Origin: Bacteroidota bacterium | Lineage (GTDB): Bacteria > Bacteroidota > Ignavibacteria > UBA10030 | Direction: 5' to 3' | DNA length: 64,000 bases | Assembly (NCBI GenBank): GCA_050015675.1 | Contig: JBEKAY010000014.1 | Location: 5,604-69,603 of the forward strand | Shown: one piece after another, positions 1 through 64,000 of the stretch | Layout of the letters: every line of letters begins with the position of its first letter | How positions within the stretch are numbered: the stretch's first letter is position 1 | Made by a program: the position numbers and the translations under genes | The notes under the pieces: model-generated | The model's input: only the letters and a program-made list of their open reading frames with translations | Told to the model about the DNA's origin: nothing | The model's database searches: none

Positions 1-153
1 TGGTTTGGGATTGAGCAAGCGAAGTGCGTATTTTCGATCGTACTCACAGACTCGACAAAATTCATTGAGAATCGTTGTCTTGACTGTTTTGGGTGATGCT
101 TGGTATCGTATTCGGATGCTATTAAGATATTCACGTTTCGAGGTTGTACTCAT
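1..153 (-). mobile_element. Partial IS transposase gene (N-terminal HTH part only, runs off the left edge)
   Basis: A reverse-strand ATG (153-151) opens MSTTSKREYLNSIRIRYQASPKTVKTTILNEFCRVCEYDRKYALRLLNPKP. From memory this matches the conserved N-terminus (K.EYL..IR.RY..A.K..K..IL.EFC...GY.RKYAIRLL) of integrase-core/DDE transposases. It is too short to appear in the ORF track. Confidence 0.45.
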
Positions 154-526
154 CGCTATATGTCCTTTCTCTATGGTGACATATATTATGAGGCAACGAC
201 TCTTTTTCAAATCGCTTTCGGTATCTTTTATTATGAGTCAATTCGGAATGAGCTCGCATAACAGAAATTAGTTGATAATATTATATGTATAGCCTATATT
301 ACAATTGTGCTGTCACTGAAGAACTAAAAAAGTATCCATCGATGAACCTTCTCCCCGACTGAGTTTTTTATCATGAGGAAATCGCAGAAAAGGCAACCGA
401 GGTAGTTATGAAGGCACAGTACGAGTATTTAGTAGGTAAAAGCAAAGTTTTAGTCATGATAAAAACGAACGATTACAATCTTGCTGTTAGTGTAATATCC
501 AAAAGTAATAAGGAAGTAGGGAAGCA

Positions 527-943
527 GTGAAATACTTTTATTACGTACTTTTTCTGATGGCGGTTTTTGTTTCAATCAATTACGCACAGGTGGCAGTGAT
601 CGTGAATAAATCAACCCCTGTATCGAAAATAACCGCAGCTTCCCTGTTACAAATTTATATTTTGAACAATACGAAGTGGCCTGATGGTACAAAAATTATT
701 ATCTATTATAATAAAGAACAGTCCATCTGTCAGAAATTGTGTGACTTCATTGGCGTGGATATTATTAGCCTTAGAAAGCGATGGATGCAATTGCAGTTAT
801 CCGGTGAAGGAAAAGCACCCGAAGTTGTCAATGATGACGCTAAAATGATAAAAAAGGTTAAGTCAACCTTAGGAGCAATTGGATATGTCAAGGCATCGTC
901 GATCAAGGGTAATGATTTGAAAGTGATTGCAACAATCGAATGA
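527..943 (+). CDS. Small secreted PBP-like (PstS/phosphate-binding-like) domain protein
   Basis: N-terminal signal-like hydrophobic segment. VAVIVNKSTPVSKITAASLLQIY...W.DG..I and the C-terminal GAIGYV pattern are typical of short PBP_like_2 proteins. GTG start preceded by a purine-rich stretch. Confidence 0.55.
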   Translation: MKYFYYVLFLMAVFVSINYAQVAVIVNKSTPVSKITAASLLQIYILNNTKWPDGTKIIIYYNKEQSICQKLCDFIGVDIISLRKRWMQLQLSGEGKAPEVVNDDAKMIKKVKSTLGAIGYVKASSIKGNDLKVIATIE

Positions 944-1186
944 TGTCCATAGTATTCGATTGGTTGAAATTGAAGCATGCAAGTTCGCGAAGTGCTTGCT
1001 CGTGTCTAATGACAATAAAATAATTGATATGTATTAGTGAAAGTATGGGAAAACAAATGAGAAATAGAATATTTCTTCTCTCTTTGTTTCGCTAAATCTC
1101 TGACTTTCACCTGCCTTATAAACCCAGAAAATAATTTCTGCTGCAACTGCCACTCATAGAAGGCGGGACCATAAAGTGAGCCAAAA

Positions 1187-3601
1187 CTATGGCTTGATAA
1201 TTATTGGCAAAGCAACACCCTTCTCATTCCACACGCCATCGTTATTGGATCCTTTGACCCGGAAAATATACTTCCCTGGATTTAAATTTGTATAGTTCAC
1301 AGTGTGTTTTGTGCCAACATAATACCAGTCTTTGTCAAATCCTTCCATTTTATATGCATACTGGTTTTTTGAAGATGCGATATAATTGAGAGCTGCAAAA
1401 TCAAATGAAAAGAAAGACTGTGTATGAGACAGAATCAAATCCTCGTCAACTCCGGTTTCTTTTCCCAATCCTCTTTCGCCGATGTTGACAGGTTTATTAA
1501 ATATTTGAAAATTAGTAATAACGATCGGTGGAATGTATGAGTTTTTCGGTACATTATCTGGATCAAATACGTTGAACCCGTTCGAACCTCCAAAATACAT
1601 CAATCCGTCGGTACCTTTACAACTTGACCGTTGGCGAAATCCGTTACCCTGCAAACCGTCTTCATGTGTATAATTCTTGAACTCCGGTTTTGCCGGAAGA
1701 TTTACTGCATTATTGAATTTTGATAGGCCTTTATCTGTGCCAATCCAAAGATTTCCATGATCATCTTCAAGAATGCTGTTAATAGAATTATCGGGCAGTC
1801 CATTTTCTGTTCGATAACATGTAAATCCTTTCGTAGATTTATTAAACAGATTAAGACCGGCATTTGTGCCCGCCCAAAAATTTCCTTTACTGTCTTCGAA
1901 AATTGATATTACCTTATTGCTGCTCAAACTTGTACTATCATTCGCAGAATGTGTAAAATTTTCGAATTTTTTTGTTACTATGTCGAAATGCTCGATTGAG
2001 GTCTCATCTGCCAGCCATATATTGCCATTTTTTGCTTCAATGATTGAAGAGACATAGTTTGTATTTATTCCTGAATTTGAAGTATTATACCTCGTAAATA
2101 TTTTCTTTTTCCTATCAAATATATTCAATCCACCACCCATGGTTCCGATCAATAAATTTCCTCTGCTATCTTCAATAATAGAAAATATATTGTTGTTGCC
2201 TATGCTATTGGTGTCTTTAGGATCATTATAATAATGTTCAAACGTCTCAGTTTTATAATTAAATTTATTAAGGCCGCCGCCCCATGTTCCCACCCATAGA
2301 TTTCCAAGTTTGTCTTTACAAATAGCCCACACTGCATTGGAACCAATACTTCTCTTATCTGAAGGATTATAAACAAAATGTGTAAATGTATCTTCTCTTT
2401 TATTATATCTGTTCAAGCCACCTTCAGTACCTATCCAGAGGAAGTCTTCTTCTTCCAGGAAAGTATTTACTTGGCTATTGTTCAATGATCTTTTACTACC
2501 GAGTTCACTCTTGAGATGAATAAATTTATCTTCTTGTAGATTAATTCTATTTATTCCATCACCATGGGTGCCAATCCAAATGTTGCCTTGTTCGTCCTGG
2601 CAAAGAGAATAAATAGAATTATTACTCAGGCTGGTTGTACGACTAGGATCGTTTTTAAAATGGATAAAGGTATTGACCCTGTTTTGGAAGTTAGTGAGAT
2701 CGATCATATCCAATCCGCCGTTTTCAGTACCTATCCATAGATTATGTTTATCATCCTCTAAAAGAGACAGAACTGCACCATTAGAAATACTGCTTTCATC
2801 TTTACTGTCGTTTTGATAATGTTCGAATATGCCTTTTTGTGGACGTTGCTGTGCGTTCGTAAATAAATCTAAACCAGCTTGAGTGCCTATCCATAGTTTA
2901 CCAGCTTTATCCTCCAATATTGACCAGATATTATTATTTCCTAAACTGCTTGAATCATTAGCATCATGATAATAATGAACAAAGGAATTCCTTTCTTTGT
3001 CATACAAGAGCAAACCATAATAGGTACCTATCCATACATTATTTCTACTGTCAACAAATATTGAACGAGCAGTTACTGATTTCTGCGGGAGATTATATGT
3101 ATAAACACTGTCATTTTCTAAATTATAGCGCCAGAAATTGGAAGTTGCACCTATCCAGAGATTTTTATCTTTATCTTCCGCGATTGACCATATAGATTCT
3201 TGTTGAACTTTGGAATATTTAATGAACCGGTCGTTTTTTCTATCATAAAGATTGAGACCTTCTCTCGTGCCAATCCATAATTCTCCCCTACTATCTTTTA
3301 ACATAGACGTAACACAAGAACTGCTGATTGAATTTGTATCTCGAAAGTTATTTTTATATTCACGGAAAGAATATCCATCAAAGCGATCTAAACCGGCATC
3401 CGTTCCAAACCAAATAAAACCGTATTTATCTTGAAGAATGGAATGCACCCAACTATGTGAAAGTCCGTCATCAACGGTGATATGCTTGAATCGAATGTTT
3501 TTTATTTGCGCATCTAACATTTGAGGATAGATGAGAAACCCTATCAGCATAAAAAACAGGAGTGCTACTAAGAAGAGTTTTTCAAAAAATGTGTCTTTCA
3601 T
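1187..3601 (-). CDS. Periplasmic sensor ectodomain of a hybrid two-component system (beta-propeller repeats plus Y_Y_Y domain), truncated before the TM/kinase part
   Basis: About 14 repeats of the ..G.LWIGT..GL..(Y/F)d.....F type, followed by a C-terminal Y_Y_Y-like YAYKMEGFDKDWYYVG...YTNLNPGKYIFRVKGSNNDGVWN. The ORF stops right where family members continue into a Trp-rich TM helix, HisKA, HATPase, REC and AraC domains. Confidence 0.75.
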   Translation of the reverse strand: MKDTFFEKLFLVALLFFMLIGFLIYPQMLDAQIKNIRFKHITVDDGLSHSWVHSILQDKYGFIWFGTDAGLDRFDGYSFREYKNNFRDTNSISSSCVTSMLKDSRGELWIGTREGLNLYDRKNDRFIKYSKVQQESIWSIAEDKDKNLWIGATSNFWRYNLENDSVYTYNLPQKSVTARSIFVDSRNNVWIGTYYGLLLYDKERNSFVHYYHDANDSSSLGNNNIWSILEDKAGKLWIGTQAGLDLFTNAQQRPQKGIFEHYQNDSKDESSISNGAVLSLLEDDKHNLWIGTENGGLDMIDLTNFQNRVNTFIHFKNDPSRTTSLSNNSIYSLCQDEQGNIWIGTHGDGINRINLQEDKFIHLKSELGSKRSLNNSQVNTFLEEEDFLWIGTEGGLNRYNKREDTFTHFVYNPSDKRSIGSNAVWAICKDKLGNLWVGTWGGGLNKFNYKTETFEHYYNDPKDTNSIGNNNIFSIIEDSRGNLLIGTMGGGLNIFDRKKKIFTRYNTSNSGINTNYVSSIIEAKNGNIWLADETSIEHFDIVTKKFENFTHSANDSTSLSSNKVISIFEDSKGNFWAGTNAGLNLFNKSTKGFTCYRTENGLPDNSINSILEDDHGNLWIGTDKGLSKFNNAVNLPAKPEFKNYTHEDGLQGNGFRQRSSCKGTDGLMYFGGSNGFNVFDPDNVPKNSYIPPIVITNFQIFNKPVNIGERGLGKETGVDEDLILSHTQSFFSFDFAALNYIASSKNQYAYKMEGFDKDWYYVGTKHTVNYTNLNPGKYIFRVKGSNNDGVWNEKGVALPIIIKP

Positions 3602-3842
3602 GGTCCATATTCTCCTATGTAAATATTCAGCAATGTCCTATTATAAGGCAAATAAATTTAAAGGATATTCAAAATATAACAATTTATCCGAAATCCCTCT
3701 TTATTGACTTTGGCAATTATACTAATTGTGCATAATATGCAAAAATTACCTCTATTTTCCAACGAGTTGTAATGGATATCGTAGTGCTCGACGGTGGGTT
3801 ATTCAGGGTAACGAATAGCAAGTTTCAACCAATCTGAAGAAG

Positions 3843-4160
3843 GAAACACGGCATGAGAGAGCTGTAAAGGAGAACGGCCATTACAAGAGGTTCGATCACC
3901 GCGACAATCCATTAACCGCAACTGCCATCGCTGCTGAAGCCGGCGTAGATGATTTTCTTGTGGAAGCAAAACCGGAAGATAAACTTAAGCTCAATCATGA
4001 TTACCAAAAAGGCGGAAGACTTGTCGCGATGACCGGTAACGGTACCAACGACGCTCCTGCTCTTTCGCAAGTAGATGTTGCTGCCACAATGAATACCGGC
4101 ACACAATCCGCACGCGAAGCGGTAAATATGATGGGCTTCGACAGCAATTCGACAAATTGA
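3843..4160 (+). pseudogene. kdpB: kdpB (K+-transporting P-type ATPase B chain) internal fragment
   Basis: The frame translates to ...[85 protein letters not shown]. This is collinear with Kdp[30 protein letters not shown]...[48 protein letters not shown]. It has no N-terminal ~500 aa and no C-terminal TM segments. The hinge Asp (TGDGTND) is Asn. The 5' boundary is approximate. Confidence 0.7.
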
Positions 4161-5130
4161 CTTTAAGGACATACAATCTACATCCATGGGAATTATATAG
4201 AAAGAAAGCCATGAAGACAGTTACAGTCCTTTTGGGCCTGAAGCTGCGGATATGGTAATTAAAAAACACTTACCCTACTCAATAATCAATTCGAAAATTA
4301 AATGAATAAAGGAGGAAATCTTGTGGAAACGGAATAAATTAAGTATCGATTTATGTTTCCGGTCGAAGTATCGATTGACTTTCCTTTTATTTATACATCC
4401 TAAATATATAATATAAATACGACTTGCTGCAAAATATCTATCAAATAGAGCTAAGGACGCATTCAAACTCATAATTTTAATGGAGGAAATGTATCTGCAT
4501 TCAAGAAATGGATATTATCAGGAATTATCTTGTTTAGCCTTTGTGCCTCCGGAGAGATACTGTCTCTACCGTGGTATTGCTTTTCTGGCGGTTTGCAAAG
4601 TAGATATCTTGATCACATAGGATGCAAATTGTTTGTAATCATTGGAGCTACAATCAAAGATGATGATACTATAAGCAGGAAACCTGAAATTAGCAGAAAA
4701 AGCATGCTTACTAAATGCTCCGGACATAAACATACTTATGCGGATTGTTCAGTATTGCATTTGTGAACGATTTCGCCAAATACTTTTTTATCGATATGTG
4801 AAACTATCTGTAAATACTGTTCGTAATATGATTTAAGTCACTCCGGTTTGTTGTTATTTTTTGTTGTCTTTTAACCACCTTTCAACAACAAAATACCTCT
4901 TTCCGGAGTTTTTATTTTGGACAAGTGTGATATTGGATATATGTTTAAAAACACCCAGCTGTTCGGATGATATGAAATTAGGAAATAATATTAGCGGTTC
5001 GCTAATTAGTTGTTACATTTAAAGAAATAAGTTTGAAAAAATATCTTCTGCTATAAAAGAATCCTAACCGACTTTCACCGACAGGGATCTTTCTTTGGAC
5101 TAAGTAGCACCTGTCCGCCATACATTTTGG

Positions 5131-5565
5131 CGGTGGGGTGGTCCCGCTTGAGCAACAGCGGGACATCGTCCAGATAAAAAAATCGGAATTCTGCTACAGT
5201 AGTAATCATCCTATTACTATTGAAAACAGAAAACTCCGGACTAGCCCGCCTACGATGACACTTCGGCGGGTAAACTGGGTGGTCCTTTTTTTGTAGCGGG
5301 GGTCCGCCATGCAGCGTCGGGAAGGATTCTTACTCATTATTTATTGTTCGAAACACCCGCTTTTTATTGGGAAGAGTCATCTTTTCAGTTTAATAACAAA
5401 TCATTCCTACCTATTCGTCTTCTAGAACTGCCAAGCAATGGTATCCAATCGGCTGATGCCAAGAAAATGCTATCGGGGATATCTCTCACCACTGAAATAA
5501 ATTTAGTTTGATAAAGGAGGACTGATTATGTTGCTCATTATCCTCCAACCAACAATCTTGTATCT
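5131..5565 (+). repeat. Copy A of a ~400-nt repeated unit (structured leader, RBS and first ~12 codons)
   Basis: Collinear blocks are shared with 11611-11996. These are the hairpin GTCCCGCT-N8-AGCGGGAC, TGTAGCGGGGG.., TTGGGAAGAGTC.TC.TTT.CA.TT, ACTGAAATA.ATTTAG and GGAGGAC.GATTATG.T.CTCA.TATCCT. In this copy only a 67-aa ORF (5528-5731) follows. Confidence 0.7.
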
Positions 5566-5735
5566 TGTCTTTAAATTTGTTACAGCAAAACAACAAAGGT
5601 TCAGAAAAATCAATGCTTGTAAACTCATAAATGAAACAATTATCCAATCAAAACTAATCTACGCCCAGGTTACGGCGTGTCGCTTAATTATTTTTTTCAA
5701 AACTATTGATATTAACTCATTTTTATATTAATTTG

Positions 5736-5750
5736 GTTAATATAATTAAC
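5736..5750. promoter_or_regulatory. Palindromic operator candidate GTTAAT-N3-ATTAAC
   Basis: Perfect 6-bp inverted arms located ~45 nt upstream of the membrane-protein/wHTH regulator gene pair. The same arms recur at 6698-6712. Confidence 0.35.
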
Positions 5751-5792
5751 TTATTTATATTAGTATCAATATTTATTTTTAAACATAAAACA

Positions 5793-6389
5793 ATGGACAA
5801 AACAATGGACAAAACAACTTTATCACCGGAAGAAAGTCTCTTGTTAATTACAAAGACAATTGAAGAGACTAAACAAAGATTTAAAGAAAATGGCCACATT
5901 TTTATTTTGTGGGGCAGTATAACGTTTTCAGTATTTTTTCTTCAGTATTTTTTTGTACTAACAGGATTATACAAGCTATTTGACATAATCTGGACTACTA
6001 TCTTATTTCCGCTTGGGGCGATCTATACATTTATATATGTTAGAAAAAATGTAAAAAAGAAAAATCTACCCACTACTATCATCGGTAGGATAGTAGGAAC
6101 AATGGGATGGACGATGTTTTTGAATATTATGATATTAAGTTATCTTTTTAGACAGCAACTTGGTGATGCCCTTGCTCCGATATTTATAATTATACTTGCT
6201 TTGTTTATAATTGTTATCGGAGCATCCATTAAATTTAAGCCGATATTAATTGGAGGTATTTTACTAAATTTAATCGGACTCGGTTCTTTCTTTCTTAGCC
6301 GGGATTATCATGGGCTTAGCATGATGTTAGGAGGGTTAGTAGGATTGATAATTCCGGGAATATTACTCAATAGGGCAGATAGGAAATAA
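5793..6389 (+). CDS. Multi-pass membrane protein (unknown function)
   Basis: Several hydrophobic helices. The start is placed at MDKTMDKT (a 12-nt tandem duplication) rather than the upstream ORF-track start. The stop abuts the start of the next gene (6389/6391). Confidence 0.55.
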   Translation: MDKTMDKTTLSPEESLLLITKTIEETKQRFKENGHIFILWGSITFSVFFLQYFFVLTGLYKLFDIIWTTILFPLGAIYTFIYVRKNVKKKNLPTTIIGRIVGTMGWTMFLNIMILSYLFRQQLGDALAPIFIIILALFIIVIGASIKFKPILIGGILLNLIGLGSFFLSRDYHGLSMMLGGLVGLIIPGILLNRADRK

Positions 6390-6390
6390 A

Positions 6391-6681
6391 ATGTTTAACG
6401 ATTTAGATCCCATATTACACTCGCAGCTTCGATTGTCAATAATATCTATTTTAATGACCGTTGATGAAGCCAATTTTACTTTTATTCAAGAAACCACCAA
6501 AGCTGCTGCAGGCAATATAAGTATCCAGATAAAAAAATTACAGGAGGCGGAATATGTTAAAGTTAAAAAAACTTTTAAAAATAATTATCCAAATACTTCT
6601 GTATCAATGACTAGTAAAGGAATAAAAGCATTTGAAGATTATGTAAATAACCTTAATAAATATATAAATCCCCAACAATAA
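6391..6681 (+). CDS. Winged-helix transcriptional regulator (HTH_34/MarR-like)
   Basis: LHSQLRLSIISILMTVDEANFTFIQETTKAAAGNISIQIKKLQEAEYVKVKK pattern, small size, and pairing with a membrane protein. Confidence 0.65.
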   Translation: MFNDLDPILHSQLRLSIISILMTVDEANFTFIQETTKAAAGNISIQIKKLQEAEYVKVKKTFKNNYPNTSVSMTSKGIKAFEDYVNNLNKYINPQQ

Positions 6682-6697
6682 TTTTTTTGCCAATATG

Positions 6698-6712
6698 GTT
6701 AATATTATTAAC
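6698..6712. promoter_or_regulatory. Second GTTAAT-N3-ATTAAC palindrome
   Basis: Identical arms to 5736-5750. It lies directly downstream of the wHTH regulator gene and ~20 nt upstream of the 6731 start. Confidence 0.35.
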
Positions 6713-6730
6713 TACTTAAAAGGACTAATT

Positions 6731-8170
6731 ATGAAAACAACAATATTAAGTATTATAATTTTCATCCTGATTTTTATCCTGACTTCTTGCAGTTTTGAAG
6801 CATCAGGGAAAATAGAAAGAATGAAATTTGCCGAATTAAGAGATTCTGTATTTTCAAGATTTATTAAAATAAAAGAGGATACAACAAACTTTGAGGATTG
6901 CATAAAAATAAAACCCTTTAATAAAGTTTTAATGGGTACTCTCATTAATATCAAGTTAGATAATTTGCCACAAAATAAAAATATTACATTACATGCCTAT
7001 CGTAAAAATTGGGAAGGCCTTATTTATTCATTTGCCTGCTTTAAGACTGATAGCAAAGGACAAATACAACTAAATAAAGATAAACCAATATCAGCAACTT
7101 ATTCAGGTGTCGATTCTTTAGGTATTTTTTGGTCTATGACAAAACCAACCTATATAAATGAAGAATTACCATTTGAAATAAAAAATCTGAAATTGAATAC
7201 GATATATTTTCAATTAGAAGTAGACGGAAAAATAATTTCAAAAGATGAACTTCGGCTAATTTTAGAAACACCTGATATTTATTGTGAGGAAATAAGAAAT
7301 AAAGATATGGTTGCAAATTACTATTATCCCAAAAACAAACAAAACTTACCACTTATTATTATGTTAGGCGGTTCGAATGGTGGAATTAGAGAAGTAGACG
7401 ATCGCGCTAAAATAGTTTCTTCGCATGGTTATGCGGTACTGGCCTTAGGTTATTTTGGCATGGAAAATCTTCCAAAGAATCTGGAAAGAATACCTCTTGA
7501 GTATTTTTTCAACTCAATTGATTGGGCCAAAGAAAAACAATTCATTGATACTGCCAAGATTGTAATTATAGGAGTTTCAAAAGGTGGAGAAGCAGCTTTA
7601 TTGGTGGCATCCATGCGTAGAGATATTAAAGGTGCAATAGCATTCGTACCAAGTAATGTAAGATGGCAGGGAATACCCGATGGACCTAGTTTTATTAGTA
7701 AATCATCATGGACATTAAATGGTAATGATCTTCCTTACCTTAAGTGTAGCTTTAGCTTTTCGTTTTTTTGGAAATTTATCTGCAAATCTAAACAGATAGA
7801 AATGCGTGAAATCTTTAAACCTATTATTACTGAGGATAAATCAAAAATTGATCCTGCACTTATTGAAGTTGAAAAAATAAACGGTCCCATTTTACTGATT
7901 GCAGGGAAAGATGATAAGTTATGGCCATCTTATGATATGTGCCAAATGATGAAATATCGATTAGATAGTTTAAAATTTGAGCATCAAATTGAGTGTTTAA
8001 ACTATGATAATGCCGGGCATTTTATTTTTGGACCAGATCTAATGCCAACTATAAATTATAAATATGATCAAATAGCAGTGGGAGGTAAGGATTCAGAGAA
8101 TTCTGCTGCACAAATTGATTCATGGAATAAAATGATTGGTTTTCTTCAAACATATTTTCCTGTAGAATAA
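6731..8170 (+). CDS. Lipoprotein of the acyl-CoA thioesterase/BAAT (dienelactone hydrolase-like) family
   Basis: Lipobox ILTSC. BAAT_N-like beta domain followed by an alpha/beta hydrolase with nucleophile elbow GVSKGGEAAL, an Asp in KDDKLWPS and a His in NAGHF. Confidence 0.7.
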   Translation: MKTTILSIIIFILIFILTSCSFEASGKIERMKFAELRDSVFSRFIKIKEDTTNFEDCIKIKPFNKVLMGTLINIKLDNLPQNKNITLHAYRKNWEGLIYSFACFKTDSKGQIQLNKDKPISATYSGVDSLGIFWSMTKPTYINEELPFEIKNLKLNTIYFQLEVDGKIISKDELRLILETPDIYCEEIRNKDMVANYYYPKNKQNLPLIIMLGGSNGGIREVDDRAKIVSSHGYAVLALGYFGMENLPKNLERIPLEYFFNSIDWAKEKQFIDTAKIVIIGVSKGGEAALLVASMRRDIKGAIAFVPSNVRWQGIPDGPSFISKSSWTLNGNDLPYLKCSFSFSFFWKFICKSKQIEMREIFKPIITEDKSKIDPALIEVEKINGPILLIAGKDDKLWPSYDMCQMMKYRLDSLKFEHQIECLNYDNAGHFIFGPDLMPTINYKYDQIAVGGKDSENSAAQIDSWNKMIGFLQTYFPVE

Positions 8171-8198
8171 TATTATAAACTACTTAAAAGGATTAATT

Positions 8199-9887
8199 AT
8201 GAAAACCACAATATTTATTTTAACGATTTCCATCCTGATGGAATTTGGTTTTGCTCAAAATAACCCGCAAAAGTTTGATGGGCAGATTATGAAAAACACA
8301 TTTAACAAAGACAGCATTTCGGTATTAGACTTCTATCGCCAGTATAGTTCATTTACCGATCCTGGAGAATATGTATATTTGTATAAGAATCTTCCTGATT
8401 CGTTGCCTGAACTTTGCAGTCTAATCAAATCTCAGTTTATTCATCCCATCGTAGAATTACCACAATATCGCGATCAAATTCCTAAAGAAAGATGGAATGA
8501 GACAGAAAAGTATACAACAGTTAAATCGGTTCTGCAGGGACTTCTATCCTATGACTCCAGGGGTTTTGTGAAAGACCGGAAACCTAAAGATCGATTAGTT
8601 TTAGGTTGCCGGGAAAATTCCCTCTTACTGGCATCTATACTTAAATATCGCGGCATTCCAGCCAGGGTCCGTTACGGAAACGCTGCGTATTTAATACCCG
8701 GATTTCATACGAATCACGTAATCTGTGAAGTATGGAATGAAAAATACAAGCGTTGGATGCTTGTGGATCCAAGTACAAATATGATTGATTTCAGCAGAGA
8801 AAAATTTGCTTTTGGCAACGATTCATGGTTGAAAATGGAAAAGGGGGAAATAGATCCAAATCTGTATGGGATACCAGGCAAATTTAGCAATAATAACGGA
8901 TTGGTTACAATAGCAACTATGGTTTGCGTGGATTTAGCCTCTGTATTAGGGAACGAATATACAATATATCAATATGCACCAATTGTTGATTATGCTTTCG
9001 ATAACAATAAAAAATTACCAGAAGATCAAATAGAAATCCTAAACAGGATCAGCAAATTAATGAAATCGTTCAACGCTGAAAATCTTTCGAAATTACAAGA
9101 GATTTATGACAATACACCTCAAATTCAAATTACAAAAAAATTTGTATTCGATGTCTCTTCATTGCTATCTCATAATTTTGATACAAAAACATCAGAGAAC
9201 GATCCGGAAGTTAAAAATACTTCAAAAAATAACCCGGATATTGAATTTGTGGATATACCGGCAGGAACATTCACAATGGGAAGTCCTTCTTCAGAGAAGG
9301 GAAGAAAAGATGACGAGATACAGCATCAAGTTACACTGAAAGCTTTTAAAATGAGCAAGTATACTGTAACCTTTGAGCAATACGATTTATTTTGTGAGGC
9401 AACAGGAAGGAAAAAACCTTTTGGATTTAAACGTGGAAACATGCCAGTATCACAAATAACATGGTACGATGCCGATGCATTTGCCAAATGGATGGGCTGC
9501 AGGCTGCCAACAGAAGCTGAGTGGGAATATGCTGCCCGTGCAAATACTACAACTCCTTTTTATACCGGCGATAGCCTTACATTAGGTCAGGCATATTTTA
9601 ATAATAAATCAGGAATGGAAGCCATGCCCGTTGGAAGTTTTCCGCCCAATGCATATGGTTTATACGATATGCACGGTAATATTGGAGAATTGTGCAGTGA
9701 TTGGTATAGCGAATACGATATAAAAGATACATCAAATCCCAAGGGACCGGAAACCGGCGGACAAAAAGTTCTCCGTGGTGGTGGGTTTTGGGTATCAGCA
9801 CAGGAATGTCGGTCAGCTAGCCGTGTCGGTGTTCCTCCAGGAAACAGGGGTGCAGGAATTAGTTTTAGGATAGTTAAAGATAAATAA
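8199..9887 (+). CDS. Secreted transglutaminase-like domain plus formylglycine-generating-enzyme (FGE/SUMF1) domain protein
   Basis: Signal peptide. GCRENSLLLASILKYRGIPARV...HVICEVW..RWMLVDP looks like a Cys-His-Asp transglutaminase core. C-terminal FGE motifs: TWYDADAFAKWMGCRLPTEAEWEYAAR, GLYDMHGNIGE and RGGGF. Confidence 0.7.
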   Translation: MKTTIFILTISILMEFGFAQNNPQKFDGQIMKNTFNKDSISVLDFYRQYSSFTDPGEYVYLYKNLPDSLPELCSLIKSQFIHPIVELPQYRDQIPKERWNETEKYTTVKSVLQGLLSYDSRGFVKDRKPKDRLVLGCRENSLLLASILKYRGIPARVRYGNAAYLIPGFHTNHVICEVWNEKYKRWMLVDPSTNMIDFSREKFAFGNDSWLKMEKGEIDPNLYGIPGKFSNNNGLVTIATMVCVDLASVLGNEYTIYQYAPIVDYAFDNNKKLPEDQIEILNRISKLMKSFNAENLSKLQEIYDNTPQIQITKKFVFDVSSLLSHNFDTKTSENDPEVKNTSKNNPDIEFVDIPAGTFTMGSPSSEKGRKDDEIQHQVTLKAFKMSKYTVTFEQYDLFCEATGRKKPFGFKRGNMPVSQITWYDADAFAKWMGCRLPTEAEWEYAARANTTTPFYTGDSLTLGQAYFNNKSGMEAMPVGSFPPNAYGLYDMHGNIGELCSDWYSEYDIKDTSNPKGPETGGQKVLRGGGFWVSAQECRSASRVGVPPGNRGAGISFRIVKDK

Positions 9888-9902
9888 TAAAAAAGAGATC
9901 TC

Positions 9903-10829
9903 ATGATTAATGTATCAAATCTAAGAAAAACATTCGATACCATTCACGCGTTGAAAGGTATTTCGTTCAACATTCAACAAGGTGAATGTTATGGACTTTT
10001 AGGTCCCAATGGTGCAGGAAAAACAACTACGATCTCCATCATGAGTACCATAGTAGAACCAAATGAAGGAGAGGTAAGTATTGCCGGATATGCTTTGAAA
10101 AAGAATCCGTTGGAATGTAAGAAGAACATTGGCGTTGTTACACAGGAAATAGCACTTTATAATGAGCTCTCGGCTTATGATAACCTACTGTTTTGGGGAG
10201 GCTTATATAATGTTCCGAAACTAGAATTAATAGCACGTATTGATGAAATAGTAAACCTGCTCGGACTGACCGACAGGAAGAATGACAAGGTAAAAACCTA
10301 TTCCGGTGGAATGAAACGCAGAATTAATATCGCTTCTGCATTACTTCATAGACCTAAAGTCCTATTTATGGATGAACCCACTGTTGGAATTGACCCTCAG
10401 AGCCGGAATTTGATTTTTGAAGTGGTGGAAAAGCTGCATAAAAATGGAATGACAATTGTTTATACCACTCATTATATGGAAGAAGCTGAGCGTTTGTGCG
10501 ATCGTGTCGGAATTATTGACAACGGAGAAATCATTGCGCAGGGAACATTGGATGAATTAAGGACATCGGGTTCGATGAAAGAAACCGTTGTAATTTCTTT
10601 TACTAATCTTTCGGATGAGCGCTTCAATGTAATCGCAAATGATTGGAAAGATCTCCAACGTTTCGATGATGCAATCCATTTTTATTCCATGAATATTCAG
10701 GTTGATTTATCGAGAATAATATTAAAGTGCAATGAGTTCGGTCTTGACATCAGGCATATTGATATCCGAAAAATAAACCTTGAAACTATATTCTTAAGTT
10801 TAACCGGTAAACAACTGAGAGACAAATGA
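9903..10829 (+). CDS. ABC transporter ATP-binding protein (ABC-2 exporter type)
   Basis: Walker A GPNGAGKTT, signature YSGGMKRR, Walker B LFMDEPTVGID. There is a 4-nt overlap with the permease gene. Confidence 0.9.
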   Translation: MINVSNLRKTFDTIHALKGISFNIQQGECYGLLGPNGAGKTTTISIMSTIVEPNEGEVSIAGYALKKNPLECKKNIGVVTQEIALYNELSAYDNLLFWGGLYNVPKLELIARIDEIVNLLGLTDRKNDKVKTYSGGMKRRINIASALLHRPKVLFMDEPTVGIDPQSRNLIFEVVEKLHKNGMTIVYTTHYMEEAERLCDRVGIIDNGEIIAQGTLDELRTSGSMKETVVISFTNLSDERFNVIANDWKDLQRFDDAIHFYSMNIQVDLSRIILKCNEFGLDIRHIDIRKINLETIFLSLTGKQLRDK

Positions 10830-11581
10830 TAAAACTGGTAAAGAAAGATTTGAAATTATTCTTCAGTAATAAGCGCGACATGTTGCTGACTTTTGCAATA
10901 CCTATTATAATTAGTACCCTATTTGCCCTTGTTTTTGGTAAAATTGGCAACTCCCACGGAGATGATTCACTAGGGCTGATCCAATCAGTGGCAGGTACTG
11001 CAATTTTAATGCTTTTGTTTTCAGTTGCAGAGATAGGCGGAAGTCTTTTGGATGAAAAGCAGGAAGGTATGTTAAAGAAATTATTGTGCTCACCGCTGCG
11101 ATCTAACCATATCCTCTATGGCAAAATGGTATTTGCAAATATCATTTCCATTGCTCAGCTGTCAATCATGTTTGTTTACGCTAAGCTGGCTTTTGGCTTG
11201 GATATTATGCATCATCTTCCTGCTCTTGTGCTCATGATTTTTGTAACAGCATATGCCTGTTCCAGCTTTGGGATATTTCTTGCATCATTTGCCACATCAC
11301 ACCAACAGGTTCAGAAGGTTTCTACGCTCATTGTCCTTATCATGAGTGCCATTGGAGGCAGTATGATCCCTGTATTTATAATGCCGGAATTTATGCAAAA
11401 GATTGCTGTCATTTCGGTTAATTATTGGGGGGTTCAGGGTTTTTATGACATCTTCTGGAGGCTTCTTCCATTGACAGATATTACATTTTTATCAAGAATT
11501 ATTGTTTTAATTGGCATTGGAACTTTTTTGAATTTCATTGCTCTTCAGATGTTCAAGAAAAATATTTTAAAAATTGTTTAA
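10826..11581 (+). CDS. ABC-2 family permease
   Basis: Six predicted hydrophobic helices, translationally coupled to the ATPase gene. Confidence 0.8.
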   Translation: MIKLVKKDLKLFFSNKRDMLLTFAIPIIISTLFALVFGKIGNSHGDDSLGLIQSVAGTAILMLLFSVAEIGGSLLDEKQEGMLKKLLCSPLRSNHILYGKMVFANIISIAQLSIMFVYAKLAFGLDIMHHLPALVLMIFVTAYACSSFGIFLASFATSHQQVQKVSTLIVLIMSAIGGSMIPVFIMPEFMQKIAVISVNYWGVQGFYDIFWRLLPLTDITFLSRIIVLIGIGTFLNFIALQMFKKNILKIV

Positions 11582-11610
11582 ATGGCAAATGTGAACATTC
11601 TTATTTCTAA

Positions 11611-11996
11611 AGCAGCGGGGGTCCCGCTTGGGAAACAGCGGGATTTCGTTCCGTCAACTTACGTTGTCGGAACTCAAGAGGAAAAGAATATTCCGTGGCA
11701 CTCACAAAACACAAAATCCCCATAAAGGGGATTTTGATTTTGTAGCGGGGGAGCGCCACACCACGCAGGGAAAGATTCAGCTTCCTGCTTTTCCGCTTGA
11801 AATAAGCACTTCTAATTGGGAAGAGTCTTCATTTTCATTTAAAAACAAGTCCCGCCATCCTTTTCGGCTTATAGAATTGCCAAATAATAGTATTCAATCG
11901 TCTGCCGGGATCTCCCTAATTACTGAAATATATTTAGACTGACAATGGAGGACAGATTATGGTTCTCACTATCCTTCATCCAATATTTTGTTATTT
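11611..11996 (+). repeat. Copy B of the ~400-nt repeated unit (leader of the nuclease gene)
   Basis: See copy A. It includes the hairpin TCCCGCT-N8-AGCGGGA and a terminator-like hairpin ATCCCC-ATAA-AGGGGAT followed by TTTTGATTTT. It ends in the RBS GGAGGAC and the start of the 11959 CDS. Confidence 0.7.
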
Positions 11997-12882
11997 TTGG
12001 TCATTATTATATCTCTTGTTCATTATTGATATTCAATTACCATTGAAAACCTTCATCCATTCAATATCGCTAGTTCTGATAGCAGTATTCATCTTTGGTT
12101 GTCCTTCCAAGCATGAGGTACCAATTACAGTATCTCTCGTATCTACATCAAGGAGTGAGCACCTAGTCATGGGTAATCCAAGTGGTGCGGTCGACAGTGT
12201 TTCATACTCAAATAACTATCTGATGGAAAAGCCTCAATATGTTATCTCGTACAGTAGAGACCGTGGAATCCCGAATTGGGTGGCCTGGCACTTGGATAAT
12301 ACCTGGCTTGGCAATGTTCCACGAAAGGATACATTCCGTCCTGACAGCACATTGCCGGAGAATTGGTATCATGTGAGAAAAACAAGCTACAATAGAAGTG
12401 GTTACGCCCGGGGGCATCATTGTCCCTCTGCAGATCGAACGAATACGGTCGAGGATAACTCAGCTACCTTTCTTATGACCAATATGATGCCTCAAGCAGC
12501 AAACAATAATTCCGGACCGTGGGAAAAGCTTGAAAAGTATTGTCGTAATCTCGTCAAGCAAGGTAAAGAATTATACATATATGCCGGAGGATATGGCTCT
12601 CAAGGTACTATCGATTATGGCCATGTTACAGTTCCATTGCATACCTGGAAAGTTATTTTGGTATTAGATAATGGTGATAATGATTTAAGCCGAGTTACAA
12701 CAACAACTCGTCTTATCGGTGTTGATATGCCAAATAGTAATGATCAAATCAGCAGGACAGACGATTGGAAATCCTATAGAATCTGTGTCGATAGCATTGA
12801 GGCTCGTACCGGTTTTAATTTCTTTTCAAATGTCCCAGATTCTGTTCAAGCAGTAATTGAAAGCGTTATTGATAGTCTCTGA
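11959..12882 (+). CDS. Membrane-anchored/secreted DNA/RNA non-specific endonuclease (Serratia NucA / Endonuclease_NS family)
   Basis: N-terminal hydrophobic anchor. Beta-beta-alpha-Me active site GYARGHHCPSADR, plus TNMMPQAANNNSGPW carrying the metal-binding Asn. Confidence 0.85.
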   Translation: MVLTILHPIFCYFWSLLYLLFIIDIQLPLKTFIHSISLVLIAVFIFGCPSKHEVPITVSLVSTSRSEHLVMGNPSGAVDSVSYSNNYLMEKPQYVISYSRDRGIPNWVAWHLDNTWLGNVPRKDTFRPDSTLPENWYHVRKTSYNRSGYARGHHCPSADRTNTVEDNSATFLMTNMMPQAANNNSGPWEKLEKYCRNLVKQGKELYIYAGGYGSQGTIDYGHVTVPLHTWKVILVLDNGDNDLSRVTTTTRLIGVDMPNSNDQISRTDDWKSYRICVDSIEARTGFNFFSNVPDSVQAVIESVIDSL

Positions 12883-12968
12883 GAATAAGAGAATTGCTGA
12901 CGAATTCAGAAAATGTAGTCTAAGGGAGGTTTGTTTTTAATTTATCCAAACATAGGGAGGGGCTATTT

Positions 12969-13451
12969 ATGAAAATACTTAAATATTTATTTCTTACATC
13001 CGCTGCCATTTTCATTTTATTGCAGCTTATCTACTATCCTCAAATGCCGGATAATGTCGCGATTCATTTCAATGCGCGAGGAGAAGTTAACGGCTGGATA
13101 CCTAAAAGTTTAAATCTTATGCTGAGTTATTTAATCATCTTTATTATCACCTTGTCATTCGGTGGTGTACCATATATTCTAAGAAACATTTCACCAGATA
13201 TGATTAATGTTCCAAAGAAAGAATATTGGCTTAGTGGTAACAACAAAGATAAATTGATTTCGATTCTATCGAGTCACATGTATTTCATCGGTTTAGTGAC
13301 AAATCTTTTTTTGATCGTTATATTTCATCAATTATATGAATTCAATATTCGAGCTGTTGATAAGGTATCCGTTGTTATTATGATCCCATATGGTGTTTTT
13401 CTTTTGGGTTCGATCGTCCATTTATTTGTTCGATTAAATAAACGTACTTGA
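12969..13451 (+). CDS. DUF1648/SdpI-like small membrane protein
   Basis: Four hydrophobic helices. N-terminal YPQMPDNVAIHFNARGEVNGW matches the DUF1648 pattern from memory. RBS GGGAGGGG. Confidence 0.45.
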   Translation: MKILKYLFLTSAAIFILLQLIYYPQMPDNVAIHFNARGEVNGWIPKSLNLMLSYLIIFIITLSFGGVPYILRNISPDMINVPKKEYWLSGNNKDKLISILSSHMYFIGLVTNLFLIVIFHQLYEFNIRAVDKVSVVIMIPYGVFLLGSIVHLFVRLNKRT

Positions 13452-13562
13452 GTAAATAATTCCGATTTCATAAACACTATTAGTATGAATTTGATCTATT
13501 ATGGCACTTATTTTAGAGACGTATTGACAAATACCTAAACGTTACTTACCATATTCCCAATG

Positions 13563-13632
13563 CCGTCTCCCCGACGGCAATAGTTAGCCTCCCTTAGCCC
13601 TGGCGTCTGGTAGTGCGTCAGGGCTATTATTA
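13563..13632 (+). repeat. Structured ~70-nt element, copy 1 (left bracket of the 13.6-24.1 kb block)
   Basis: CCGTC-TCCCC-GACGG hairpin, then TAGTTAGCCTCCCT, then hairpin AGCCCTGGCG-N-CGTCAGGGCT, then ATTATT. Nearly identical to 24116-24186. Confidence 0.75.
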
Positions 13633-14015
13633 TTCAAAAAAAGCATTTTGATGGATCATCAAATTCCTGCATATATCTCATTAAATAACTCCTCTTCCTT
13701 AAAACAAGAAATTCCTTATTTTAAGGAGTTAACAGACAGAGTTAAAATAAATCACATTATTCCAGGAAACAGGAAATGGAAGATACTGTTAGAATATCTC
13801 GTCAGAAACTTTACGATCAGGTCTATTCGATAATTTGATTTTGCATATTACATAGCATAAATTGAAACATATTATTAAGATAATAGTAGCTATCAATGAT
13901 AATTTTATAAGCGTTAGAAAGAGTAACAAATAATTCTATTACTTTGCAATATTTTCGTTTTTATAGTTATCACTAAAATTATCTATTAACAAATAACTCA
14001 AAAAGTGAGGGAATT

Positions 14016-14651
14016 ATGAAGATATATTTTATTAGACATACTGAAGCCGATGATGATAGAAGAGATAGCTTCGGTGGCATTGCAGACGATCCCTTAATAG
14101 AAAGTGGAGAAATCTATGCAAAAAAAGTTGGTAAAGCGTTGGTTAATAAAAGAATCAATATAATTTATTCGAGTCCGTATATACGCGCCAAGAAAACAGC
14201 TGAACTTATTAATGAATCTCTAAATATTAAAATCGTTGAGATTTATAATCTTAGGGAAAGAAATTCTTACGGGGTGTTAAGTGGTATAGAAAAAGTAAAA
14301 GCAAAAGAATTATTCCCTTCAATAATGCTTCGCATAGATCAAATGAAAAGAAAGGGATTGAAACCATCGAACTCTATAGAGACTCTTCCTGGCGCTGAAA
14401 TATATTTAGATTTGTTACTAAGAGTTAAAGATGCTATTGAACAAATTCTACGAGAGTGCGATAATTTAAAGTTTAACAATATAGTGATCGTGACGCATGG
14501 TGGGATTGCGTCAGCTTTTTTTAACGATCTTCTTAATATTCCTATAGAGCTTGAAAAGGGTGAAATTATTGTTTTAGAGGGTGATTCATTAAATGAATTA
14601 AAGATAAATGAGAAAGAAACAAAAGATATCAAGAAAGAGTTGGTTTCATAG
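14016..14651 (+). CDS. Histidine phosphatase superfamily (phosphoglycerate mutase-like) protein
   Basis: N-terminal IRHTEAD (RHG-type motif) and a second catalytic His in IVTHGGI. Confidence 0.8.
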   Translation: MKIYFIRHTEADDDRRDSFGGIADDPLIESGEIYAKKVGKALVNKRINIIYSSPYIRAKKTAELINESLNIKIVEIYNLRERNSYGVLSGIEKVKAKELFPSIMLRIDQMKRKGLKPSNSIETLPGAEIYLDLLLRVKDAIEQILRECDNLKFNNIVIVTHGGIASAFFNDLLNIPIELEKGEIIVLEGDSLNELKINEKETKDIKKELVS

Positions 14652-14768
14652 TAATTATTTCAATTTGTTTGAAAAATAAAAGAATTTGGAACTAAATTAT
14701 TATATTTATTTTATAAGAAAACTTTTCCTCTGTCTTCCCTTATTAAGTTTTCCGAAAAAAGAACATTA

Positions 14769-17700
14769 TTGATGAATGGAAACTTGTTTATGAAGCATAA
14801 TGTTAAAACTCAAATCATAAATACTAGAAGAATAAGTAGAAATCAGCAGGTAGATACTCCTTGCATTGTTTTTCTTACTGATTTTTGGGGAAGACAAAAT
14901 GGTGGAATCAACTCTTTCAATATTGACCTATGTAAATCCGTAGCAAAAATTGTTCCTCTTCCATACAAGATTATTTGTATTGTCACAGAAGCCGACCAGA
15001 GTGCCATAAATGATGCGCGAAAGGCCGGAGTTCTTCTTATCCCAGTCAATATTAGTAGTCATAAATTAGAAATTGATTATGCAGATAAAGTATTGCGTGT
15101 ATTACGGAATAATTCAGTTAATCATGTAGAGTGGTGGATAGGACATGATACAATATCAGGAAAGATAGCACTAAAATTACAAGAATTGCATAAAGATGGA
15201 AAGTCAAAAGTCTCTATTATCCATCATATGGATTACGAAGCCTATAAAATATTTCAAAATGAAAAATCAGAAGTTGTATTTAAACGACATATAAATCAAG
15301 AACATTTGTTCTCAGGGGCAGATAAAGTATTTGCTGTAGGACCGTATTTAGAAGATTCGGCAAAAGATTTATGTGGCAAAGATGTTACTTGCTTAATACC
15401 AGGATTAACAGAAGATGTCAAAGGAAAACCTACTCCAAATGTCTTCAAGGCTATCACTTTTGGAAGATTGGAAAAAAAAGGCGATAAAGTCAAACAACCA
15501 TTGCTTGCGATAAAAGCATTAGGAGTTGCCCATAGGACATATACAAATACAATAGATAATCCTATTCCAATTAAGATGTTGCTTATTGGAGTAGATAAAA
15601 ATTCAAAAAGAATAGAAGAATTGCAGAAAATTGGGAGAGAATTTGCTGAACGAGAAATACCAATTATTGCTATTCCTTATTTGAATGATCGAGGGCAATT
15701 GCTAAATGAACTAAGTAAGTGTAATGTCTGTATGATGTTATCTCTTCATGAAGGTTTTGGGTTGGTCGGTTGGGAATCCATTGCAGCTGAAGTTCCTGTT
15801 ATAATATCACGTAATAGTGGCCTGTACAAATTTTTGTATCAATTAGGTGGTATGGCTCTAGGGTGTATTCATCATGTTGATATTACGGGTATTGAGAGCA
15901 AAGATATTAAGAGTGTCTCAGAATCTCTGTTACGAGTCTTTACTAATCCGAGCAAAAGTAAAAATGATATTCAACAACTTAAAAATTTACTATTACAAAA
16001 AGGTTATACTTGGGACGGTACGGCGCAGGTATTTCTTGATTCTCTCGGAATTCCGGTAAAATTAAAAATTAATAAATCTCCCTATAAATTCCTTAGTTCC
16101 TATGAAGAAAGTGATCAATCCATTTTCTTTGGTAGAGGGAAAGAGATCAATGATTTCTGGCATCAAATCCAAGGTAGCAATTTGATGTTACTCTTTGGGA
16201 AATCCGGCGTTGGCAAAACATCGTTTCTCCGCGCTGGAATTATTCCAAAGTTATATGAAGAAAATTTCGAACCAATTTATATCAAATGTAATAATCACCC
16301 TCTTAGAGCAATTTGGGAAAAATCATATGAACTCGTGCAGAGGTATCACAAAAAAATAGCGACTAAAATTATTTCAGATAATTTAAATAGCGACAGACTA
16401 ATTGATTTTTTGGGTGAACTTAATGCTAAATCAAATAAAACCATTGTAATAATTGTTGATCAATTTGAGGAATTTTTTATCCTTCCTGATGAAAGGACGA
16501 GGAGAGATTTTATCCAATTTTTGACCAAGCTATCAGAAAATAATGATATTGGAATCAAGATTATCCTATCGTTCCGAGAAGATTTTTTTGTAGAAATGCA
16601 TGATATCGGGAAAAGCATTAATTCCATATTTAATTTTAGGTTTCGATTAAAGGAATTGTCTATTGAAAAAGCTAAAGAGTCGATTCTTGGTCCCCTTAAA
16701 TATTCTCATTTATCTATTGAGGAGGGTCTAATAGATACTATTGTAAACAGTCTTTCTAAGAAAAAATTGATTGAACCAACTCAATTACAGATTGTTTGTT
16801 TTACTCTATATAATCGAATGAGCGGAAGTGTAAACGAGATTAGAATTGAGGATTACGAAGATTTAGGTGGTGTTAAGGGTATATTAACTGATTATGTTGA
16901 CTATGCTCTTGAACCTTTTGATAGTTCTCAAAATGAAATAGCAAAAGAAATAATGAAGTCGATGGTTTCATCAAGAAATACAAAGGTGCCATTATCTAGG
17001 GCGGAAATCAATGAATTAAAATATTCTTCTAATTGCATAAAATACTCCGAAGTAAATAATATTCTGAACGAATTAGTAGATCGTCGATTAGCAACTAGAA
17101 CCGTTGATTCAGGTAATGAAATCTTTGAATTGACTCATGAATATTTGATAAATAGGATAAAAGATTGGATCGATGCTGAACAGTACAAAATAAAAGAGGC
17201 TCAGGATATATTAAGACAAGAAGAAAATAATTGGAAAAATCACAAAACGCTTATGGCGTTAACGATTTTTAGATATGTAAATAATTATAAAGATAAACTT
17301 ATCCTCGATAGTTATAAAAAGGGATTATTATTACGTACGGCGATCGAATATGACCTAGATTTAGATTATTGGGTTAAATTAAACGATGGTAATTTAAAAT
17401 GTCTTGAATTTATTTTTGATGCTTTGAATTCAAAAAATAATAACGTGATACGAATTGCCTGTATTATATTGCTTCAGTTTGATCTTGAAATAAAAGATGT
17501 CAACCGAGTGCTAGATATTATTGAGGAAATTGGCAATCCGAATGTATTGCACAGAATAAGAGAAATTAACCGTACGAATAATAGAATTGGTGAGAGCCTT
17601 ATTGTTAGAGTAAAAAATAGAATCGAAAAAAGACAATTAAAGAATATGGTGAAAGTAGAAGGTGGAAAATTCTTAATGGGGAGAGATAAGATAGAAATTG

Positions 17701-18299
17701 ATAAAATAATTGGTCAGGGCGTGCCGTCTAAATGGTTTGTGAATGAATATCCAAAACGAGAATTATTCGTAGGCTCTTTTCTTATCGATAGATATCTTGT
17801 TACAAATCTTGAATATCAGGAATTTAATACAAGCCATATATATCCAGAAGGAGATGAAAAAAAACCAGCAACAAATGTTAGCTGGGTTGATGCAAAAAAA
17901 TATGCTGAATGGCTCAATAAGGATTTACCGACTGAAGAAGAATGGGAAAAAGCTGCTCGAGGGATAGATGGAAGATTATTTCCATGGGGAAATAAATGGG
18001 ATCCAAAGAAATGTAACACTAGACTTTCAGGAATTGGTGGAAAAACAGATATTGATAAGTATCCAGATGGTCAAAGTCCTTATGGCTGTTATGATATGGC
18101 CGGTAATGTGTGGGAGTGGACCAAAACTTTTAAGGAAGATAATGATACGGCCATAGTTAAGGGTGGCTCTTGGAGTAAATTCGGTATTCTGCCTTGGTGT
18201 TCTTATCGTTTCGATTATGAAGTTAGAGAAGGACAACAGAATGTAGGATTTAGGTGTGTTTTACGAATGCCTACCATCACAAAAAGGGAAAAGAAGTAA
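14769..18299 (+). CDS. Three-module fusion: GT4 glycosyltransferase, STAND-type P-loop NTPase and FGE/SUMF1 domain
   Basis: GT-B E-x7-E motif EGFGLVGWE. The nSTAND-like entry PYKFLSSYEESDQSIFFGRGKE...LLFGKSGVGKTSFLRAGIIP carries Walker A, with Walker B in IVIIVDQFEE. C-terminal FGE motifs: NVSWVDAKKYAEWLNKDLPTEEEWEKAARG, GCYDMAGNVWEWT and KGGSW. Confidence 0.8.
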   Translation: MMNGNLFMKHNVKTQIINTRRISRNQQVDTPCIVFLTDFWGRQNGGINSFNIDLCKSVAKIVPLPYKIICIVTEADQSAINDARKAGVLLIPVNISSHKLEIDYADKVLRVLRNNSVNHVEWWIGHDTISGKIALKLQELHKDGKSKVSIIHHMDYEAYKIFQNEKSEVVFKRHINQEHLFSGADKVFAVGPYLEDSAKDLCGKDVTCLIPGLTEDVKGKPTPNVFKAITFGRLEKKGDKVKQPLLAIKALGVAHRTYTNTIDNPIPIKMLLIGVDKNSKRIEELQKIGREFAEREIPIIAIPYLNDRGQLLNELSKCNVCMMLSLHEGFGLVGWESIAAEVPVIISRNSGLYKFLYQLGGMALGCIHHVDITGIESKDIKSVSESLLRVFTNPSKSKNDIQQLKNLLLQKGYTWDGTAQVFLDSLGIPVKLKINKSPYKFLSSYEESDQSIFFGRGKEINDFWHQIQGSNLMLLFGKSGVGKTSFLRAGIIPKLYEENFEPIYIKCNNHPLRAIWEKSYELVQRYHKKIATKIISDNLNSDRLIDFLGELNAKSNKTIVIIVDQFEEFFILPDERTRRDFIQFLTKLSENNDIGIKIILSFREDFFVEMHDIGKSINSIFNFRFRLKELSIEKAKESILGPLKYSHLSIEEGLIDTIVNSLSKKKLIEPTQLQIVCFTLYNRMSGSVNEIRIEDYEDLGGVKGILTDYVDYALEPFDSSQNEIAKEIMKSMVSSRNTKVPLSRAEINELKYSSNCIKYSEVNNILNELVDRRLATRTVDSGNEIFELTHEYLINRIKDWIDAEQYKIKEAQDILRQEENNWKNHKTLMALTIFRYVNNYKDKLILDSYKKGLLLRTAIEYDLDLDYWVKLNDGNLKCLEFIFDALNSKNNNVIRIACIILLQFDLEIKDVNRVLDIIEEIGNPNVLHRIREINRTNNRIGESLIVRVKNRIEKRQLKNMVKVEGGKFLMGRDKIEIDKIIGQGVPSKWFVNEYPKRELFVGSFLIDRYLVTNLEYQEFNTSHIYPEGDEKKPATNVSWVDAKKYAEWLNKDLPTEEEWEKAARGIDGRLFPWGNKWDPKKCNTRLSGIGGKTDIDKYPDGQSPYGCYDMAGNVWEWTKTFKEDNDTAIVKGGSWSKFGILPWCSYRFDYEVREGQQNVGFRCVLRMPTITKREKK

Positions 18300-18312
18300 T
18301 TAACAAGTTCAT

Positions 18313-18762
18313 ATGCGTCAAATGACAACGACATCAGCGGGTGGCATAATCCTGCGACATGAATCAGATATATATTATGTGGTAGTAGTAGAATTAGTAA
18401 ACAATGTTGAGAAGAAATGGGCGCCAATCCTGCGTCAACTTCCTAAGGGACGATGTGAAAAAGGTGAAACGTTTGAAGAAACCGCTTTGAGAGAAGTATT
18501 TGAGGAAACTGGCTATAAAACAAAAATTATTTCAAAAGCCGGAGAAGCAAAATGGTCTTATTATAGAGAAGATGTTTTTTGGGAGGAAACTGTGCATTAT
18601 TTTTTTATGACCCCACTTTCACTTTCAGCTGAACAGCATGATCGAGAATTTGACTATGTCCAATGGATGCCTATAGAAGAGGTTTGCGAAAAGTTATCTT
18701 ATCCAGAAGAACGCCAATTGATAAATCACATCTTTAACCATAACTCACACAAATTTGTTTAG
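18313..18762 (+). CDS. NUDIX hydrolase
   Basis: Complete Nudix box GRCEKGETFEETALREVFEETGY (G-x5-E-x7-REUXEEXGU). Confidence 0.85.
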   Translation: MRQMTTTSAGGIILRHESDIYYVVVVELVNNVEKKWAPILRQLPKGRCEKGETFEETALREVFEETGYKTKIISKAGEAKWSYYREDVFWEETVHYFFMTPLSLSAEQHDREFDYVQWMPIEEVCEKLSYPEERQLINHIFNHNSHKFV

Positions 18763-18773
18763 GTTTAGGAGTT

Positions 18774-21179
18774 GTGTTGAATCAATCTAAAGTTGAGGTA
18801 CTCAGTCTATTAACTAAAGTACTTAAAAGATCTATAGTTAATCCATTCTTTTCCTTTTCCGTAAATCAATGGTATAATAATCAAACTGAAATAATCTCTC
18901 AATTGAGATCATTCTTTAATGGAGATCAAATAATTATTATACGAAGTTCGGCCTCTGATGAAGATAATACAATCAATTCTTTAGCTGGTCATTATTGTAG
19001 TGTTCCTAACGTCCATTCTCAAGATACTTATCAGCTGTGTCATGCAATAGATAGAGTAATCAACTCCTATAAACAACCGAATAGGTCTTTAAAAGCTGAT
19101 GATATGCTAATTGCACAATTACAATTGTGCAATGTGACAAAAAGTGGTGTGATATTGACAAGGGAGTTTCAAAAAGGACTTCCATATTATGTCATTAATT
19201 TCGATGATCAAACATCCAAGACTAATATAGTCACGAGCGGAGGTGCTAGTAAGGCGTTATGGATTGCAAAATGGCAGAATATTCAAGAAATGCCAAATGA
19301 GTGGCAAAATATTATTCTAAGTATTCAGGAGATAGAAAATATATACCCTCATAGAGTTCTTGCTATCGAATTTGCATCAGATATAAATAATAATGTACAT
19401 ATATTCCAAGTGAGAGAAATTCATATTCGCAATCCCATCTCTTCTACAAATGAAACATCGATAGAGTATAAATGTCATGCTGAATTAATTTCTCAACTCA
19501 AGGATCAATTCTGTTTTTACGGTGATTGTAGCAGTGTCCTACCTGGTGATTATACGATCTTTTCTGATATGTCGGACTGGAATCCAGCAGAAATTATTGG
19601 AAGTAGACCGAATAATTTCGATTATTCGCTTTATAGATATCTCGTAACACAATCGGTATGGAATGAAGCTCGAGTATCTTTGAATTATATAGATGTATCT
19701 CCTTTTGAGTTAATGCAATTGATTGGAGATAAGCCATATATCGATACACGCGTATGTTTTAATTCGTTAACGCCAGCAAACCTTAATCAATCTCTAAGGC
19801 CTAGACTTATTAATTATTACCTTAATAAACTTCGTCGTTCTCCACAATTACAAGATAAAGTCGAATTTGAGGTTGTTTTTACTTGTTATGATTCTTCTTT
19901 TTCCTCTCGGGAAGATGACCTTCTGGAAAGTGGTTTTTCACATTCTGAAATACAAGAGTTAAAAAATAATCTTTTATGCTTCACAAATAATTTGTTGAAG
20001 AATACAGCTAACATCCTATCATCTGATTTTAGAAATATCAATAATTATGACAATTATTTAAATGGATTCATAGATAAACCAGCCCCACTTTCATATAAAC
20101 AACTGTTTCAAAAATCATTTGCTCTTTTAGAAAATTGCCGAAACGAAGGTGTGTATATATTCTCGAGAATTGCACGACTTGCGTTCGTTTATCAAGCCTT
20201 TTTAAGAGGATTTCAAAAAATTGATATTGTCGATCGTTCTTTTATAAATGCGATTATGAATTCGATAAATTCCATTACGACTGATTTCATGAATGATTTG
20301 ATTTTGTTAAATAGAGGTGATATTCAGGAAAAGGAATTTCAAAATAAATATGGTCATCTACGCCCTGGCATGTATAATATTATGGCTCAGCGTTATGACT
20401 ATGATTTGAATATATTTAAGAATAAGGATCTTTCGACATTAAAGATCAGAGAAAAGACGCCTTTGAAAATCACTACTGATATTTCATCGAGGATTGAACG
20501 TGCCTTATTGCATGAAAATATAAGCTGTAGTACAGATATGATGATTAGATATATTGAACAAACTATTCAATACCGCGAATATTCTAAATATATATTTTCA
20601 AAAGCTGTCTCAAGCGCAATTGAAACAATTGTATTAGCATTCGAGAAGTTAGATATCCCGCGTCAAGATGCTGCAATGTTGGATATTAGTATGATCAAAA
20701 ATATATTGAATTTAAAAAATATAGATAAAATAAATATTAGGAAGATGTTTTATGAAATGATTGATATGAACCGAAAAACAAAAAATGCATATGAACGCAT
20801 TGTTTTACCATCGGTAATCACTGATTCAAATGATTTATCGAATGTGCCCTTTTATGCTTCATCGCCAGTATTTGTTACTAATAATGTAGTTGAAGGAGAT
20901 GTGTTGCAATTGGATATAGGAATGATTAACTGTCATAATAAAATAGATGGGAAAATTGTATTGATTGAAAATGCAGATCCCGGATATGATTGGATATTTG
21001 CTCGAAATCCAAGAGCATTAGTAACTAAATATGGTGGTGTAGCTTCTCATATGGCAATCCGTTGTTATGAATTGTCTCTGCCAGCTATCATTGGTTGTGG
21101 CGATATGTATTTTGAAAGAATTAAAAATGCATTCAAAATTAAAATTGATGGTAATTCACATCAAATAATTACATTCTGA
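18774..21179 (+). CDS. PEP-utilising / pyruvate-phosphate-dikinase-like kinase (PPDK_N ATP-grasp plus phospho-His swivel domain)
   Basis: N-terminal IIIIRSSASDEDNTINSLAGHY (PPDK_N signature RSS..ED...S.AG). C-terminal mobile domain TKYGGVASHMAIRCYELSLPAIIGCG carrying the phospho-carrier His. Confidence 0.8.
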   Translation: MLNQSKVEVLSLLTKVLKRSIVNPFFSFSVNQWYNNQTEIISQLRSFFNGDQIIIIRSSASDEDNTINSLAGHYCSVPNVHSQDTYQLCHAIDRVINSYKQPNRSLKADDMLIAQLQLCNVTKSGVILTREFQKGLPYYVINFDDQTSKTNIVTSGGASKALWIAKWQNIQEMPNEWQNIILSIQEIENIYPHRVLAIEFASDINNNVHIFQVREIHIRNPISSTNETSIEYKCHAELISQLKDQFCFYGDCSSVLPGDYTIFSDMSDWNPAEIIGSRPNNFDYSLYRYLVTQSVWNEARVSLNYIDVSPFELMQLIGDKPYIDTRVCFNSLTPANLNQSLRPRLINYYLNKLRRSPQLQDKVEFEVVFTCYDSSFSSREDDLLESGFSHSEIQELKNNLLCFTNNLLKNTANILSSDFRNINNYDNYLNGFIDKPAPLSYKQLFQKSFALLENCRNEGVYIFSRIARLAFVYQAFLRGFQKIDIVDRSFINAIMNSINSITTDFMNDLILLNRGDIQEKEFQNKYGHLRPGMYNIMAQRYDYDLNIFKNKDLSTLKIREKTPLKITTDISSRIERALLHENISCSTDMMIRYIEQTIQYREYSKYIFSKAVSSAIETIVLAFEKLDIPRQDAAMLDISMIKNILNLKNIDKINIRKMFYEMIDMNRKTKNAYERIVLPSVITDSNDLSNVPFYASSPVFVTNNVVEGDVLQLDIGMINCHNKIDGKIVLIENADPGYDWIFARNPRALVTKYGGVASHMAIRCYELSLPAIIGCGDMYFERIKNAFKIKIDGNSHQIITF

Positions 21180-21226
21180 CAATGGTTGAATGTAATTTTT
21201 CATCATGACTTAAAAATTGGGCTAAA

Positions 21227-22012
21227 ATGAAAGCAATAATCTTAGCAGCTGGAGAAGGAACAAGACTTCATAAGTATACTAAAGGTATGCCAAAATGTAT
21301 GCTTAGTATAGGTGGTGTCTCGATAATAGAACGTCAAATAGACATTTTAAGAGATTTTGGAATAGATGACATTATTATTGTTAGAAATAAACATTTTAAT
21401 GAGTTAAATATCAAAGGTGTCCGATATTATATGAACAATATGCCCAACACCAATATGGTATATTCTCTTTTTTGCGCTGAAAAAGAGTTGGACACTGATC
21501 TTATTATCACTTATGGGGATATACTTTATGATAAGAGTGTAATAAAAAAGATTATGGATTCAAATTCATATGATATTTCTGTGGTCGTTGATATGACGTG
21601 GATTAAGTACTATACTGCACGTTTTACAGATCCATATGAAGATGCAGAAAGTTTAGTTTTAGAAAATGATGGACGAATATTAAACATTGGCGAATTCCAT
21701 CCTTCACCTGAACAGATCCAAGCTCAATATATTGGGGTGATTAAACTTTCTAAATCAGGGAGTGAATACTTTAATAGGTTTTATAATACTGCAAAAGAAA
21801 TATTTTGGAATAAACCATGGATAAGAAATAAATTGTTTCAACAGATATATATGACGGATTATTTGCAGGCAATTATTGACAATGGAATACCTATATATAG
21901 CATTCCAATCGAAGGAGGCTGGTTAGAATTCGATACTGAGAAGGATTACGAAAATGTGATAAAATGGCACGCAGATGGTACACTTAGAAATTATTGTTCA
22001 ATTGAATATTAA
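21227..22012 (+). CDS. Nucleotidyltransferase (NTP_transferase, LicC/cytidylyltransferase-like)
   Basis: MKAIILAAGEGTRL (G-x-G-T-R) N-terminal signature. Size ~260 aa. Confidence 0.85.
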   Translation: MKAIILAAGEGTRLHKYTKGMPKCMLSIGGVSIIERQIDILRDFGIDDIIIVRNKHFNELNIKGVRYYMNNMPNTNMVYSLFCAEKELDTDLIITYGDILYDKSVIKKIMDSNSYDISVVVDMTWIKYYTARFTDPYEDAESLVLENDGRILNIGEFHPSPEQIQAQYIGVIKLSKSGSEYFNRFYNTAKEIFWNKPWIRNKLFQQIYMTDYLQAIIDNGIPIYSIPIEGGWLEFDTEKDYENVIKWHADGTLRNYCSIEY

Positions 22013-22028
22013 TAATAAATAATAATTT

Positions 22029-22859
22029 ATGATTGCGTCAAAATATTCATTATATGATTCCTCTTTTGTTGAAGAGTTGTTTTTATATTCTGCAAAGATA
22101 ATTGAAGTTCTATACGCAAATAATAAGATAAGTGACGGACAAAGAATCGCTTTAGAATGGGCCGAAGAAATTTCTGATCGACTTGAATTGGAAAGAACTG
22201 ATAATTGGAAGTTTTTTAAAAGAAATTTATTATCTAAATGGTTTAATAAACCCGAAAGTAAAAGATTTTTACCAGGATGGGAATATGATGAAGTTCGACT
22301 TTATATCAACTCATTTAAGGGTAAAACGTTGCGTGTGTCAAAATTTCCAAACAATATCGCTTGTCATTCTGAAAGTATAATTTTATCAAATGATATTAAA
22401 AATAAGTGGCACGGAATTATTTCAGAGATAGACAATTCAATTCCAATCGAGATATTTCCTGAGTCATCTTCTAAGAAGAGCATATGTTTTAGAAGGTATT
22501 CAACTGCATTTAATGAAGAAGTTATTTATGAGGCGAGTCTAGGTCAAGCTACTTATGCATTTGAAAGTGCTAATGGGTCATATCCAATCGTTTCTGCAAC
22601 GAAGTCGAGAGAAAAATATTTATACAATAACAGAATTACTGGAAAGCATAAGAATAAATATTTTTTAACTATAAGGAAAAAATTACAGAAATTAATTGAT
22701 TTGTATGATTGGTCTCTCTCTACAAAATCATTTGGCATTTGTAGATCATTAGGGATGGATTGGATTGCAATTGAGGGCTATTATGAAGTTGATAAATCAA
22801 ACGATATGATTGTTGTAGATATAGATATTCCCTTCGATTTTATTTTTATGCTAAAATAA
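22029..22859 (+). CDS. Hypothetical protein, last gene of the + strand operon (possibly a degenerate ATP-grasp half)
   Basis: Long ORF beginning 16 nt after the previous stop. Weak resemblance of ICFRRYSTAFNEEVIYEASLGQ and IAIEGYYEVDKSNDMIVVDID to PPDK_N/ATP-grasp strands. No firm family call. Confidence 0.45.
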   Translation: MIASKYSLYDSSFVEELFLYSAKIIEVLYANNKISDGQRIALEWAEEISDRLELERTDNWKFFKRNLLSKWFNKPESKRFLPGWEYDEVRLYINSFKGKTLRVSKFPNNIACHSESIILSNDIKNKWHGIISEIDNSIPIEIFPESSSKKSICFRRYSTAFNEEVIYEASLGQATYAFESANGSYPIVSATKSREKYLYNNRITGKHKNKYFLTIRKKLQKLIDLYDWSLSTKSFGICRSLGMDWIAIEGYYEVDKSNDMIVVDIDIPFDFIFMLK

Positions 22860-23108
22860 TGGAAATATTTGTTAGTAGTGTTATAATAGTTTCGTTTTAA
22901 AAGGGGCAATAAAACAAACTAAGGTTTCAGTAATATCTCCAACAGAAATTCAACTTCTGTCTTATGACGGCAAAGAGTATGAACCAACAGATAACAAAAA
23001 ATTCAAGATAATAAATGAGAAAAGTATCTGCCTGCACCACGACTATTTGTGTCTAATAGATTTTAAATTGACCAAAATACATAAGCTTTTTGGGGAGAGA
23101 TCATTATT

Positions 23109-23891
23109 CTATAATGACACGGTCTTTTCTTCTCGGGATTTTGTATTAATGGTGAGAATAGTATGATTGGGGATCTCAATCCATATAATATCAGGAATGT
23201 CAAGCTTCTGGGAGCAAATGAACTTTGTTGTGCCAGATATATCTTTTCCTTGAAAAAGTGTATAGTATGTATCACACAGGATCTTGCGGTTAGCATCTAC
23301 ATCCCGATCATTTGCTTCTCGCATCGCAAAGAGTATATTGCCATCCGACATTAAAATATTTGCAGCACTGTATTTCATAGAGTGCAGTTTCCTAGCCCCT
23401 TCTTCAAATCCATCTGAGATCCCCTTATTTTTCTTTATTGTTTGTATAAACCAAAAAAACAACATTTCTGAATCGGTTTCTCCTCTGATGCTTGTAACAA
23501 ACTTTGGTTCAATAGGAAGATTCTCCTTGTGATTAAATATAGTGCCATTGTGGCAAAAAACGTAAGAATCAAAAACATATGGTTGGGTATTCTCCATGGC
23601 TTTTTTGCCACGAGATGCCTTCCGCACATGTCCTATTAGTAATGGTGTGTTCAGTTTTGCTAATTGGGAAATTGCAGAAACATATTTTGAACTTTCATAT
23701 GCTGCCGATGGTTCTTTTTCTAAAAATGTAATTTGATTGTCCCTATATGCAACTAAACCCCATCCATCTTTGTGACCAGGTAGAATCCCAGTCGGAACAT
23801 TCCCGATATTCGATAACATGCCGAATTTTTGTAGTGAGGCCTCAACGACTCTCTCATCTGTAATTCCGATAATTGCAAGCAATCTGCACAT
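23109..23891 (-). CDS. Class II (Ntn) glutamine amidotransferase-like amidohydrolase (YafJ/GATase_4-6 type)
   Basis: Starts MCRLLAIIG (Cys2 nucleophile after Met removal), with HKDGWG and HVRKAS..... motifs. Convergent with the 14016-22859 operon. Confidence 0.8.
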   Translation of the reverse strand: MCRLLAIIGITDERVVEASLQKFGMLSNIGNVPTGILPGHKDGWGLVAYRDNQITFLEKEPSAAYESSKYVSAISQLAKLNTPLLIGHVRKASRGKKAMENTQPYVFDSYVFCHNGTIFNHKENLPIEPKFVTSIRGETDSEMLFFWFIQTIKKNKGISDGFEEGARKLHSMKYSAANILMSDGNILFAMREANDRDVDANRKILCDTYYTLFQGKDISGTTKFICSQKLDIPDIIWIEIPNHTILTINTKSREEKTVSL

Positions 23892-24115
23892 AAAGATATC
23901 CTAGCATGGAAATAATCAAAAAATCCTTACACTATGAATGAAATTCCTCTTTTGTCCTTTATTTAAGATACATAGAAAGAGCATTAACCGAAACCCTATA
24001 AAAAACAGAAAGCTTAATTGTATTTATCAAGTTTGGTCACAAAATTTTATACTCACAGAATGATATTCAATCTGGCCTGTGTTCTATATGGAACCTTCCA
24101 TACCATTTAAGTGCC

Positions 24116-24186
24116 CCGTCTCCCCGACGGCAAATAGTTAGCCTCCCTATAGCTCTGGTGTCTGGTAGTGCGTCAGGGCTATTATT
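24116..24186 (+). repeat. Structured ~70-nt element, copy 2 (right bracket)
   Basis: Same two hairpins as copy 1. The two C-to-T differences inside the second stem (AGCTCTGGTG) keep pairing as G-U in a + strand RNA. Confidence 0.75.
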
Positions 24187-24372
24187 TTAACCTGATACAT
24201 CTCTATATAAAATTGATTTTACCCCTTCATTCGGTTACATTATTGGCACAACTCTTTACCATGCTAGATACACTTCGAGTAGAATTCAATAATTAGATGA
24301 GATTATTGGACGAAGTGTACGCTGGGAAAGATTTGTGATGAAGAAATTCTTTTTAGTGGGAGTTAACACATT

Positions 24373-27300
24373 ATGCCACGTATCTTCGATAATATAGAAC
24401 AATCACTTCTTCCTGCATTAAAGGAGACACTTGATCTTTCAGATCGTTCAGACTTCTGCGTTGGTTACTTCAATCTTAGAGGTTGGAAGCAGCTTGATTC
24501 GTGCATTGAAAATTGGTCAGGCGGTGAAGGTAATTGCTGTCGTTTATTGGTAGGTATGCAGCGATTGCCTGCTGAAGAATTACGTGACGCGCTCAGTTTA
24601 GTTAAACACGATGGAGAGATTGATAATCAAACCGCTCTCAAATTGAAGAAGAGATTAGCAGAAGAATTTCGAGAACAGCTTACCTACGGTGTCCCGACGA
24701 ATCAAGATGAAGAGGGACTGAGAAAACTTGCTCATCAAATTAAGTCTAAGAAGGTTGTGGTAAAACTTTTCCTTCGTCACCAACTCCATGCGAAGCTTTA
24801 CCTATGCTTTAGAACCGATCCCATCAATCCGATCATTGGATATCTTGGTAGTAGTAATTTGACACTTGCCGGACTTTCGCATCAAGGTGAATTGAATATT
24901 GATGTCCTCGACAATGATGCAGCTAAGAAATTGTCAAAATGGTTTGAGGACCGGTGGTCGGACAATCGTTGTATTGACATTTCGGATGAACTGGTTAAGA
25001 TTATAGAAGAAAGCTGGGCACGTGAAGAACTGATTCCTCCATATCACATCTATATCAAGATGGCATACCATCTTTCGCAGGAAGCACGTGCCGGGCTATC
25101 AGAATTTAAACTTCCGAAAGATTTTGGTAATAAGCTCTTTGAATTCCAGACAGCTGCTGTAAAGATCGCTGCACACCATCTCAACACGCGCGGCGGAGTG
25201 CTCATCGGTGATGTGGTCGGACTTGGCAAAACCCTCATGGCAACTGCTTTGGCACGAGTCTTTGAAGACGATCAAGACCTTGAAACACTTATTATTTGCC
25301 CTAAGAACCTTGTGAAGATGTGGGAAGATTATCGCGATAAATATCGTTTGAGAGCAAAGATACTTTCTCTTAGTCAGGTGACAAATGAGCTTGTAGACTT
25401 GCGTCGTTATCGTCTCATATTAATTGATGAAAGCCATAACCTTCGTAACCGAGAAGGAAGACGATATCGAGCAATTCAAGAATACATAAAACAGAACGAA
25501 TGCAAGTGCATACTTCTTTCAGCTACTCCGTACAACAAAACATATGAAGACCTTGGCAGTCAACTTCGGCTTTTCATTCCGGAAGATAAAGACCTTGGTA
25601 TCCGTCCCCAGGTTTATATCAGTTTGGATTTGAATGGAAGTGAAACGGAGTTTATCCGCAAACATCAATGTTCTGTTCGTTCCATAGCTGCATTTGAAAA
25701 GAGCCACCATGCAGACGATTGGCGTGAATTAATGCGTCTTTTTATGGTCAGAAGAACTCGAAGCTTTATCCAAGAGAACTATGCAGAGACCGATCCCATA
25801 GCAGGGAAAAAATATCTTGTGTTTGAAGACGGCACAAAATCATATTTCCCAATTCGCCATCCGAAGACTGTCAAATTCAAAATCAATGAAGGTGATCAGA
25901 ACGATCAATACGCAAAATTATATTCAGAAGATGTTGTTGCAATTATTGATGGACTGATTCTTCCTCGGTATGGATTAGGGAATTATGTAGTGCCATCTCC
26001 ACACGATCCGCCGACACAATCAGAGGTTCGCATTCTTGATGATCTCTCACGTGCTGGTAAACGTCTTATCGGTTATTGTCGAACGAACCTGTTCAAGCGA
26101 TTGGAGAGCAGCGGACAGGCATTCGTTCAATCGATTGAACGCCATATTCTCCGTAATTATATCTATGCGTACGCTATCGAAAACAATTTGCCGTTGCCCA
26201 TTGGTTCACAAGATGCAGGTATGCTCGATACAAGAATTACCGACGAGGATGCTGAAAAAGGCACAAAAAGTTTCTTTGAAGATGATGATGATAACAATGA
26301 GCAAACTGAAAAAATCCTCCGGACCGAAATGGATTTCAAGCAACGCGCAGAACAAGTTTATAGGGATTATGAGAAACAATTTAAAAGTCGATTTGATTGG
26401 ATTCGTCCGCACCTCTTTATTAATGTTCTTCAAAACGATCTCTTAAATGATGCTAAAAAGCTATTGAAGATTCTCGAGAAATGTTATCGGTGGGATCCCG
26501 AAAGAGATGCTAAATTAGATGAACTCTGTAAGCTCATTACAAAGAAGCATCCGAATGAAAAGGTTCTTGTCTTTACACAATTTGCGGACACAGTCAGATA
26601 TTTGGAAGAACAACTCCAAGCAAGAGGTATAAAAAAAGCAAAAGGTGTCACTGGTGATTCCAGCGATCCAACATTATTGGCTTGGAAATTCAGTCCGGTG
26701 AGCAACGATAAACAGAGCAAGTTTAAACCCGAAGATGAATTGCGTGTACTTGTTGCAACAGATGTTCTCAGTGAAGGTCAAAATCTTCAAGATGCACATA
26801 TCGTTGTCAATTATGATTTACCATGGGCGATCATTCGTCTCGTTCAACGTGCTGGTCGTGTGGATCGTATCGGACAGAAAGCAAGTGATATTAAATGCTA
26901 TTCATTCCTACCTGCCGAAGGAGTCGAACGTATTATCCGTCTTCGTGCGCGCGTTCGCCAGAGATTACAGGAGAACGCTGAAGTCGTAGGAACTGATGAA
27001 GAATTCTTTGAAGATGACAAAAACGAAGAGACAATTCGAGACCTGTTCACCGAAAAATCCGGTATTCTCGATGGAGATTCTGATGATGAAGTCGATCTCG
27101 CTTCTTACGCTTATCAGATATGGAAAAATGCAGTCACAGGTGACCCGGAACTCCAGAAAATTGTTCCTGATATGGCTCCAGTCGTCTATTCGACTAAGCA
27201 GTTCACAGTGAATGAACGACAACCGGATGGAGCACTGGTTTATATGCGAACCGCCGAAGGAAATGACGCTCTCGCGTGGGTTGATAAAAAGGGCGATAAT

Positions 27301-27750
27301 GTTACAACCTCACAGCTTGCCATTCTTAAAGCAGCCGAGTGTAAACCGGATGAACCTGCATTACCAAGAGCGGATAATCATCACCAGCTTGTTCAAAAAG
27401 CGGTTGAATTTATAGTTGAAGAAGAAAAGTCTATTGGAGGCTCTCTTGGCAGGCCTTCCGGTGCAAGGTTCAGAACATACGAACGCCTAAAGAATTATGC
27501 AGATGAAATCAAGGGAACGCTCTTTGACTCACTGGATTTGCGAAAAGCGATAGAAGATATACATCGTTTCCCACTACAGCAATCTGCCACCGATACGTTG
27601 AATCGTCAACTTCGAAGCGGCGTGTCGGATGATGCTCTAGCTCGCTTAGTGATTGCTTTGCGTGACGAAGGACGACTCTGTCTTTCAAGTGATGATGAAC
27701 AAACACACGAACCGCGAATTATTTGTTCCATGGGACTCTTGAAAAAATAA
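24373..27750 (+). CDS. PLD-family nuclease domain fused to SNF2-family helicase (DISARM DrmD-like / restriction subunit)
   Basis: HKD motif LHAKLYLC...GSSNLT. SNF2 motifs GDVVGLGKT, LILIDESHNLRN, LLSATPYNK, LVATDVLSEGQNLQDA and QRAGRVDRIGQ. Confidence 0.85.
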   Translation: MPRIFDNIEQSLLPALKETLDLSDRSDFCVGYFNLRGWKQLDSCIENWSGGEGNCCRLLVGMQRLPAEELRDALSLVKHDGEIDNQTALKLKKRLAEEFREQLTYGVPTNQDEEGLRKLAHQIKSKKVVVKLFLRHQLHAKLYLCFRTDPINPIIGYLGSSNLTLAGLSHQGELNIDVLDNDAAKKLSKWFEDRWSDNRCIDISDELVKIIEESWAREELIPPYHIYIKMAYHLSQEARAGLSEFKLPKDFGNKLFEFQTAAVKIAAHHLNTRGGVLIGDVVGLGKTLMATALARVFEDDQDLETLIICPKNLVKMWEDYRDKYRLRAKILSLSQVTNELVDLRRYRLILIDESHNLRNREGRRYRAIQEYIKQNECKCILLSATPYNKTYEDLGSQLRLFIPEDKDLGIRPQVYISLDLNGSETEFIRKHQCSVRSIAAFEKSHHADDWRELMRLFMVRRTRSFIQENYAETDPIAGKKYLVFEDGTKSYFPIRHPKTVKFKINEGDQNDQYAKLYSEDVVAIIDGLILPRYGLGNYVVPSPHDPPTQSEVRILDDLSRAGKRLIGYCRTNLFKRLESSGQAFVQSIERHILRNYIYAYAIENNLPLPIGSQDAGMLDTRITDEDAEKGTKSFFEDDDDNNEQTEKILRTEMDFKQRAEQVYRDYEKQFKSRFDWIRPHLFINVLQNDLLNDAKKLLKILEKCYRWDPERDAKLDELCKLITKKHPNEKVLVFTQFADTVRYLEEQLQARGIKKAKGVTGDSSDPTLLAWKFSPVSNDKQSKFKPEDELRVLVATDVLSEGQNLQDAHIVVNYDLPWAIIRLVQRAGRVDRIGQKASDIKCYSFLPAEGVERIIRLRARVRQRLQENAEVVGTDEEFFEDDKNEETIRDLFTEKSGILDGDSDDEVDLASYAYQIWKNAVTGDPELQKIVPDMAPVVYSTKQFTVNERQPDGALVYMRTAEGNDALAWVDKKGDNVTTSQLAILKAAECKPDEPALPRADNHHQLVQKAVEFIVEEEKSIGGSLGRPSGARFRTYERLKNYADEIKGTLFDSLDLRKAIEDIHRFPLQQSATDTLNRQLRSGVSDDALARLVIALRDEGRLCLSSDDEQTHEPRIICSMGLLKK

Positions 27751-27761
27751 TTATAAAAACT

Positions 27762-30700
27762 ATGTCAGCCAACCTACCCCGCATCCGTCAGTATCTAAAG
27801 CAATTCGAATTCAGAAAACTGTTTATTGAAGAGCTTGGCTGGGATCGCTTTTCCGGTAAACTTGAAATCCCGATCGATGGACAAACCTTCAACCTTTCCG
27901 CTATTGCTCAGAAGCGCAGTATGGGCTTATGGCTTTGCGAGCCTGATGCTGAGGGAAACATCCCGCCGCCGGCAATCTTGGTAAAACTAGAACGACAAGT
28001 CACTAAGCGTTCCTTCGAACACCTTATCGTCTATCAAAACAAAGCAAAGACACAGCAACTCTGGCAATTTGCAAAGCGAATAGCAGGTAAGCCTACATAT
28101 CGTACACATCGGTTTGATATCAATCAATCCGGTGAATCACTTGCACAGAAATTGGCTCTTATCGCCTTTCCACTTGAAGAAGAAGAAACATTGACGCTTG
28201 TCGATGTTGTGCGCAAGAATAGTCAGCTTTTTACAGAACGAGTTACCAAACACTTTTACGAAGAATTTCAAGAACATCACGACCAATTACTTGAATTCAT
28301 CAAAGGTATTCCTTTTGAACATCTCCAGCGTTGGTATGCGTCGGTGTTACTCAATCGGTTAATGTTTATTTACTTCCTTCAGAAGAAGAAATTTCTCAAT
28401 AACGATTCCAGTTATCTGAGAACGAAACTTGCAGAATCTAAGCATCAAGGAAAGGACCGCTTCTATTGTCACTTTTTGGTAAAACTATTTTTTGATGGTT
28501 TTGCAAAGAAAGAGCATTCTTCAGAAACGACTAAATTACTTGGTAACATTCCCTATCTCAACGGTGGACTTTTCCTGCCGCATCAGATCGAAGAGAAGTA
28601 CGGTAAGAAGATTGAAATTGCCGATAAAGTGTTCGAGAATCTCTTTGATTACTTCGACCGATGGCAATGGCATCTCGATGAACGCCCGCTAAGAGACGAT
28701 CGTGAAATTAATCCCGATGTGCTTGGTTATATCTTCGAAAAGTATATAAACCAAAAACAGATGGGCGCTTATTATACCAAAGAGGATATCACCGGATACA
28801 ACAGCCAGAACACAATTATCCCGCGCATCTTCGATATTGCAAAAGAGAAATGTGCCATTGCGTTCGAAGGCGAGCATTCGTTTTGGAATCTTCTCAAAGC
28901 AGATCCCAATCGCTATATTTACGAAGCGGTCAAGAAAGGCACAACCCTTGACTTACCTTCCAATATCGCCGCAGGTATCAGTGATGTTTCCGAACGAACA
29001 GAGTGGAATAAACCTGCCGATCCCGAATATGCCCTCCCTACCGAGATTTGGCGTGAAGTTGTTGTTAGACATCAGCGATACCACGAAGTGTATAACAAAT
29101 TAGCGAACAGCGAGATACACGAAATCAATGATTTCATTACCTACAATCTTGACATCCGACAGTTTGCACAGGATGTAATCGAGAATTGTGAAGGAAGCGA
29201 CCTGCTTGCTGCCTTCTGGTATGCGATTGAGAAACTCACAGTGCTCGATCCCACTTGCGGTTCCGGTGCATTCCTCTTTGCATCTCTCAATATTCTTGAG
29301 TTACTTTACGAAGCTTGCTTAGATCGCATGCAGGACTTCGTTGATGCAGAATCTGCCGCCCCGACATCTCCTCTCCTTACGAAGGAGGGGACACAGGGGA
29401 GGTTGCTGCAGTTCCGCTCCGTTCTAGACCGCATTACCAAGCACCCCAACCGTCGATACTTCATCTATAAGTCCATCATTGTCAATAATCTTTTTGGCGT
29501 AGACATTATGGAAGAAGCGGTAGAAATCTGCAAGCTCCGGCTCTTCCTCAAACTTGTTTCACAGGTGGAAAGCGTTGATCATATCGAACCTTTACCGGAT
29601 ATCGATTTCAATATACTTGCAGGCAATACGCTTGTGGGCTTCGTTTCATTTACTGAGTTTAAAAAACGCTTCGAGAATTTGGGTTCACTTAATTTAGAGG
29701 TTAATGACAAGCTTAACATCGCGGATGAAATGGCGAAATACCTCGATGAATTTCATCGACAACAGCTTGAAATCGGTGATACTGATAACGAGATGAAATC
29801 CCTTATCAAAGAAAAAATTGAGTTGATAGAGTATGGTCTTGATGACGAATTGGCCAAGATGAATGGAATTAAAAATGGTGTAAGAGATAAAGAACGATTT
29901 GCGCTTTTTAAGAAGAATGCAAAACCATTTCATTGGTGTGTACAATTCTATCGGATTATGTCTCGTGGTGGCTTTGATGTTATCATTGGAAATCCACCGT
30001 ATGTCGAGTATTCCAAAATACGAAAGGAGTATAACATTGTTGGCTATCAAACAGAAAATTGTGGAAATCTATATTCATTTGTCATAGAGCGTTGTTTCAA
30101 TGTTCAGATACCATTTGGAATGATGGCTATGATTGTACAATTGCCGATTGTTTGTACAGATAGGATGATTCCATTGCAGCAACTTTGCACGGAGCATAGT
30201 CTTCCAATATGGTTTTCTAATTATGATGACAGACCGGGCAAGCTTTTTGATGGCCTTCAGCACATACGTGCTACCATCTTTATAGCCAAGAAGCAAAGTG
30301 GAGAAGGACAAGCATTTTCTACGACATATAATAGGTGGTACAGTGAAACCCGACCCGAATTGTTTGAGGGATTAGCGTATCAAAATGTTTCCGGTGTATC
30401 ATTCAAGGGAGCAATACCTAAAATAGGAAGTCCTTTGAGCCATGTTTTGTGGAACAAGCTCTCTGAATACTCGAAGCTTGAGCTTTCGTTAGATTCTTCT
30501 AATAAGAATTTTGTTTATTTCCACAACGCACCGCAGTATTGGATTCGTGCAATGACATTTATTCCTTACTTCTGGAATAAACGAGAAGGTGAACAAATAT
30601 CCACACAGATTAAGTCACTGTCACTATCCACAAAACAGAATGTACATACGGTTGCTGCAATTTTGAATAGCTCACTGTTCTATTGGTGGTTTATTGTTCT

Positions 30701-31031
30701 TTCAGATTGCCGTCACCTCAATTTACGTGAGATAGAAACCTTTCCTGTCGGTCTCGACAAGATGTCTGAAGATGTAAAAAATCGTTTGATGAAACTTGCG
30801 CAAATACTAATGACGGATTTGAAAAAAAACAAAAAGCGCAAGGAAGCCGAGTATAAAGCGACAGGCAAAGTTGTCTATGATGAATTTTACCCCAAGCATT
30901 CTAAGCCCATCATCGATGAAATCGACCGCGTCCTTGCCAAGCATTATAACTTTACGGAAGAAGAGTTAGATTTTATTATCAACTATGATATCAAATATCG
31001 TATGGGCAAAAACAACGAAGAGGATGAGTGA
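27762..31031 (+). CDS. Eco57I/PglX-like N6-adenine DNA methyltransferase with C-terminal target-recognition region
   Basis: N-terminal LFIEELGWD. Motif I VLDPTCGSGAFL and motif IV IIGNPPYV. The start is placed at MSANLP (27762), 12 nt after the helicase stop, instead of the overlapping ORF-track start. Confidence 0.85.
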   Translation: MSANLPRIRQYLKQFEFRKLFIEELGWDRFSGKLEIPIDGQTFNLSAIAQKRSMGLWLCEPDAEGNIPPPAILVKLERQVTKRSFEHLIVYQNKAKTQQLWQFAKRIAGKPTYRTHRFDINQSGESLAQKLALIAFPLEEEETLTLVDVVRKNSQLFTERVTKHFYEEFQEHHDQLLEFIKGIPFEHLQRWYASVLLNRLMFIYFLQKKKFLNNDSSYLRTKLAESKHQGKDRFYCHFLVKLFFDGFAKKEHSSETTKLLGNIPYLNGGLFLPHQIEEKYGKKIEIADKVFENLFDYFDRWQWHLDERPLRDDREINPDVLGYIFEKYINQKQMGAYYTKEDITGYNSQNTIIPRIFDIAKEKCAIAFEGEHSFWNLLKADPNRYIYEAVKKGTTLDLPSNIAAGISDVSERTEWNKPADPEYALPTEIWREVVVRHQRYHEVYNKLANSEIHEINDFITYNLDIRQFAQDVIENCEGSDLLAAFWYAIEKLTVLDPTCGSGAFLFASLNILELLYEACLDRMQDFVDAESAAPTSPLLTKEGTQGRLLQFRSVLDRITKHPNRRYFIYKSIIVNNLFGVDIMEEAVEICKLRLFLKLVSQVESVDHIEPLPDIDFNILAGNTLVGFVSFTEFKKRFENLGSLNLEVNDKLNIADEMAKYLDEFHRQQLEIGDTDNEMKSLIKEKIELIEYGLDDELAKMNGIKNGVRDKERFALFKKNAKPFHWCVQFYRIMSRGGFDVIIGNPPYVEYSKIRKEYNIVGYQTENCGNLYSFVIERCFNVQIPFGMMAMIVQLPIVCTDRMIPLQQLCTEHSLPIWFSNYDDRPGKLFDGLQHIRATIFIAKKQSGEGQAFSTTYNRWYSETRPELFEGLAYQNVSGVSFKGAIPKIGSPLSHVLWNKLSEYSKLELSLDSSNKNFVYFHNAPQYWIRAMTFIPYFWNKREGEQISTQIKSLSLSTKQNVHTVAAILNSSLFYWWFIVLSDCRHLNLREIETFPVGLDKMSEDVKNRLMKLAQILMTDLKKNKKRKEAEYKATGKVVYDEFYPKHSKPIIDEIDRVLAKHYNFTEEELDFIINYDIKYRMGKNNEEDE

Positions 31032-32233
31032 TTGTGTCTGCAAAGCTATCACGGAATGAGCCTTGCCCTTGTGGAAGTGGAAAGAAATATAAAAATTGTC
31101 ATGGGAATAATATGAACGATACACGTTCACAATGGAATGAACGAGTTACGAAAAAGCCGGATGGAACTTTAGAGATAGCTTTTAATATTCCTCCAGATGA
31201 ATTAGGTCCACCCTTTGGCTATACAGAACTAATTTGTGTTCCTGTTTTCGATGAAGGCACAATGAAACCTGGGGAAAAACAACCATCTCCTACCGGTTCT
31301 CCTGGTCAATATGAAGTAGCCTTTATTTTTGCTAAACCGGAAATAGCATTAGCCGAAATGCGATATTCCGATATTGACTCAGATTCATTCAAAGGAGACT
31401 CTTCATTCATTATAGCTTCGCCAGAACCAAGAAAAGCAACCGATCCAGCTTTTATGAAGATGGATTATAGTTACGATGCAGCAGATAAAACGCGAAAAAC
31501 TGGAACTATTGAGTTTCGTCCGAATAAGCATGGAAGGCTTAGTTTTGCAAGAACAACGATATATTCAAATGGTTATCGACAAGCGAGACTTGATGCCTAT
31601 CGAGCAATTCTACCAATGTTAAGCAATTTATCATTTGAGTGTGATATTCCCTTAGAAATCAAAGGGTCAACAACAAGGGAAATATCTTCTGGTGGTGTAA
31701 GTCGGGAAATAAGATTTCAATTTCCTTGTAATACACTACAAGGGCCAGGTAACATAGTTCATCGTAAAGAAATTTATGCTCTTCAAAGCTTTTATCGAGA
31801 AGGAATGAATTCATCAAGTATATGCTACAGTTTCCTTTGTTTTTATAGGGTACTAGAGGCTATATATAAAATGCGGCAAAATATTATTGAACAAAAATCT
31901 CTTAGACCAAAATTCAAAGGGGAAGCTCGTGTCGAAGAAGCTGATTTAAAAGGCTTGCCCATATTCTTGGAAAACAACAAGAAATTTATCGGTCGTAAAT
32001 ATCGTGATATTTATGAAAAAGAATTGACACCCTTGAGGATATTAATTGCCCATGGCCTTCTTGGAGATGATGATCCTTTTGAAAATACTCCCGATAATGT
32101 CGATATTCGTACCACAGCCAGTTCTCTAATACCGATAACGAAAATAATAGCACGACTTGAAATTCAAAATGAACTTAATGTGGAATACATCCCCATACAA
32201 GATAAAAAAGAGAGTACAAAGAATGATTGTTAA
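31028..32233 (+). CDS. SEC-C motif protein with a C-terminal putative HEPN-like (R-x4-H) domain
   Basis: N-terminal NEPCPCGSGKKYKNCHG (SEC-C metal-binding motif). C-terminal helical region with LTPLRILIAHG (R-x4-H). The start overlaps the methyltransferase stop. Confidence 0.55.
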   Translation: MIVSAKLSRNEPCPCGSGKKYKNCHGNNMNDTRSQWNERVTKKPDGTLEIAFNIPPDELGPPFGYTELICVPVFDEGTMKPGEKQPSPTGSPGQYEVAFIFAKPEIALAEMRYSDIDSDSFKGDSSFIIASPEPRKATDPAFMKMDYSYDAADKTRKTGTIEFRPNKHGRLSFARTTIYSNGYRQARLDAYRAILPMLSNLSFECDIPLEIKGSTTREISSGGVSREIRFQFPCNTLQGPGNIVHRKEIYALQSFYREGMNSSSICYSFLCFYRVLEAIYKMRQNIIEQKSLRPKFKGEARVEEADLKGLPIFLENNKKFIGRKYRDIYEKELTPLRILIAHGLLGDDDPFENTPDNVDIRTTASSLIPITKIIARLEIQNELNVEYIPIQDKKESTKNDC

Positions 32234-32263
32234 GTAAGGATTCAATGCAGAAAAAGTGGAAGG

Positions 32264-32326
32264 GATATCATCATCAAATACGAAATCAATTATCGTAAGG
32301 GCAGAAACAGTGAAGAGGAAGAGTGA
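32264..32326 (+). pseudogene. Relic copy of the last 21 codons (including stop) of an Eco57I-like methyltransferase gene
   Basis: It translates DIIIKYEINYRKGRNSEEEE*, versus the end of the 27762-31031 CDS, DFIINYDIKYRMGKNNEEDE*. By my alignment against 30969-31031, 51 of 63 nt and 12 of 20 aa are identical. Confidence 0.6.
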
Positions 32327-32371
32327 ACATTCAATGAGTGATCAAAAAAGTTAAAGGATAGTGGAGGGAAA

Positions 32372-33592
32372 ATGAAAGCGGCTAATACGCCAAATGATGT
32401 TTTTTCTGCAATAGACCCATCACTAGGGTATCTGTACCAAATACGATATTCTCTCTACAGACTTCTTGAGGCTAACGAAGAAGAAGAAATCTCAATAGAA
32501 TGGGTGGATGATGTCGCTGTTGAGAATGATGGGTCAATAAATGAACAGTTACAATTGAAACATCATTTACGAGGAAAAGCATCTTTGACAGATTCTTCTC
32601 CCGACCTTTGGAAAACAATTCGTGTTTGGTCAGAAGGGGTAAAAACAGGATCAATAAATCCATCAACAACAAGGTTGTTACTAATAACTACAGCAGCCGC
32701 TCCTGCAGGTTCAATAGCTTCTCTTCTCAAGGATACTCAAACAGGACGAGATGCAAAAACTGCTTTACAACGACTTATGGATGTTGCCAGTACATCAGGA
32801 AATGTAGCCCTCAAAGATTCTTTCGATGCTTTTAAGTCCCTACCGTCTACGAAGAAACGATTGTTGGTAGATTCCATTATTGTTGTTGATAATATGCCAA
32901 TGATTACTGATTTGGAAAAAGGAATTAAAAAGAAGTTAGACCTTTCAGTCAGAAAAGAACATATGGACCTGTTTTATGAACGTCTCGAGGGATGGTGGTT
33001 TGACAAAATAATCAGGCATTTTATTGAACCGAATAAAACATCCATTAAAAGATTTGAATTACAATCAAAAATTAGAGATATCGCTGAACAGTTCGAAGAA
33101 GATGCTCTTCCAATCGACTTTTTGGATGCTGAGCCGCCAGAGACACCTGATGCTGCTAATGATGACCGATTGTTTGTTGTCCAGTTAAGAATAATCGCTT
33201 TGAATAACAAATTGATTGAGAAGGCAATTCGGGATTACTATAAGGCATTTGAACAGAGGTCTCGGTGGGCTCGTGAACATTTGATCGACGATAAAGATTT
33301 AGAAGTATATGAGAATAGACTTGTTGACGAATGGCAGAGATTCTTTTATTCGGCAGTAGAAACAGAAGGCGATAAAGTTGTTAATGAAGCAGAGTATTTA
33401 AAGACTGGTCGAGAAATATTTAGATGGATGAATACAATAGCACAATTCCCAATTCGGCCAAAGGTTGTCGAACCTTATGTAATGCGTGGCAGTTATCATA
33501 TGTTAGCAGATCAATTTCCACCAAGAGTTGGTTGGCATCCAAGATTCCTTGACCGATTACAGGATGTGCTACCTCTACAGAAGGAGCAATGA
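32372..33592 (+). CDS. ABC-3C system effector: Cap4-like (DUF4297) PD-(D/E)xK nuclease N-domain plus ABC-3C C-terminal domain
   Basis: GYLYQIRYSLYRLL...EISIEWVDDVAVEND....LQLKHH matches the DUF4297/Cap4 nuclease pattern. It has a 4-nt overlap with the next gene. Confidence 0.6.
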   Translation: MKAANTPNDVFSAIDPSLGYLYQIRYSLYRLLEANEEEEISIEWVDDVAVENDGSINEQLQLKHHLRGKASLTDSSPDLWKTIRVWSEGVKTGSINPSTTRLLLITTAAAPAGSIASLLKDTQTGRDAKTALQRLMDVASTSGNVALKDSFDAFKSLPSTKKRLLVDSIIVVDNMPMITDLEKGIKKKLDLSVRKEHMDLFYERLEGWWFDKIIRHFIEPNKTSIKRFELQSKIRDIAEQFEEDALPIDFLDAEPPETPDAANDDRLFVVQLRIIALNNKLIEKAIRDYYKAFEQRSRWAREHLIDDKDLEVYENRLVDEWQRFFYSAVETEGDKVVNEAEYLKTGREIFRWMNTIAQFPIRPKVVEPYVMRGSYHMLADQFPPRVGWHPRFLDRLQDVLPLQKEQ

Positions 33593-34092
33593 ATATGTTA
33601 CCTTGGGACAAACGACCAATAGAAATCGCAAATCTTTTTAATCCTGCCTTTTTAGCGCTGCTTTTACACGAAGGATCGTTAGCATATTATAATGAGATTC
33701 AAAAAGGATTGCCGTTTGAATTGGCGCCCTTGCTAGTCACATTACCGCTTCACAAAGAGACGAGAGATATTATGCCAAAGAAAATATCTACTCAGATGCA
33801 TGCATGGTTATTGGACCATCCTGAGATTAAAATCAATTGTTCCAAAAGAATCCGCAATATGAATCCTTATATACTCGAATCAATAGCATTTGGTTTAAAA
33901 ACAGGAATTATCAACATAGATGAAGATGGAAAAATTAACTCGATCGGTAGAACCGCTCTTTCAAAGAAGTTGAAATGGAATGCAGAGCTAGATCCAGCAA
34001 AATGTCTTCAGAGAGCCACCTTTTTAGGACGATGGTTTGCATACGCCGGTGATGTCTCGACCGTGTACATTATGTGGGGGATAACACCATGA
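33589..34092 (+). CDS. ABC-3C middle component
   Basis: Small (~165 aa) helical protein sandwiched by overlaps between the effector and the DUF3732 ATPase. This is the canonical position of the MC protein. Confidence 0.5.
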   Translation: MNMLPWDKRPIEIANLFNPAFLALLLHEGSLAYYNEIQKGLPFELAPLLVTLPLHKETRDIMPKKISTQMHAWLLDHPEIKINCSKRIRNMNPYILESIAFGLKTGIINIDEDGKINSIGRTALSKKLKWNAELDPAKCLQRATFLGRWFAYAGDVSTVYIMWGITP

Positions 34093-36035
34093 GTCTACAG
34101 ATAAAACAAATCGCACTTTACAATTCGCAAGGTGCAACGCGTGTATTAAATTTCTCTCCTGGAAAAGTAAATATCATTACTGGTAAATCTAATACTGGAA
34201 AATCTGCTCTTATTGAGATTGTTGAATATTGCCTCGGTAGGTCAACATTTAATGTACCAGAAGGTGTAATAAGAGATTCTGTGAGTTGGTATGCAGTATT
34301 GTATCAATATACAAACACTCAGATTCTTATTGCAAAGCCCACACCGAAGGCAGGCCATCAAAGCCAATCACAGGTTTATTTTGAAGTAGGAAGTGAAATT
34401 GCTCTTCCCCCGTTATCCAAATTGATTCCAAATTCAAATGATGATGCTATTCTAATGTATTTGACTCAACTTCTTGGAATCTCGCCTAACTTAAATATAC
34501 CCGACGAAGAACATTCGCGTAATCCTCTTGAAGCGACATTAGCTCACACCCGGTATTACTTGTTTCAAAAGCAAGGTGTTATTGCGAGCCAAGATGTCTT
34601 ATTCCATCGTCAGCTAGAAGAGTATATGCCACAAGCGATCAAAGACACGTTACCTTACTTTCTTGGTTCTATCCAAGAAGACAGACTAAAGCAAATACAG
34701 GAATTCAGGCTTGCAAAGCGAGATCTTAAACTGGCTCAAAAAGCGTTTGAAGAAAATGAGGCAATATCGGTTGAATCTACAACAAGAGCTAGAGCTTTGC
34801 TTGCAGAGGCGCAGCAAGCAGAGATAGTTTCAATGAAAACAAATCCCCAGACCCAATCGGAACTTATTGATACGCTTAAGAATGTTCTTGATTGGAAACC
34901 GAGTTTGGAGGTAGGTATAGAATCAGATAGAATATCAACATTAACTCAAGAATTATATAATCTCCGCACAGAATTCCAATCGATTCAAAACAAGATTGAT
35001 GCTGCAGAGACTTTTGCACAAGAAGAGCAAGCATTTTCAAGCGAAGTAATCGAGCAACGGTTAAGACTTGAATCTATAAACTTATTGAGCGATAAAATGG
35101 ATAATCTTGACCGGTGTCCATTGTGTGACTCAGAAATGAAAATTCCATTACCCTCAATCTCTGCAATCAATAGTTCGTTAGTAAACTTACGTAAAAACCT
35201 AGAAACGGTTGATCGTGAAAGACCTCGATTACGTGAATACATTAATGGACTTCAGGTTGAACGGGAAGAATTGCGCCACAAGATCAGTGAAAAAGAATTT
35301 ACATTGTTGTCAATTAAAAGCGAACTAGATGAAAGTCTGCGAATACGAGACCGAAATACGAGAGCAGCGAGGATAATTGGAAGGATTAGTCTGTTCTTAG
35401 AATCACAGAACTCGTCATCCGGAAATTCAATTCTTATGACAAATGTGAATAATGCCGAAAACAAAGTTAAAATTTACGAATCGCAGCTTGAAACAGATAA
35501 ATTAGAGGATACACAAAATTCAATTTTGAGCTTAATGAGCATGGATATGACAAACTGGGCCCATTTGCTTGAACTAGAACATTCTGGATATCCTTATAGA
35601 TTTGACATTAATAAATTGACAGTTATCGCAGATAGGCCTAATCGTCCCATATCATTGTCTCAAATGGGTGGAGGAGAAAACCATCTTGGGTGTCATATCA
35701 TAACTTATTTTGCATTACATAAACAATTTATTAATCAACATCGTCCAGTCCCAAGTTTCTTGTTTTTGGATCAACCATCACAGGTTTATTTTCCATCTGA
35801 TAAGTATAAGCAACTCCAGGGCAAAGCGGACGAAATAAAGGATATTGATCTGGTTGCTGTCGAGAGGTTGTTTAAATTTATTTTCGATAGAGTTCAAGAA
35901 TTATCACCTAATCTTCAAATCATTGTTACAGAACATGCGAATATTGATATTCCTCAATATCAGGCAGCATTAATTGAAGATCCGTGGCGGGATGGTAAGG
36001 CGTTAATCCCTAAGGAATGGATTGATAAATCGTGA
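34089..36035 (+). CDS. ABC-3C ABC/SMC-like ATPase (DUF3732)
   Basis: Walker A ITGKSNTGKSALIEIVEYCLG, a long coiled-coil insert containing CPLC, and Walker B FLFLDQPSQVYFP. ATGA overlap with the previous stop. Confidence 0.7.
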   Translation: MSLQIKQIALYNSQGATRVLNFSPGKVNIITGKSNTGKSALIEIVEYCLGRSTFNVPEGVIRDSVSWYAVLYQYTNTQILIAKPTPKAGHQSQSQVYFEVGSEIALPPLSKLIPNSNDDAILMYLTQLLGISPNLNIPDEEHSRNPLEATLAHTRYYLFQKQGVIASQDVLFHRQLEEYMPQAIKDTLPYFLGSIQEDRLKQIQEFRLAKRDLKLAQKAFEENEAISVESTTRARALLAEAQQAEIVSMKTNPQTQSELIDTLKNVLDWKPSLEVGIESDRISTLTQELYNLRTEFQSIQNKIDAAETFAQEEQAFSSEVIEQRLRLESINLLSDKMDNLDRCPLCDSEMKIPLPSISAINSSLVNLRKNLETVDRERPRLREYINGLQVEREELRHKISEKEFTLLSIKSELDESLRIRDRNTRAARIIGRISLFLESQNSSSGNSILMTNVNNAENKVKIYESQLETDKLEDTQNSILSLMSMDMTNWAHLLELEHSGYPYRFDINKLTVIADRPNRPISLSQMGGGENHLGCHIITYFALHKQFINQHRPVPSFLFLDQPSQVYFPSDKYKQLQGKADEIKDIDLVAVERLFKFIFDRVQELSPNLQIIVTEHANIDIPQYQAALIEDPWRDGKALIPKEWIDKS

Positions 36036-36114
36036 AGAGAAATAAACTATTGATGGAATATTAAATTATTTATCGTACGTGGTAAAACAACAATTATTAA
36101 GCAAGGTGTTTGAT

Positions 36115-36828
36115 ATGCAAAAACTACTTGTAAGTGTGAGAGGTAAGAATGAGGCGCTTGAAGCTGTAAAAGGGGGCGCACATATCGTTGACGCGGAATA
36201 TCCAACGTCGGCACTTGGTACGCCTTATCCAATCAATATCTATGCTATTCGTAAAGCCGTGCCAACAAGGATTATGGTCTCGACAAATATTGGCGAGGAA
36301 CAAGCTAGGCGAAGCACGGCAGCACAAGCAGTACTCGGTGTTGCAACAGCAGGTGCTGATATAATAAAAGCTGGTTTAGCTGGGTTGAATTACGATGAAG
36401 CGGAATATTTAGCGCGAAACATTGTAAGAACAGTTAAGCATTGGTACCCCCACAAAAAAGTCATTCCAACCTTTTTTGCCGATACAAAACTGGCAAAGAT
36501 ACTCGATCCAATTGAAGAAGCCCCCGCCCTTGCCACGAAGGTCAAAGCCAATGGTGTCCTAATTGATACATTTGATAAAACAAAAGGGAAACGACTTATC
36601 GACTATTATAGCTATAAAGATATAAAGACATTCGTCTCTGCATGCCATAGGAGGCATATTGAAGCTTGGATTGCGGGATCGATCACTAAGGAAGAATTGT
36701 CCTACTTTTGGGAAACCGGTGTCGATGTGATTTGTGTCCGTGGAGCAGCATGTGAAAAAGGGGATGATCGGATGGGTGCGGTAAAATCGCACATTGTGAT
36801 GGATCTAGTTAAGACTATGCGAAAGTAG
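36115..36828 (+). CDS. MfnB/DUF556-like class I aldolase-fold protein ((5-formylfuran-3-yl)methyl phosphate synthase family)
   Basis: Collinear with archaeal MfnB as I recall it: LLVSV..KNEALEAVKGGAHIVD...P...LG.P.P..I..IR, GADIIKAGL, LIDTFDKTKGKRL, AGSI and VRGAACEKGDDRMG. Confidence 0.65.
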   Translation: MQKLLVSVRGKNEALEAVKGGAHIVDAEYPTSALGTPYPINIYAIRKAVPTRIMVSTNIGEEQARRSTAAQAVLGVATAGADIIKAGLAGLNYDEAEYLARNIVRTVKHWYPHKKVIPTFFADTKLAKILDPIEEAPALATKVKANGVLIDTFDKTKGKRLIDYYSYKDIKTFVSACHRRHIEAWIAGSITKEELSYFWETGVDVICVRGAACEKGDDRMGAVKSHIVMDLVKTMRK

Positions 36829-36917
36829 AGTAAGGGGTAAGAGATTGGTCTTTGGTAATGGACTTGAAGAACGAGGGATCAAAGGCGACAACCTCAATTT
36901 AAAAAAGGTCTAGAACT

Positions 36918-38969
36918 ATGTACATCTCAAAAATTCAAATCGTGGGGTTTCGAAACTTCAGCAATTCAGAAGTACTCTTTAATGATGGAATAAATGTTAT
37001 CATCGGTCACAACAATGCTGGAAAGACCAATCTCCTGCGAGCAATGGCTCTGGTATTGGATACATCTTTCTCCACGAAGCGATTGGATGTGGATGACTTT
37101 TACAAAGTCGTTGAGTTGGCAAACCTCAAAAAAGTTCCCCCTTCAGTAATAATCTCGTTATTCTTTTCAGAGAGTGCAGGCGAAAACTTGAATGGAGATG
37201 ATCTCGTAACTGTTTCCAACTGGATAACGAGGCTTGAAAGTCCATATGAGGCTCGGTTAACGTATGAGTTTTTTCTACCAGAAAAGGAAAGGGGTAACTA
37301 CGAAAAGAGTTTGCTCGAAGTTAACAATCTCGAAAAGGCTTGGCGAATAATCAAACGAGACTTCATTCGCAAGTATATCTTTAAAATATTTTGTGGCGAC
37401 CCCCAGCTTCAGAATCAAGCTGACAGTGAAAGCCTTCAAAAATTCGATTTTCAATTCCTCAACGCGATTCGGGATGTTGAAAGAGATATGTTCACCGGGA
37501 AAAGCCCTGCGCTTAAGGAAGTGCTCCAATTCTTTATGGACTATGAAATCAAGAAGGATAAGAAAAAGACTGAAGAAGAACAGACGAAGGAGATCAAGAA
37601 AAGGCAAGAAACATTTGATGGGAAGGCTAAACCACTGCTTGAAGAGTTGCTCTTGAGAATTCACGAAGGAGAAAATGAGATTCTAGATTATGCCACTCAA
37701 ACAGGGGCTTCTTTCAATAATGCGAAGCCTACTTTTGAAGGAGCTATAACAGAGATAGAGCTACTATCAGCACTCCGGTTGATAATCGAGCACAATACTG
37801 GAATAAAGATTCCAGCCGCCACACACAATGGACTAGGCTATAATAATTTGATCTATATGTCTCTGTTGTTGGCAAAGCTTCAAACAAACACGGATGGAGA
37901 CTACTACGGCAGTAACGCAAAGGTCTATCCACTCCTGGTAATCGAAGAACCCGAAGCGCATCTACATCCATCCATGCAGTACAAACTTCTTAAGTTCCTC
38001 AGAGAGAACAGGAAAAAGAAAGTCCGACAGGTATTTGTAACTACCCACTCAACTCACATCACTGCTGCAGTTTCTCTAGACGAAATCGTTTGCCTTCACA
38101 ATGACAACAGCCAATTGAACATCGGTTATCCTGGAAAAGTGTTTGCAGACGATGAAGAAGGTAAGAAATCGAAAGAATACGTTGAGCGATTTCTCGATGC
38201 GACTAAATCGAACATTCTCTTTGCTCAACGAGTAATTCTTGTTGAAGGATTAACAGAGCAGATTCTAATGCCAACGATTGCTCGGCGTGTCGATAAGTCG
38301 AAACAACTCGAAGACCATCATATTGAAGTTTGTGCCATGGGAGGACGTTACTTCGACCATTTCCTAAAACTGTTCGACAGCACTAAACCAAATACCATAA
38401 AAAAGCGTGTCGCATGTATTACTGACAGAGATCCTGAGAGAAAAGAGATTCTAGGAGATTCTTATGAAAAGTGTTATCCATTTGAATTAGGAATTGCTCC
38501 CGAAGCTTATGAATTCAAGGATAATGCGTCAAGCAAGATAGCTCAGTATTCCTTACATCCTAATATCAGGTTTTTCAGCCAAGACATCGCGAAGGGCAAA
38601 ACTCTTGAATACGATTTGGCGTTCTATAACCCAGCTCTCGAATTACTTCTAACTGAATCGATCATCAATAGGAGCGAACTTCTTGCTTTGATGAAGGCTT
38701 ATAAAGATGGGAAAGAGTTTGCAGAAATGCCCCTTAGAGATACAAGTGAAAATAGTCGGATTAAAAATGGTCTCAGCTCCGGAACTTGTACATGGGATGA
38801 TAATGAGAAGAAGCGTGCAATCATAGCGGCTCGGTATCTCAACTCTGTTAGTAAAGGAGAGAATGCTCTGGAACTTTCCACAAAATTGGAAGAGGATCTT
38901 CAATCAAACTCTCCTGCATTTGTCGTTCCTCAATACCTCAAAGACGCACTCGAATGGTTATTCCAATAA
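36918..38969 (+). CDS. gajA: Gabija GajA: OLD-family ABC-ATPase plus Toprim endonuclease
   Basis: Walker A GHNNAGKTNLLRA, Walker B LLVIEEPEAHLHP, Toprim VILVEGLTEQ and CITDRD. Followed by an overlapping UvrD helicase gene. Confidence 0.8.
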   Translation: MYISKIQIVGFRNFSNSEVLFNDGINVIIGHNNAGKTNLLRAMALVLDTSFSTKRLDVDDFYKVVELANLKKVPPSVIISLFFSESAGENLNGDDLVTVSNWITRLESPYEARLTYEFFLPEKERGNYEKSLLEVNNLEKAWRIIKRDFIRKYIFKIFCGDPQLQNQADSESLQKFDFQFLNAIRDVERDMFTGKSPALKEVLQFFMDYEIKKDKKKTEEEQTKEIKKRQETFDGKAKPLLEELLLRIHEGENEILDYATQTGASFNNAKPTFEGAITEIELLSALRLIIEHNTGIKIPAATHNGLGYNNLIYMSLLLAKLQTNTDGDYYGSNAKVYPLLVIEEPEAHLHPSMQYKLLKFLRENRKKKVRQVFVTTHSTHITAAVSLDEIVCLHNDNSQLNIGYPGKVFADDEEGKKSKEYVERFLDATKSNILFAQRVILVEGLTEQILMPTIARRVDKSKQLEDHHIEVCAMGGRYFDHFLKLFDSTKPNTIKKRVACITDRDPERKEILGDSYEKCYPFELGIAPEAYEFKDNASSKIAQYSLHPNIRFFSQDIAKGKTLEYDLAFYNPALELLLTESIINRSELLALMKAYKDGKEFAEMPLRDTSENSRIKNGLSSGTCTWDDNEKKRAIIAARYLNSVSKGENALELSTKLEEDLQSNSPAFVVPQYLKDALEWLFQ

Positions 38970-40717
38970 CGATCACGGCTGAAGATAGGATCGCAGACAT
39001 TGAAAGTCATTTCAAGTTATCGGCTGGTCCTGGTGCCGGTAAAACTCGGTGGCTTACGAACCATATAAGACATGTCATTAAAAATTCTTTAAGGCTTGGA
39101 AATGCTCGTAAGATAGCATGTATTACATTTACTAATATTGCTGCAGATACTATCTTGCGCCGACTAGGCCCTCAAGTAGATCGCACTGAAGTATCAACGA
39201 TACATAGTTTCTTGTATCGTCACTTGATTAAACCTTTTGCCTTCCTCATCTCGAAGGAACACGAATTGAGAATAGACTTAATCGATGGTCACGATGATAT
39301 TGCTGTTAGCAAAGGAATGATATATGAGTGGAAAAAGGAAACAAATCAACTCTATATCACAGATGATCAAAGAATAGTTGAAGCACTAAGCGATCTGGCG
39401 TGGCAGTTTGATGAAAACGGATATCTCGTTGTAAAAACACGGAAAATCTTCAAAGCCAAAGTTGGCAAATACAGTATCAAGAATGACTCATACTTGCAGT
39501 ACAAGAAAATGTATTGGAGGAAAGGTTTATTAGCCCATGATGATGTGCTTTACTTCAGTCATTTTTTGATTGTCAACAATCCAAGATTATTAGATGTCAT
39601 CAGGGCAAAGTTCCCCTATTTGTTTATTGATGAATTCCAAGATACCAATCCAATTCAAACGTTCCTTCTGAAAAAAATCGCGGAAAAGGAATCAACCGTC
39701 GGAGTGATTGGAGATGTCGCACAATCAATCTATGGATTCCAAGGGGCAAAGCCAGAACAGTTTGTTGGGTTTTCACTGCCTGGACTGAAAGAATACACGA
39801 TTCTAGATAACCACAGAAGCACGAACAAAATAATCTCAGTCCTAAATGCAATAAGATCTGATCTTCGACAAAATGGAATACGAACCATCGAAGGTACAAC
39901 ACCCAAAATGCTGGTTGGAACAAAATTTTGGGCAATGGATGAAATTTTGAAGACAACGAAAACCTCTGTTTGCACTCTTTCTAGAGATAATATCACTTCC
40001 AATATGATGCGTGACAGAGTGCTTGAGTCAGCTTCCAAGATCAATTTGATTGAAGAATTGCGTGAGAAGGATAACACGACAAGGGCAAACGTTATCATTG
40101 CTTGCATTCGGGCTGTTGAACTTGCAAATCAAACTCGATACAAAGAAGCTTTAAAAGAGATTTCAAGGCAACTCAAATACTCTGATTCTGAAATTGATAT
40201 TCCAAAATCGGCACTGAAGATACTCCGAGTATTGCTTTCAAACCGCTCAGAATTCAGTACCAAGACGTTGCTGGATTTCCATTCCTTCGTATCAAGGGTT
40301 TTCCCGATCAAACTCGCAGGCTTCCGTAAGGGTACTGCCATGACATTCTACAGCAGCAATACTTATAACAAAGTCTCCTTGTCCGTTAATCTAAAAGAAG
40401 ATGATAGTCCACATCGGACAATTCACAAAGCTAAAGGCGCAGAATTCGATCACGTGCTTTTAGTACTTGATAGGAGAGACGAGCAAGAACACTTTCTCGA
40501 ATCTGATGAGCTGGGGTTCCTGCTCACCCCCATGCTTGATACTAACGAAGAACACAGGGTGCGATACGTTGGAATAAGTAGGGCTAGAGAGACGCTCGCG
40601 ATTAATGTTCCATCCCTCACTGCTGGAGCCGAAGCTAAGGCGAAATCAATGGGCTTTGAGATACTTAGGCAGATCGAAACAGAAGAGAGTGTTAACCGAC
40701 CCCCAACTCAAACCTAA
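38954..40717 (+). CDS. gajB: Gabija GajB: UvrD/PcrA-type SF1 helicase
   Basis: GPGAGKT, FIDEFQDTNPIQ, HKAKGAEFDHVLLV and YVGISRARETL. 16-nt overlap with gajA. Confidence 0.8.
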   Translation: MVIPITITAEDRIADIESHFKLSAGPGAGKTRWLTNHIRHVIKNSLRLGNARKIACITFTNIAADTILRRLGPQVDRTEVSTIHSFLYRHLIKPFAFLISKEHELRIDLIDGHDDIAVSKGMIYEWKKETNQLYITDDQRIVEALSDLAWQFDENGYLVVKTRKIFKAKVGKYSIKNDSYLQYKKMYWRKGLLAHDDVLYFSHFLIVNNPRLLDVIRAKFPYLFIDEFQDTNPIQTFLLKKIAEKESTVGVIGDVAQSIYGFQGAKPEQFVGFSLPGLKEYTILDNHRSTNKIISVLNAIRSDLRQNGIRTIEGTTPKMLVGTKFWAMDEILKTTKTSVCTLSRDNITSNMMRDRVLESASKINLIEELREKDNTTRANVIIACIRAVELANQTRYKEALKEISRQLKYSDSEIDIPKSALKILRVLLSNRSEFSTKTLLDFHSFVSRVFPIKLAGFRKGTAMTFYSSNTYNKVSLSVNLKEDDSPHRTIHKAKGAEFDHVLLVLDRRDEQEHFLESDELGFLLTPMLDTNEEHRVRYVGISRARETLAINVPSLTAGAEAKAKSMGFEILRQIETEESVNRPPTQT

Positions 40718-41022
40718 AGTCGACGCCCTCTGGAACCGCTTTTGGTCTGGTGGGATTGCAAATGGGTTTCAATCTTGGAATGAGAATATAAAAGATGACC
40801 AGACCATTGAACTCTTCGCAAATGAAAAAAGTACTCCTAGTTGGTAACGGAATTAATAGCGACACACCGGTCGATGTGGAAGAAAAAGTAAATCTTCCTT
40901 TCAATCACGTGTTCCGGCAATATGTTGATGCTTACAATAATGCATACGTTGCTACTGCATAGTCGACAATCGCTTGTTATTTCGCTTCAATAAATTTATC
41001 AATTATCAATGAGGATGTGACG

Positions 41023-41343
41023 ATGCCATATTTGATATTCATTGGAATAGACAACAAACACGGCGGGACAAATAGCTGTAAAGGGTATATGGTCCGGCGC
41101 ACAAGCAACAAAGTGACAGTTTACTATGGAGCTATTGATGCCATCATGAGGAAATATTATTGGGCTGGTCCAGGGTTACCGATGCTAACGATGTATCGGT
41201 GCCGTGACGAGAAATCAGCTCGCGCACTTGCCCGGAGACTGATCCAAGAACAACTTGTAGGCCGTCGCGGTGGCGGTTACAAACGGCTGGGGCCCGGGAA
41301 GCGAATTTTGAATTTTCGATACAGCCCAAAGAGGCGGATGTAA
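41023..41343 (+). CDS. Small hypothetical protein, possibly WGR-like
   Basis: NSCKGYMVRRTSNKVTVYYGAID....RCRDEKSARALARRLIQEQL....GYKRL loosely follows the WGR-domain pattern. The 3' half is locally GC-richer. Weak call. Confidence 0.3.
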   Translation: MPYLIFIGIDNKHGGTNSCKGYMVRRTSNKVTVYYGAIDAIMRKYYWAGPGLPMLTMYRCRDEKSARALARRLIQEQLVGRRGGGYKRLGPGKRILNFRYSPKRRM

Positions 41344-41513
41344 CCAATAGTCAGACACAGTTCATTGCGAATCCCGCATACTCTATTGTGCAAATGATCC
41401 CTGCGCTGTTAAATAATTAAGCGCTCGATATTCTAGGGACATTGCGATCGCGAAGAGGGAAAATTTAAAGATAAAAAGTAATCACCACTCCAAACAACGA
41501 AATATTATTACTA

Positions 41514-42764
41514 ATGGCCTCAATTTTCAATTGGCTTGATTATTCAGAACACGAACGTCGTAAGATGCTCGACGTTATCAATTTGTTTCACGAGCAGGAT
41601 ACTCGGGATGAGCTTGGTCTTGCAAACATTCGCGATACCTATGCGGACTTGCTCTTCCCCGGGACAGGAACGGTTCAAACTCGTGCAAAGTATTTTTTGT
41701 TCATTCCATGGATGTATAGCGAACTTGAGCGTAAACGAATCGGGTTTCGCGAGATAACGGCCGCTGCTCGTAAAAAAGAAATCGAACTCATAAATGTGCT
41801 GATTCGTTCTGATGAAAAAGATGGAATTATCGGGATTGAAGCTAGAGAGAATTTGCTACGACTGCCAAGCAACATCTACTGGCTTGGCCTTGGTGTTTGG
41901 GGCATACGCCTATTCGATGGATCTCAAGATCAATATCACCGCTCCTTGGATTCCTACTATAATATGCTCAACCAGAAGATCAAAAGAGAAGCCGACGACT
42001 CCGATGATTCGATAAGCAAACAGAATTGGAATCCTAACATTCCTTCCGTTCCGTCCTCTTTTCCTACAAAAACCTCGCTTAAGTTAAATCTGAAAGAGGC
42101 AAGATTTTTACAGGAACAAATACTGACTCAGATTCCTGGAACAATGCTGGCTGAGATGGTGGGCACCAAGAAGATTTATGATGGTGTTGACTTTCCTTGG
42201 GAATACCCTGGCAATGGATTGCTGTCCGCAACAACAAAAGAGATTTTGGTGCATGCTCGCAATTTCTCTGAACTGATGCACGGTGCACCATTGCTCTACA
42301 ACTTGATGCTTGCCGAAAAGGCGCAGAAAAATCGGGTTGCGATCAATCAAGAAAACAGATGGAGCGATCTAGTTCGAGATTATCAAGAAGCGGTTGCAGG
42401 ATGGTTCAAGGAAATTAAGGTGCGCAAAGAAATATTTGCTGGATGGGATCGGGAAGCATTCTGGCACATTGTCTTTAAAAACGGCATAAGAGTTTCGCCA
42501 AGAACAAGGCGTTTCATAGATACTTGGATTGACCTTGCGCTCTCTGAAAAAACTGCCGGAAAAATACTTGTGAATCAAATTGCGAGGAGGCTCGTTCAGG
42601 ATAGAGAGTCCGATATCAAGAAAGGTCAAGCCCGATTAAGCAATCTGCGCGCACTCGAGAAGTGGAATGGAGCAGCAGGGATAAGGCAGATGACTTACCG
42701 TTGGTCTAATGTCCAGATCATAGTCAAAGATATTCAGGCTGGATTGATTGGAAAGGATAAGTGA
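41514..42764 (+). CDS. Hypothetical protein, first gene of the PLD-helicase operon (DUF6361/ZacA-like?)
   Basis: N-terminal WLDYSEHERRKMLDVINLFHEQDTRDELGLANIRDTYADLLFPGTGTVQTRAKYFLFIPWMY. I tentatively recall this pattern from proteins encoded next to PLD plus helicase pairs. It overlaps the next gene. Confidence 0.45.
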   Translation: MASIFNWLDYSEHERRKMLDVINLFHEQDTRDELGLANIRDTYADLLFPGTGTVQTRAKYFLFIPWMYSELERKRIGFREITAAARKKEIELINVLIRSDEKDGIIGIEARENLLRLPSNIYWLGLGVWGIRLFDGSQDQYHRSLDSYYNMLNQKIKREADDSDDSISKQNWNPNIPSVPSSFPTKTSLKLNLKEARFLQEQILTQIPGTMLAEMVGTKKIYDGVDFPWEYPGNGLLSATTKEILVHARNFSELMHGAPLLYNLMLAEKAQKNRVAINQENRWSDLVRDYQEAVAGWFKEIKVRKEIFAGWDREAFWHIVFKNGIRVSPRTRRFIDTWIDLALSEKTAGKILVNQIARRLVQDRESDIKKGQARLSNLRALEKWNGAAGIRQMTYRWSNVQIIVKDIQAGLIGKDK

Positions 42765-44605
42765 TGCTGCGACCTCAAGAGAGAACCCATCTGATGGAAT
42801 CGCTTAGACCGCCATTTGACTACCGACTTGATCATTGCATAGGAACTACCTATTCGCTGGATCTTCTGTCCCTTCTTACAGTGCCCTTATCTTTTACATT
42901 CTTCGATTTCGAAGAACGTGACGGTAAACCTTGTGTGCAGCCAATTGCGCTTCTCGAAGCCGTTAGACAATATGCCGACAAAATTACAATTTTTTGCCAG
43001 GCAGGTAAGACGTACGCGCCCAAGACACATCAACTTCTTGACTGTTTCCTTGAGGGATCGGTCAGAATGGTGAAGGCAGATTCTCCAGAAGGAGTGTTTC
43101 ATCCTAAAGTCTGGATTCTCCGTTTTGTAGGTGATAACAAACCTGTGAAATATAGGATATTGTGCCTCAGTCGCAATTTGACCTTTGATCGATCTTGGGA
43201 TACAATTCTGTCCCTAGATGGTGAAGTAGTAGATAGACAAAATGCATTCTCAGCAAATCATCCACTTGGAAATTTCATCAAAGCTCTTCCGAGTTTGGAA
43301 ATTTACAGAACGCCAAATGATGTCAAGAAGAAGATCGATAATATTCAGAAAGAGATTCGGTTTGTAGAATTCACACCTCCGGAAGGATTTGAAAATACAA
43401 TTACGTTTCATCCAATCGGAATTGAGGGCTACCGTCGCTTTCACTTTCCGGACAGAAATGATCGTATGCTTATTATTTCTCCTTTTGTGAGTGATGGTAA
43501 GCTCAGGGATTTCATAGAAATGACTGACAGAATCTATCTCCTTTCACGCACTGAAAGTCTTGATGAATGCATACCACAGACCTTGAAGAAAATGAAGAAG
43601 CTTTACGTTCTGGATCCATCAGCTGAGCCGGAAGAAGAGGAGGGGAGTGACGAGGATTCGGTTGAACTGCAGGGGTTGCATGCAAAGACCTATGTGATTG
43701 AGCAAGGATCCTATTCGCAGGTTTATAGTGGATCTGCGAATGCAACGAATGCTGCTTTTGGATCCAATGTAGAGTTCTTAGTCGGACTTACAGGGAGAAC
43801 CAGATTTGTGGGGATCGATTCAATATTGGATCGAGTCAAAGGACAGACGAATTTAAGAGACCTGCTCAAGGATTACGACATCCTGGAATCTCCGGTCTCG
43901 AAAGACTGTCAAGAAAAGGATCTCGAAAAAATCGTCGATCAAGTCTGGCGAAACGTTATCGACTCTGAACCGATAATAATGATCGAACAAAAAGAAGAAG
44001 GTCTCACTTATTCCTTAACCCTGCAATCGAAGAAACCATTGAAACTGGATTCACCTGGACTCAGTTTGAAACTTCGCCCAATGTCTCTGATGGAAACTCA
44101 TGCTCTTGACATTCGCCCTTGCCCAAAAATTGATGTCACATTTGAGACAATATCATTTGAAGCATTAACCAGTTTTATCGTTTTCGAAGCCACGATCAAG
44201 AAAAAGCTGAAATCCGTACGCAAGCAATTCGTCTTAAACCTGCCAACTTCAGGAATGCCTGAAGATAGAAGGGCAAGAGTAATGCGTTCACTTCTAAAAG
44301 ATAAGGACAATGTTCTTAGGTTGATTATGATGATCCTCGATAGTGGCGATCCGACAATTACGAGAGGGCAGGCATTGAGCATCAGAAGTCTCTTCACGCA
44401 GAATGGCCAGCGTTCTTTGTTCAGCGAGCGAACCCTGTTCGAGTCGCTCCTAAGGGTACTCAGCAAAGACCCTGCGCGGATTGATCAGGTTCAACAGATA
44501 GTCGATGAATTGAGGAAGAACCCTGAGGGGACATCGCTTCTTCCCGAGAGATTCGATGAAATCTGGAATCCCATTATTGAGGCCAGGAGAATGCAGAAAA
44601 TTTGA
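42761..44605 (+). CDS. PLD-superfamily nuclease (two HKD-like motifs)
   Basis: First motif FHPKVWILRF. Second motif GLHAKTYVIEQGS...YSGSANATNAAFG. Confidence 0.75.
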   Translation: MMLRPQERTHLMESLRPPFDYRLDHCIGTTYSLDLLSLLTVPLSFTFFDFEERDGKPCVQPIALLEAVRQYADKITIFCQAGKTYAPKTHQLLDCFLEGSVRMVKADSPEGVFHPKVWILRFVGDNKPVKYRILCLSRNLTFDRSWDTILSLDGEVVDRQNAFSANHPLGNFIKALPSLEIYRTPNDVKKKIDNIQKEIRFVEFTPPEGFENTITFHPIGIEGYRRFHFPDRNDRMLIISPFVSDGKLRDFIEMTDRIYLLSRTESLDECIPQTLKKMKKLYVLDPSAEPEEEEGSDEDSVELQGLHAKTYVIEQGSYSQVYSGSANATNAAFGSNVEFLVGLTGRTRFVGIDSILDRVKGQTNLRDLLKDYDILESPVSKDCQEKDLEKIVDQVWRNVIDSEPIIMIEQKEEGLTYSLTLQSKKPLKLDSPGLSLKLRPMSLMETHALDIRPCPKIDVTFETISFEALTSFIVFEATIKKKLKSVRKQFVLNLPTSGMPEDRRARVMRSLLKDKDNVLRLIMMILDSGDPTITRGQALSIRSLFTQNGQRSLFSERTLFESLLRVLSKDPARIDQVQQIVDELRKNPEGTSLLPERFDEIWNPIIEARRMQKI

Positions 44606-47600
44606 AAAATAAACACAACCGCCCTGACATAGAAAAGGTGCTATCGACTCTCAAGGATTTTCAACTTGAGACGGTCGATTATGTATTCAGGAGAATGTAT
44701 AAGGACGAAGACTATACCCGCAGATTCTTGATTGCTGACGAGGTTGGACTGGGCAAAACTCTTGTCGCACGAGGTGTTATTGCAAAGGCTATTGATCACC
44801 TTTGGGACAAAGTCCGCAGGATTGATATCGTCTATATATGTTCGAACGCTGACATCGCACGCCAAAATATTAATCGTCTCAATATCACAGATACCGATGA
44901 ATGTGAGATTGCGTCACGCATTACGCTGCTACCAATTCAGTATTCATCACTTAAGGAAAACGCAATAAATCTTGTGTCGTTTACTCCTGGCACCTCGTTT
45001 GACCAAAAATCAAACTTAGGTGTAAGACTCGAACGTGCTCTGCTCTACTGGATGCTGAAAGATGCATGGAACATCACCGGGAAGGGTCCGCTGAATGTAT
45101 TACAGGGCAACGTCCGAAATTATAAACGTTTCAGAAAGGAAGTGTACCAATTCAAACACGAATATGAAATCGATAAAAACATCAAGAAAGAATTTGCCAG
45201 AGTTCTTAATAGCCCCGAACAAAATCAGCTCAAGGAAAGATTTGAGAAAATCTGTTGTGACTTCAGAAATCCACGAGCGGTAGTTCCATATACTGAACGT
45301 GAAGAAAGGAATGATGTCATTGGAAACCTCAGAGCACTTCTCGCACGCACGTGCCTTCAACATCTAGAGCCTGATCTAATAATCTTGGACGAATTTCAAC
45401 GATTCAAACATCTTCTTGACACGACGACAGAGGCGGGTCAGCTTGCGCATAAGTTGTTTGATTATTCAGATGAGCATTCTGAAGCGCGCGTGATCATGCT
45501 TTCGGCCACACCGTATAAAATGTATACGCTCAGCGCAATGGAAGAGACGGAAAACCACTATGAAGATTTCCTGAATACATATCAATTCCTTACCAACAAT
45601 GATGCAAAAAAAGGTGCGTCATTTGATGGACAGCTTTTGGATTACCGCGAGAAGCTTCTCACATTTAATACAGAGAATGTCTCACCAATCGTCCAGGCAA
45701 AGAACTTAATAGAAACTGCTCTAAAAAAGGTGATGGTGAGAACAGAGCGTCTGGCGATTACAGAAAACCGCAATGGAATGCTGGTCGAAAAGCCTTCTGA
45801 GGGATTTTCGGTTGAAGCAGGTGATATCCTTTCTTACGTAGCCGTAGAGAAAATTGCTAAAGCACTTGAGGAAAATGACGTACTCGAATACTGGAAATCT
45901 GCACCATACCTCTTCAACTTCATGGATGATTATTCAGTAAAACAGAAGTTAAAAGATGCACTGAAAGATCGTGTACTGCGAAACCGTGTAGTGAAGTTGT
46001 TCAGTCAGAACCCGGTTCTTAAGCTCTTACCCGAGGAAATCAAAAACTATAAGAAGATTGATCCCCAAAATGCCCGGCTGAGATCACTCCTGAACGATGT
46101 TTCTTCAAGCGGTGTCTGGAAGCTCCTTTGGATTCCACCATCCTTACCATACTATCAATTGGGCGAAACATTCCAGACAGTTTCGGAGAAGGGTTTTACG
46201 AAGCGCTTGGTATTTTCTGCGTGGAAGCTTGTGCCAAAAGTTATCGCTACACTTGTTAGCTATGAAGTTGAACGGTTGATTTCACTCGGTTTTGAAGAAT
46301 CATCTCTAAACACGAAGGATGTAAGAGACAAAAGGGGGCAATTACTGAGATTCGCTCGAACTTCAGGCCGTTTAACTGGAATGCCGGTAGTGGGACTAAT
46401 CTATCCAGCTATGGTTCTCGCTTCTGAATGTGATCCTTTGAAGTACTACAAGCAATACGCATCTCAAGCCAATTCTCCTTCATTGGAGGGTGTGTTGTCT
46501 TGGGTGATTGGGCAAATCAAGAATCTCCTGGAAAAGCTTGCACCTGGCAATAAGTCCGGTGGCCAAGTAGATGAACGTTGGTACTGGGCAGCTCCAATTC
46601 TCTTTGATCTCCAGCAGAACAAAAAAACTGATGCGAAGCAGTGGCTTTGTAACGATAATCTAGCGGCCGTTTGGTCTGGAGGTCTTGACAATAATGATGA
46701 GCAAAGTGCCTGGGCTGATCATGTCGATGAAGTAAAGAAGCTGGTACATGAATATGATCACAACCAAATGCCACTTGGTAGAATGCCGAATGATTTGCCG
46801 ACAGTTTTGGCAAAGATTGCACTTGCCTCGCCTGGCGTATGCGCACTACGTGCAATGTCAAGGTCGATGGATGAGGCTATCGCAATGCGTCAACTTGAGG
46901 TCAAAAATGCTTCCGCTTCCACTGCGTGGTCTTTTCTGACTTTATTCAATTCATATGAAGCCACATCTCTTATCAGAAGCATTGACAAAAGAGAACCGTA
47001 TTGGGAACGAGTTCTTGACTATTCAATGAATGGGTGCCTGCAGTCTGTTCTTGATGAGTTTTTTCATATGTTGCTTGAATCAGAGGGTCTATCAAACAAA
47101 CCAATTGAAGTGATCGCAAAAGGTATTGCAGAAGCGGTTCATTCCGCTATAACTTTGAGAACTGCTCGACTTTATGTGGACGACATATCTGATATTCAAG
47201 GAAGTACACTTGAGCGAATCGAAAATTTTGGAAGAGCAAGATTTGCATTGCGCTTTGACAATGAAGACTCGGATTCATCAACAGAGCCAACACGTGCAGA
47301 TCAAGTACGTGATGCATTCAATTCCCCGTTTTGGCCATTCGTTCTTGCAACTACATCAGTTGGGCAAGAAGGGCTTGATTTCCATCCCTACTGTCACGCA
47401 GTTGTCCATTGGAACCTTCCTTCAAATCCTGTTGATCTTGAACAAAGGGAAGGACGTGTTCACCGCTACAAGGGTCATGCAGTCAGAAAGAACATAGCTG
47501 TTAAATTTGGCGATGAAGTGCTAAGGAAGAATGTGAATGACATTTGGAATTCTCTTTTCCAATTAGCAAAAGATCAGCGTCCAAAGGGGAAATCAGACCT

Positions 47601-47841
47601 TATACCTTTTTGGCTCTATCCTTTGGAAAATGGTGCATTCATCGAACGTTATGTACCAGCATTTCCTCTAAGCCGTGAATCAGAAAAAATTTTGGATTTA
47701 AAGCGATCTCTGGCTGTCTACAGAATGGTGTTTGGCCAATCACGTCAGCAGGATCTTGTTGATCTTCTTTTAAATCGTTTGCCAAACGTAAACGGAAAAG
47801 AACTAGTTGATCTATTAAGAATAGACTTGAGTCCATCTTGA
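44602..47841 (+). CDS. SNF2/DEAD-like SF2 helicase
   Basis: ADEVGLGKTLVA, LIILDEFQRFKH, MLSATPYKMY, LATTSVGQEGLDFH and LEQREGRVHRYKG. 4-nt overlaps on both sides. Confidence 0.85.
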   Translation: MKNKHNRPDIEKVLSTLKDFQLETVDYVFRRMYKDEDYTRRFLIADEVGLGKTLVARGVIAKAIDHLWDKVRRIDIVYICSNADIARQNINRLNITDTDECEIASRITLLPIQYSSLKENAINLVSFTPGTSFDQKSNLGVRLERALLYWMLKDAWNITGKGPLNVLQGNVRNYKRFRKEVYQFKHEYEIDKNIKKEFARVLNSPEQNQLKERFEKICCDFRNPRAVVPYTEREERNDVIGNLRALLARTCLQHLEPDLIILDEFQRFKHLLDTTTEAGQLAHKLFDYSDEHSEARVIMLSATPYKMYTLSAMEETENHYEDFLNTYQFLTNNDAKKGASFDGQLLDYREKLLTFNTENVSPIVQAKNLIETALKKVMVRTERLAITENRNGMLVEKPSEGFSVEAGDILSYVAVEKIAKALEENDVLEYWKSAPYLFNFMDDYSVKQKLKDALKDRVLRNRVVKLFSQNPVLKLLPEEIKNYKKIDPQNARLRSLLNDVSSSGVWKLLWIPPSLPYYQLGETFQTVSEKGFTKRLVFSAWKLVPKVIATLVSYEVERLISLGFEESSLNTKDVRDKRGQLLRFARTSGRLTGMPVVGLIYPAMVLASECDPLKYYKQYASQANSPSLEGVLSWVIGQIKNLLEKLAPGNKSGGQVDERWYWAAPILFDLQQNKKTDAKQWLCNDNLAAVWSGGLDNNDEQSAWADHVDEVKKLVHEYDHNQMPLGRMPNDLPTVLAKIALASPGVCALRAMSRSMDEAIAMRQLEVKNASASTAWSFLTLFNSYEATSLIRSIDKREPYWERVLDYSMNGCLQSVLDEFFHMLLESEGLSNKPIEVIAKGIAEAVHSAITLRTARLYVDDISDIQGSTLERIENFGRARFALRFDNEDSDSSTEPTRADQVRDAFNSPFWPFVLATTSVGQEGLDFHPYCHAVVHWNLPSNPVDLEQREGRVHRYKGHAVRKNIAVKFGDEVLRKNVNDIWNSLFQLAKDQRPKGKSDLIPFWLYPLENGAFIERYVPAFPLSRESEKILDLKRSLAVYRMVFGQSRQQDLVDLLLNRLPNVNGKELVDLLRIDLSPS

Positions 47842-49319
47842 TGAAATCTCATCCCTTTCTTTCCAAATCCAAATATCTTTCCGGACTCCAGTGCTATAAG
47901 CTCCTCTGGCATTATTATAATGCGAAAGAAGAGATAGCGGAAGTAGATGTTGCTACTCAGGCTATTTTCGATCAGGGGCATTTGGTAGGTGAATATGCTA
48001 AAAAACTCTTTCCAATCGGTATCGAAGTTGCTGAAGGCGTTGTCGATTTTGGAAAAGTCATTGAACAATCCCAGCAGTTAATCTCAAAGCGCCTTCCTCT
48101 TTTTGAAGCAGCATTTCAGTACAAAAACGGTTTCGCTCGAGCAGATATTCTTAATCCAGTTGGGAAAGATTCCTGGGATATTGTCGAAGTAAAAAGCTCA
48201 ACAGAAGTGAAAGATATCAATGTGCACGATGTTACTCTTCAGCGCTATGTCTATGAAGGGGCTGGTTTAAGAATTAGAAAATGTTGGATCTACTGCATTA
48301 ACAACCAGTACATACGGAAAGGAGATATTGAACCAGATAAATTTTTTTCAAAGAAAGAAGTAACAAAAGAAGTTGATAAATTGCTGCCGAGTGTAGAAAA
48401 CAAATTGCGAAAGATGGTGGACATTATCCAACTTGCAAAATATCCTGATATAAACATAGGTCCACAATGCAGTGATCCATTTGAATGCCCTCTCATTGAG
48501 AACTGTTGGAGTTTTCTGCCAAAGCATAATGTCTTCACTCTGACAAGAATAGGGAAAAAAGGATTCAAACTTCTTGAAGAAGGTATATCTAATATAAAGG
48601 ATATACCAAAAAATTATCGCCTTACTGATAAGCAAATGATTCAAGCCGAGGCGATCCATTCTAGAAAACCAGCTATATATAAACAAAATATCCAGAACTT
48701 TCTAAAGAAATTGAAATATCCACTTTACTTTCTCGATTTTGAGACGTTCATGACTGCTATTCCCGTGTATGACGATGTACGGCCTTATCAATCTATTCCA
48801 TTCCAGTATTCCCTCCATATATTAAAAGCTCAAGACGAAAAGCCAGAACATCATTCATTCCTTGCAGATGGAAAGAAAGATCCTCGGCCGGAAATACTAA
48901 AGCTCCTCAAGAAACTTCTCGGAAATTCAGGTTCTATAATTGCATACAATGCCGGTTTCGAAAAAGGTAAACTAGCTGATGCTAGTGCAGCATTCTCTGA
49001 GTATAGGGATTGGTTTGAAAATATTCAAAATAGAATTGTCGATCTCCTGTCTCCATTCAGATCGTTTGACTATTATCACCCTGAACAAATGGGCACTGCA
49101 TCGATCAAAGCAGTCTTACCGGCCTTAACTGGCAAGAGTTATGAAGGAATGGAAATAGCAGAAGGAGGAACCGCAAGTATTGAATATCTTCGAGTTACAT
49201 TCAATGATGTTACTGAAAAAGATCGACAACATGTCCGAGAACAATTGGAAAAGTACTGCTCGCTTGATACACTCGCTATGGTCTGGATTGTCGAAAAGTT
49301 AAACAAATTGGTTAAATAG
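47838..49319 (+). CDS. DUF2779 protein: N-terminal Cas4/RecB-like PD-(D/E)xK nuclease plus C-terminal DEDD-like exonuclease fold
   Basis: LSKSKYLSGLQCYKLLW, RADIL...WDIVEVKSS, the Cys cluster QCSDPFECPLIENCW, then YFLDFETF...IPFQYSLH...IIAYNAGFE. Confidence 0.7.
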   Translation: MMKSHPFLSKSKYLSGLQCYKLLWHYYNAKEEIAEVDVATQAIFDQGHLVGEYAKKLFPIGIEVAEGVVDFGKVIEQSQQLISKRLPLFEAAFQYKNGFARADILNPVGKDSWDIVEVKSSTEVKDINVHDVTLQRYVYEGAGLRIRKCWIYCINNQYIRKGDIEPDKFFSKKEVTKEVDKLLPSVENKLRKMVDIIQLAKYPDINIGPQCSDPFECPLIENCWSFLPKHNVFTLTRIGKKGFKLLEEGISNIKDIPKNYRLTDKQMIQAEAIHSRKPAIYKQNIQNFLKKLKYPLYFLDFETFMTAIPVYDDVRPYQSIPFQYSLHILKAQDEKPEHHSFLADGKKDPRPEILKLLKKLLGNSGSIIAYNAGFEKGKLADASAAFSEYRDWFENIQNRIVDLLSPFRSFDYYHPEQMGTASIKAVLPALTGKSYEGMEIAEGGTASIEYLRVTFNDVTEKDRQHVREQLEKYCSLDTLAMVWIVEKLNKLVK

Positions 49320-50014
49320 GAAATAGATTTGTGCCTGATTCGTTCGTGTGCGGTTCAGTGCGGATACATTTGGTATTAGAATATATAGTGAGCCTGTCGA
49401 ACTATTGAACCGCTTCCTTCACCGCAATACTCACTCACAAGCACTTTTTTGGTAATTGGCACACTCCCGTTGACACGGTCGTAAGTGCCGGTTGCTCATC
49501 ACGCGGCACATCCCCGCCCTTAATTGTTTTTGATAGTTTTTCTTGCAAATAAGGGACGTGGAAGTGCCTTTTCAAAAGCAGAAAAATCAAATCGAAGATT
49601 CTTCCAACCTCTTGAATCATGACCGCTGAAGTTGAAATATACACTTGATAAATCATAGCCCTCAGTCAAGGGCAAGTCGCTTCTTCCTTCGGTCGTCGCT
49701 TTAAATCGTGAACGCTCGCAATCATTTCGCTCCACTCATTCGTAAACTCATTCCGCTTCGCTCAATCATTGCTCGCTAAAATATTTTGGTTCCCCCTCCG
49801 TGAATGAAGATTGTTGCACAAACTTCATTCTTTTAAGGGGAACTATCCGGTGACAAACTCCACGCCGTCATTTCACTCCGTCATGTAGTTTGACAACTGC
49901 TTTTCAAGCAGTTTCACCGGCGTTCCCCCAAAATATTTTTCACGACCCTTGACTTCGGGCTTACAGCAAAAGAAACGATCTCTATCAGCGGTCATGATTT
50001 TTTTTCATGAACCA

Positions 50015-50620
50015 ATGGAGGTCGTTGTGTCACAAAATTCAATCAATTCACAATTCCAATCGTATTCCAACACCCTATATGCAGCAGCTTCCAGAATGCT
50101 GGATAAACGCAATCCACTGTATGAAGACAAAGTTCAAGACCTTGTCATACTTGCGTATGAAGAATTCAAACGGAAAGCAGATCAAGGTACAATTATGAGC
50201 ATAGCACTTCTCATTCACTTTATGAAGTTGCGAAAGCCGGAAGTACAGCTGGAAATGAGAGGAGATTCACGCACACCTAAAAAAGATGTATTCAACAAAC
50301 GAAATTACTACGAAGGTAAATTAGAATTGTATTCTATCGACAATCCCTTGAATATCGAATCAAGTGATACATTTGCCGAATCAATAAAAGATGACAACAA
50401 CCTTGAGGAAGAAATATCGTTTCGTTTAGAATATCAGGAACGGCTTGCATCGCTACACACCAACGAACAAACCATCCTGCAAATGAAAATGAATGGTTAT
50501 CAAGATTATGAAATTGCACAGATCATGTGCATTCAATCAAGCACTGTCAGAAGCACAATTCAAAATATTGCATCGAAGATGCTGGAACGAAAAACCGTTC
50601 AATGTGAGCTTCAGTTGTAA
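50015..50620 (+). CDS. Sigma-70/ECF-like or LuxR-type HTH regulator of a mobile-element module
   Basis: C-terminal region-4-like HTH EQTILQMKMNGYQDYEIAQIMCIQSSTVRSTIQNIASKM. The start is uncertain (ORF track gives 49949; ATG at 50015 follows GGAGG-free AT-rich sequence). Confidence 0.55.
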   Translation: MEVVVSQNSINSQFQSYSNTLYAAASRMLDKRNPLYEDKVQDLVILAYEEFKRKADQGTIMSIALLIHFMKLRKPEVQLEMRGDSRTPKKDVFNKRNYYEGKLELYSIDNPLNIESSDTFAESIKDDNNLEEEISFRLEYQERLASLHTNEQTILQMKMNGYQDYEIAQIMCIQSSTVRSTIQNIASKMLERKTVQCELQL

Positions 50621-50646
50621 CCCGCCTCAATATCCCATCCCTCAAA

Positions 50647-50680
50647 AGTCCCACCCTAAAAAGGTGGGACTTTTCTTTTG
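50647..50680 (+). terminator. Rho-independent terminator
   Basis: AGTCCCACC-CTAAAAA-GGTGGGACT followed by TTTTCTTTT. Confidence 0.65.
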
Positions 50681-50753
50681 GTATTAAACGAATGTAAATC
50701 ACATGCCCGCACTTTGATGCGGAAGAAGTAACACAACATAAAGGAGTTTTATC

Positions 50754-51404
50754 ATGAGTTATCAAAAAGAGTTTTTACAAATACAGGAAGGTCGAATTGC
50801 AGATGTTACTTTCTTGTTTCCTACCGGATTGAAAAAGGAAGGTAATTTCGGACCGTATTTTCTGTATACGGTCAAACACGAGGGAAAGGAAAAATTCCTC
50901 AAAGTCACAGAGCGACTTGAAAAAGAGTTGCGAAAGTTGAACATCAACACGAAACAAGCCTACAGCTTGTTCAAAGAAACCATTCACCCTCCCAAAAGCG
51001 AGCCTTATACGCTTTTCAGAATTGTGGAAAACAAAAATCCACAGCCCGCACCTGAGCCAAAGGCTCATGCGTCTCTGGTGCAAAGCCCAGTACCGCACCA
51101 ACCAGCGGCAGTCCAGCCGCAAACGGTAAAGGTTCAAGATGTCAATTTCACTGGAGATAAGCAGATCATGCACCAATCCATGCTTGATGCAGTGGATATC
51201 ACAAAAGCCATCGGTGGGATTGACTGGAGAAACACAGACATTGAGAAAATTGGTGTTTCGTTGTTTCTCTCACGTACCGGGCAGCTTACCACCGAACAAG
51301 TTCTTTCAAACGGTAACGGCAAAAAACCGCGAAAGGTGAAGGAAACCCCAAAGGCAGAACCGTCGCGCGAGCTTGTTCCCGCTGATGCAGTACCGTCCAA
51401 TTGA
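50754..51404 (+). CDS. Hypothetical protein with a Pro/Gln-rich linker
   Basis: Long ORF with RBS AAAGGAG upstream. No family recognised. Confidence 0.5.
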   Translation: MSYQKEFLQIQEGRIADVTFLFPTGLKKEGNFGPYFLYTVKHEGKEKFLKVTERLEKELRKLNINTKQAYSLFKETIHPPKSEPYTLFRIVENKNPQPAPEPKAHASLVQSPVPHQPAAVQPQTVKVQDVNFTGDKQIMHQSMLDAVDITKAIGGIDWRNTDIEKIGVSLFLSRTGQLTTEQVLSNGNGKKPRKVKETPKAEPSRELVPADAVPSN

Positions 51405-51447
51405 AACGGTAAGCACGACGATCTGCCGTTCTAATTTAAAATGTCAC

Positions 51448-51487
51448 TGGCTCGCTTGCAATAACAGGCGAGTCATTTCTTTAATTC
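51448..51487 (+). terminator. Probable terminator hairpin
   Basis: TGGCTCGC-N12-GCGAGTCA (one G-U pair) followed by TTTCTTTAATT. Confidence 0.4.
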
Positions 51488-51511
51488 AACAACTGGTAAG
51501 GAATCAATACT

Positions 51512-52015
51512 ATGAACGATACACTCTATGAAATCACTCGGGAACTTGTTCTTCTTGAAAACTATGAAGAATCACAAGAGCAAAACGGAGAGGATAGACT
51601 TGAGCTTTTCCGGCAAGCTCTCGACAATCTCAATATGAAGTTTCTCGACAAGGTCACGAACATTGTTAAGTTCATCAAGAATCTTGAATATTTCCGTGAT
51701 GCAGTAGCAGCCGAGGCAAAACGTTTGAGCGATCGGAAACGATCTTTCGACAATCGTATCGATTGGCTAAAAAATTATGTCAAATCATGTATGGAGGCAA
51801 CGCAAAGTGAGAAAATCAAATATTCCTTATTCACAATTTCAGTGGGAAAAAGTCAACCGTCCGTTGAAGTCCTTGACATTGAAAAGGTTGATGCTCAATT
51901 CATCAAAACTAAGAAGGAAGTGGACAAGACAAAAATTCTTGAACAGGTGAAAGCCACCGGAATCATTCCCGATGGTGTCGACATCAATTATGGAACGCAT
52001 CTTATCATTCGCTAA
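51512..52015 (+). CDS. Siphovirus Gp157-family protein
   Basis: The overall pattern LYEIT.EL..L........, coiled coil, KRLSDRKRSFDNRIDWLKNYV...ME, YSLFTISVGKSQPSVEV and a C-terminal ..G.HLIIR matches the Gp157 family (PF05565) as I recall it. Confidence 0.6.
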   Translation: MNDTLYEITRELVLLENYEESQEQNGEDRLELFRQALDNLNMKFLDKVTNIVKFIKNLEYFRDAVAAEAKRLSDRKRSFDNRIDWLKNYVKSCMEATQSEKIKYSLFTISVGKSQPSVEVLDIEKVDAQFIKTKKEVDKTKILEQVKATGIIPDGVDINYGTHLIIR

Positions 52016-52026
52016 TCTAACTTTAA

Positions 52027-52058
52027 AAGGCATTCCAAAATACGGAATGCCTTTTTTG
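52027..52058 (+). terminator. Rho-independent terminator
   Basis: AAGGCATTCC-AAAATAC-GGAATGCCTT followed by TTTTGTTT. Confidence 0.7.
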
Positions 52059-52155
52059 TTTCCATTCCGTCAATTCCCCGATTCATTTTCAGGTTTTCCT
52101 CTTTTGGTATAAAAGGTTTGAAAGAAATCTCTACCAATAAAAAGGTATAGCAACA

Positions 52156-55100
52156 ATGGAAATGAAACGCTCTCGTGTCACCGATGAATTGCTCAACGGG
52201 CAATCTGAAAATATATTCACGTCAAAGAATTCCCTTCAAAAGGGATTGCAACAATATTTCACACCCACACATATTGCACAGTTCGCCAGCGAAGTCATTG
52301 AAGCAGACAACAACGCTGTCATAGTTGATTTGACCGCAGGAACTGGAAATCTTCTCAAGCCTTATGCAGAGCAGAACGATTCCGCACTTTGTTTAGGAAT
52401 TGAACTTGACAAGTTCAATATCCCTACACATACGGAGAATCTGAAAGTTGCCAACGCCGATCTTTCAAAGGTATATCCCTATTTGAAAGCCGTTGACTTT
52501 AAAGCTGACATCATAGCATTAAACCCGCCATTCTCTCTTTTTTGGGAATTGCCGGAATTGACCGGAAATCCTGACAAGAAAATAGAAAGCCAGAAAGCAA
52601 CTATTCTCATTGGCTACGAATTACTTTCCACGTTAGGAGCAGGATATTTTATAGCATCATGTTCGACATTCGAGAAAACGTTGAATACCGACGATGCAAT
52701 CATGGAAAGAGTCTTTGCAACGATTCATATGCAAAATCTTTTCCTGCCGTATTCAAATGTCGAATCCGTTCTCTGTTTCTTCTCCAATGATGTCACAGAA
52801 AAACGCATCAAGCAATATACAAGCTCTTTTGATTTCAATGTACCCAACATCGATACAGTTCTGAAAACAGAGAAAGAACAGCTTCATTGGTTCATGGATT
52901 CTAACCGTATTTACATCATTACACACAATGAAGAGGATGAAAAGAAAGAGAAATCTGATAGATTCAAAGCCGCACTTGCCGAGTATAAACGCCAGCAATC
53001 CAAGAAAGCGCAATCTTTCAATATCGAAATCAGGAACGGTAAGTTTTCCGTTTCGCTTTCCAACTATCAGTATTATGTCATCAATACCAAGCTTTCAGAG
53101 GAAGAACAGTCACTTATCAATGAAATGAAGGTAGTAGCGCTTTCCTACTTTGCATTCAACACGCAGGCAAGAAAGCTTCTTACAAAGGTCATAGAGCAAG
53201 ACAAGCTTTTGACCATAAGCCCGAATGCAAAGCAAGCCATCGAAAAGGCGGTTCAGAAAGCTGACTTCACCTTAACACCATTCTATTCCTTGAAGCCACA
53301 ACAACGACTTGCACACTTGGAAAACATCGACCAGATCAAATGTATCAAAGACTTGAATCTGAAAAAGAAGTCATTCAAGGCAGGAAAATTCTACCCGATA
53401 AAAGTTACAACAACCATTGCAACGGATTACTACGAAAGGATGAAATACAGCAAGGAAAGCGAACAAGACAAAAAAACCGAAATGGTCAAGGTATCCAAGA
53501 ATTTGAGCATCGAAATAGATGAGCACACATTCACGGAATCAAAGAAAGATATTGAAGCCGTCATTCAGCATTTCGAGTTACCAAACCCGCAGGATGTCCG
53601 GTTGAAGAATCAAGCTTTGTATGCAAAGCTCAAAAAGAGAGTTGAAGGAAATGAGTTCACTGGATATACATTCAAACAATTCCAGGTTGAAGATTTAAGC
53701 CGACTTGCGATGAAAGAATCTGCAGTACTAAGTTGGGAACAAGGCTTAGGCAAAACCAGAGGAGCGCTTGCATGGTCGAAGTTACGTAATTCCCGCAAGA
53801 CGTTGATTGTAGTACCGCAGGACTTGAAAAAACAATGGATTGCAGAGGCGAAAGCTTTAGGAATTGACATCGAAGAGATTAAAACCTATTCCGATGCAAA
53901 AAGATGTTCAACACAAAAGTACAATAATCCAAAATGGTTCATTATACATTATGAACTATTGAAGGGAACACGTCAACACGATCAGTACAAGTTCCATCAT
54001 GTCGATTCACAAAAGAAGTATTGCCCGAACTGTAAATCTATCAAGGCATGGAACGGCTTTGTTTGTTCAGATTGTGAATTCAAGAGTAACATTGATGAAA
54101 CCAATTGCCCCAATTGTGGTAGTACTCGAAATGAAGGTTGGAACGGAAAGACGTGCAAGCAATGTTCATTCACACTCTTTGAATTAAGAGTCAAAGGTAT
54201 TTATTCCATCGTGAAGAAAGCTTTTGACACGATCATCGTTGATGAAGGAGTGAAAATCAAATCGAAGGATTCCTTGCAGGGAATCGCAGTTCGTTCGCTT
54301 CATGCAAAGAATAGGTTGCTCTTAAGCGGAAGCCCTATCAAGGGATGGATTACAGACGCATTCTGGCTTTTGCATTGGACACTTGGCAACGCAAGCGCAC
54401 GGTTTCCTTATCATTACAAAGGAGGAACGGAGAAGTTCCTGGATGATTTCGGAGTCTTTGAATATACCGCAGAAGAATTTCGCAAATCCCTAAGCAAAGG
54501 CAAACGGAAAATGTTGCCGGAAATCTCCAATCTTTCTTTGCTCTGGAAACTCTTTGCCCCATCGATTATTCGGAGGAAGAAAGTTGAGACCGGAGAGAAC
54601 CTTGTTGATAAACACATTCACAAGATTAAGTTGAATTTCACACAAGATCAGAAGCGTGTTTATGATTGGTGGATTGATAACTTTTCCGCATGGTTTGAAT
54701 CGACACACGATTCCAAAATCAGCGGAACTCAAATCGAATATATGAAAGCGATCTTAGGACAACTTTGGAAACTACGTTTGAGCACGACCGTTCCTGCAAG
54801 CACACTTCTTATGAAATCCGGTGAAGGAGAGAAGGGAATCAGTAATTTCACAGAAAAGACTTTGTTCGTTGCTCGAAAGGTGAAAGAGATAATCGATGCA
54901 CAAGAACAGGTTGTCATCTTTACGGCGCTTCAAGATTATGGAGAGTTCCTACAGGAATTATTTCTTGAAGCGCAGATCGGTTCACGGCTTGTCAATGGCA
55001 ATGTCAACCCCCGCAAACGTTCCGAAGTGATTGCAGCATTCAAACAACGAGAGTTTCCGATTCTTATTGCAGGAACAGAAGCCGTAAACTTAGGACACAA

Positions 55101-55533
55101 CCTTGATAATGCGAATCATATAATCATGTGCGACTATATTTGGGAACATAGCACTTCCCGCCAAGCCATTGATCGGGTTCACAGGTTAACAAGCACAAAG
55201 GATGTCAATGTCTATTTGCTCTATATCGAAAATTCGATTGATGAAAAACAATTGAAACTCATTGAGAACAAAGGGAAGTCATCCGACCTTGCCCTCGATG
55301 GAGAATTGATCGATCAGGATGAAAATGAGATCGATTTCCTGAAAATTGCTAAAGAAATATTGAGACAGCATGACTTTTCACGGAATCATACAGTTCCAGA
55401 ACAATTAATTGAAGATCAGGTGAGAACAATTTTCAACATGTCTATTGATGAAAAGTCAGAAGATCGGCAGGTTGAATCAAAAGAAGGTTGCTGTATTCTT
55501 GAAATAGAACAATTGAGTCTCTTTGCAGCTTAG
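52156..55533 (+). CDS. N6-adenine methyltransferase fused to SNF2 helicase with zinc-ribbon insert (phage P1 DarB-like anti-restriction architecture)
   Basis: MTase motifs YFTPTHIA, VDLTAGTGNLL and ALNPPF. Helicase motifs WEQGLGKT, IIVDEGVKIK, LLLSGSPIKG, IAGTEAVNLGHNL and QAIDRVHRLTS. Cys4 clusters CPNCKS..CSDC and CPNCGS..CKQC. Confidence 0.8.
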   Translation: MEMKRSRVTDELLNGQSENIFTSKNSLQKGLQQYFTPTHIAQFASEVIEADNNAVIVDLTAGTGNLLKPYAEQNDSALCLGIELDKFNIPTHTENLKVANADLSKVYPYLKAVDFKADIIALNPPFSLFWELPELTGNPDKKIESQKATILIGYELLSTLGAGYFIASCSTFEKTLNTDDAIMERVFATIHMQNLFLPYSNVESVLCFFSNDVTEKRIKQYTSSFDFNVPNIDTVLKTEKEQLHWFMDSNRIYIITHNEEDEKKEKSDRFKAALAEYKRQQSKKAQSFNIEIRNGKFSVSLSNYQYYVINTKLSEEEQSLINEMKVVALSYFAFNTQARKLLTKVIEQDKLLTISPNAKQAIEKAVQKADFTLTPFYSLKPQQRLAHLENIDQIKCIKDLNLKKKSFKAGKFYPIKVTTTIATDYYERMKYSKESEQDKKTEMVKVSKNLSIEIDEHTFTESKKDIEAVIQHFELPNPQDVRLKNQALYAKLKKRVEGNEFTGYTFKQFQVEDLSRLAMKESAVLSWEQGLGKTRGALAWSKLRNSRKTLIVVPQDLKKQWIAEAKALGIDIEEIKTYSDAKRCSTQKYNNPKWFIIHYELLKGTRQHDQYKFHHVDSQKKYCPNCKSIKAWNGFVCSDCEFKSNIDETNCPNCGSTRNEGWNGKTCKQCSFTLFELRVKGIYSIVKKAFDTIIVDEGVKIKSKDSLQGIAVRSLHAKNRLLLSGSPIKGWITDAFWLLHWTLGNASARFPYHYKGGTEKFLDDFGVFEYTAEEFRKSLSKGKRKMLPEISNLSLLWKLFAPSIIRRKKVETGENLVDKHIHKIKLNFTQDQKRVYDWWIDNFSAWFESTHDSKISGTQIEYMKAILGQLWKLRLSTTVPASTLLMKSGEGEKGISNFTEKTLFVARKVKEIIDAQEQVVIFTALQDYGEFLQELFLEAQIGSRLVNGNVNPRKRSEVIAAFKQREFPILIAGTEAVNLGHNLDNANHIIMCDYIWEHSTSRQAIDRVHRLTSTKDVNVYLLYIENSIDEKQLKLIENKGKSSDLALDGELIDQDENEIDFLKIAKEILRQHDFSRNHTVPEQLIEDQVRTIFNMSIDEKSEDRQVESKEGCCILEIEQLSLFAA

Positions 55534-55542
55534 CAAAGAAAA

Positions 55543-55572
55543 GGCAAGTCCGTCAATTCAGACGGGCTTGCC
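55543..55572 (+). terminator. Possible terminator hairpin after the methylase-helicase gene
   Basis: GGCAAGTCCGTC-AATTCA-GACGGGCTTGCC. The T-run is displaced by 8 nt, so this is a weaker call. Confidence 0.35.
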
Positions 55573-55750
55573 CGCCGGTGTTTTGGCGCGCTCGCCTCAT
55601 TCCTTCACGTGTCAATCCTTCCGATACATATTCACACCCATTGCCACATTTCGTCATTCGGCTCGCCAAAAGAAAAATAAATCAATATTGTGCTTCGCTC
55701 TAAAAAAATATTTGGTATAAGAACAGCACAAAAAGGAAGACGAGACTAAG

Positions 55751-55966
55751 ATGATTTCAATGGAACCGATTCTGAAAAATAGTAAGCGAGGTGACAGGGT
55801 TCTTCTCAGAATTGCCGACGAGCTTCATTTCGGCGTTGTTGTCTATGTTTCCCGATACTGTCCTTTTTCTAACCGGATTCTTCGAGATGGTGCAATTATT
55901 GGAACAGAAGTTCCTGGTTTACCAAAACATCAGCGGATCTATTTCTTCGAACCGTTTGAACCTTAG
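55751..55966 (+). CDS. Small hypothetical protein
   Basis: 71-aa ORF preceded by AAAGGAAG. No family recognised. Confidence 0.35.
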   Translation: MISMEPILKNSKRGDRVLLRIADELHFGVVVYVSRYCPFSNRILRDGAIIGTEVPGLPKHQRIYFFEPFEP

Positions 55967-56154
55967 CTTTCCTCGATTTTCCTCTGTTATAGCGTTCGTC
56001 CGTGGGTCTATACAATTTACAGCCCCGTTCTCGCACCGCAAGCCTTTCATCCCGCATAGCGGGAATTCAACCACTCGCTTGTGCAGCTCTGCTCCTAGCT
56101 CACACCGTGCAAATGATGCGCCTTATCAGTCACAACATTTGCAGCAACGGTGAT

Positions 56155-56935
56155 TCGTTCCGGTGCTCGCTTCCGCGCTCGGGCTCTGTTCGCTTCGCTC
56201 ACGACGGGCATTGCGTTGCTGTGCCTGCGGGGCTGTGTCAGCACTATCGTTTTTTCTGTTCTCACGGCTTTGTTGGTCGTGGGGCGCCGGCAGGCTGCTT
56301 CGGCTTGGGCTTGTCGGCGTGGGCAGTTGCTCGGCAGTTCTCGCCTACATAGGTGTTACTATGTTTTCGTCTTTCTCTTCCGTCGGCTTTTGCGGGTCGC
56401 GTTCGCTTCCTGCGTCTGCACAGCCGCTTGTCGCTTCCGTTGTCTCGTCTGTTCTCTCTGGGTCTTCTGCCCGCCTTGTCGTTGGCTGTTCTGTGGGGGC
56501 TGATGCTCTCGTTCTTTCTTCCGTTCCGTCAGCTTCGTTGTCTCGTGTCTCTGTCTTTGCAGCTTTCGGGTTCAGCGGCCGTGGTGCATGTTCGCTTTCG
56601 GCAGTTCCACTTGTTGCAGCTGCAGGTCGTGGTGGTGCATTTGTCAACTGGTGGTCAGGTGGTCGTCTCAGTGTTCCGCTTCGTCTTCGTCTCGCCAAGC
56701 GTTCGCTTGCTCTTGTTCAGTTTCTTGCGCGTCGTCATTCAGCGCTTGTCTGTTTTCTTGCCTCTCCAAAGTCTCGTGGTTCGTTGCTTGCTTGCCGTCT
56801 CGCAGCGCGTTTCGGTGTCACTGTGTTCGTCTTCTGTGTCGGTTTTTCTCCCTCTCGTTTGCCGCGTCTTGGTCGTGGTTCGTGGTCACTCGTTCAGGTT
56901 GCAGGTAGTTCAGCTTGTCAGTGGTCTCCCAAACC
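56155..56935 (+). other. Adenine-depleted tract (about 6 percent A on the + strand by hand count)
   Basis: I count 47 A in 56161-56930 (770 nt), and none in 56821-56887. The next 60 nt (56941-57000) contain 21 A. There are no stop codons in any forward frame, and reverse frames are largely open. Confidence 0.9.
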
Positions 56936-57437
56936 ATTGAAGAAGCGAGTGAAGGAATTCTATGAATCAATCACTTACAGCAAATACGACTTTCGCCGTC
57001 GTAAGAACGTGAGAAGAGTTCGTGAAGAATTCAAAAACGTTTTCGTAGTCGGTCTATTACTCTTTACGGTACTTGTTGCAATCACATTTAACTGTTGTAT
57101 GCCCATGCAATCACACCAATTATACCAACCACAGGTATCACATCAACAACAGAAATTACAACCGACTAAAAATATCAAGCAATACAGTGCAAGCGAACAA
57201 GAACTGCTGTTGCAGTTTGACGATGATACCGTATCAATGAAATGCTTGCAGTGGATTAATAACACTCCGTCAAAGCAACTTCGTTCAACTTTACGGAAAG
57301 CCAAAATCTATAACAATCGAATAGATACACTACTTTCAAATCGTCCATACACATCATGGACTGAAGTGTTTGACCTACCCAAAATTGGTATAAAAACTAT
57401 AGAAAAACTTATTACAACATGGAAATGTGTAAAATGA
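56361..57437 (+). CDS. Chimeric-composition protein: A-free-encoded N-terminal domain (possibly DprA/SLOG-like Rossmannoid), TM helix, and ComEA-like helix-hairpin-helix domain
   Basis: The frame is continuous with the 500-nt AT-rich ORF that stays open to 57437. ATG 56361 is preceded by AGGTG (an alternative GTG start lies at 56163). The frame shows a G-rich codon position 1 and T-rich position 3. C-terminal region: VVGLLLFTVLVAITF (TM) and INNTPSKQL...FDLPKIGIKTIEKL (HhH). Confidence 0.45.
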   Translation: MFSSFSSVGFCGSRSLPASAQPLVASVVSSVLSGSSARLVVGCSVGADALVLSSVPSASLSRVSVFAAFGFSGRGACSLSAVPLVAAAGRGGAFVNWWSGGRLSVPLRLRLAKRSLALVQFLARRHSALVCFLASPKSRGSLLACRLAARFGVTVFVFCVGFSPSRLPRLGRGSWSLVQVAGSSACQWSPKPLKKRVKEFYESITYSKYDFRRRKNVRRVREEFKNVFVVGLLLFTVLVAITFNCCMPMQSHQLYQPQVSHQQQKLQPTKNIKQYSASEQELLLQFDDDTVSMKCLQWINNTPSKQLRSTLRKAKIYNNRIDTLLSNRPYTSWTEVFDLPKIGIKTIEKLITTWKCVK

Positions 57438-57625
57438 TTACAGCAGAATTTACACAAGAGGAAGTTCAATCTCTCATTCAATCGCTCGAATCAGAGCGTG
57501 ACCAATATCTTAAGGAGTATGGCTCAAACAGGTACAGCTTCGTTCGTGAAATCGCGGAACGGGTAGTTGAGAAGAATAATCTACTTATTCAGAAACTGGA
57601 ATCACTAATATTCAAGGTAGGGTAG
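57434..57625 (+). CDS. Small hypothetical helical protein
   Basis: ATGA overlap with the preceding stop. 63 aa. Confidence 0.4.
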   Translation: MITAEFTQEEVQSLIQSLESERDQYLKEYGSNRYSFVREIAERVVEKNNLLIQKLESLIFKVG

Positions 57626-57627
57626 AT

Positions 57628-60600
57628 TTATTTATTCTTATATGTAATAACATTTTCTCTAAACCAGTATGCTTCTGATGAACCTAAATCAATCATGTTG
57701 TCCAAAATCCAGATGTAATCACTAATTAATTGTTTACTATTCTTAATTTTTAAAATATGGTTATAAAAGAGTCTTTTAATTAATCTCTCACCCGATGACG
57801 AAACAAGATTTATTATTTCACTAGGATTTGCTTTCAGAATATTTACTATCAAACTAATTCCATCTGGAAGAAATGACTTTTCTCCAACAGTTGAGAAGAC
57901 ATTAATTATATATTTAGAATTGCTTTGTCCAAATTCTTGTATCAATTTTATGTAAAAATCCTTCATCATTTCTAATGCTTTCCAATGAGATGCTTCTTGT
58001 TTCCATTCTACATCAAGAAAGAGGATAGATGCAAAGTATGATTTTCCGCTTGTCTTTACAACCTCATAAAAATAATTCCATATATTTAAAAAGTTCTCTA
58101 TAGATTTGTTAATCAAAATATTGTCTTTTGAATTAGCTATTATTTCGTCGAGCTTATAAATTGTTCGCTCTAATGTCTTTGAAACAAAATCATAAAGATC
58201 ATGTCGGTCGTGTGATTCAATATCATATTCTATTTGATATATTGGTTTTATTAAGAAGTCGATTATTGTTTTTGATAGTTTTATGTCCGATATAATTAAT
58301 AGTTCGGCGAAGTATTGTTCTAAATCGAGCCTACTTTCAATATGAATTTCTCTTTTCTGCTTCTTTCTATCATACCCATAATCTTCTTCTTTTTTTAAAT
58401 CATCGATTACAACCGGAATCAACTTATTTATAAAATTGAAATATTCAATGTCATCGATATAGTATGGTGTAACAGCTAAAGCTCTTGTTAATATATAGCA
58501 TTCATACGATTCAAAACTGATATTATCGATATTTAAATCTATATCTTTTGTTGATGAGATAAAGTTGAAGAAATCATTCTCTTTTTTATTATGAGCTTCA
58601 ATTTCTTTTTTATTGGGCAAATAATGAATAATCGGATTGGCTTTTCTAAATTCAGCATATACTATTAGTCCTTTCCAGATCCTTTTGGCCTCACTTGGAA
58701 TGGACCTAAAAAACGTATTTCTAACATATTCTAATATATAATCGACCTCATGATCATTAAATGGAGCTATTAACAAGTTTATTATCATTCCGATGATACT
58801 GTTTTTATCTTCTTCGGAATCTAATTCCTGATAGACCAAATGTATTGATTTTATAGCGGTTTCCTTCTCCATAATATTATAGGAAACATTAAAGTTGTAA
58901 TCTCTTTCAAATGTATTCCGGAGAATCACAAAATTAGTATCAATAATAGTTTTTAGACACCATTCTTTTTCCTCTGAGCTTAATTTATCTGGATAATTTC
59001 TAAGGCCCAAAACAGCTAAAGATACAGGCCTATCATATAGGTTGTTTCGACTATTTGGTCTCGAATAATAGATGAAGCATTCTTTCCAAAAATCATAGGT
59101 TATATCTTCTTTTCCATCATGTGCTTTCCAAATTTTGTTTGAGTAATTTAGGGAAGTATTTTGCGTTTCTATTTCATCCTTGTTTGAATTAAGAAATTCA
59201 GTAACCTCTTCATCGTATTTTGGCTTAATTGGGAATCCGCCTAGTTGCTTATCGTACTCTCCAACTTCATGATTGCGAACATCTATTTCTGTTAATATTT
59301 TTTTCCAGACAACATCCTCCTCAGAAATCCGTTCTTTTAGTCTATCAAAAACTTGATGAATTTCCTTGTTTAATACTCTAACATTGAATTGATAATTTGT
59401 AATAAAATCACATAACCCCCTAGAATACATTCTCCTATGCGGCAATTGATTCAACCTGTGTCTTTCTTTTTGAGCGAATGAGATTTCAAAATCCATTGGT
59501 GATAATGCCGAAGATTCTTGGAGACTCCGTTGGATATCCCATAAATAAAACTCCTTTACTGTTAATAATGGTAATAGTTCTTTCCCAACTTCATCAGGAT
59601 GTGCAATTGCTACGCCGCAAAGTAATCCACAAATTGTCACATTATTACTGTTTTTCAATAAATAGTCGAATGCCTGTTGAAGGATTCTTTTACTTGAATC
59701 GGTCTTTATGCTTGCTATTTCTAAAAGATATTTCTCAAGGCTCATAAGAATACATTCTAAAGCATCATGAGTTACACTCAATCCTCTGTAAGCTGCCCAA
59801 AGCTCCCAAGCTGCCCATAGTGTCCTTGTAGATCCGTCATTTAATTCGATTTCGACTTTATCAATTTGATGTTTGTATTCACCTTTTGCACTTACATAAA
59901 AATCTATCGAATAATTTAGAAATTCTATAATGAATCTTAGTCCAATATGCGGATGAGTAATGAGAAGGTTGTAAATTGGTGTTTTATATACACCACCAGG
60001 AGAAAATGATTGCCTGTCTTCAATACCCCAACATTCTTCGCTCCTTAATACATCCTTACGAAAATATATATTCTCATTGTTCCCTTTAGATTCCTCAGGT
60101 ATTTTTAATTTCCATTCCTTCCAGGCGACCATTACAATTAATTCCGGCATTTCTTTGGCGAGTTCACGTGTATACAAACCAGAAAGGCATATTTTAATAA
60201 CATTTTCATAAAACGATACTAACTTCCGATTCTTTCTTTCTTCCTTTTCTTTGAAACTTCTTTCTATGAGATGCGTGATTTCTGATTTTGATACTCTAGC
60301 GAGATTGAATAAAAGAGAAATTAGTTTGCGATTTATTTTTCTAGTATTATCTTGCTGCCAGAATGTATCTCCTGATTCGATTTGATTTATAAAATGGATA
60401 GTTATTTTCTTTATCACTTGTAACTCGTTATCATAAACATTCGATTGAAAGACTAGTCGATATTCCCAATCTAACAGCAAGTTCGCTATCGATAATCTGT
60501 ACTTATTTAGATGTTGAATGTGCTTTTCGATAAACACCAATATTTCTGTCCATCCAGACCCAATGGGTATAAGTATTGATAAACTAGTGTTTCCCTTGCA

Positions 60601-62661
60601 CGCTGTTCGAATAATATGTATACACCGATTTAGAAACTCGCCTTCATTCTCCAAGAGTGTTGATTGGAAATCACTAAAAAAAGATGCGCTCGTATCAGAT
60701 TTAAAAATCGCGATTAATATTTCATCTGCCCAATATTTATCAATGGACTTGTCTTGTAGAGTTGACAAAATTAATTTGTTAATGCTCTCATTATAATCCA
60801 CTAAATTATCTTCAATCCACAATCTAAAAGCTCTTCTTATTGCAGGTTCGTTGCCTAAATTATTAAATAAATCTTTAGGTTTGGAGAAATTGTCAAGCTT
60901 GGCTTGTACATATTTTATTAATGCCCAATCTTCAAGAATATCATGCGTTGGAGAAAACTTATACTCTCCTTTTTCTCGAATAATTACTTGATCTTTTTCT
61001 AACGCCTCAATTCCTTCTTCAAGATTGTCGTCAGGTTCGACAAAAAGTTTCATTTCTTTTGCTCGTTTTATGGCAATGTTTGAAAATGCTTTGCTTCGTT
61101 TTCTCGCCAATCCCCCCTTTTTTGTTGTGATGTCTTCAATAATATTGTTCCATAATTTCTTCTTAAAATCAGAAATGGAAACATTGGATAAATCTTCTGT
61201 TTCTCTTGATAGAGATATCAAGGCAAAATCAAGATACTTTGGACTTCTTAATAGGGTCCGGAGTTTATGGTTATTGAGAACCGGTACTAATTGTTGATAT
61301 CTTTCAGAAACCATTCTCAATTCATCATCATTTAATTCTGGAAGGTTTATTATGCTAAGTTTGATATTTTCGATCCCAAACTTTTGAATAATTAGATCAA
61401 CTGCATATTTTCTTGAAGTTGCAATGATATTTATATCCGAATAATCTGACAATAAAGATAAAAGTTGTTTAAATGCATTATCAGGATCACCCTCTAGTAA
61501 TTTCTCCAAACTATCAATTACAATCAGTTTATCAGGAATAAGCGATACGCACGAAATGATTTCTTGAATTGGTTCATGGATGCTAAGCTTTGCAAATACA
61601 TTAGAAAGATGTTGTTCGTTTAATTGATCTGCTCTAAAAATTATATTAAATGCCTGAAAATAATCTTTTTCTAAAATCTCCTTCACGATTGCAGATTTAC
61701 CTACTCCGGGATTGCCTGTTACGATCGTCAATCTATTATCGTTTATTGAATTCAATATATCTGAATGAATCTCTGTCCTTTGTAGGTGGAGGTCACCAAT
61801 TGTACTCTTTAAGGGTTTTATTATTATCGCACTATCATATCTTAGCTTTTGAATTGATTTAGAAAATGGTGTTATTTTTAGGATGTCAAAATGTTTGAAG
61901 ATATCGTGCTTAATTATACTTTCAAATGTAATGCTTCCTCCGTCTTTATTGTGCTTGGCAGCAATTGAATATATACTATCCCAAATATCCTTTTCACTGG
62001 ACGATGAAGCATTGCTTTTTGAAAGCTTTATTAGATTTAAGAAGTAAACTTCATCGATACTACCTTCATTTAGAAAATCATATTCTAAAAGATCAATGCA
62101 TCTAAGGAATTGCCAAAGATCCTTCTGCGTTATTGATTTGCCGTTATTAATTTGGTTTAAAACGTTCCAAAAAATATTTGCATATTCTTTTTTCTCTTTT
62201 ATTCTGTTAACTTCTTTGAAATAATCGAGTTCATTTGCATGTGTTTTTGCCCAATTAAGTAATGGTTTGATGTGGTCTCTTTCGTTTTTTGTAAGCCCAC
62301 TTTTTATAATAACCAGCCTATCCTTCTCTTTATTGAAGATCGAATCATTATTAAAATCCTTCCAAAACGCTTCAATTACTTTTCTAAAAAGAGTATTTGT
62401 TTTAGCATCAGAGAACGTAATATTGTGTTTAATTTGTGCTAAAAGTCTAAAATCGCCTTGATCAGATTTGGCAATTGCCAACAGATCATCTGTCTGATAT
62501 CCTCTGCTTGTAGTTTGAAAAGCAATCTCTATCAATTGTGCATTTACTATACAAGGTATATTGCCTTTTACAATCAAAGTAGTTAAGAACGCACTTTGAA
62601 CATATTGTTCAAAATTAGTTCCACCGCCACCTTTTTGAAAGACGCTTCCTTTTTCTGACAT
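57628..62661 (-). CDS. Giant STAND NTPase with N-terminal PD-(D/E)xK nuclease-like domain and long helical-repeat C-terminus (Avs-like antiviral STAND)
   Basis: N-terminal GGGGTNFEQYVQSAFL...QTDDLLAIAK...RLLAQIKH (D...QxK nuclease pattern). Walker A IVTGNPGVGKSAIV and Walker B KLIVIDSLEKL. More than 1100 aa of helical repeats follow. Confidence 0.75.
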   Translation of the reverse strand: MSEKGSVFQKGGGGTNFEQYVQSAFLTTLIVKGNIPCIVNAQLIEIAFQTTSRGYQTDDLLAIAKSDQGDFRLLAQIKHNITFSDAKTNTLFRKVIEAFWKDFNNDSIFNKEKDRLVIIKSGLTKNERDHIKPLLNWAKTHANELDYFKEVNRIKEKKEYANIFWNVLNQINNGKSITQKDLWQFLRCIDLLEYDFLNEGSIDEVYFLNLIKLSKSNASSSSEKDIWDSIYSIAAKHNKDGGSITFESIIKHDIFKHFDILKITPFSKSIQKLRYDSAIIIKPLKSTIGDLHLQRTEIHSDILNSINDNRLTIVTGNPGVGKSAIVKEILEKDYFQAFNIIFRADQLNEQHLSNVFAKLSIHEPIQEIISCVSLIPDKLIVIDSLEKLLEGDPDNAFKQLLSLLSDYSDINIIATSRKYAVDLIIQKFGIENIKLSIINLPELNDDELRMVSERYQQLVPVLNNHKLRTLLRSPKYLDFALISLSRETEDLSNVSISDFKKKLWNNIIEDITTKKGGLARKRSKAFSNIAIKRAKEMKLFVEPDDNLEEGIEALEKDQVIIREKGEYKFSPTHDILEDWALIKYVQAKLDNFSKPKDLFNNLGNEPAIRRAFRLWIEDNLVDYNESINKLILSTLQDKSIDKYWADEILIAIFKSDTSASFFSDFQSTLLENEGEFLNRCIHIIRTACKGNTSLSILIPIGSGWTEILVFIEKHIQHLNKYRLSIANLLLDWEYRLVFQSNVYDNELQVIKKITIHFINQIESGDTFWQQDNTRKINRKLISLLFNLARVSKSEITHLIERSFKEKEERKNRKLVSFYENVIKICLSGLYTRELAKEMPELIVMVAWKEWKLKIPEESKGNNENIYFRKDVLRSEECWGIEDRQSFSPGGVYKTPIYNLLITHPHIGLRFIIEFLNYSIDFYVSAKGEYKHQIDKVEIELNDGSTRTLWAAWELWAAYRGLSVTHDALECILMSLEKYLLEIASIKTDSSKRILQQAFDYLLKNSNNVTICGLLCGVAIAHPDEVGKELLPLLTVKEFYLWDIQRSLQESSALSPMDFEISFAQKERHRLNQLPHRRMYSRGLCDFITNYQFNVRVLNKEIHQVFDRLKERISEEDVVWKKILTEIDVRNHEVGEYDKQLGGFPIKPKYDEEVTEFLNSNKDEIETQNTSLNYSNKIWKAHDGKEDITYDFWKECFIYYSRPNSRNNLYDRPVSLAVLGLRNYPDKLSSEEKEWCLKTIIDTNFVILRNTFERDYNFNVSYNIMEKETAIKSIHLVYQELDSEEDKNSIIGMIINLLIAPFNDHEVDYILEYVRNTFFRSIPSEAKRIWKGLIVYAEFRKANPIIHYLPNKKEIEAHNKKENDFFNFISSTKDIDLNIDNISFESYECYILTRALAVTPYYIDDIEYFNFINKLIPVVIDDLKKEEDYGYDRKKQKREIHIESRLDLEQYFAELLIISDIKLSKTIIDFLIKPIYQIEYDIESHDRHDLYDFVSKTLERTIYKLDEIIANSKDNILINKSIENFLNIWNYFYEVVKTSGKSYFASILFLDVEWKQEASHWKALEMMKDFYIKLIQEFGQSNSKYIINVFSTVGEKSFLPDGISLIVNILKANPSEIINLVSSSGERLIKRLFYNHILKIKNSKQLISDYIWILDNMIDLGSSEAYWFRENVITYKNK

Positions 62662-62682
62662 ATTTAGTTTCTTTCTAGAGTA

Positions 62683-63000
62683 CTATCGGATTGTAACGCT
62701 CAAAATGAAGTACTGTTTTATAAAAAAATCAATAAATAGCTTCAATGCGCTTTCTAAAGTAATATACTTGATCCGTAATGCGATATTATTATTGACAAAT
62801 GCATTAATAGCTTGTTCTCTTGTTGTCAGTTTACTTATTTCGTTCTCTAAATTCAAGTAAAGTGGCATAATCATCACTTTCAATTGTATTTCTCTTTGCT
62901 CTTCGTTATATTTCCGATGTAAAATATCATAAATGCCTAGTGTCCATGTGACCGTTTTGTGTCCAAGTGACCTAAATCGAACCGGCAAACTAAACAGCAC
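62683..63000 (-). CDS. Small hypothetical ORF immediately upstream of the STAND gene
   Basis: 21-nt gap to the STAND start. It would use a GTG start; an internal ATG at 62874 gives 63 aa. No family recognised. Confidence 0.3.
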   Translation of the reverse strand: MLFSLPVRFRSLGHKTVTWTLGIYDILHRKYNEEQREIQLKVMIMPLYLNLENEISKLTTREQAINAFVNNNIALRIKYITLESALKLFIDFFIKQYFILSVTIR

Positions 63001-63047
63001 CGGTGGTTTAGGTCATTTTCATTTCTATTCGATTAGAAAGGGACACA

Positions 63048-63287
63048 ATGAAATCACTGGAAGGTTTCGAGCACGTTACTCTATCATACGATAAACCAAT
63101 CTCAATTTCAAAAAAAGCATTTCAAATATTTCACAATATCAATGGAAGTATGAGGGCAGTTAATGATCAAGGAGTAATCATTATTCAGACGAAGAAACTC
63201 AAGGGGAAGTCGCGGGAAATCGCACGTATTGATACGAGGAATCAAGAAGTTACTTTCGGATTAGCAATTGATGATGTTCCGGAATAG
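63048..63287 (+). CDS. Small hypothetical protein
   Basis: 79-aa ORF divergent from the STAND operon. No family recognised. Confidence 0.35.
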   Translation: MKSLEGFEHVTLSYDKPISISKKAFQIFHNINGSMRAVNDQGVIIIQTKKLKGKSREIARIDTRNQEVTFGLAIDDVPE

Positions 63288-63355
63288 AATTGTATTCATT
63301 CTAGCGTCATAATCATTCAAATTAATCTACCATCTACCACACAGGGGAGAATTAT

Positions 63356-64000
63356 ATGTCAAACAACGGAAACAACAACAATTCTCGTTTTACCACTCGA
63401 GATAAATATGAAGAATGTTATAACCTTACTTTCCTTCAATCAGATATGGGAGTTTGGCTTGCTCAATTCCACGAACCAATGCCGATAAATTTACCTATTG
63501 ATCAACAAGTTGAGCACTTACTCAAGCATGCATATCTTTCTGATTGCAATTATGCATTTGTCAAGATGTACGGATACGACTTACCAAAAGATATGATCGG
63601 CATGAGTTTCACTCAGTTGTTTGACAATGGTGAGGTGTCAAATCTAAACAATCTCCATGAGTTTCTAAAGAACGGCTATAAAGTACGTAATAAAGAAACG
63701 ATCGAGATCGGAAAGAATGTAATTCGTAAACATTTTCTAAATGATATAATCGGAATAGTGGAAGATAATCATCTTGTCCGTGTCTGGGGAGTCCAACGCG
63801 ACATTACCACGGAAAAGGCAATTGAAGAAGAAAACAAAAAAATCCTTCAGCAATTAACTCCACAGGAATTAACGATTCTTAAGCTTACTGTTGACGGAAA
63901 ATCGTTGAAAGAAATTGGAGATACGATTGGCGTGAATCACAAGACCGTTGACTCCCTTCGAGCCAAGATAAGGACAAAGCTCAATGTTTCATCGTTGGCA
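63356..64000 (+). CDS. PAS-like sensor domain plus LuxR/GerE-type HTH regulator (3' end outside the window)
   Basis: ATG 63356 follows GGGGAGA. It translates MSNNGNNNN...YGYDLPKDMIGMSFTQLF...VWGVQRDITTEK (PAS-like), then LTPQELTILKLTVDGKSLKEIGDTIGVNHKTVDSLRAKIRTKL (GerE HTH). The frame is open to the window edge. It is not in the ORF track because it has no stop. Confidence 0.7.
   Translation, partial: MSNNGNNNNSRFTTRDKYEECYNLTFLQSDMGVWLAQFHEPMPINLPIDQQVEHLLKHAYLSDCNYAFVKMYGYDLPKDMIGMSFTQLFDNGEVSNLNNLHEFLKNGYKVRNKETIEIGKNVIRKHFLNDIIGIVEDNHLVRVWGVQRDITTEKAIEEENKKILQQLTPQELTILKLTVDGKSLKEIGDTIGVNHKTVDSLRAKIRTKLNVSSLA

What the first reader, a model, noticed from the sequence alone, without database searches (positions are those of the whole stretch)
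14016..23891. Candidate undescribed conflict system: GT4-STAND-FGE fusion with a full set of nucleotide and phospho-transfer enzymes
Six co-directional genes are separated by gaps of 117, 13, 11, 47 and 16 nt, and a seventh gene converges on them. In order, the operon encodes: a histidine phosphatase; a 1176-aa glycosyltransferase, STAND NTPase and FGE-domain fusion; a NUDIX hydrolase; a PPDK-like kinase with a phospho-His swivel domain; an NTP-transferase; and a 276-aa unknown. The convergent gene is an Ntn (class II GATase-like) amidohydrolase. STAND NTPases with FGE sensor domains are hallmarks of prokaryotic conflict systems, where they usually carry protease, TIR or nuclease effectors. 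Here the fused module is a glycosyltransferase. Its operon partners could both make a phosphorylated, nucleotide-activated small molecule (kinase, nucleotidyltransferase, amidohydrolase) and destroy it (NUDIX, phosphatase). The block sits at the head of a defence island and is bracketed by direct repeats. I do not recognise this gene set as any named defence system. The alternative is a surface-glycan decoration pathway.
Basis: partly seen in the sequence, partly recalled or inferred. Interest (0 to 1): 0.82.

Follow-up and report, generated by a model that had tools for sequence, protein, structure and literature searches.

The report
STAND immune gene with phosphoramidate-nucleotide enzymes
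A rare, mobile seven-gene cassette in a bacterial defence island joins an NLR-like "switch" protein carrying a glycosyltransferase weapon to a set of enzymes predicted to make and destroy an unusual nitrogen-phosphorus nucleotide, which suggests a so far undescribed kind of small-molecule-linked antiviral system.

Summary
The interpretation as an unnamed conflict system is supported by comparative genomics. I found the same cassette in 19 independent loci: His-phosphatase, [effector]-nSTAND1-FGE, NUDIX, PPDK-like kinase, NTP-transferase, the "276-aa unknown" and a gamma-glutamyl-type amidohydrolase. At least two phyla are represented. Neighbours are R-M, ABC-3C, AbiE, caspase/SIR2 or conjugation genes, never glycan loci. 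The effector swaps between GT4 and SIR2, and PNP-TPR appears in a STAND-less variant. NUDIX is fused either to the STAND C-terminus or to the NTP-transferase. The amidase swaps between class I and class II. New points: the kinase, cytidylyltransferase and amidase are the same enzyme types as Campylobacter Cj1418/1416/1417, which make cytidine diphosphoramidate. The unknown protein is a divergent ATP-grasp. The FGE "sensor" is the most conserved domain. The window's cassette is a chimera of two lineages. PADLOC gives no system hit and I found no paper on it. GT4-STAND and nSTAND1-FGE fusions were already predicted in silico (Kaur et al. 2021); the enzyme module was not. Function is inferred, not shown.

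The parts
13563..13633 (+). Left copy of the ~73-nt direct repeat. It is a terminator-like hairpin (12-bp stem, T-rich tail) and probably the terminator of the upstream gene 12969-13451.
14016..14651 (+). Histidine phosphatase (branch 1, 211 aa) with RH and THGG motifs. It is the first gene of the cassette in nearly all relatives and is the predicted eraser of a phospho-intermediate.
   Evidence: conserved position
14769..18299 (+). GT4-conflict / nSTAND1 / FGE-sulfatase fusion (up to 1176 aa): effector, switch and sensor protein.
14871..16028 (+). GT4 effector domain (aa 35-420) with E-x7-E at 328-336. The AF2 model has pLDDT 90.6 and is closest to MshA, GlgM, BshA and sucrose-phosphate synthase, which are retaining GT4s with small phosphorylated acceptors.
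16080..17246 (+). nSTAND1 NTPase module (aa 438-826) with Walker A 477-484 and Walker B 560-568.
17637..18260 (+). FGE-sulfatase (C-type-lectin-fold) domain (aa 957-1164). It is the most conserved part of the protein (58% mean pairwise identity) and lacks the FGE catalytic Cys pair. It is the predicted ligand-binding sensor.
18313..18762 (+). NUDIX hydrolase (149 aa) with an intact NUDIX box. It is fused to the STAND C-terminus in P0001-P0009 and L102, and to the NTP-transferase in L105-L107.
18774..21179 (+). PPDK-like kinase (801 aa) of the family that JGI names 'glutamine kinase' (NCBIfam PRK05849, full length, 5e-219). The swivel residue is His759. It keeps 104 of 108 family-invariant residues.
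21227..22012 (+). LicC-like NTP (cytidylyl) transferase (261 aa). It is the predicted phospho-X nucleotidyltransferase, analogous to Cj1416.
22029..22859 (+). The former '276-aa unknown': a divergent ATP-grasp protein from a rare family (119 representatives in 1.84 billion). In other cassettes it is fused C-terminally to a swivel plus PEP-binding TIM-barrel protein.
23109..23891 (-). Class-II (Ntn, GATase_4/EgtC-like) amidohydrolase with nucleophile Cys2. It replaces the class-I gamma-glutamyl hydrolase found in most sister cassettes. The same class-II enzyme is co-directional in L007, L092 and L121.
24116..24187 (+). Right copy of the ~73-nt direct repeat (terminator-like hairpin). Together with the left copy it brackets all seven genes.

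Best explanation
This is a mobile, multi-gene NLR-like (STAND) conflict system, most likely anti-phage. It has two halves. The first half is a tripartite executioner protein. It has an N-terminal swappable effector (here a retaining GT4 glycosyltransferase; SIR2 in most relatives), a central nSTAND1 ATPase switch and a C-terminal FGE/C-lectin-fold ligand-binding domain. The second half is a conserved small-molecule module. By homology, a PPDK-type kinase N-phosphorylates the amide of L-glutamine through phospho-His759. A LicC-like nucleotidyltransferase joins the product to an NTP (probably CTP) to give NDP-glutamine. A gamma-glutamyl amidohydrolase (here the convergent class-II Ntn enzyme) then releases glutamate to leave a nucleoside diphosphoramidate. 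The ATP-grasp protein adds a further ATP-dependent (pyro)phosphoryl or ligation step. The NUDIX hydrolase (acting on NDP-X) and the histidine phosphatase (acting on a phospho-intermediate) destroy the products. My preferred coupling is that this nucleotide is the ligand read by the highly conserved FGE domain, either as a second messenger or as a guarded metabolite. NUDIX and the phosphatase would act as erasers that set the threshold. Ligand-driven STAND oligomerisation would then unleash the effector. Shown here: gene content, domains, motifs, conservation, fusions and context. Inferred: enzyme substrates, the identity of the metabolite, its role as STAND ligand, the trigger and the defence phenotype.
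For: The cassette recurs in 19 independent loci with the STAND gene embedded between the enzyme genes in two different gene orders, often with overlapping ORFs. Several fusions tie the parts together: STAND+NUDIX (P0001-P0009; L102), NTP-transferase+NUDIX (L105-L107), kinase+class-I amidase (L125), kinase+cytidylyltransferase(+APS-kinase), and ATP-grasp+swivel+PEP-binding domain. The effector swaps between GT4 and SIR2 on backbones 40-51% identical, and a PNP_UDP-TPR protein appears in a STAND-less variant. The amidase swaps between class I (PuuD-like gamma-glutamyl hydrolase) and class II (GATase_4/EgtC-like), which conserves gamma-glutamyl-amide chemistry. The kinase is a full-length member of PRK05849. 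Relatives are named 'glutamine kinase' by JGI, and it keeps 104 of 108 family-invariant residues. The same triad makes CDP-phosphoramidate from Gln, ATP and CTP in C. jejuni (PMC11800397; PMC6429109). The FGE domain is the most conserved region (0.58 identity against 0.39 for the NTPase and 0.27 for the linker). The window's cassette is a chimera of two lineages, so the halves are interchangeable. It sits in a defence island, has lower GC than its surroundings and is bracketed by a duplicated terminator. All catalytic motifs are intact.
Against: There is no experimental evidence for defence, for any enzyme activity or for ligand binding. I could not compare directly with the Cj1416-1418 sequences, so 'glutamine kinase' rests on family membership, a source's automated name and gene context. 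The Cj1415-type kinase and the phosphoramidate transferases are absent. The enzyme module occurs without any STAND gene in at least three loci (L095, L100, L105), so it can probably work on its own or with other partners. Characterised Avs/NLR proteins sense phage proteins directly and need no metabolite. In other nSTAND1-FGE proteins the FGE domain is diversified by DGRs as an antigen sensor (PMC10907252). No phage-sensing step is identified. The kinase tree is a rough NJ tree with long branches, and the cassette kinases are not demonstrably monophyletic.
Confidence: 0.45

Rival explanations
1. The enzyme module is itself the weapon. It converts CTP (or a phage-specific NTP), ATP and glutamine into a P-N nucleotide that either poisons replication or transcription (as viperin's ddhCTP does) or drains nucleotide and glutamine pools in a futile cycle with NUDIX and the phosphatase. 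The STAND protein is a second, co-regulated effector or a regulator, and it does not act as a receptor for the metabolite.
For: The module occurs without STAND in L095, L100 and L105. Six enzymes is a heavy investment for a signal. Synthetic and hydrolytic enzymes are paired. The pathway consumes ATP, CTP and Gln (PMC11800397).
Against: NUDIX is fused directly to the sensor end of the STAND protein in many lineages. The STAND gene is embedded inside the enzyme operon in two gene orders. The STAND proteins already carry classic terminal effectors such as SIR2 and GT4. The FGE domain is unusually conserved.
Confidence: 0.22
2. These are two independent defence units that merely travel together: a single-gene Avs-like STAND protein that senses a phage protein through its FGE domain, and a separate enzyme operon of unrelated function.
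For: Defence genes cluster non-specifically in islands. Related nSTAND1-FGE proteins exist without the enzymes (L006, L009, L020, L053), and the enzymes exist without STAND.
Against: There are 19 co-occurrences across divergent lineages and at least two phyla, with conserved order, the STAND gene interleaved between the His-phosphatase and the other enzyme genes, ORF overlaps, and the STAND+NUDIX fusion. Ten of about 13-15 informative loci found with the ATP-grasp marker alone carry the STAND gene.
Confidence: 0.13
3. A surface-glycan decoration pathway. The enzymes make an activated phosphoramidate (MeOPN-like) donor and the GT4 domain builds or decorates a capsule, LPS or teichoic-acid polymer.
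For: The enzyme triad is the one used for capsule MeOPN in C. jejuni. A distant triad on a Vibrio alfacsensis plasmid lies in an EPS locus with GT2/GT4 genes and a CDP-glycerol glycerophosphotransferase-family gene.
Against: No glycan polymerase, flippase, export or lipid-carrier genes are found in any of the cassettes examined. The GT4 is fused to a STAND ATPase and matches the 'conflict' GT4 family. It is replaced by SIR2 in most relatives. The context is defence islands and mobile elements. Structurally the GT4 is nearest to small-molecule GT4s, ahead of WaaG and PimA.
Confidence: 0.04

Closest known systems
Antiviral STAND / bacterial NLR-like proteins (Avs families, e.g. SIR2-STAND Avs5)
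   Same: Tripartite layout of N-terminal toxic effector, central STAND NTPase and C-terminal sensor. Effector modularity, including SIR2. Location in defence islands.
   Different: The NTPase belongs to the nSTAND1 clade. The sensor is an FGE/C-lectin-fold domain rather than TPR. The gene is embedded in an operon of six small-molecule enzymes. The sensor is the most conserved domain rather than the most variable. There is no PADLOC Avs hit.
Predicted GT4-STAND and nSTAND1-FGS conflict proteins of Kaur, Iyer, Burroughs & Aravind (eLife 2021; Pfam PF20706, PF20703)
   Same: The same domain families. GT4 is proposed there as an effector fused to STAND NTPases, and FGS is proposed as a lectin-like invader sensor. 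Some FGS-STAND genes are listed next to NUDIX genes.
   Different: Their text and supplementary tables list GT4+nSTAND1+ANK and many nSTAND1+FGS proteins. They do not list GT4+nSTAND1+FGS(+NUDIX), SIR2+nSTAND1 or any PPDK-type kinase, nucleotidyltransferase or amidase partners. The enzyme module and its predicted chemistry are new here.
Campylobacter jejuni O-methyl-phosphoramidate precursor pathway (Cj1418 L-glutamine kinase, Cj1416 CTP:phosphoglutamine cytidylyltransferase, Cj1417 gamma-glutamyl-CDP-amidate hydrolase, Cj1415 kinase)
   Same: The same three enzyme types are adjacent: a PPDK-like kinase with a swivel His, a LicC-like cytidylyltransferase and a gamma-glutamyl amidohydrolase. 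Relatives are fused to cytidylyltransferase and APS-kinase domains.
   Different: There is no capsule locus, no Cj1415-type kinase, and no phosphoramidate transferase or methyltransferases. In this window the amidase is class II rather than class I. The cassette has an extra ATP-grasp, NUDIX and His-phosphatase, and is linked to a STAND protein.
Nucleotide second-messenger defence systems (CBASS, Pycsar, Thoeris, type III CRISPR) with signal-degrading enzymes
   Same: The proposed logic is the same: dedicated enzymes make a nucleotide-derived small molecule, an effector protein with a ligand-sensing domain responds, and hydrolases, sometimes fused to the effector, erase the signal.
   Different: There is no CD-NTase, cyclase, TIR or Cas10 synthase. 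The predicted molecule is a linear NDP-amidate with a P-N bond made in three steps from glutamine. The receptor would be a STAND/NLR.
Prokaryotic viperins and other antiviral-nucleotide or nucleotide-depletion defences
   Same: Defence-island enzymes that convert CTP or other NTPs into unusual nucleotides.
   Different: The enzyme families are unrelated, and no STAND partner is known for viperins.

Membership tests
STAND NTPases, nSTAND1 clade (PF20703) | Profile match above the curated cut-off, with P-loop Walker A and STAND-type Walker B (hhhhDQFEE) | tested here: met
   194.5 bits against a cut-off of 27.1. GKSGVGKT at 477-484 and VIIVDQFEE at 560-568, invariant in the alignment.
Avs / bacterial NLR-like antiviral STAND systems | Effector-NTPase-sensor tripartite architecture | tested here: met
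   GT4 (35-420), nSTAND1 (438-826), FGE (957-1164).
Avs / bacterial NLR-like antiviral STAND systems | Match to a named Avs/NLR model in a defence database | tested here: not met
   No PADLOC family at E<=0.01 for the fusion protein. DefenseFinder was not available.
Avs / bacterial NLR-like antiviral STAND systems | Direct recognition of a phage protein, and protection against phage | not testable with these tools
   Needs plaque assays and co-expression or binding experiments.
GT4-conflict glycosyltransferases (PF20706) | Profile match above the cut-off, GT-B fold and E-x7-E motif | tested here: met
   244.2 bits against a cut-off of 26. EGFGLVGWE at 328-336. AF2 pLDDT 90.6, TM about 0.70-0.75 to MshA, BshA and GlgM.
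Nucleoside-diphosphoramidate (MeOPN precursor) pathway, Cj1418-Cj1415 | PPDK-like kinase of the glutamine-kinase family with a phospho-carrier His | tested here: met
   PRK05849 full length, 729 bits against a cut-off of 501. Relatives named 'glutamine kinase' by JGI at E about 1e-153. His759 present and 104 of 108 family-invariant residues kept. Substrate not tested.
Nucleoside-diphosphoramidate (MeOPN precursor) pathway, Cj1418-Cj1415 | Adjacent LicC-like cytidylyltransferase | tested here: met
   NTP_transf_3. Best PDB match is CTP:phosphocholine cytidylyltransferase 1jyk at 1e-13. The homologous gene in the Vibrio EPS triad is annotated as phosphocholine cytidylyltransferase family.
Nucleoside-diphosphoramidate (MeOPN precursor) pathway, Cj1418-Cj1415 | Class-I (Peptidase_C26) gamma-glutamyl amidohydrolase of the Cj1417 type | tested here: not met
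   Absent from the window, where a class-II GATase_4 enzyme stands in its place. Class I is present in most sister cassettes.
Nucleoside-diphosphoramidate (MeOPN precursor) pathway, Cj1418-Cj1415 | APS-kinase-like Cj1415, phosphoramidate transferases and methyltransferases, capsule locus context | tested here: not met
   None found among window neighbours or in related cassettes. An ATP-grasp protein is present instead.
Nucleoside-diphosphoramidate (MeOPN precursor) pathway, Cj1418-Cj1415 | Direct orthology to the C. jejuni proteins, and product = CDP-amidate | not testable with these tools
   The Cj sequences and structures are not in the accessible collections. Needs enzymology.
ATP-grasp superfamily (for the 276-aa protein) | ATP-grasp fold | tested here: met
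   AF2 pLDDT 85.7. Foldseek top hits are the rifampin phosphotransferase ATP-binding domain (3e-5), PEP synthase, RimK and Ddl, with prob 1.0 but modest TM of 0.33-0.40.
ATP-grasp superfamily (for the 276-aa protein) | Canonical ATP/Mg-binding residues | tested here: inconclusive
   Invariant K61, K64, R155, R156, E168, E249, D264 and D266 exist, but they were not mapped residue by residue onto a solved active site.
Signal-based defence systems (CBASS, Pycsar, Thoeris, type III CRISPR) | Signal synthase of the CD-NTase, cyclase, TIR or Cas10 family | tested here: not met
   No such Pfam or PADLOC hits in the seven genes.

The most novel reading that the evidence does not exclude
Nucleoside diphosphoramidates, or a close P-N-bonded derivative made from glutamine, ATP and CTP, are a previously unknown class of immune small molecule. 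A dedicated writer and eraser enzyme set controls their level. An NLR-like STAND protein reads them through a C-type-lectin/FGE-fold domain and then fires a glycosyltransferase or SIR2 effector. That would be the first metabolite-gated bacterial NLR and the first biological role for this chemistry outside Campylobacter capsule decoration.
Probability: 0.25. Interest if true: 0.92.

Novelty: new variant of a known kind. Interest (0 to 1): 0.8.

Why it matters
Bacterial NLR-like STAND proteins are thought to act as single-gene sensors of phage proteins. A conserved cassette that wires such a protein to a complete small-molecule pathway would add a new logic, a metabolite-coupled NLR. It would also add a new chemistry, P-N-bonded nucleotides, to prokaryotic immunity. 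The glutamine-kinase/cytidine-diphosphoramidate pathway, so far known only from Campylobacter capsule decoration, would gain a second and widely distributed biological role. It would also supply the first testable context for the GT4-conflict effector and for the FGE-fold 'sensor' of nSTAND1 proteins, neither of which has been characterised experimentally. The system is compact (about 10.5 kb), all catalytic motifs are intact, and clear point mutants can be designed, so the hypothesis is directly testable.

Tried and rejected
(1) I scanned the species-representative genomes with an alignment of the STAND fusion. The tool chose peptides in the FGE domain and returned generic FGE proteins. Only L009, L020, L029 and L053 had nSTAND1, and none had the enzymes.

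(2) I tried to read the primary Raushel papers, which are not held, and to find Cj1416 or Cj1418 in the PDB, which are absent. Direct orthology to the Campylobacter enzymes is therefore untested.

(3) I considered that the enzymes simply supply a special donor for the GT4 domain. I rejected this as the general explanation, because the same enzyme set accompanies SIR2-bearing STANDs and a PNP-TPR protein.

(4) I considered that the flanking repeat is a dispersed REP-like element. There are only two copies in 64 kb and no Rfam family matches.

(5) I considered an insertion next to a tRNA. The window contains no tRNA genes.

(6) I asked whether the STAND-less cassettes L095 and L100 share a conserved alternative partner. 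Their convergent ~460-aa neighbours are unrelated.

(7) I looked for the cassette on phages or plasmids. The marker is absent from IMG/VR and PLSDB. The kinase hits there are distant glycan-type relatives or an unverified 'phage' contig with a kinase-amidase fusion.

(8) A sequence search of the GT4 domain against the PDB gave nothing, so I used a structural search instead.

(9) Literature searches for any link between glutamine kinase, phosphoramidate or PEP-utilizing enzymes and phage defence found nothing.

Full report
**Observation.** The seven ORFs, their strands and the five intergenic gaps (117, 13, 11, 47 and 16 nt) are exactly as reported. Pfam confirms every domain call:
- His_Phos_1 for the first gene.
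- GT4-conflict (PF20706, aa 35-420, 2.9e-72), nSTAND1 (PF20703, aa 438-826, 5.7e-57) and FGE-sulfatase (aa 957-1164, 6e-40) for the 1176-aa protein.
- NUDIX.
- PPDK_N plus the PEP-utilizers swivel domain for the kinase.
- NTP_transf_3.
- No family for the 276-aa protein.
- GATase_4 for the convergent gene.

All catalytic signatures are intact: Walker A and B, GT4 E-x7-E, the NUDIX box, swivel His759, Ntn Cys2 and the phosphatase RH motif. The only caveat is that the fusion ORF is called from a TTG, and the true start is probably a few codons downstream.

**Flanking repeat and context.**
- The block has lower GC (0.31-0.35) than the island downstream (0.40-0.43).
- It is bracketed by a sharply bounded ~73-nt direct repeat at 13563-13633 and 24116-24187.
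- Each repeat copy is a terminator-like hairpin. The right copy follows the 5' end of a minus-strand gene and so terminates nothing.
- That pattern fits a 10.5-kb insertion that duplicated the terminator of the upstream gene.
- The repeat encloses the convergent amidohydrolase gene, so that gene travels with the operon.
- Downstream lie a type IIG R-M enzyme with an HKD-SNF2 helicase, Lamassu, Gabija, ZacA/ZacC and a SNF2-methylase. The 'head of a defence island' statement holds.
- The window comes from a metagenome contig (JGI 3300038424; also an independent Logan assembly). The host is unknown. It is probably Bacteroidota, judged from a hybrid two-component regulator upstream and from the naming of a close homologue.

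**What was already known.** The Pfam models GT4-conflict and nSTAND1 derive from Kaur, Iyer, Burroughs and Aravind (eLife 2021, PMC8195603). They predicted GT4 domains to be effectors fused to STAND NTPases, and FGE-sulfatase ('FGS') domains to be lectin-like invader sensors.
- Their supplementary tables list many nSTAND1+FGS proteins, one GT4+nSTAND1+ANK protein, and some FGS-STAND genes next to NUDIX genes.
- They do not list GT4+nSTAND1+FGS, SIR2+nSTAND1 or any PPDK-type partner.
- A 2024 PNAS paper treats nSTAND1-FGE proteins as putative, experimentally uncharacterised antigen sensors (PMC10907252).
- PADLOC gives no hit to the fusion or to any enzyme except a weak generic NUDIX match.
- Literature searches linking glutamine kinase, phosphoramidate or PEP-utilizing enzymes to phage defence found nothing.
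- A catalogue of more than 90 Avs families is cited in a 2026 preprint. I cannot exclude that the STAND protein alone appears there.

**The cassette is conserved.** I obtained homologue searches for the fusion, the kinase and the 276-aa protein, gene neighbourhoods and a metagenome scan with the 276-aa family as marker. Together these give 19 independent loci with the same set: His-phosphatase, [effector]-nSTAND1-FGE, NUDIX, kinase, NTP-transferase, the 276-aa family and an amidohydrolase. The loci are the window, L001-L004, L007, L008, L092, L093, L096, L102, L108-L110, L112, L113, L115, L128 and L129.
- They include a Chloroflexota MAG (L008) and a Bacteroidota-labelled homologue (P0003).
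- The STAND gene is interleaved with the enzyme genes in two different gene orders, often with overlapping ORFs.
- Neighbours are integrases, ABC-3C, AbiEii, type I R-M, extra SIR2, caspase-like genes, RHS toxins and conjugation genes. None is a glycan-assembly gene.
- Of about 13-15 informative loci found with the marker alone, 10 carry the STAND gene.
- Three clear exceptions have the enzymes without it. L095 has uncharacterised neighbours. L100 lies among TrbI/CagX conjugation genes. L105 has a PNP_UDP-TPR protein and a guanylate-kinase-like gene.
- More distant nSTAND1-FGE proteins lack the enzymes (L006, L009, L020, L053).

**Modularity.**
- The effector is GT4 in the window, L001, L002, L004 and L096. 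It is SIR2 in the other 14 cassettes. The SIR2-bearing L102 has the STAND backbone closest to the window's (51% in nSTAND1, 70% in FGE).
- NUDIX is a separate gene in the window and in most SIR2 cassettes. It is fused to the STAND C-terminus in P0001-P0009 and L102, and fused to the NTP-transferase in L105-L107.
- The amidohydrolase is a class-I Peptidase_C26 enzyme related to PuuD gamma-glutamyl-GABA hydrolase in most cassettes. It is the class-II GATase_4/EgtC-like enzyme in the window, L007, L092 and L121. This is a non-orthologous displacement that preserves gamma-glutamyl-amide hydrolysis.
- Per-gene comparison shows the window's cassette is a chimera. Its His-phosphatase is 59-65% identical to the GT4-type and L102-type cassettes but about 40% to the main SIR2 type. 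Its NUDIX, kinase, NTP-transferase and ATP-grasp genes are closest to the main SIR2 type (for example NUDIX 52-62% against 30-35%).
- The two halves therefore recombine and still form a cassette.

**The enzymes.**
- The kinase is a full-length member of NCBIfam PRK05849 (5e-219). Relatives at E about 1e-153 are named 'glutamine kinase' by JGI.
- Many relatives are fused to a cytidylyltransferase, and one also to an APS-kinase domain.
- The window kinase keeps 104 of 108 residues that are at least 95% conserved in 118 other family members, including His759.
- In a rough NJ tree it falls in a clade in which all ten members of known context carry the enzyme module, and eight of the ten also carry the STAND gene.
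- The NTP-transferase is closest to LicC CTP:phosphocholine cytidylyltransferase.
- In C. jejuni, Cj1418, Cj1416, Cj1417 and Cj1415 make CDP-phosphoramidate 3'-phosphate from glutamine, ATP and CTP (PMC11800397; PMC6429109). The first step is N-phosphorylation of the glutamine amide.
- The cassette has the first three enzyme types. The predicted product is a nucleoside diphosphoramidate.
- A distant triad (29% identity) on a Vibrio alfacsensis plasmid lies in an exopolysaccharide locus. This shows what the glycan-type context looks like, and that the cassette clade differs from it.

**The 276-aa protein.**
- It defines a rare family: 119 representatives among 1.84 billion.
- Its AF2 model (pLDDT 85.7) has an ATP-grasp fold. 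The best match is the ATP-binding domain of rifampin phosphotransferase, followed by PEP synthase, RimK and Ddl.
- In L001, L002, L105 and about half of the family it is the C-terminal domain of a protein that also has a swivel domain and a PEP-binding TIM barrel.
- It is therefore a second ATP-dependent phosphoryl-transfer or ligase step. It may stand in for the missing Cj1415-type kinase (inference).
- NUDIX is nearest to Ap4A/NDP-X hydrolases. The His-phosphatase is nearest to small-molecule phosphatases.

**The STAND protein.**
- The FGE domain is the most conserved region: 0.58 mean identity, against 0.39-0.40 for the NTPase and helical parts and 0.27 for the linker. It lacks the FGE catalytic Cys pair.
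- A sensor that is more conserved than the switch argues for an invariant ligand rather than a fast-evolving phage antigen.
- The GT4 model (pLDDT 90.6) is nearest to MshA, GlgM, BshA and sucrose-phosphate synthase, which are retaining GT4s with small phosphorylated acceptors. WaaG and PimA rank lower.

**Mechanism.**
- I am most confident (about 0.8) that this is a conflict system built around an NLR-like executioner.
- I am moderately confident (about 0.5) that the enzymes make and degrade an NDP-amidate-type nucleotide.
- I am less confident (about 0.3) that this molecule is the ligand read by the FGE domain, with NUDIX and the phosphatase acting as erasers.
- The main rivals are: the metabolite is itself the antiviral agent or part of a pool-draining cycle; the two halves are independent neighbours; or the cassette decorates a surface glycan. 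The last is largely excluded by context.
- Nothing here identifies the infection trigger.

**Verdict.** The finding is real and the reading as a conflict system is supported. The parts were known as predicted conflict domains. The conserved enzyme-linked cassette and its predicted phosphoramidate chemistry appear to be undescribed. I rate it a new variant of a known kind, with a 0.25 chance of being a new signalling chemistry coupled to a bacterial NLR.

Noticed in passing
window 24373-31031: An HKD(PLD)+SNF2 helicase (PADLOC C3a139/DrmD-like) is followed by a full-length type IIG restriction-methyltransferase (1061 bits). Next comes a SEC-C plus MauJ-like 401-aa protein (31028-32233) of unclear role.
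   Followed up: partly
window 32372-36035: A Lamassu / ABC-3C system: LmuA (CTD7), the MC3 middle component and LmuB (DUF3732 ABC ATPase).
   Followed up: partly
window 36079-36828: A 4-HFC-P synthase-like (methanofuran-type aldolase fold) gene is wedged between Lamassu and Gabija. This is an odd metabolic-looking gene inside a defence island.
   Followed up: no
window 36918-40717: A Gabija system: GajA (956 bits) and GajB (698 bits).
   Followed up: partly
window 41514-49319: ZacA (DUF6361) and ZacC (helicase) with very strong PADLOC scores, plus a 614-aa protein with no family and a DUF2779 protein.
   Followed up: partly
window 51512-55533 and 57628-62661 (-): A Siphovirus Gp157-like gene, then a 1125-aa N6-methylase+SNF2 fusion (ZorD/DpdE-like). 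On the minus strand there is a 1677-aa protein with only a weak nSTAND3 match, possibly another STAND-type gene in a low-GC (0.31-0.32) segment.
   Followed up: no
window 8199-11581: A transglutaminase-core + FGE-sulfatase protein (562 aa) sits immediately upstream of an ABC-2 transporter pair. This is a second FGE-domain protein in the window, unrelated to the cassette.
   Followed up: no
window 14016-23891 compared with L001-L129: The window's cassette is a chimera. The His-phosphatase and the STAND backbone resemble the GT4/L102 lineage. The NUDIX, kinase, NTP-transferase, ATP-grasp and class-II amidase genes resemble the main SIR2 lineage. The breakpoint appears to lie at the end of the FGE domain, where other GT4-type proteins carry a fused NUDIX.
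   Followed up: yes
L110 6238-6909; L112 5831-6505: The rearranged 'SIR2b' cassettes (L108-L115) carry an extra conserved ~223-aa protein with two N-terminal transmembrane helices between the His-phosphatase and the STAND gene. It may be a membrane effector or anchor. The window has no counterpart.
   Followed up: partly
L105 10953-14106: A STAND-less variant of the enzyme module carries a guanylate-kinase-like gene and a PNP_UDP_1+TPR protein (a nucleoside-phosphorylase effector type), plus an NTP-transferase+NUDIX fusion.
   Followed up: partly
L095 11014-12426 (-): The 470-aa neighbour of a STAND-less module has no Pfam family but contains a vWA-like MIDAS-type motif (LIDCSGSMS). It is unrelated to the equivalent neighbour in L100.
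   Followed up: partly
L125 (GenBank MT837632.1) 619-3684: An unverified 'Bacteriophage sp.' contig from human faeces encodes a kinase fused to a class-I amidase (1022 aa). It has no STAND, NUDIX or ATP-grasp genes. Whether it is truly viral is unknown.
   Followed up: partly
L126 (Vibrio alfacsensis plasmid NZ_AP024168.1) 8434-14009: A glycan-type triad lies in an XrtA/PEP-CTERM exopolysaccharide locus. It consists of a cytidylyltransferase-fused kinase, a gamma-glutamyl hydrolase and a phosphocholine-cytidylyltransferase-family gene, next to a CDP-glycerol glycerophosphotransferase-family gene. This suggests MeOPN-like phosphoramidate decoration outside Campylobacter.
   Followed up: partly
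L128 9507-12146; L092 3-2423; L001 16195-19182: A PEP-synthase-like gene (ATP-grasp, swivel, PEP-binding barrel) recurs beside or fused into the cassette. This hints that PEP is a phosphoryl donor or product in some versions.
   Followed up: partly

Follow-up and report, generated by a model that had tools for sequence, protein, structure and literature searches.

An adenine-poor, DprA-like gene of bacterial mobile elements and the hairpin that precedes it

Why should a bacterial gene do almost without one of the four nucleotides? The question is raised by positions 56155–56935 of a 64,000-nt stretch of DNA from a Bacteroidota bacterium (hereafter, the window), where the coding strand contains 50 A in 781 nt (6.4%), as compared to 32.4% in the whole 64-kb window. 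An earlier note, made from the letters alone, had reported 47 A in the 770 nt from 56161 to 56930, an A-free run of 67 nt (56821–56887) and 21 A in the 60 nt at 56941–57000, and our recount reproduced all these values (the first one corresponding to 6.1%). In 300-nt sliding windows the A content reaches a minimum of 4.3% inside the tract and of 20.3% elsewhere (mean 32.4%, standard deviation 4.8%), and the same windows revealed no comparable T-, G- or C-poor stretch in the 64 kb. The AT skew, which the note had suggested following along the sequence, equals −0.51 and −0.53 in two 500-nt bins over the tract and ranges from +0.29 to −0.20 elsewhere. The tract is the sole segment of this kind in the window and is also unique in each low- or mid-GC locus that carries a homologue, which speaks against a skew shared by many unrelated loci. 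Adenine is replaced by T, G and C in about equal measure, with C at 28% vs. 18% and GC of up to 57%.

The tract consists of two parts, a non-coding leader of ~206 nt (56155..56360, plus strand) and the region coding for a DprA-like domain (56361..56935, plus strand). The GTG at 56163, previously taken as the ORF start, was replaced by the ATG at 56361, which is preceded by AGGTG. The tract stops within the ORF, where the DprA-like domain ends, and the same frame continues to 57437. An ORF scan confirmed that all three forward frames are open across the tract and that overlapping forward ORFs pile up there, as described before; the reverse strand contains no ATG, GTG or TTG and no stop codon. 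A occupies 4.2%, 5.2% and 9.4% of the first, second and third codon positions, respectively, and the first positions are indeed rich in G (36%) and the third ones in T (50%). Seventeen of the 31 A-containing codons are GCA, TCA or CCA and the others encode Gln (four), Lys (three), Ser as AGY (three) and Asp, Asn, His and Thr (one each), in agreement with the description of the retained A as sitting in the former three codons or in isolated polar ones. As a practical matter, gene callers go astray in such tracts: starts are misplaced, and spurious ORFs are reported that overlap one another or run antisense.

Homologues of the gene are numerous: 99 were found by word search, and 1069 clusters at E<=1e-3. 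The same tract is present in homologues from at least seven phyla with genomic GC of 30–70%, and with the same boundaries it was found in 17 GTDB genome loci, five IMG/VR contigs and many metagenome contigs. Carriers in PLSDB are plasmids of Nitrosococcus oceani ATCC 19707, N. watsonii and N. halophilus, and of Methylobacter, Methylocaldum and Methylomagnum strains; all six gene-carrying plasmids are typed as non-mobilizable. Among cultured strains, the tract is available in Methylobacter sp. YRD-M1 and, on plasmid A, in N. oceani ATCC 19707. Some carriers look phage-like, and a tail-collar domain is encoded at the homologue locus L037; a DNA-similarity search of the phage and plasmid collections and a protein-level search of the phage collection yielded no match. 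The tract contains 2.4–7.6% A in the homologue loci, vs. 15–31% across the locus, and in the IMG/VR copies 0.3–1.4% within the match, down to 3–5 A per about 1150 nt. Its length varies from ~620 to 1815 nt, and its boundary nevertheless falls at one homologous residue whether the gene is fused or not, which shows that the tract follows the gene rather than a distance. On plasmids, the same tract harbors a second, unrelated family of A-free ORFs (the ORF1 family), for which the protein model has pLDDT 84 and no informative fold match.

This distribution settles the suspicion, raised in the earlier note, of an assembly artefact. An assembly or sequencing error or a chimeric join could appeal only to the sharpness of the composition change; the same tract recurs in dozens of assemblies made independently of one another, and also in plasmids finished from cultured isolates, both junctions being collinear with the homologues, and we consider an artefact refuted, with a probability close to nil.

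The assignment of 56361..56935 to the DprA-like Rossmann (SLOG) domains comes from homologues, an AlphaFold2 model, Foldseek and motifs. Residues 1–190 are modelled with pLDDT about 97, and the best Foldseek matches in the PDB are 5mll and 4ljk, both H. pylori DprA (prob 1.0, target-normalised TM 0.50). The motifs G-S-R and G-x-G-A-D are invariant among the homologues. Sequence-based family assignments are weaker: the window protein has no Pfam match at E<=0.01; 13 of 46 relatives match Pfam DprA (PF02481), mostly weakly, with the best E=8e-6; the TIGR00732 scores of 18.7–21.5 bits stay below the curated DprA/Smf cut-off of 191; a PDB sequence search with the domain profile gave no match; and NCBIfam, PADLOC and PHROGs contain no family for either the DprA-like or the ORF1-family A-free protein. 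About 94% of the residues of the domain are drawn from F, L, S, C, W, P, R, V, A and G, and its 192 residues include one Asp, no Glu, three Lys and 17 Arg. Throughout the family, the median fraction of residues from the A-free alphabet is 91%, vs. 42–48% in neighbouring genes. The A-rich 3' continuation of the ORF (56936..57437, plus strand; 35–39% A) adds to the protein a linker rich in Lys, a single predicted transmembrane helix and a helical domain, the model placing a helix at residues 221–245 and helices at 288–356. The helical domain is weakly ComEA-like (NCBIfam ComEA_MAG0490, E=0.01, below the cut-off), and the 3' part is kept in frame in the relatives P0002–P0032.

The gene has a conserved genomic context, a module of 8 kb with all genes on the plus strand. 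It starts with a LuxR/sigma-70 region-4-like regulator (49949..50620; Pfam GerE and Sigma70_r4_2, PHROG 'RNA polymerase sigma factor'), syntenic in L001–L005, and a gene of 216 aa without a family match (50754..51404), conserved by blastn in L001–L007. These are followed by a Sipho_Gp157 / Mu Gam-like DNA-end protection protein (51512..52015; Pfam PF05565, E=3e-37; PHROG 253 'Mu Gam-like end protection'), a neighbour that accompanies the A-poor gene more constantly than any other and is also found near the homologues in L018, L019, L021, L023, L024, L026 and L030. An N6-adenine methyltransferase fused to an SNF2 helicase (52156..55533; Pfam N6_Mtase, SNF2-rel_dom and Helicase_C) is an optional cassette, missing between Gp157 and the next small ORF in L001, L004 and L005. 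This ORF of 71 aa (55751..55966), located 5' of the leader, is called in L018 and L032 and conserved by blastn, and has no family match. The last gene of the module, a small ORF of 68 aa (57419..57625), overlaps the stop of the A-poor gene and is called in L018–L020 and L029–L035; the blastn synteny stops at 57610.

Across the loci, nearby genes encode Gam-like, Sak4-like and sigma-like proteins, an integrase and AAA_24, and the A-poor gene is situated at the island edge, adjoining host genes. On Nitrosococcus plasmid A it heads a long one-strand run of genes that includes DUF932 and Gp157, with HicAB directly downstream and PemK/MazF and AbiEii also present; AbiE and Fic are found in L025, and Gabija, ABC-3C and Avs4 in the window. 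No relaxase, oriT, rolling-circle Rep or T4SS was found in the gene annotations and annotated flanks of the homologue loci. The establishment/recombination module to which the A-poor gene belongs is conserved among integrative islands, plasmids and phage-like contigs, with Sak4-like or integrase genes present in some cases. From the fold and the Gam-like and Sak4-like neighbours, its modelled product may bind single-stranded DNA and could load RecA.

How adenine is avoided can be seen at the synonymous sites. Six homologues share 100 four-fold sites at which the amino acid is conserved; 84 of these sites vary, and only 4.5% of the bases are A. In the tract, A takes 11% of the four-fold sites, vs. 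43% further 3' in the ORF and 27–43% in the neighbours. Leu is never encoded by TTA or CTA, and Ser and Arg are encoded by TCN and CGN rather than AGY and AGR. Synonymous sites exchange T, C and G freely and shun A, and such turnover without A indicates an avoidance that still goes on and is exerted at the level of the nucleic acid. Derived alleles at four-fold sites comprise seven singleton and three shared A and 20 singleton and seven shared G, numbers too small for a test of young derived A alleles. The claim that this is a translated gene purged of adenine is supported by the frame, the motifs, the fold and the synonymous sites: the tract is a real DprA-like gene of mobile elements with a putative DNA-binding product, together with its leader.

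The same data bear on the idea that the protein itself is under selection, in that a very basic, hydrophobic domain devoid of Lys, Asp and Glu would escape lysine-directed modification or proteolysis, the lack of A being a by-product. The counts of charged residues given above and the confidently predicted fold despite the reduced alphabet agree with this idea; however, it is contradicted by the A content at synonymous four-fold sites (4.5–11% vs. 27–43% in the neighbours), by the codon choice for Ser, Arg and Leu and by the avoidance of A in the non-coding leader, and the lost amino acids share nothing but A in their codons. We rejected it as scarcely credible. The absence of stop codons could itself be selected, either to keep all forward frames open for overlapping proteins or frameshift tolerance, or to keep the antisense strand free of starts, stops and promoters. 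Both strands look as such selection would have them, and gene callers often extend or add ORFs in the tract. Still, the 84% of variable four-fold sites in the DprA frame leave little room for a second frame, the leader carries 1-nt indels, and three stop triplets could be avoided without purging the codons for Lys, Asn, Thr, Ile, Met, Asp, Glu, Gln, His and Tyr; this explanation is very unlikely.

Composition alone cannot distinguish selection from biased mutation. Locally targeted mutation might erode A on one strand without any selection for A-freeness, the candidates being a ratchet driven by adenine-mutagenic retrohoming of the diversity-generating retroelement (DGR) type, another strand- and base-specific mutator, or damage to a strand that is often single-stranded. 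The replacement of A by the other three bases about equally is what A-to-N mutagenesis would give, and adenine is the affected base in DGRs as well. The DGR version, proposed in the earlier note, was not supported. Neither the scan of 28 window proteins nor the Pfam annotation of the flanks (3–10 kb on each side) of 14 homologue loci revealed a reverse transcriptase; sensitive blastn and a scan with A as a wildcard gave only chance matches to a template repeat in the 64-kb window. Unlike a DGR target, the tract is accompanied by no reverse transcriptase, Avd or template repeat in the window and annotated flanks, is ~5 times as long as a typical variable region, includes non-coding sequence and is conserved, not hypervariable, at the protein level. 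A locally targeted mutational process is also difficult to reconcile with a boundary fixed at one homologous residue within the ORF at tract lengths of ~620–1815 nt, and with the same pattern in at least seven phyla at 30–70% GC. The damage known from single strands turns C into T and A into G and would lower the C content, but C is enriched here, and copies outside the module regain A (16–17% in L009 and L010). We infer selection rather than mutation, to which we give a small chance.

The sequence upstream of the coding region provides further evidence. The leader (7% A) is conserved at the nucleotide level, and in the alignment close homologues differ by frame-breaking 1-nt indels; its few A are concentrated at the ribosome-binding patch (56346–56360). 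It is probably a relic of a second A-free gene, of the ORF1 family, since we infer a resemblance between VAVPAGL in the leader and the VKVALPAG motif of that family. Further upstream, a small conserved stem-loop, CCCGC ATA GCGGG (56051..56063), shows compensatory changes among homologues and is present in all predicted folds. A 50-nt hairpin (56103..56152, minus strand) ends 2 nt ahead of the tract and is more stable on the minus, i.e. template, strand. When the region 55985–56160 is folded as DNA, the minus strand has −32.3 kcal/mol (z −3.2, 0/200 shuffles) and the plus strand −23.6 kcal/mol (z −1.6). At the same aligned site of L001 there is a hairpin of other sequence with the pairing kept (minus −38.0, z −4.4, vs. 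plus −26.2, z −1.7), and L002, L031 and L033 have at this site a hairpin that is not homologous to that of the window.

A long imperfect hairpin is located directly 5' of the tract in every closely examined lineage, including the distant ones represented by L023 (4260–4441, z −6.0), L022 (7124–7301, z −5.7) and L036 (about 7720–7905, z −8.4). The advantage of the minus strand amounts to 5–10 kcal/mol in 120-nt windows and 9–13 kcal/mol in 176–221-nt folds. In nine of 12 loci, the minus-over-plus gap is in the top 0.1–2.5% of the locus, and in two more it is within the top 6.5%; L036 and L013 show no strand bias, and that of L022 is reversed with RNA parameters. The stem in the window contains a TTTG box, which by inspection we take to be of the Bacteroidetes type. 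No sigma-70 −35/−10 consensus was found on the gene strand in L023 (4100–5600) and L022 (6600–8500), and Rfam has no known RNA family in 55400–57700. The better folding of the template strand leads us to propose a promoter active on single-stranded DNA, and the hairpin at 56103..56152 is a candidate for such a promoter or a priming signal.

The explanation that we tentatively put forward, at somewhat less than an even chance, is that a hairpin promoter of the single-stranded-DNA type drives the A-poor gene as an early or establishment gene, and that selection keeps its transcript free of A and its template free of T. The element would be wholly or partly single-stranded very early, and its operon would be read from a hairpin (Frpo/ssi-like) promoter by the host RNA polymerase, which would copy a thymine-free template into adenine-free RNA; the resulting protein would bind and protect single-stranded DNA and might load RecA. 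Each T in the template or A in the early transcript would carry a small fitness cost through base-directed attack or interference. Ongoing purifying selection on the nucleic acid would keep A off the coding strand and T off the template at the price of a protein rebuilt from about ten amino acids, and A would be retained only where needed, in the invariant Asp of G-A-D, in a few Lys, Gln and Asn codons and in the ribosome-binding patch. Against the single-strand stage counts the fact that phage-like carriers normally enter the cell double-stranded; moreover, no lack of A is described for the Frpo-driven genes of the F plasmid, which means that transcription from single-stranded DNA alone does not demand such a composition.

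Selection for an A-free mRNA and a T-free template in an early gene had been suggested in the earlier note and is the best-fitting class of explanation. None of the agents named there was confirmed, however, and the A-rich 3' half of the ORF counts against a need for a wholly A-free mRNA; that this 3' third is conserved in frame makes any rationale based on the whole transcript incomplete.

The purge might also be adaptive purely at the level of RNA or translation and unrelated to single-stranded DNA. An A-free early message could resist A-directed RNA attack by A-specific endoribonucleases and toxins or GA-specific mRNA ADP-ribosylation; it could be made under ATP depletion or corruption; or it could be translated without the tRNAs that have U at anticodon position 35 or 36. 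A-directed RNA attackers include the MazF, HicA, HigB and Csm6 types, and anticodon nucleases usually target the tRNAs for Lys, Tyr, Asn, Asp, His, Glu and Gln (U35/U36). A is shunned at all three codon positions and in the leader, the lost amino acids are, by the genetic code, exactly those of the U35/U36 tRNAs, GA is the most depleted A-dinucleotide (observed/expected 0.14 in the window and 0.40 pooled), and toxins and defence systems abound in the carriers (HicAB, PemK/MazF, AbiEii, AbiE, Fic, Gabija, ABC-3C and Avs4). On the other hand, 500 nt of A-rich sequence in the 3' part of the ORF stay fully vulnerable, independence of tRNAs does not explain an A-poor untranslated leader, and the conserved, template-strand-biased hairpin is left unexplained. 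ACA is not specially avoided, with 12 occurrences observed vs. 8.1 expected from composition in 12 tracts (ratio 1.49). CpA is tolerated 3–4 times better than GpA or TpA, which is also expected from CpG-to-CpA mutational input. Overall we regard a purge at the RNA level as doubtful, with a real if minor chance.

Other short motifs were counted as well. DarT ADP-ribosylates thymidine in single-stranded DNA at TNTC; its complement GANA occurs six times vs. 8.2 expected (ratio 0.74, within 1 sd), in a template from which T is almost missing altogether. Neither ACA, GANA/TNTC, AGA nor AAA is depleted beyond A itself; GGA (0.48) and GA (0.40) have low ratios, but that of AC is low as well (0.47). 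The RNA structure of the tract does not exceed that expected from composition (MFE z = −0.75). Two physical properties were considered and rejected as causes. A weak RNA:DNA hybrid that would free the message from a single-stranded template is contradicted by −1.46 kcal/mol per step in the tract, stronger than in 99% of the window because GC rises to 57%; an unstructured T-free template is 2.3–2.6 sd less folded than GC predicts, but average in absolute terms.

There is about an even chance that the gene belongs to a wider set of early 'three-letter' genes of mobile elements, in which selection has purged one base from one strand over 0.6–1.8 kb (A from the message, T from the template), always behind a long hairpin. 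The purge would let such a gene be expressed, or its template survive, where that base is a liability, and the by-product would be well-folded natural proteins with an alphabet of 10–12 amino acids. The earlier statement that no described gene class has this property agrees with the literature that we searched on adenine-poor genes, which describes no bacterial gene family of this kind; the adenine-free genes may constitute a previously unrecognised class. If selection truly excludes a base, there must be a strong, widespread and as yet unnamed pressure on early transcripts or exposed templates of mobile elements, which could be base-directed immunity or a constraint of single-stranded gene expression, and the A-poor family would lend itself as a reporter in the search for it. 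The family also provides thousands of natural Rossmann-fold domains encoded with about ten amino acids, which bear on protein design and on ideas about early genetic codes.

Among known systems, the protein is closest to DprA/Smf (PF02481, SLOG), with which it shares the Rossmann-like fold with H. pylori DprA as the best structural match, the G-S-R and G-x-G-x-D motifs and the segment S-x-G-S-L-x-A-x-x-x-A, the Pfam and TIGRFAM matches of the relatives being mostly weak. It differs in that the A-poor domain scores below the curated thresholds and lacks SAM or winged-helix accessory domains, that in the subfamily of the window it continues into a transmembrane helix and a ComEA-like domain, that it is borne on mobile elements, and that, because the gene avoids adenine, the domain is built from ~10 amino acids, whereas canonical dprA is not reported to avoid adenine.

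Promoters on single-stranded DNA of the Frpo/ssi type, which belong to the leading regions of conjugative plasmids, were reportedly described by Masai and Arai in 1997. Early genes are expressed from hairpin promoters of this type on the strand that is transferred (Samuel et al. 2024, PMC11541004). The A-poor loci resemble them in the long imperfect hairpin directly 5' of early or establishment genes, in the better-folded strand being, at most of the loci, the template and, by analogy with SSB and PsiB, in a product that would act on single-stranded DNA. Unlike Frpo/ssi, they have no −35/−10 consensus in the stem (L022 and L023), and no nearby relaxase or oriT, their plasmids being typed as non-mobilizable; Frpo-driven genes, in turn, are not described as lacking adenine.

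The avoidance of restriction sites and the ACA-less, MazF-resistant mRNAs offer a parallel in that the target of an attacker is removed from one's own sequence, and a graded cost per site fits the mutation–selection pattern at synonymous sites. The known cases, however, remove a motif of 3–8 nt, whereas the A-poor tract loses a whole nucleotide on one strand over 0.6–1.8 kb, which forces a reduced amino-acid alphabet, and shows no preference for avoiding ACA.

The only published adenine-depleted coding tracts found in the literature searched are the signal-sequence coding regions of vertebrate secretory mRNAs known as ALREX (PMC3077370, PMC3635865). ALREX differs from the tract described here in being eukaryotic, linked to nuclear export and about 60–90 nt long, and the depletion there is moderate, with the hydrophobic signal peptides accounting for a part of it; what the two have in common is that the depletion is strand-specific, is located at the 5' end of the mRNA and acts at the RNA level.

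A recount of bases in the window reproduced the composition reported in the earlier note: the 770 nt at 56161-56930 contain 47 A (6.1%), the segment 56821-56887 contains none, and the adjoining 60 nt at 56941-57000 contain 21, while the window as a whole has 32.4% A. In 300-nt sliding windows over the entire window the minimum A fraction is 4.3% inside the tract (56155-56935) compared with 20.3% as the lowest value elsewhere, no comparable T-, G- or C-poor segment is present in the window, and the drop in the AT skew is confined to the two bins covering the tract (-0.51 and -0.53). All forward frames are open across the tract, as had been claimed, which explains the ORFs stacked at this site. 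The original observation is confirmed and can be extended: the tract represents a family-wide, strand-specific removal of A from an early gene of mobile elements, probably maintained by selection.

The tract gene is a genuine protein-coding gene. A word-index search identified 99 homologues of its protein, and a profile search against 1.8 billion representatives yielded 1069 clusters at E<=1e-3, of which 355 reach E<=1e-30. G-S-R and G-C-x-x-G-A-D are among the residues that never vary, and the lone Asp of the A-poor domain is still encoded by GAT. The previously proposed ORF 56163-57437 is real, but GTG 56163 is not its start: close homologues use the ATG at 56361, which is preceded by AGGTG, and every one of them starts there with MFSSFSSVGFCGSRSLP. 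Translation of the A-poor coding segment (56361-56935) gives 192 residues, and approximately 94% of them belong to the ten amino acids with A-free codons (F, L, S, C, W, P, R, V, A and G). Among synonymous codons, Ser is encoded by TCN and Arg by CGN, not by AGY/AGR, and TTA and CTA are never used for Leu.

The AlphaFold2 model based on a 46-sequence alignment has pLDDT ~97 over the A-poor domain, and its top fold match in PDB is Helicobacter pylori DprA (probability 1.0, target-normalised TM 0.50). Pfam DprA matches were found in 13 of 46 relatives, mostly weak ones (best E=8e-6). Together, these matches identify the modelled domain as a divergent DprA-like domain, though it does not reach the curated DprA family thresholds. 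At residue 192 the composition shifts to 35-39% A with the reading frame unbroken, and the remaining part (56936-57437) encodes a Lys-rich linker, one long helix predicted to span the membrane and, at the C-terminus, a helical domain whose ComEA-like match is below threshold. Such a combination with a DprA-like domain is unusual; if the helix is placed as predicted, the ComEA-like DNA-binding domain and the DprA-like one would lie on opposite sides of the membrane.

When one genome per species was scanned, 17 loci were identified in Ignavibacteriota, Bacteroidota, Chlorobiaceae, Desulfobacterales, Rubrobacterales, Acidobacteria and Gammaproteobacteria. At most of them the gene together with 20-660 nt upstream has 2.4-7.6% A versus 15-31% in the surrounding 20 kb, and low- and mid-GC homologue loci have no second A-poor segment of this kind. 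Residues of the A-free alphabet constitute a median of 91% in 143 new representatives among the profile-search matches listed, compared with 42-48% in the neighbouring genes of the window. Avoidance of A is a property of the family, not of the genome from which the window comes. Six plasmids, of Nitrosococcus oceani ATCC 19707, N. watsonii, N. halophilus, and Methylobacter, Methylocaldum and Methylomagnum strains, carry the gene, which refutes the earlier suggestion of an assembly artefact.

The avoidance is more extreme in five IMG/VR contigs (L036-L040) than at other loci, with only five A's at 7255-8411 of L037, whose flanks have a positive AT skew and which looks phage-like, and three at 7341-8501 of L040. 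The whole contigs L036, L038, L039 and L040 have C ~39%, G ~25%, A ~20% and T ~14% on the gene strand, and therefore their A-free tracts locally reverse a strand composition that is itself unusual. As all six frames are open, gene callers yield antisense ORFs on the tracts (4728-5426(-) versus 4918-5595(+) at homologue locus L027) and long artificial N-terminal extensions (homologous proteins P0064, P0067 and P0099), and starts are often wrong in database entries for the DprA-like family.

The pattern of substitutions was considered at 100 four-fold sites at which six homologues share the amino acid. Eighty-four of these sites vary, and the 600 bases include only 27 A, along with 52% T, 26% C and 18% G. 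At the domain boundary, inside one ORF, the A fraction at four-fold sites rises from 11% to 43%. The 3' boundary of the tract occupies one homologous position both in ORFs that end there and in ORFs that continue, and as tract lengths range between ~620 and 1815 nt, it is the gene that sets the extent of the tract rather than the distance from a start point. The leader (56155-56360, 206 nt) is equally A-poor (15 A in 209 nt) and diverges strongly in places among homologues with no gain of A. These observations point to ongoing avoidance of A acting on the nucleic acid. Residual A's are frequently in CpA, 36 of 50 (72%) in the window and about half (313 of 594) in pooled homologue tracts, the pattern expected from transitions at CpG; overall, the data are consistent with a balance between mutation and selection in which each A carries a small cost.

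Removal of A by a trans-acting mutator is possible but unlikely. The specific mutational explanation in the earlier note, a ratchet of the DGR type, is unsupported, as no reverse transcriptase was found among the scanned window genes or in the annotated surroundings of 14 homologue loci, and the search for a template repeat in the window was negative. In the gene copies of four homologue loci (L006, L007, L009 and L010) avoidance is weaker, with 12-17% A and a higher content of Lys, Asn, Asp, Glu, Ile and Thr, and these copies may be decaying under relaxed constraint. Two of them, L009 and L010, situated 16 kb apart on one Ignavibacteriota contig, have lost the usual neighbours and have 16-17% A, which likewise points to ongoing avoidance in the other copies; L009 lies amid host-like genes and AbiE, with no Gp157 (Sipho_Gp157) gene nearby.

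The leader is conserved at the nucleotide level, with single-base indels among the window and five homologue loci (L001-L005), and hence is not one conserved reading frame. In the Nitrosococcus (L022, NC_007483) and Methylobacter (L023, NZ_CP091426) plasmids the tract is 1.0-1.4 kb long and holds an extra conserved ORF of ~120 aa directly upstream of the DprA-like gene (7399-7764 and 4503-4876, respectively), its stop abutting or overlapping the start of the latter. This second A-free family (ORF1) is unrelated to the DprA-like one and has 70 homologues, all annotated as hypothetical. Its motif is RVWVRPG..GSPVF.ACGLPVP..VKVALPxG with an invariant Lys in V-K-V-A-L-P-x-G, and its confident AlphaFold2 model matched no known fold. 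Pfam, NCBIfam, PHROG and PADLOC contain no model for either family. One frame of the window leader reads ...CVAVPAGL... and stops 8 nt before the ATG, so the leader is probably a decayed remnant of ORF1.

A substantial inverted repeat immediately precedes the tract in every lineage examined closely. In the window, it is a 50-nt hairpin (56103-56152) ending 2 nt before the tract; at the aligned site L001 has another sequence with the pairing kept, and in L002 (~9760-9790), L031 and L033 the alignment of homologue loci places an unrelated shorter 10-bp hairpin, CCCGTCACGC TTT GCGTGTCGGG, so that the structure here was replaced and not lost. The arms of the Methylobacter hairpin are ~58 nt long, the 5' one rich in A and the 3' one free of A and running into the tract (DNA fold z = -6.0, minus strand); z is -5.7 in the Nitrosococcus plasmid and -8.4 for a near-perfect ~190-nt stem-loop in L036.

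The minus strand, the template of the A-poor gene, usually folds more stably than the plus strand: -32.3 versus -23.6 kcal/mol in the window, -38.0 versus -26.2 in L001, -46.2 versus -37.5 in L023 and -65.2 versus -52.3 in L022. Against a locus-wide control this gap, measured just upstream of the tract, is in the top 0.1-2.5% at nine of 12 loci and within the top 6.5% at two more; no such bias is seen in L036 or L013, and in L022 it varies with the energy parameters. A G·T wobble on the minus strand is an A·C mismatch on the plus strand; therefore the bias speaks for a role of the folded template strand, as single-stranded DNA or possibly as antisense RNA, rather than of a folded mRNA.

The tract belongs to a conserved 8.3-kb module (49323-57610) comprising genes for a sigma/LuxR-like protein, a protein without an assigned family and Sipho_Gp157 (PHROGs 'Mu Gam-like end protection'), an optional N6-adenine methyltransferase-SNF2 helicase cassette (52103-55757), a small ORF, the leader with the A-poor gene, and another small ORF. 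In L001, L004 and L005 the cassette is missing and the small ORF almost directly follows the Gp157 gene. A single-strand-specific adenine methyltransferase is known from plasmid leading regions (PMC7736820), and by analogy such a role is conceivable for the cassette enzyme. After the methyltransferase-helicase stop, at 55565-55590, there is a GC-rich, A-free mini-hairpin of ~24 nt (GGCTTGCCCGCCGGTGTTTTGGCG), which recurs as the in-frame insertion 'GLPAGVLAG' in the A-free ORF of L001 (10544-10570); related inserts, 'LPAGQ..GLP', are found in L005 (10502) and L006 (10526). The mini-hairpin resembles a small mobile palindromic element.

The module is bordered on both sides by variable defence genes, among them those of Gabija-like, ABC-3C and Avs4 systems. 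The window is a dense defence island, with a GT4-conflict/nSTAND1/FGE-sulfatase protein (14769-18299), a PLD-SNF2 helicase with an Eco57I-like methyltransferase and a SEC-C/MauJ protein (24373-32233), an ABC-3C system (CTD7, DUF3732; 32372-36035), a Gabija-like OLD-TOPRIM ATPase with a UvrD helicase (36918-40717), a DUF6361-PLD-helicase-DUF2779 set (41514-49319) and an Avs4 STAND NTPase on the minus strand (57628-62661; PADLOC E=2e-144). In L019, L029 and L031 the module abuts host genes directly, placing the A-poor gene at the island edge. An integrase adjoins in L021 and a Sak4-like AAA_24 ATPase in L034, and in Nitrosococcus plasmid A the A-free operon leads a long one-strand gene run including hicAB, DUF932 and Gp157. 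Given these neighbours and carriers, the A-poor gene is part of an establishment or recombination tool-kit of several kinds of mobile elements. Among the three explanations in the earlier note, an A-free early gene of a mobile element is the best one.

In conjugative plasmids, early genes are expressed from the transferred strand by means of Frpo/ssi single-strand promoters (PMC11541004). The layout here is similar, in that an early operon with a product that would handle single-stranded DNA lies behind a long hairpin, itself favoured on the template strand, which leads us to propose a single-strand hairpin promoter. The operon would be expressed from it while the element is single-stranded or partly so, and selection would keep T out of the exposed template and hence A out of the message. 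We regard this mechanism as tentative, somewhat short of an even chance, since no relaxase or oriT was seen at these loci, six carrier plasmids are typed as non-mobilizable, no -35/-10 consensus was found in the hairpin regions scanned, and some carriers are phage-like. Moreover, the 3' third of the ORF is A-rich in the window's subfamily, so the requirement does not concern the whole transcript. Two physical reasons for a cost of A/T, a weak RNA:DNA hybrid and an unstructured template, failed when tested. Nor do the tracts bear the signature of a known motif-specific agent: there is no depletion of ACA and no significant depletion of GANA (complementary to TNTC), and AC is nearly as rare as GA, the rarest A-containing dinucleotide.

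The main rival, immunity at the level of RNA or translation with no connection to single-stranded DNA, seems rather unlikely. A search of open-access papers and bioRxiv turned up no bacterial gene described as lacking a nucleotide, and adenine-depleted coding tracts were otherwise found only in vertebrate signal-sequence regions (PMC3077370, PMC3635865). The removal of A described here follows the same logic as target avoidance.
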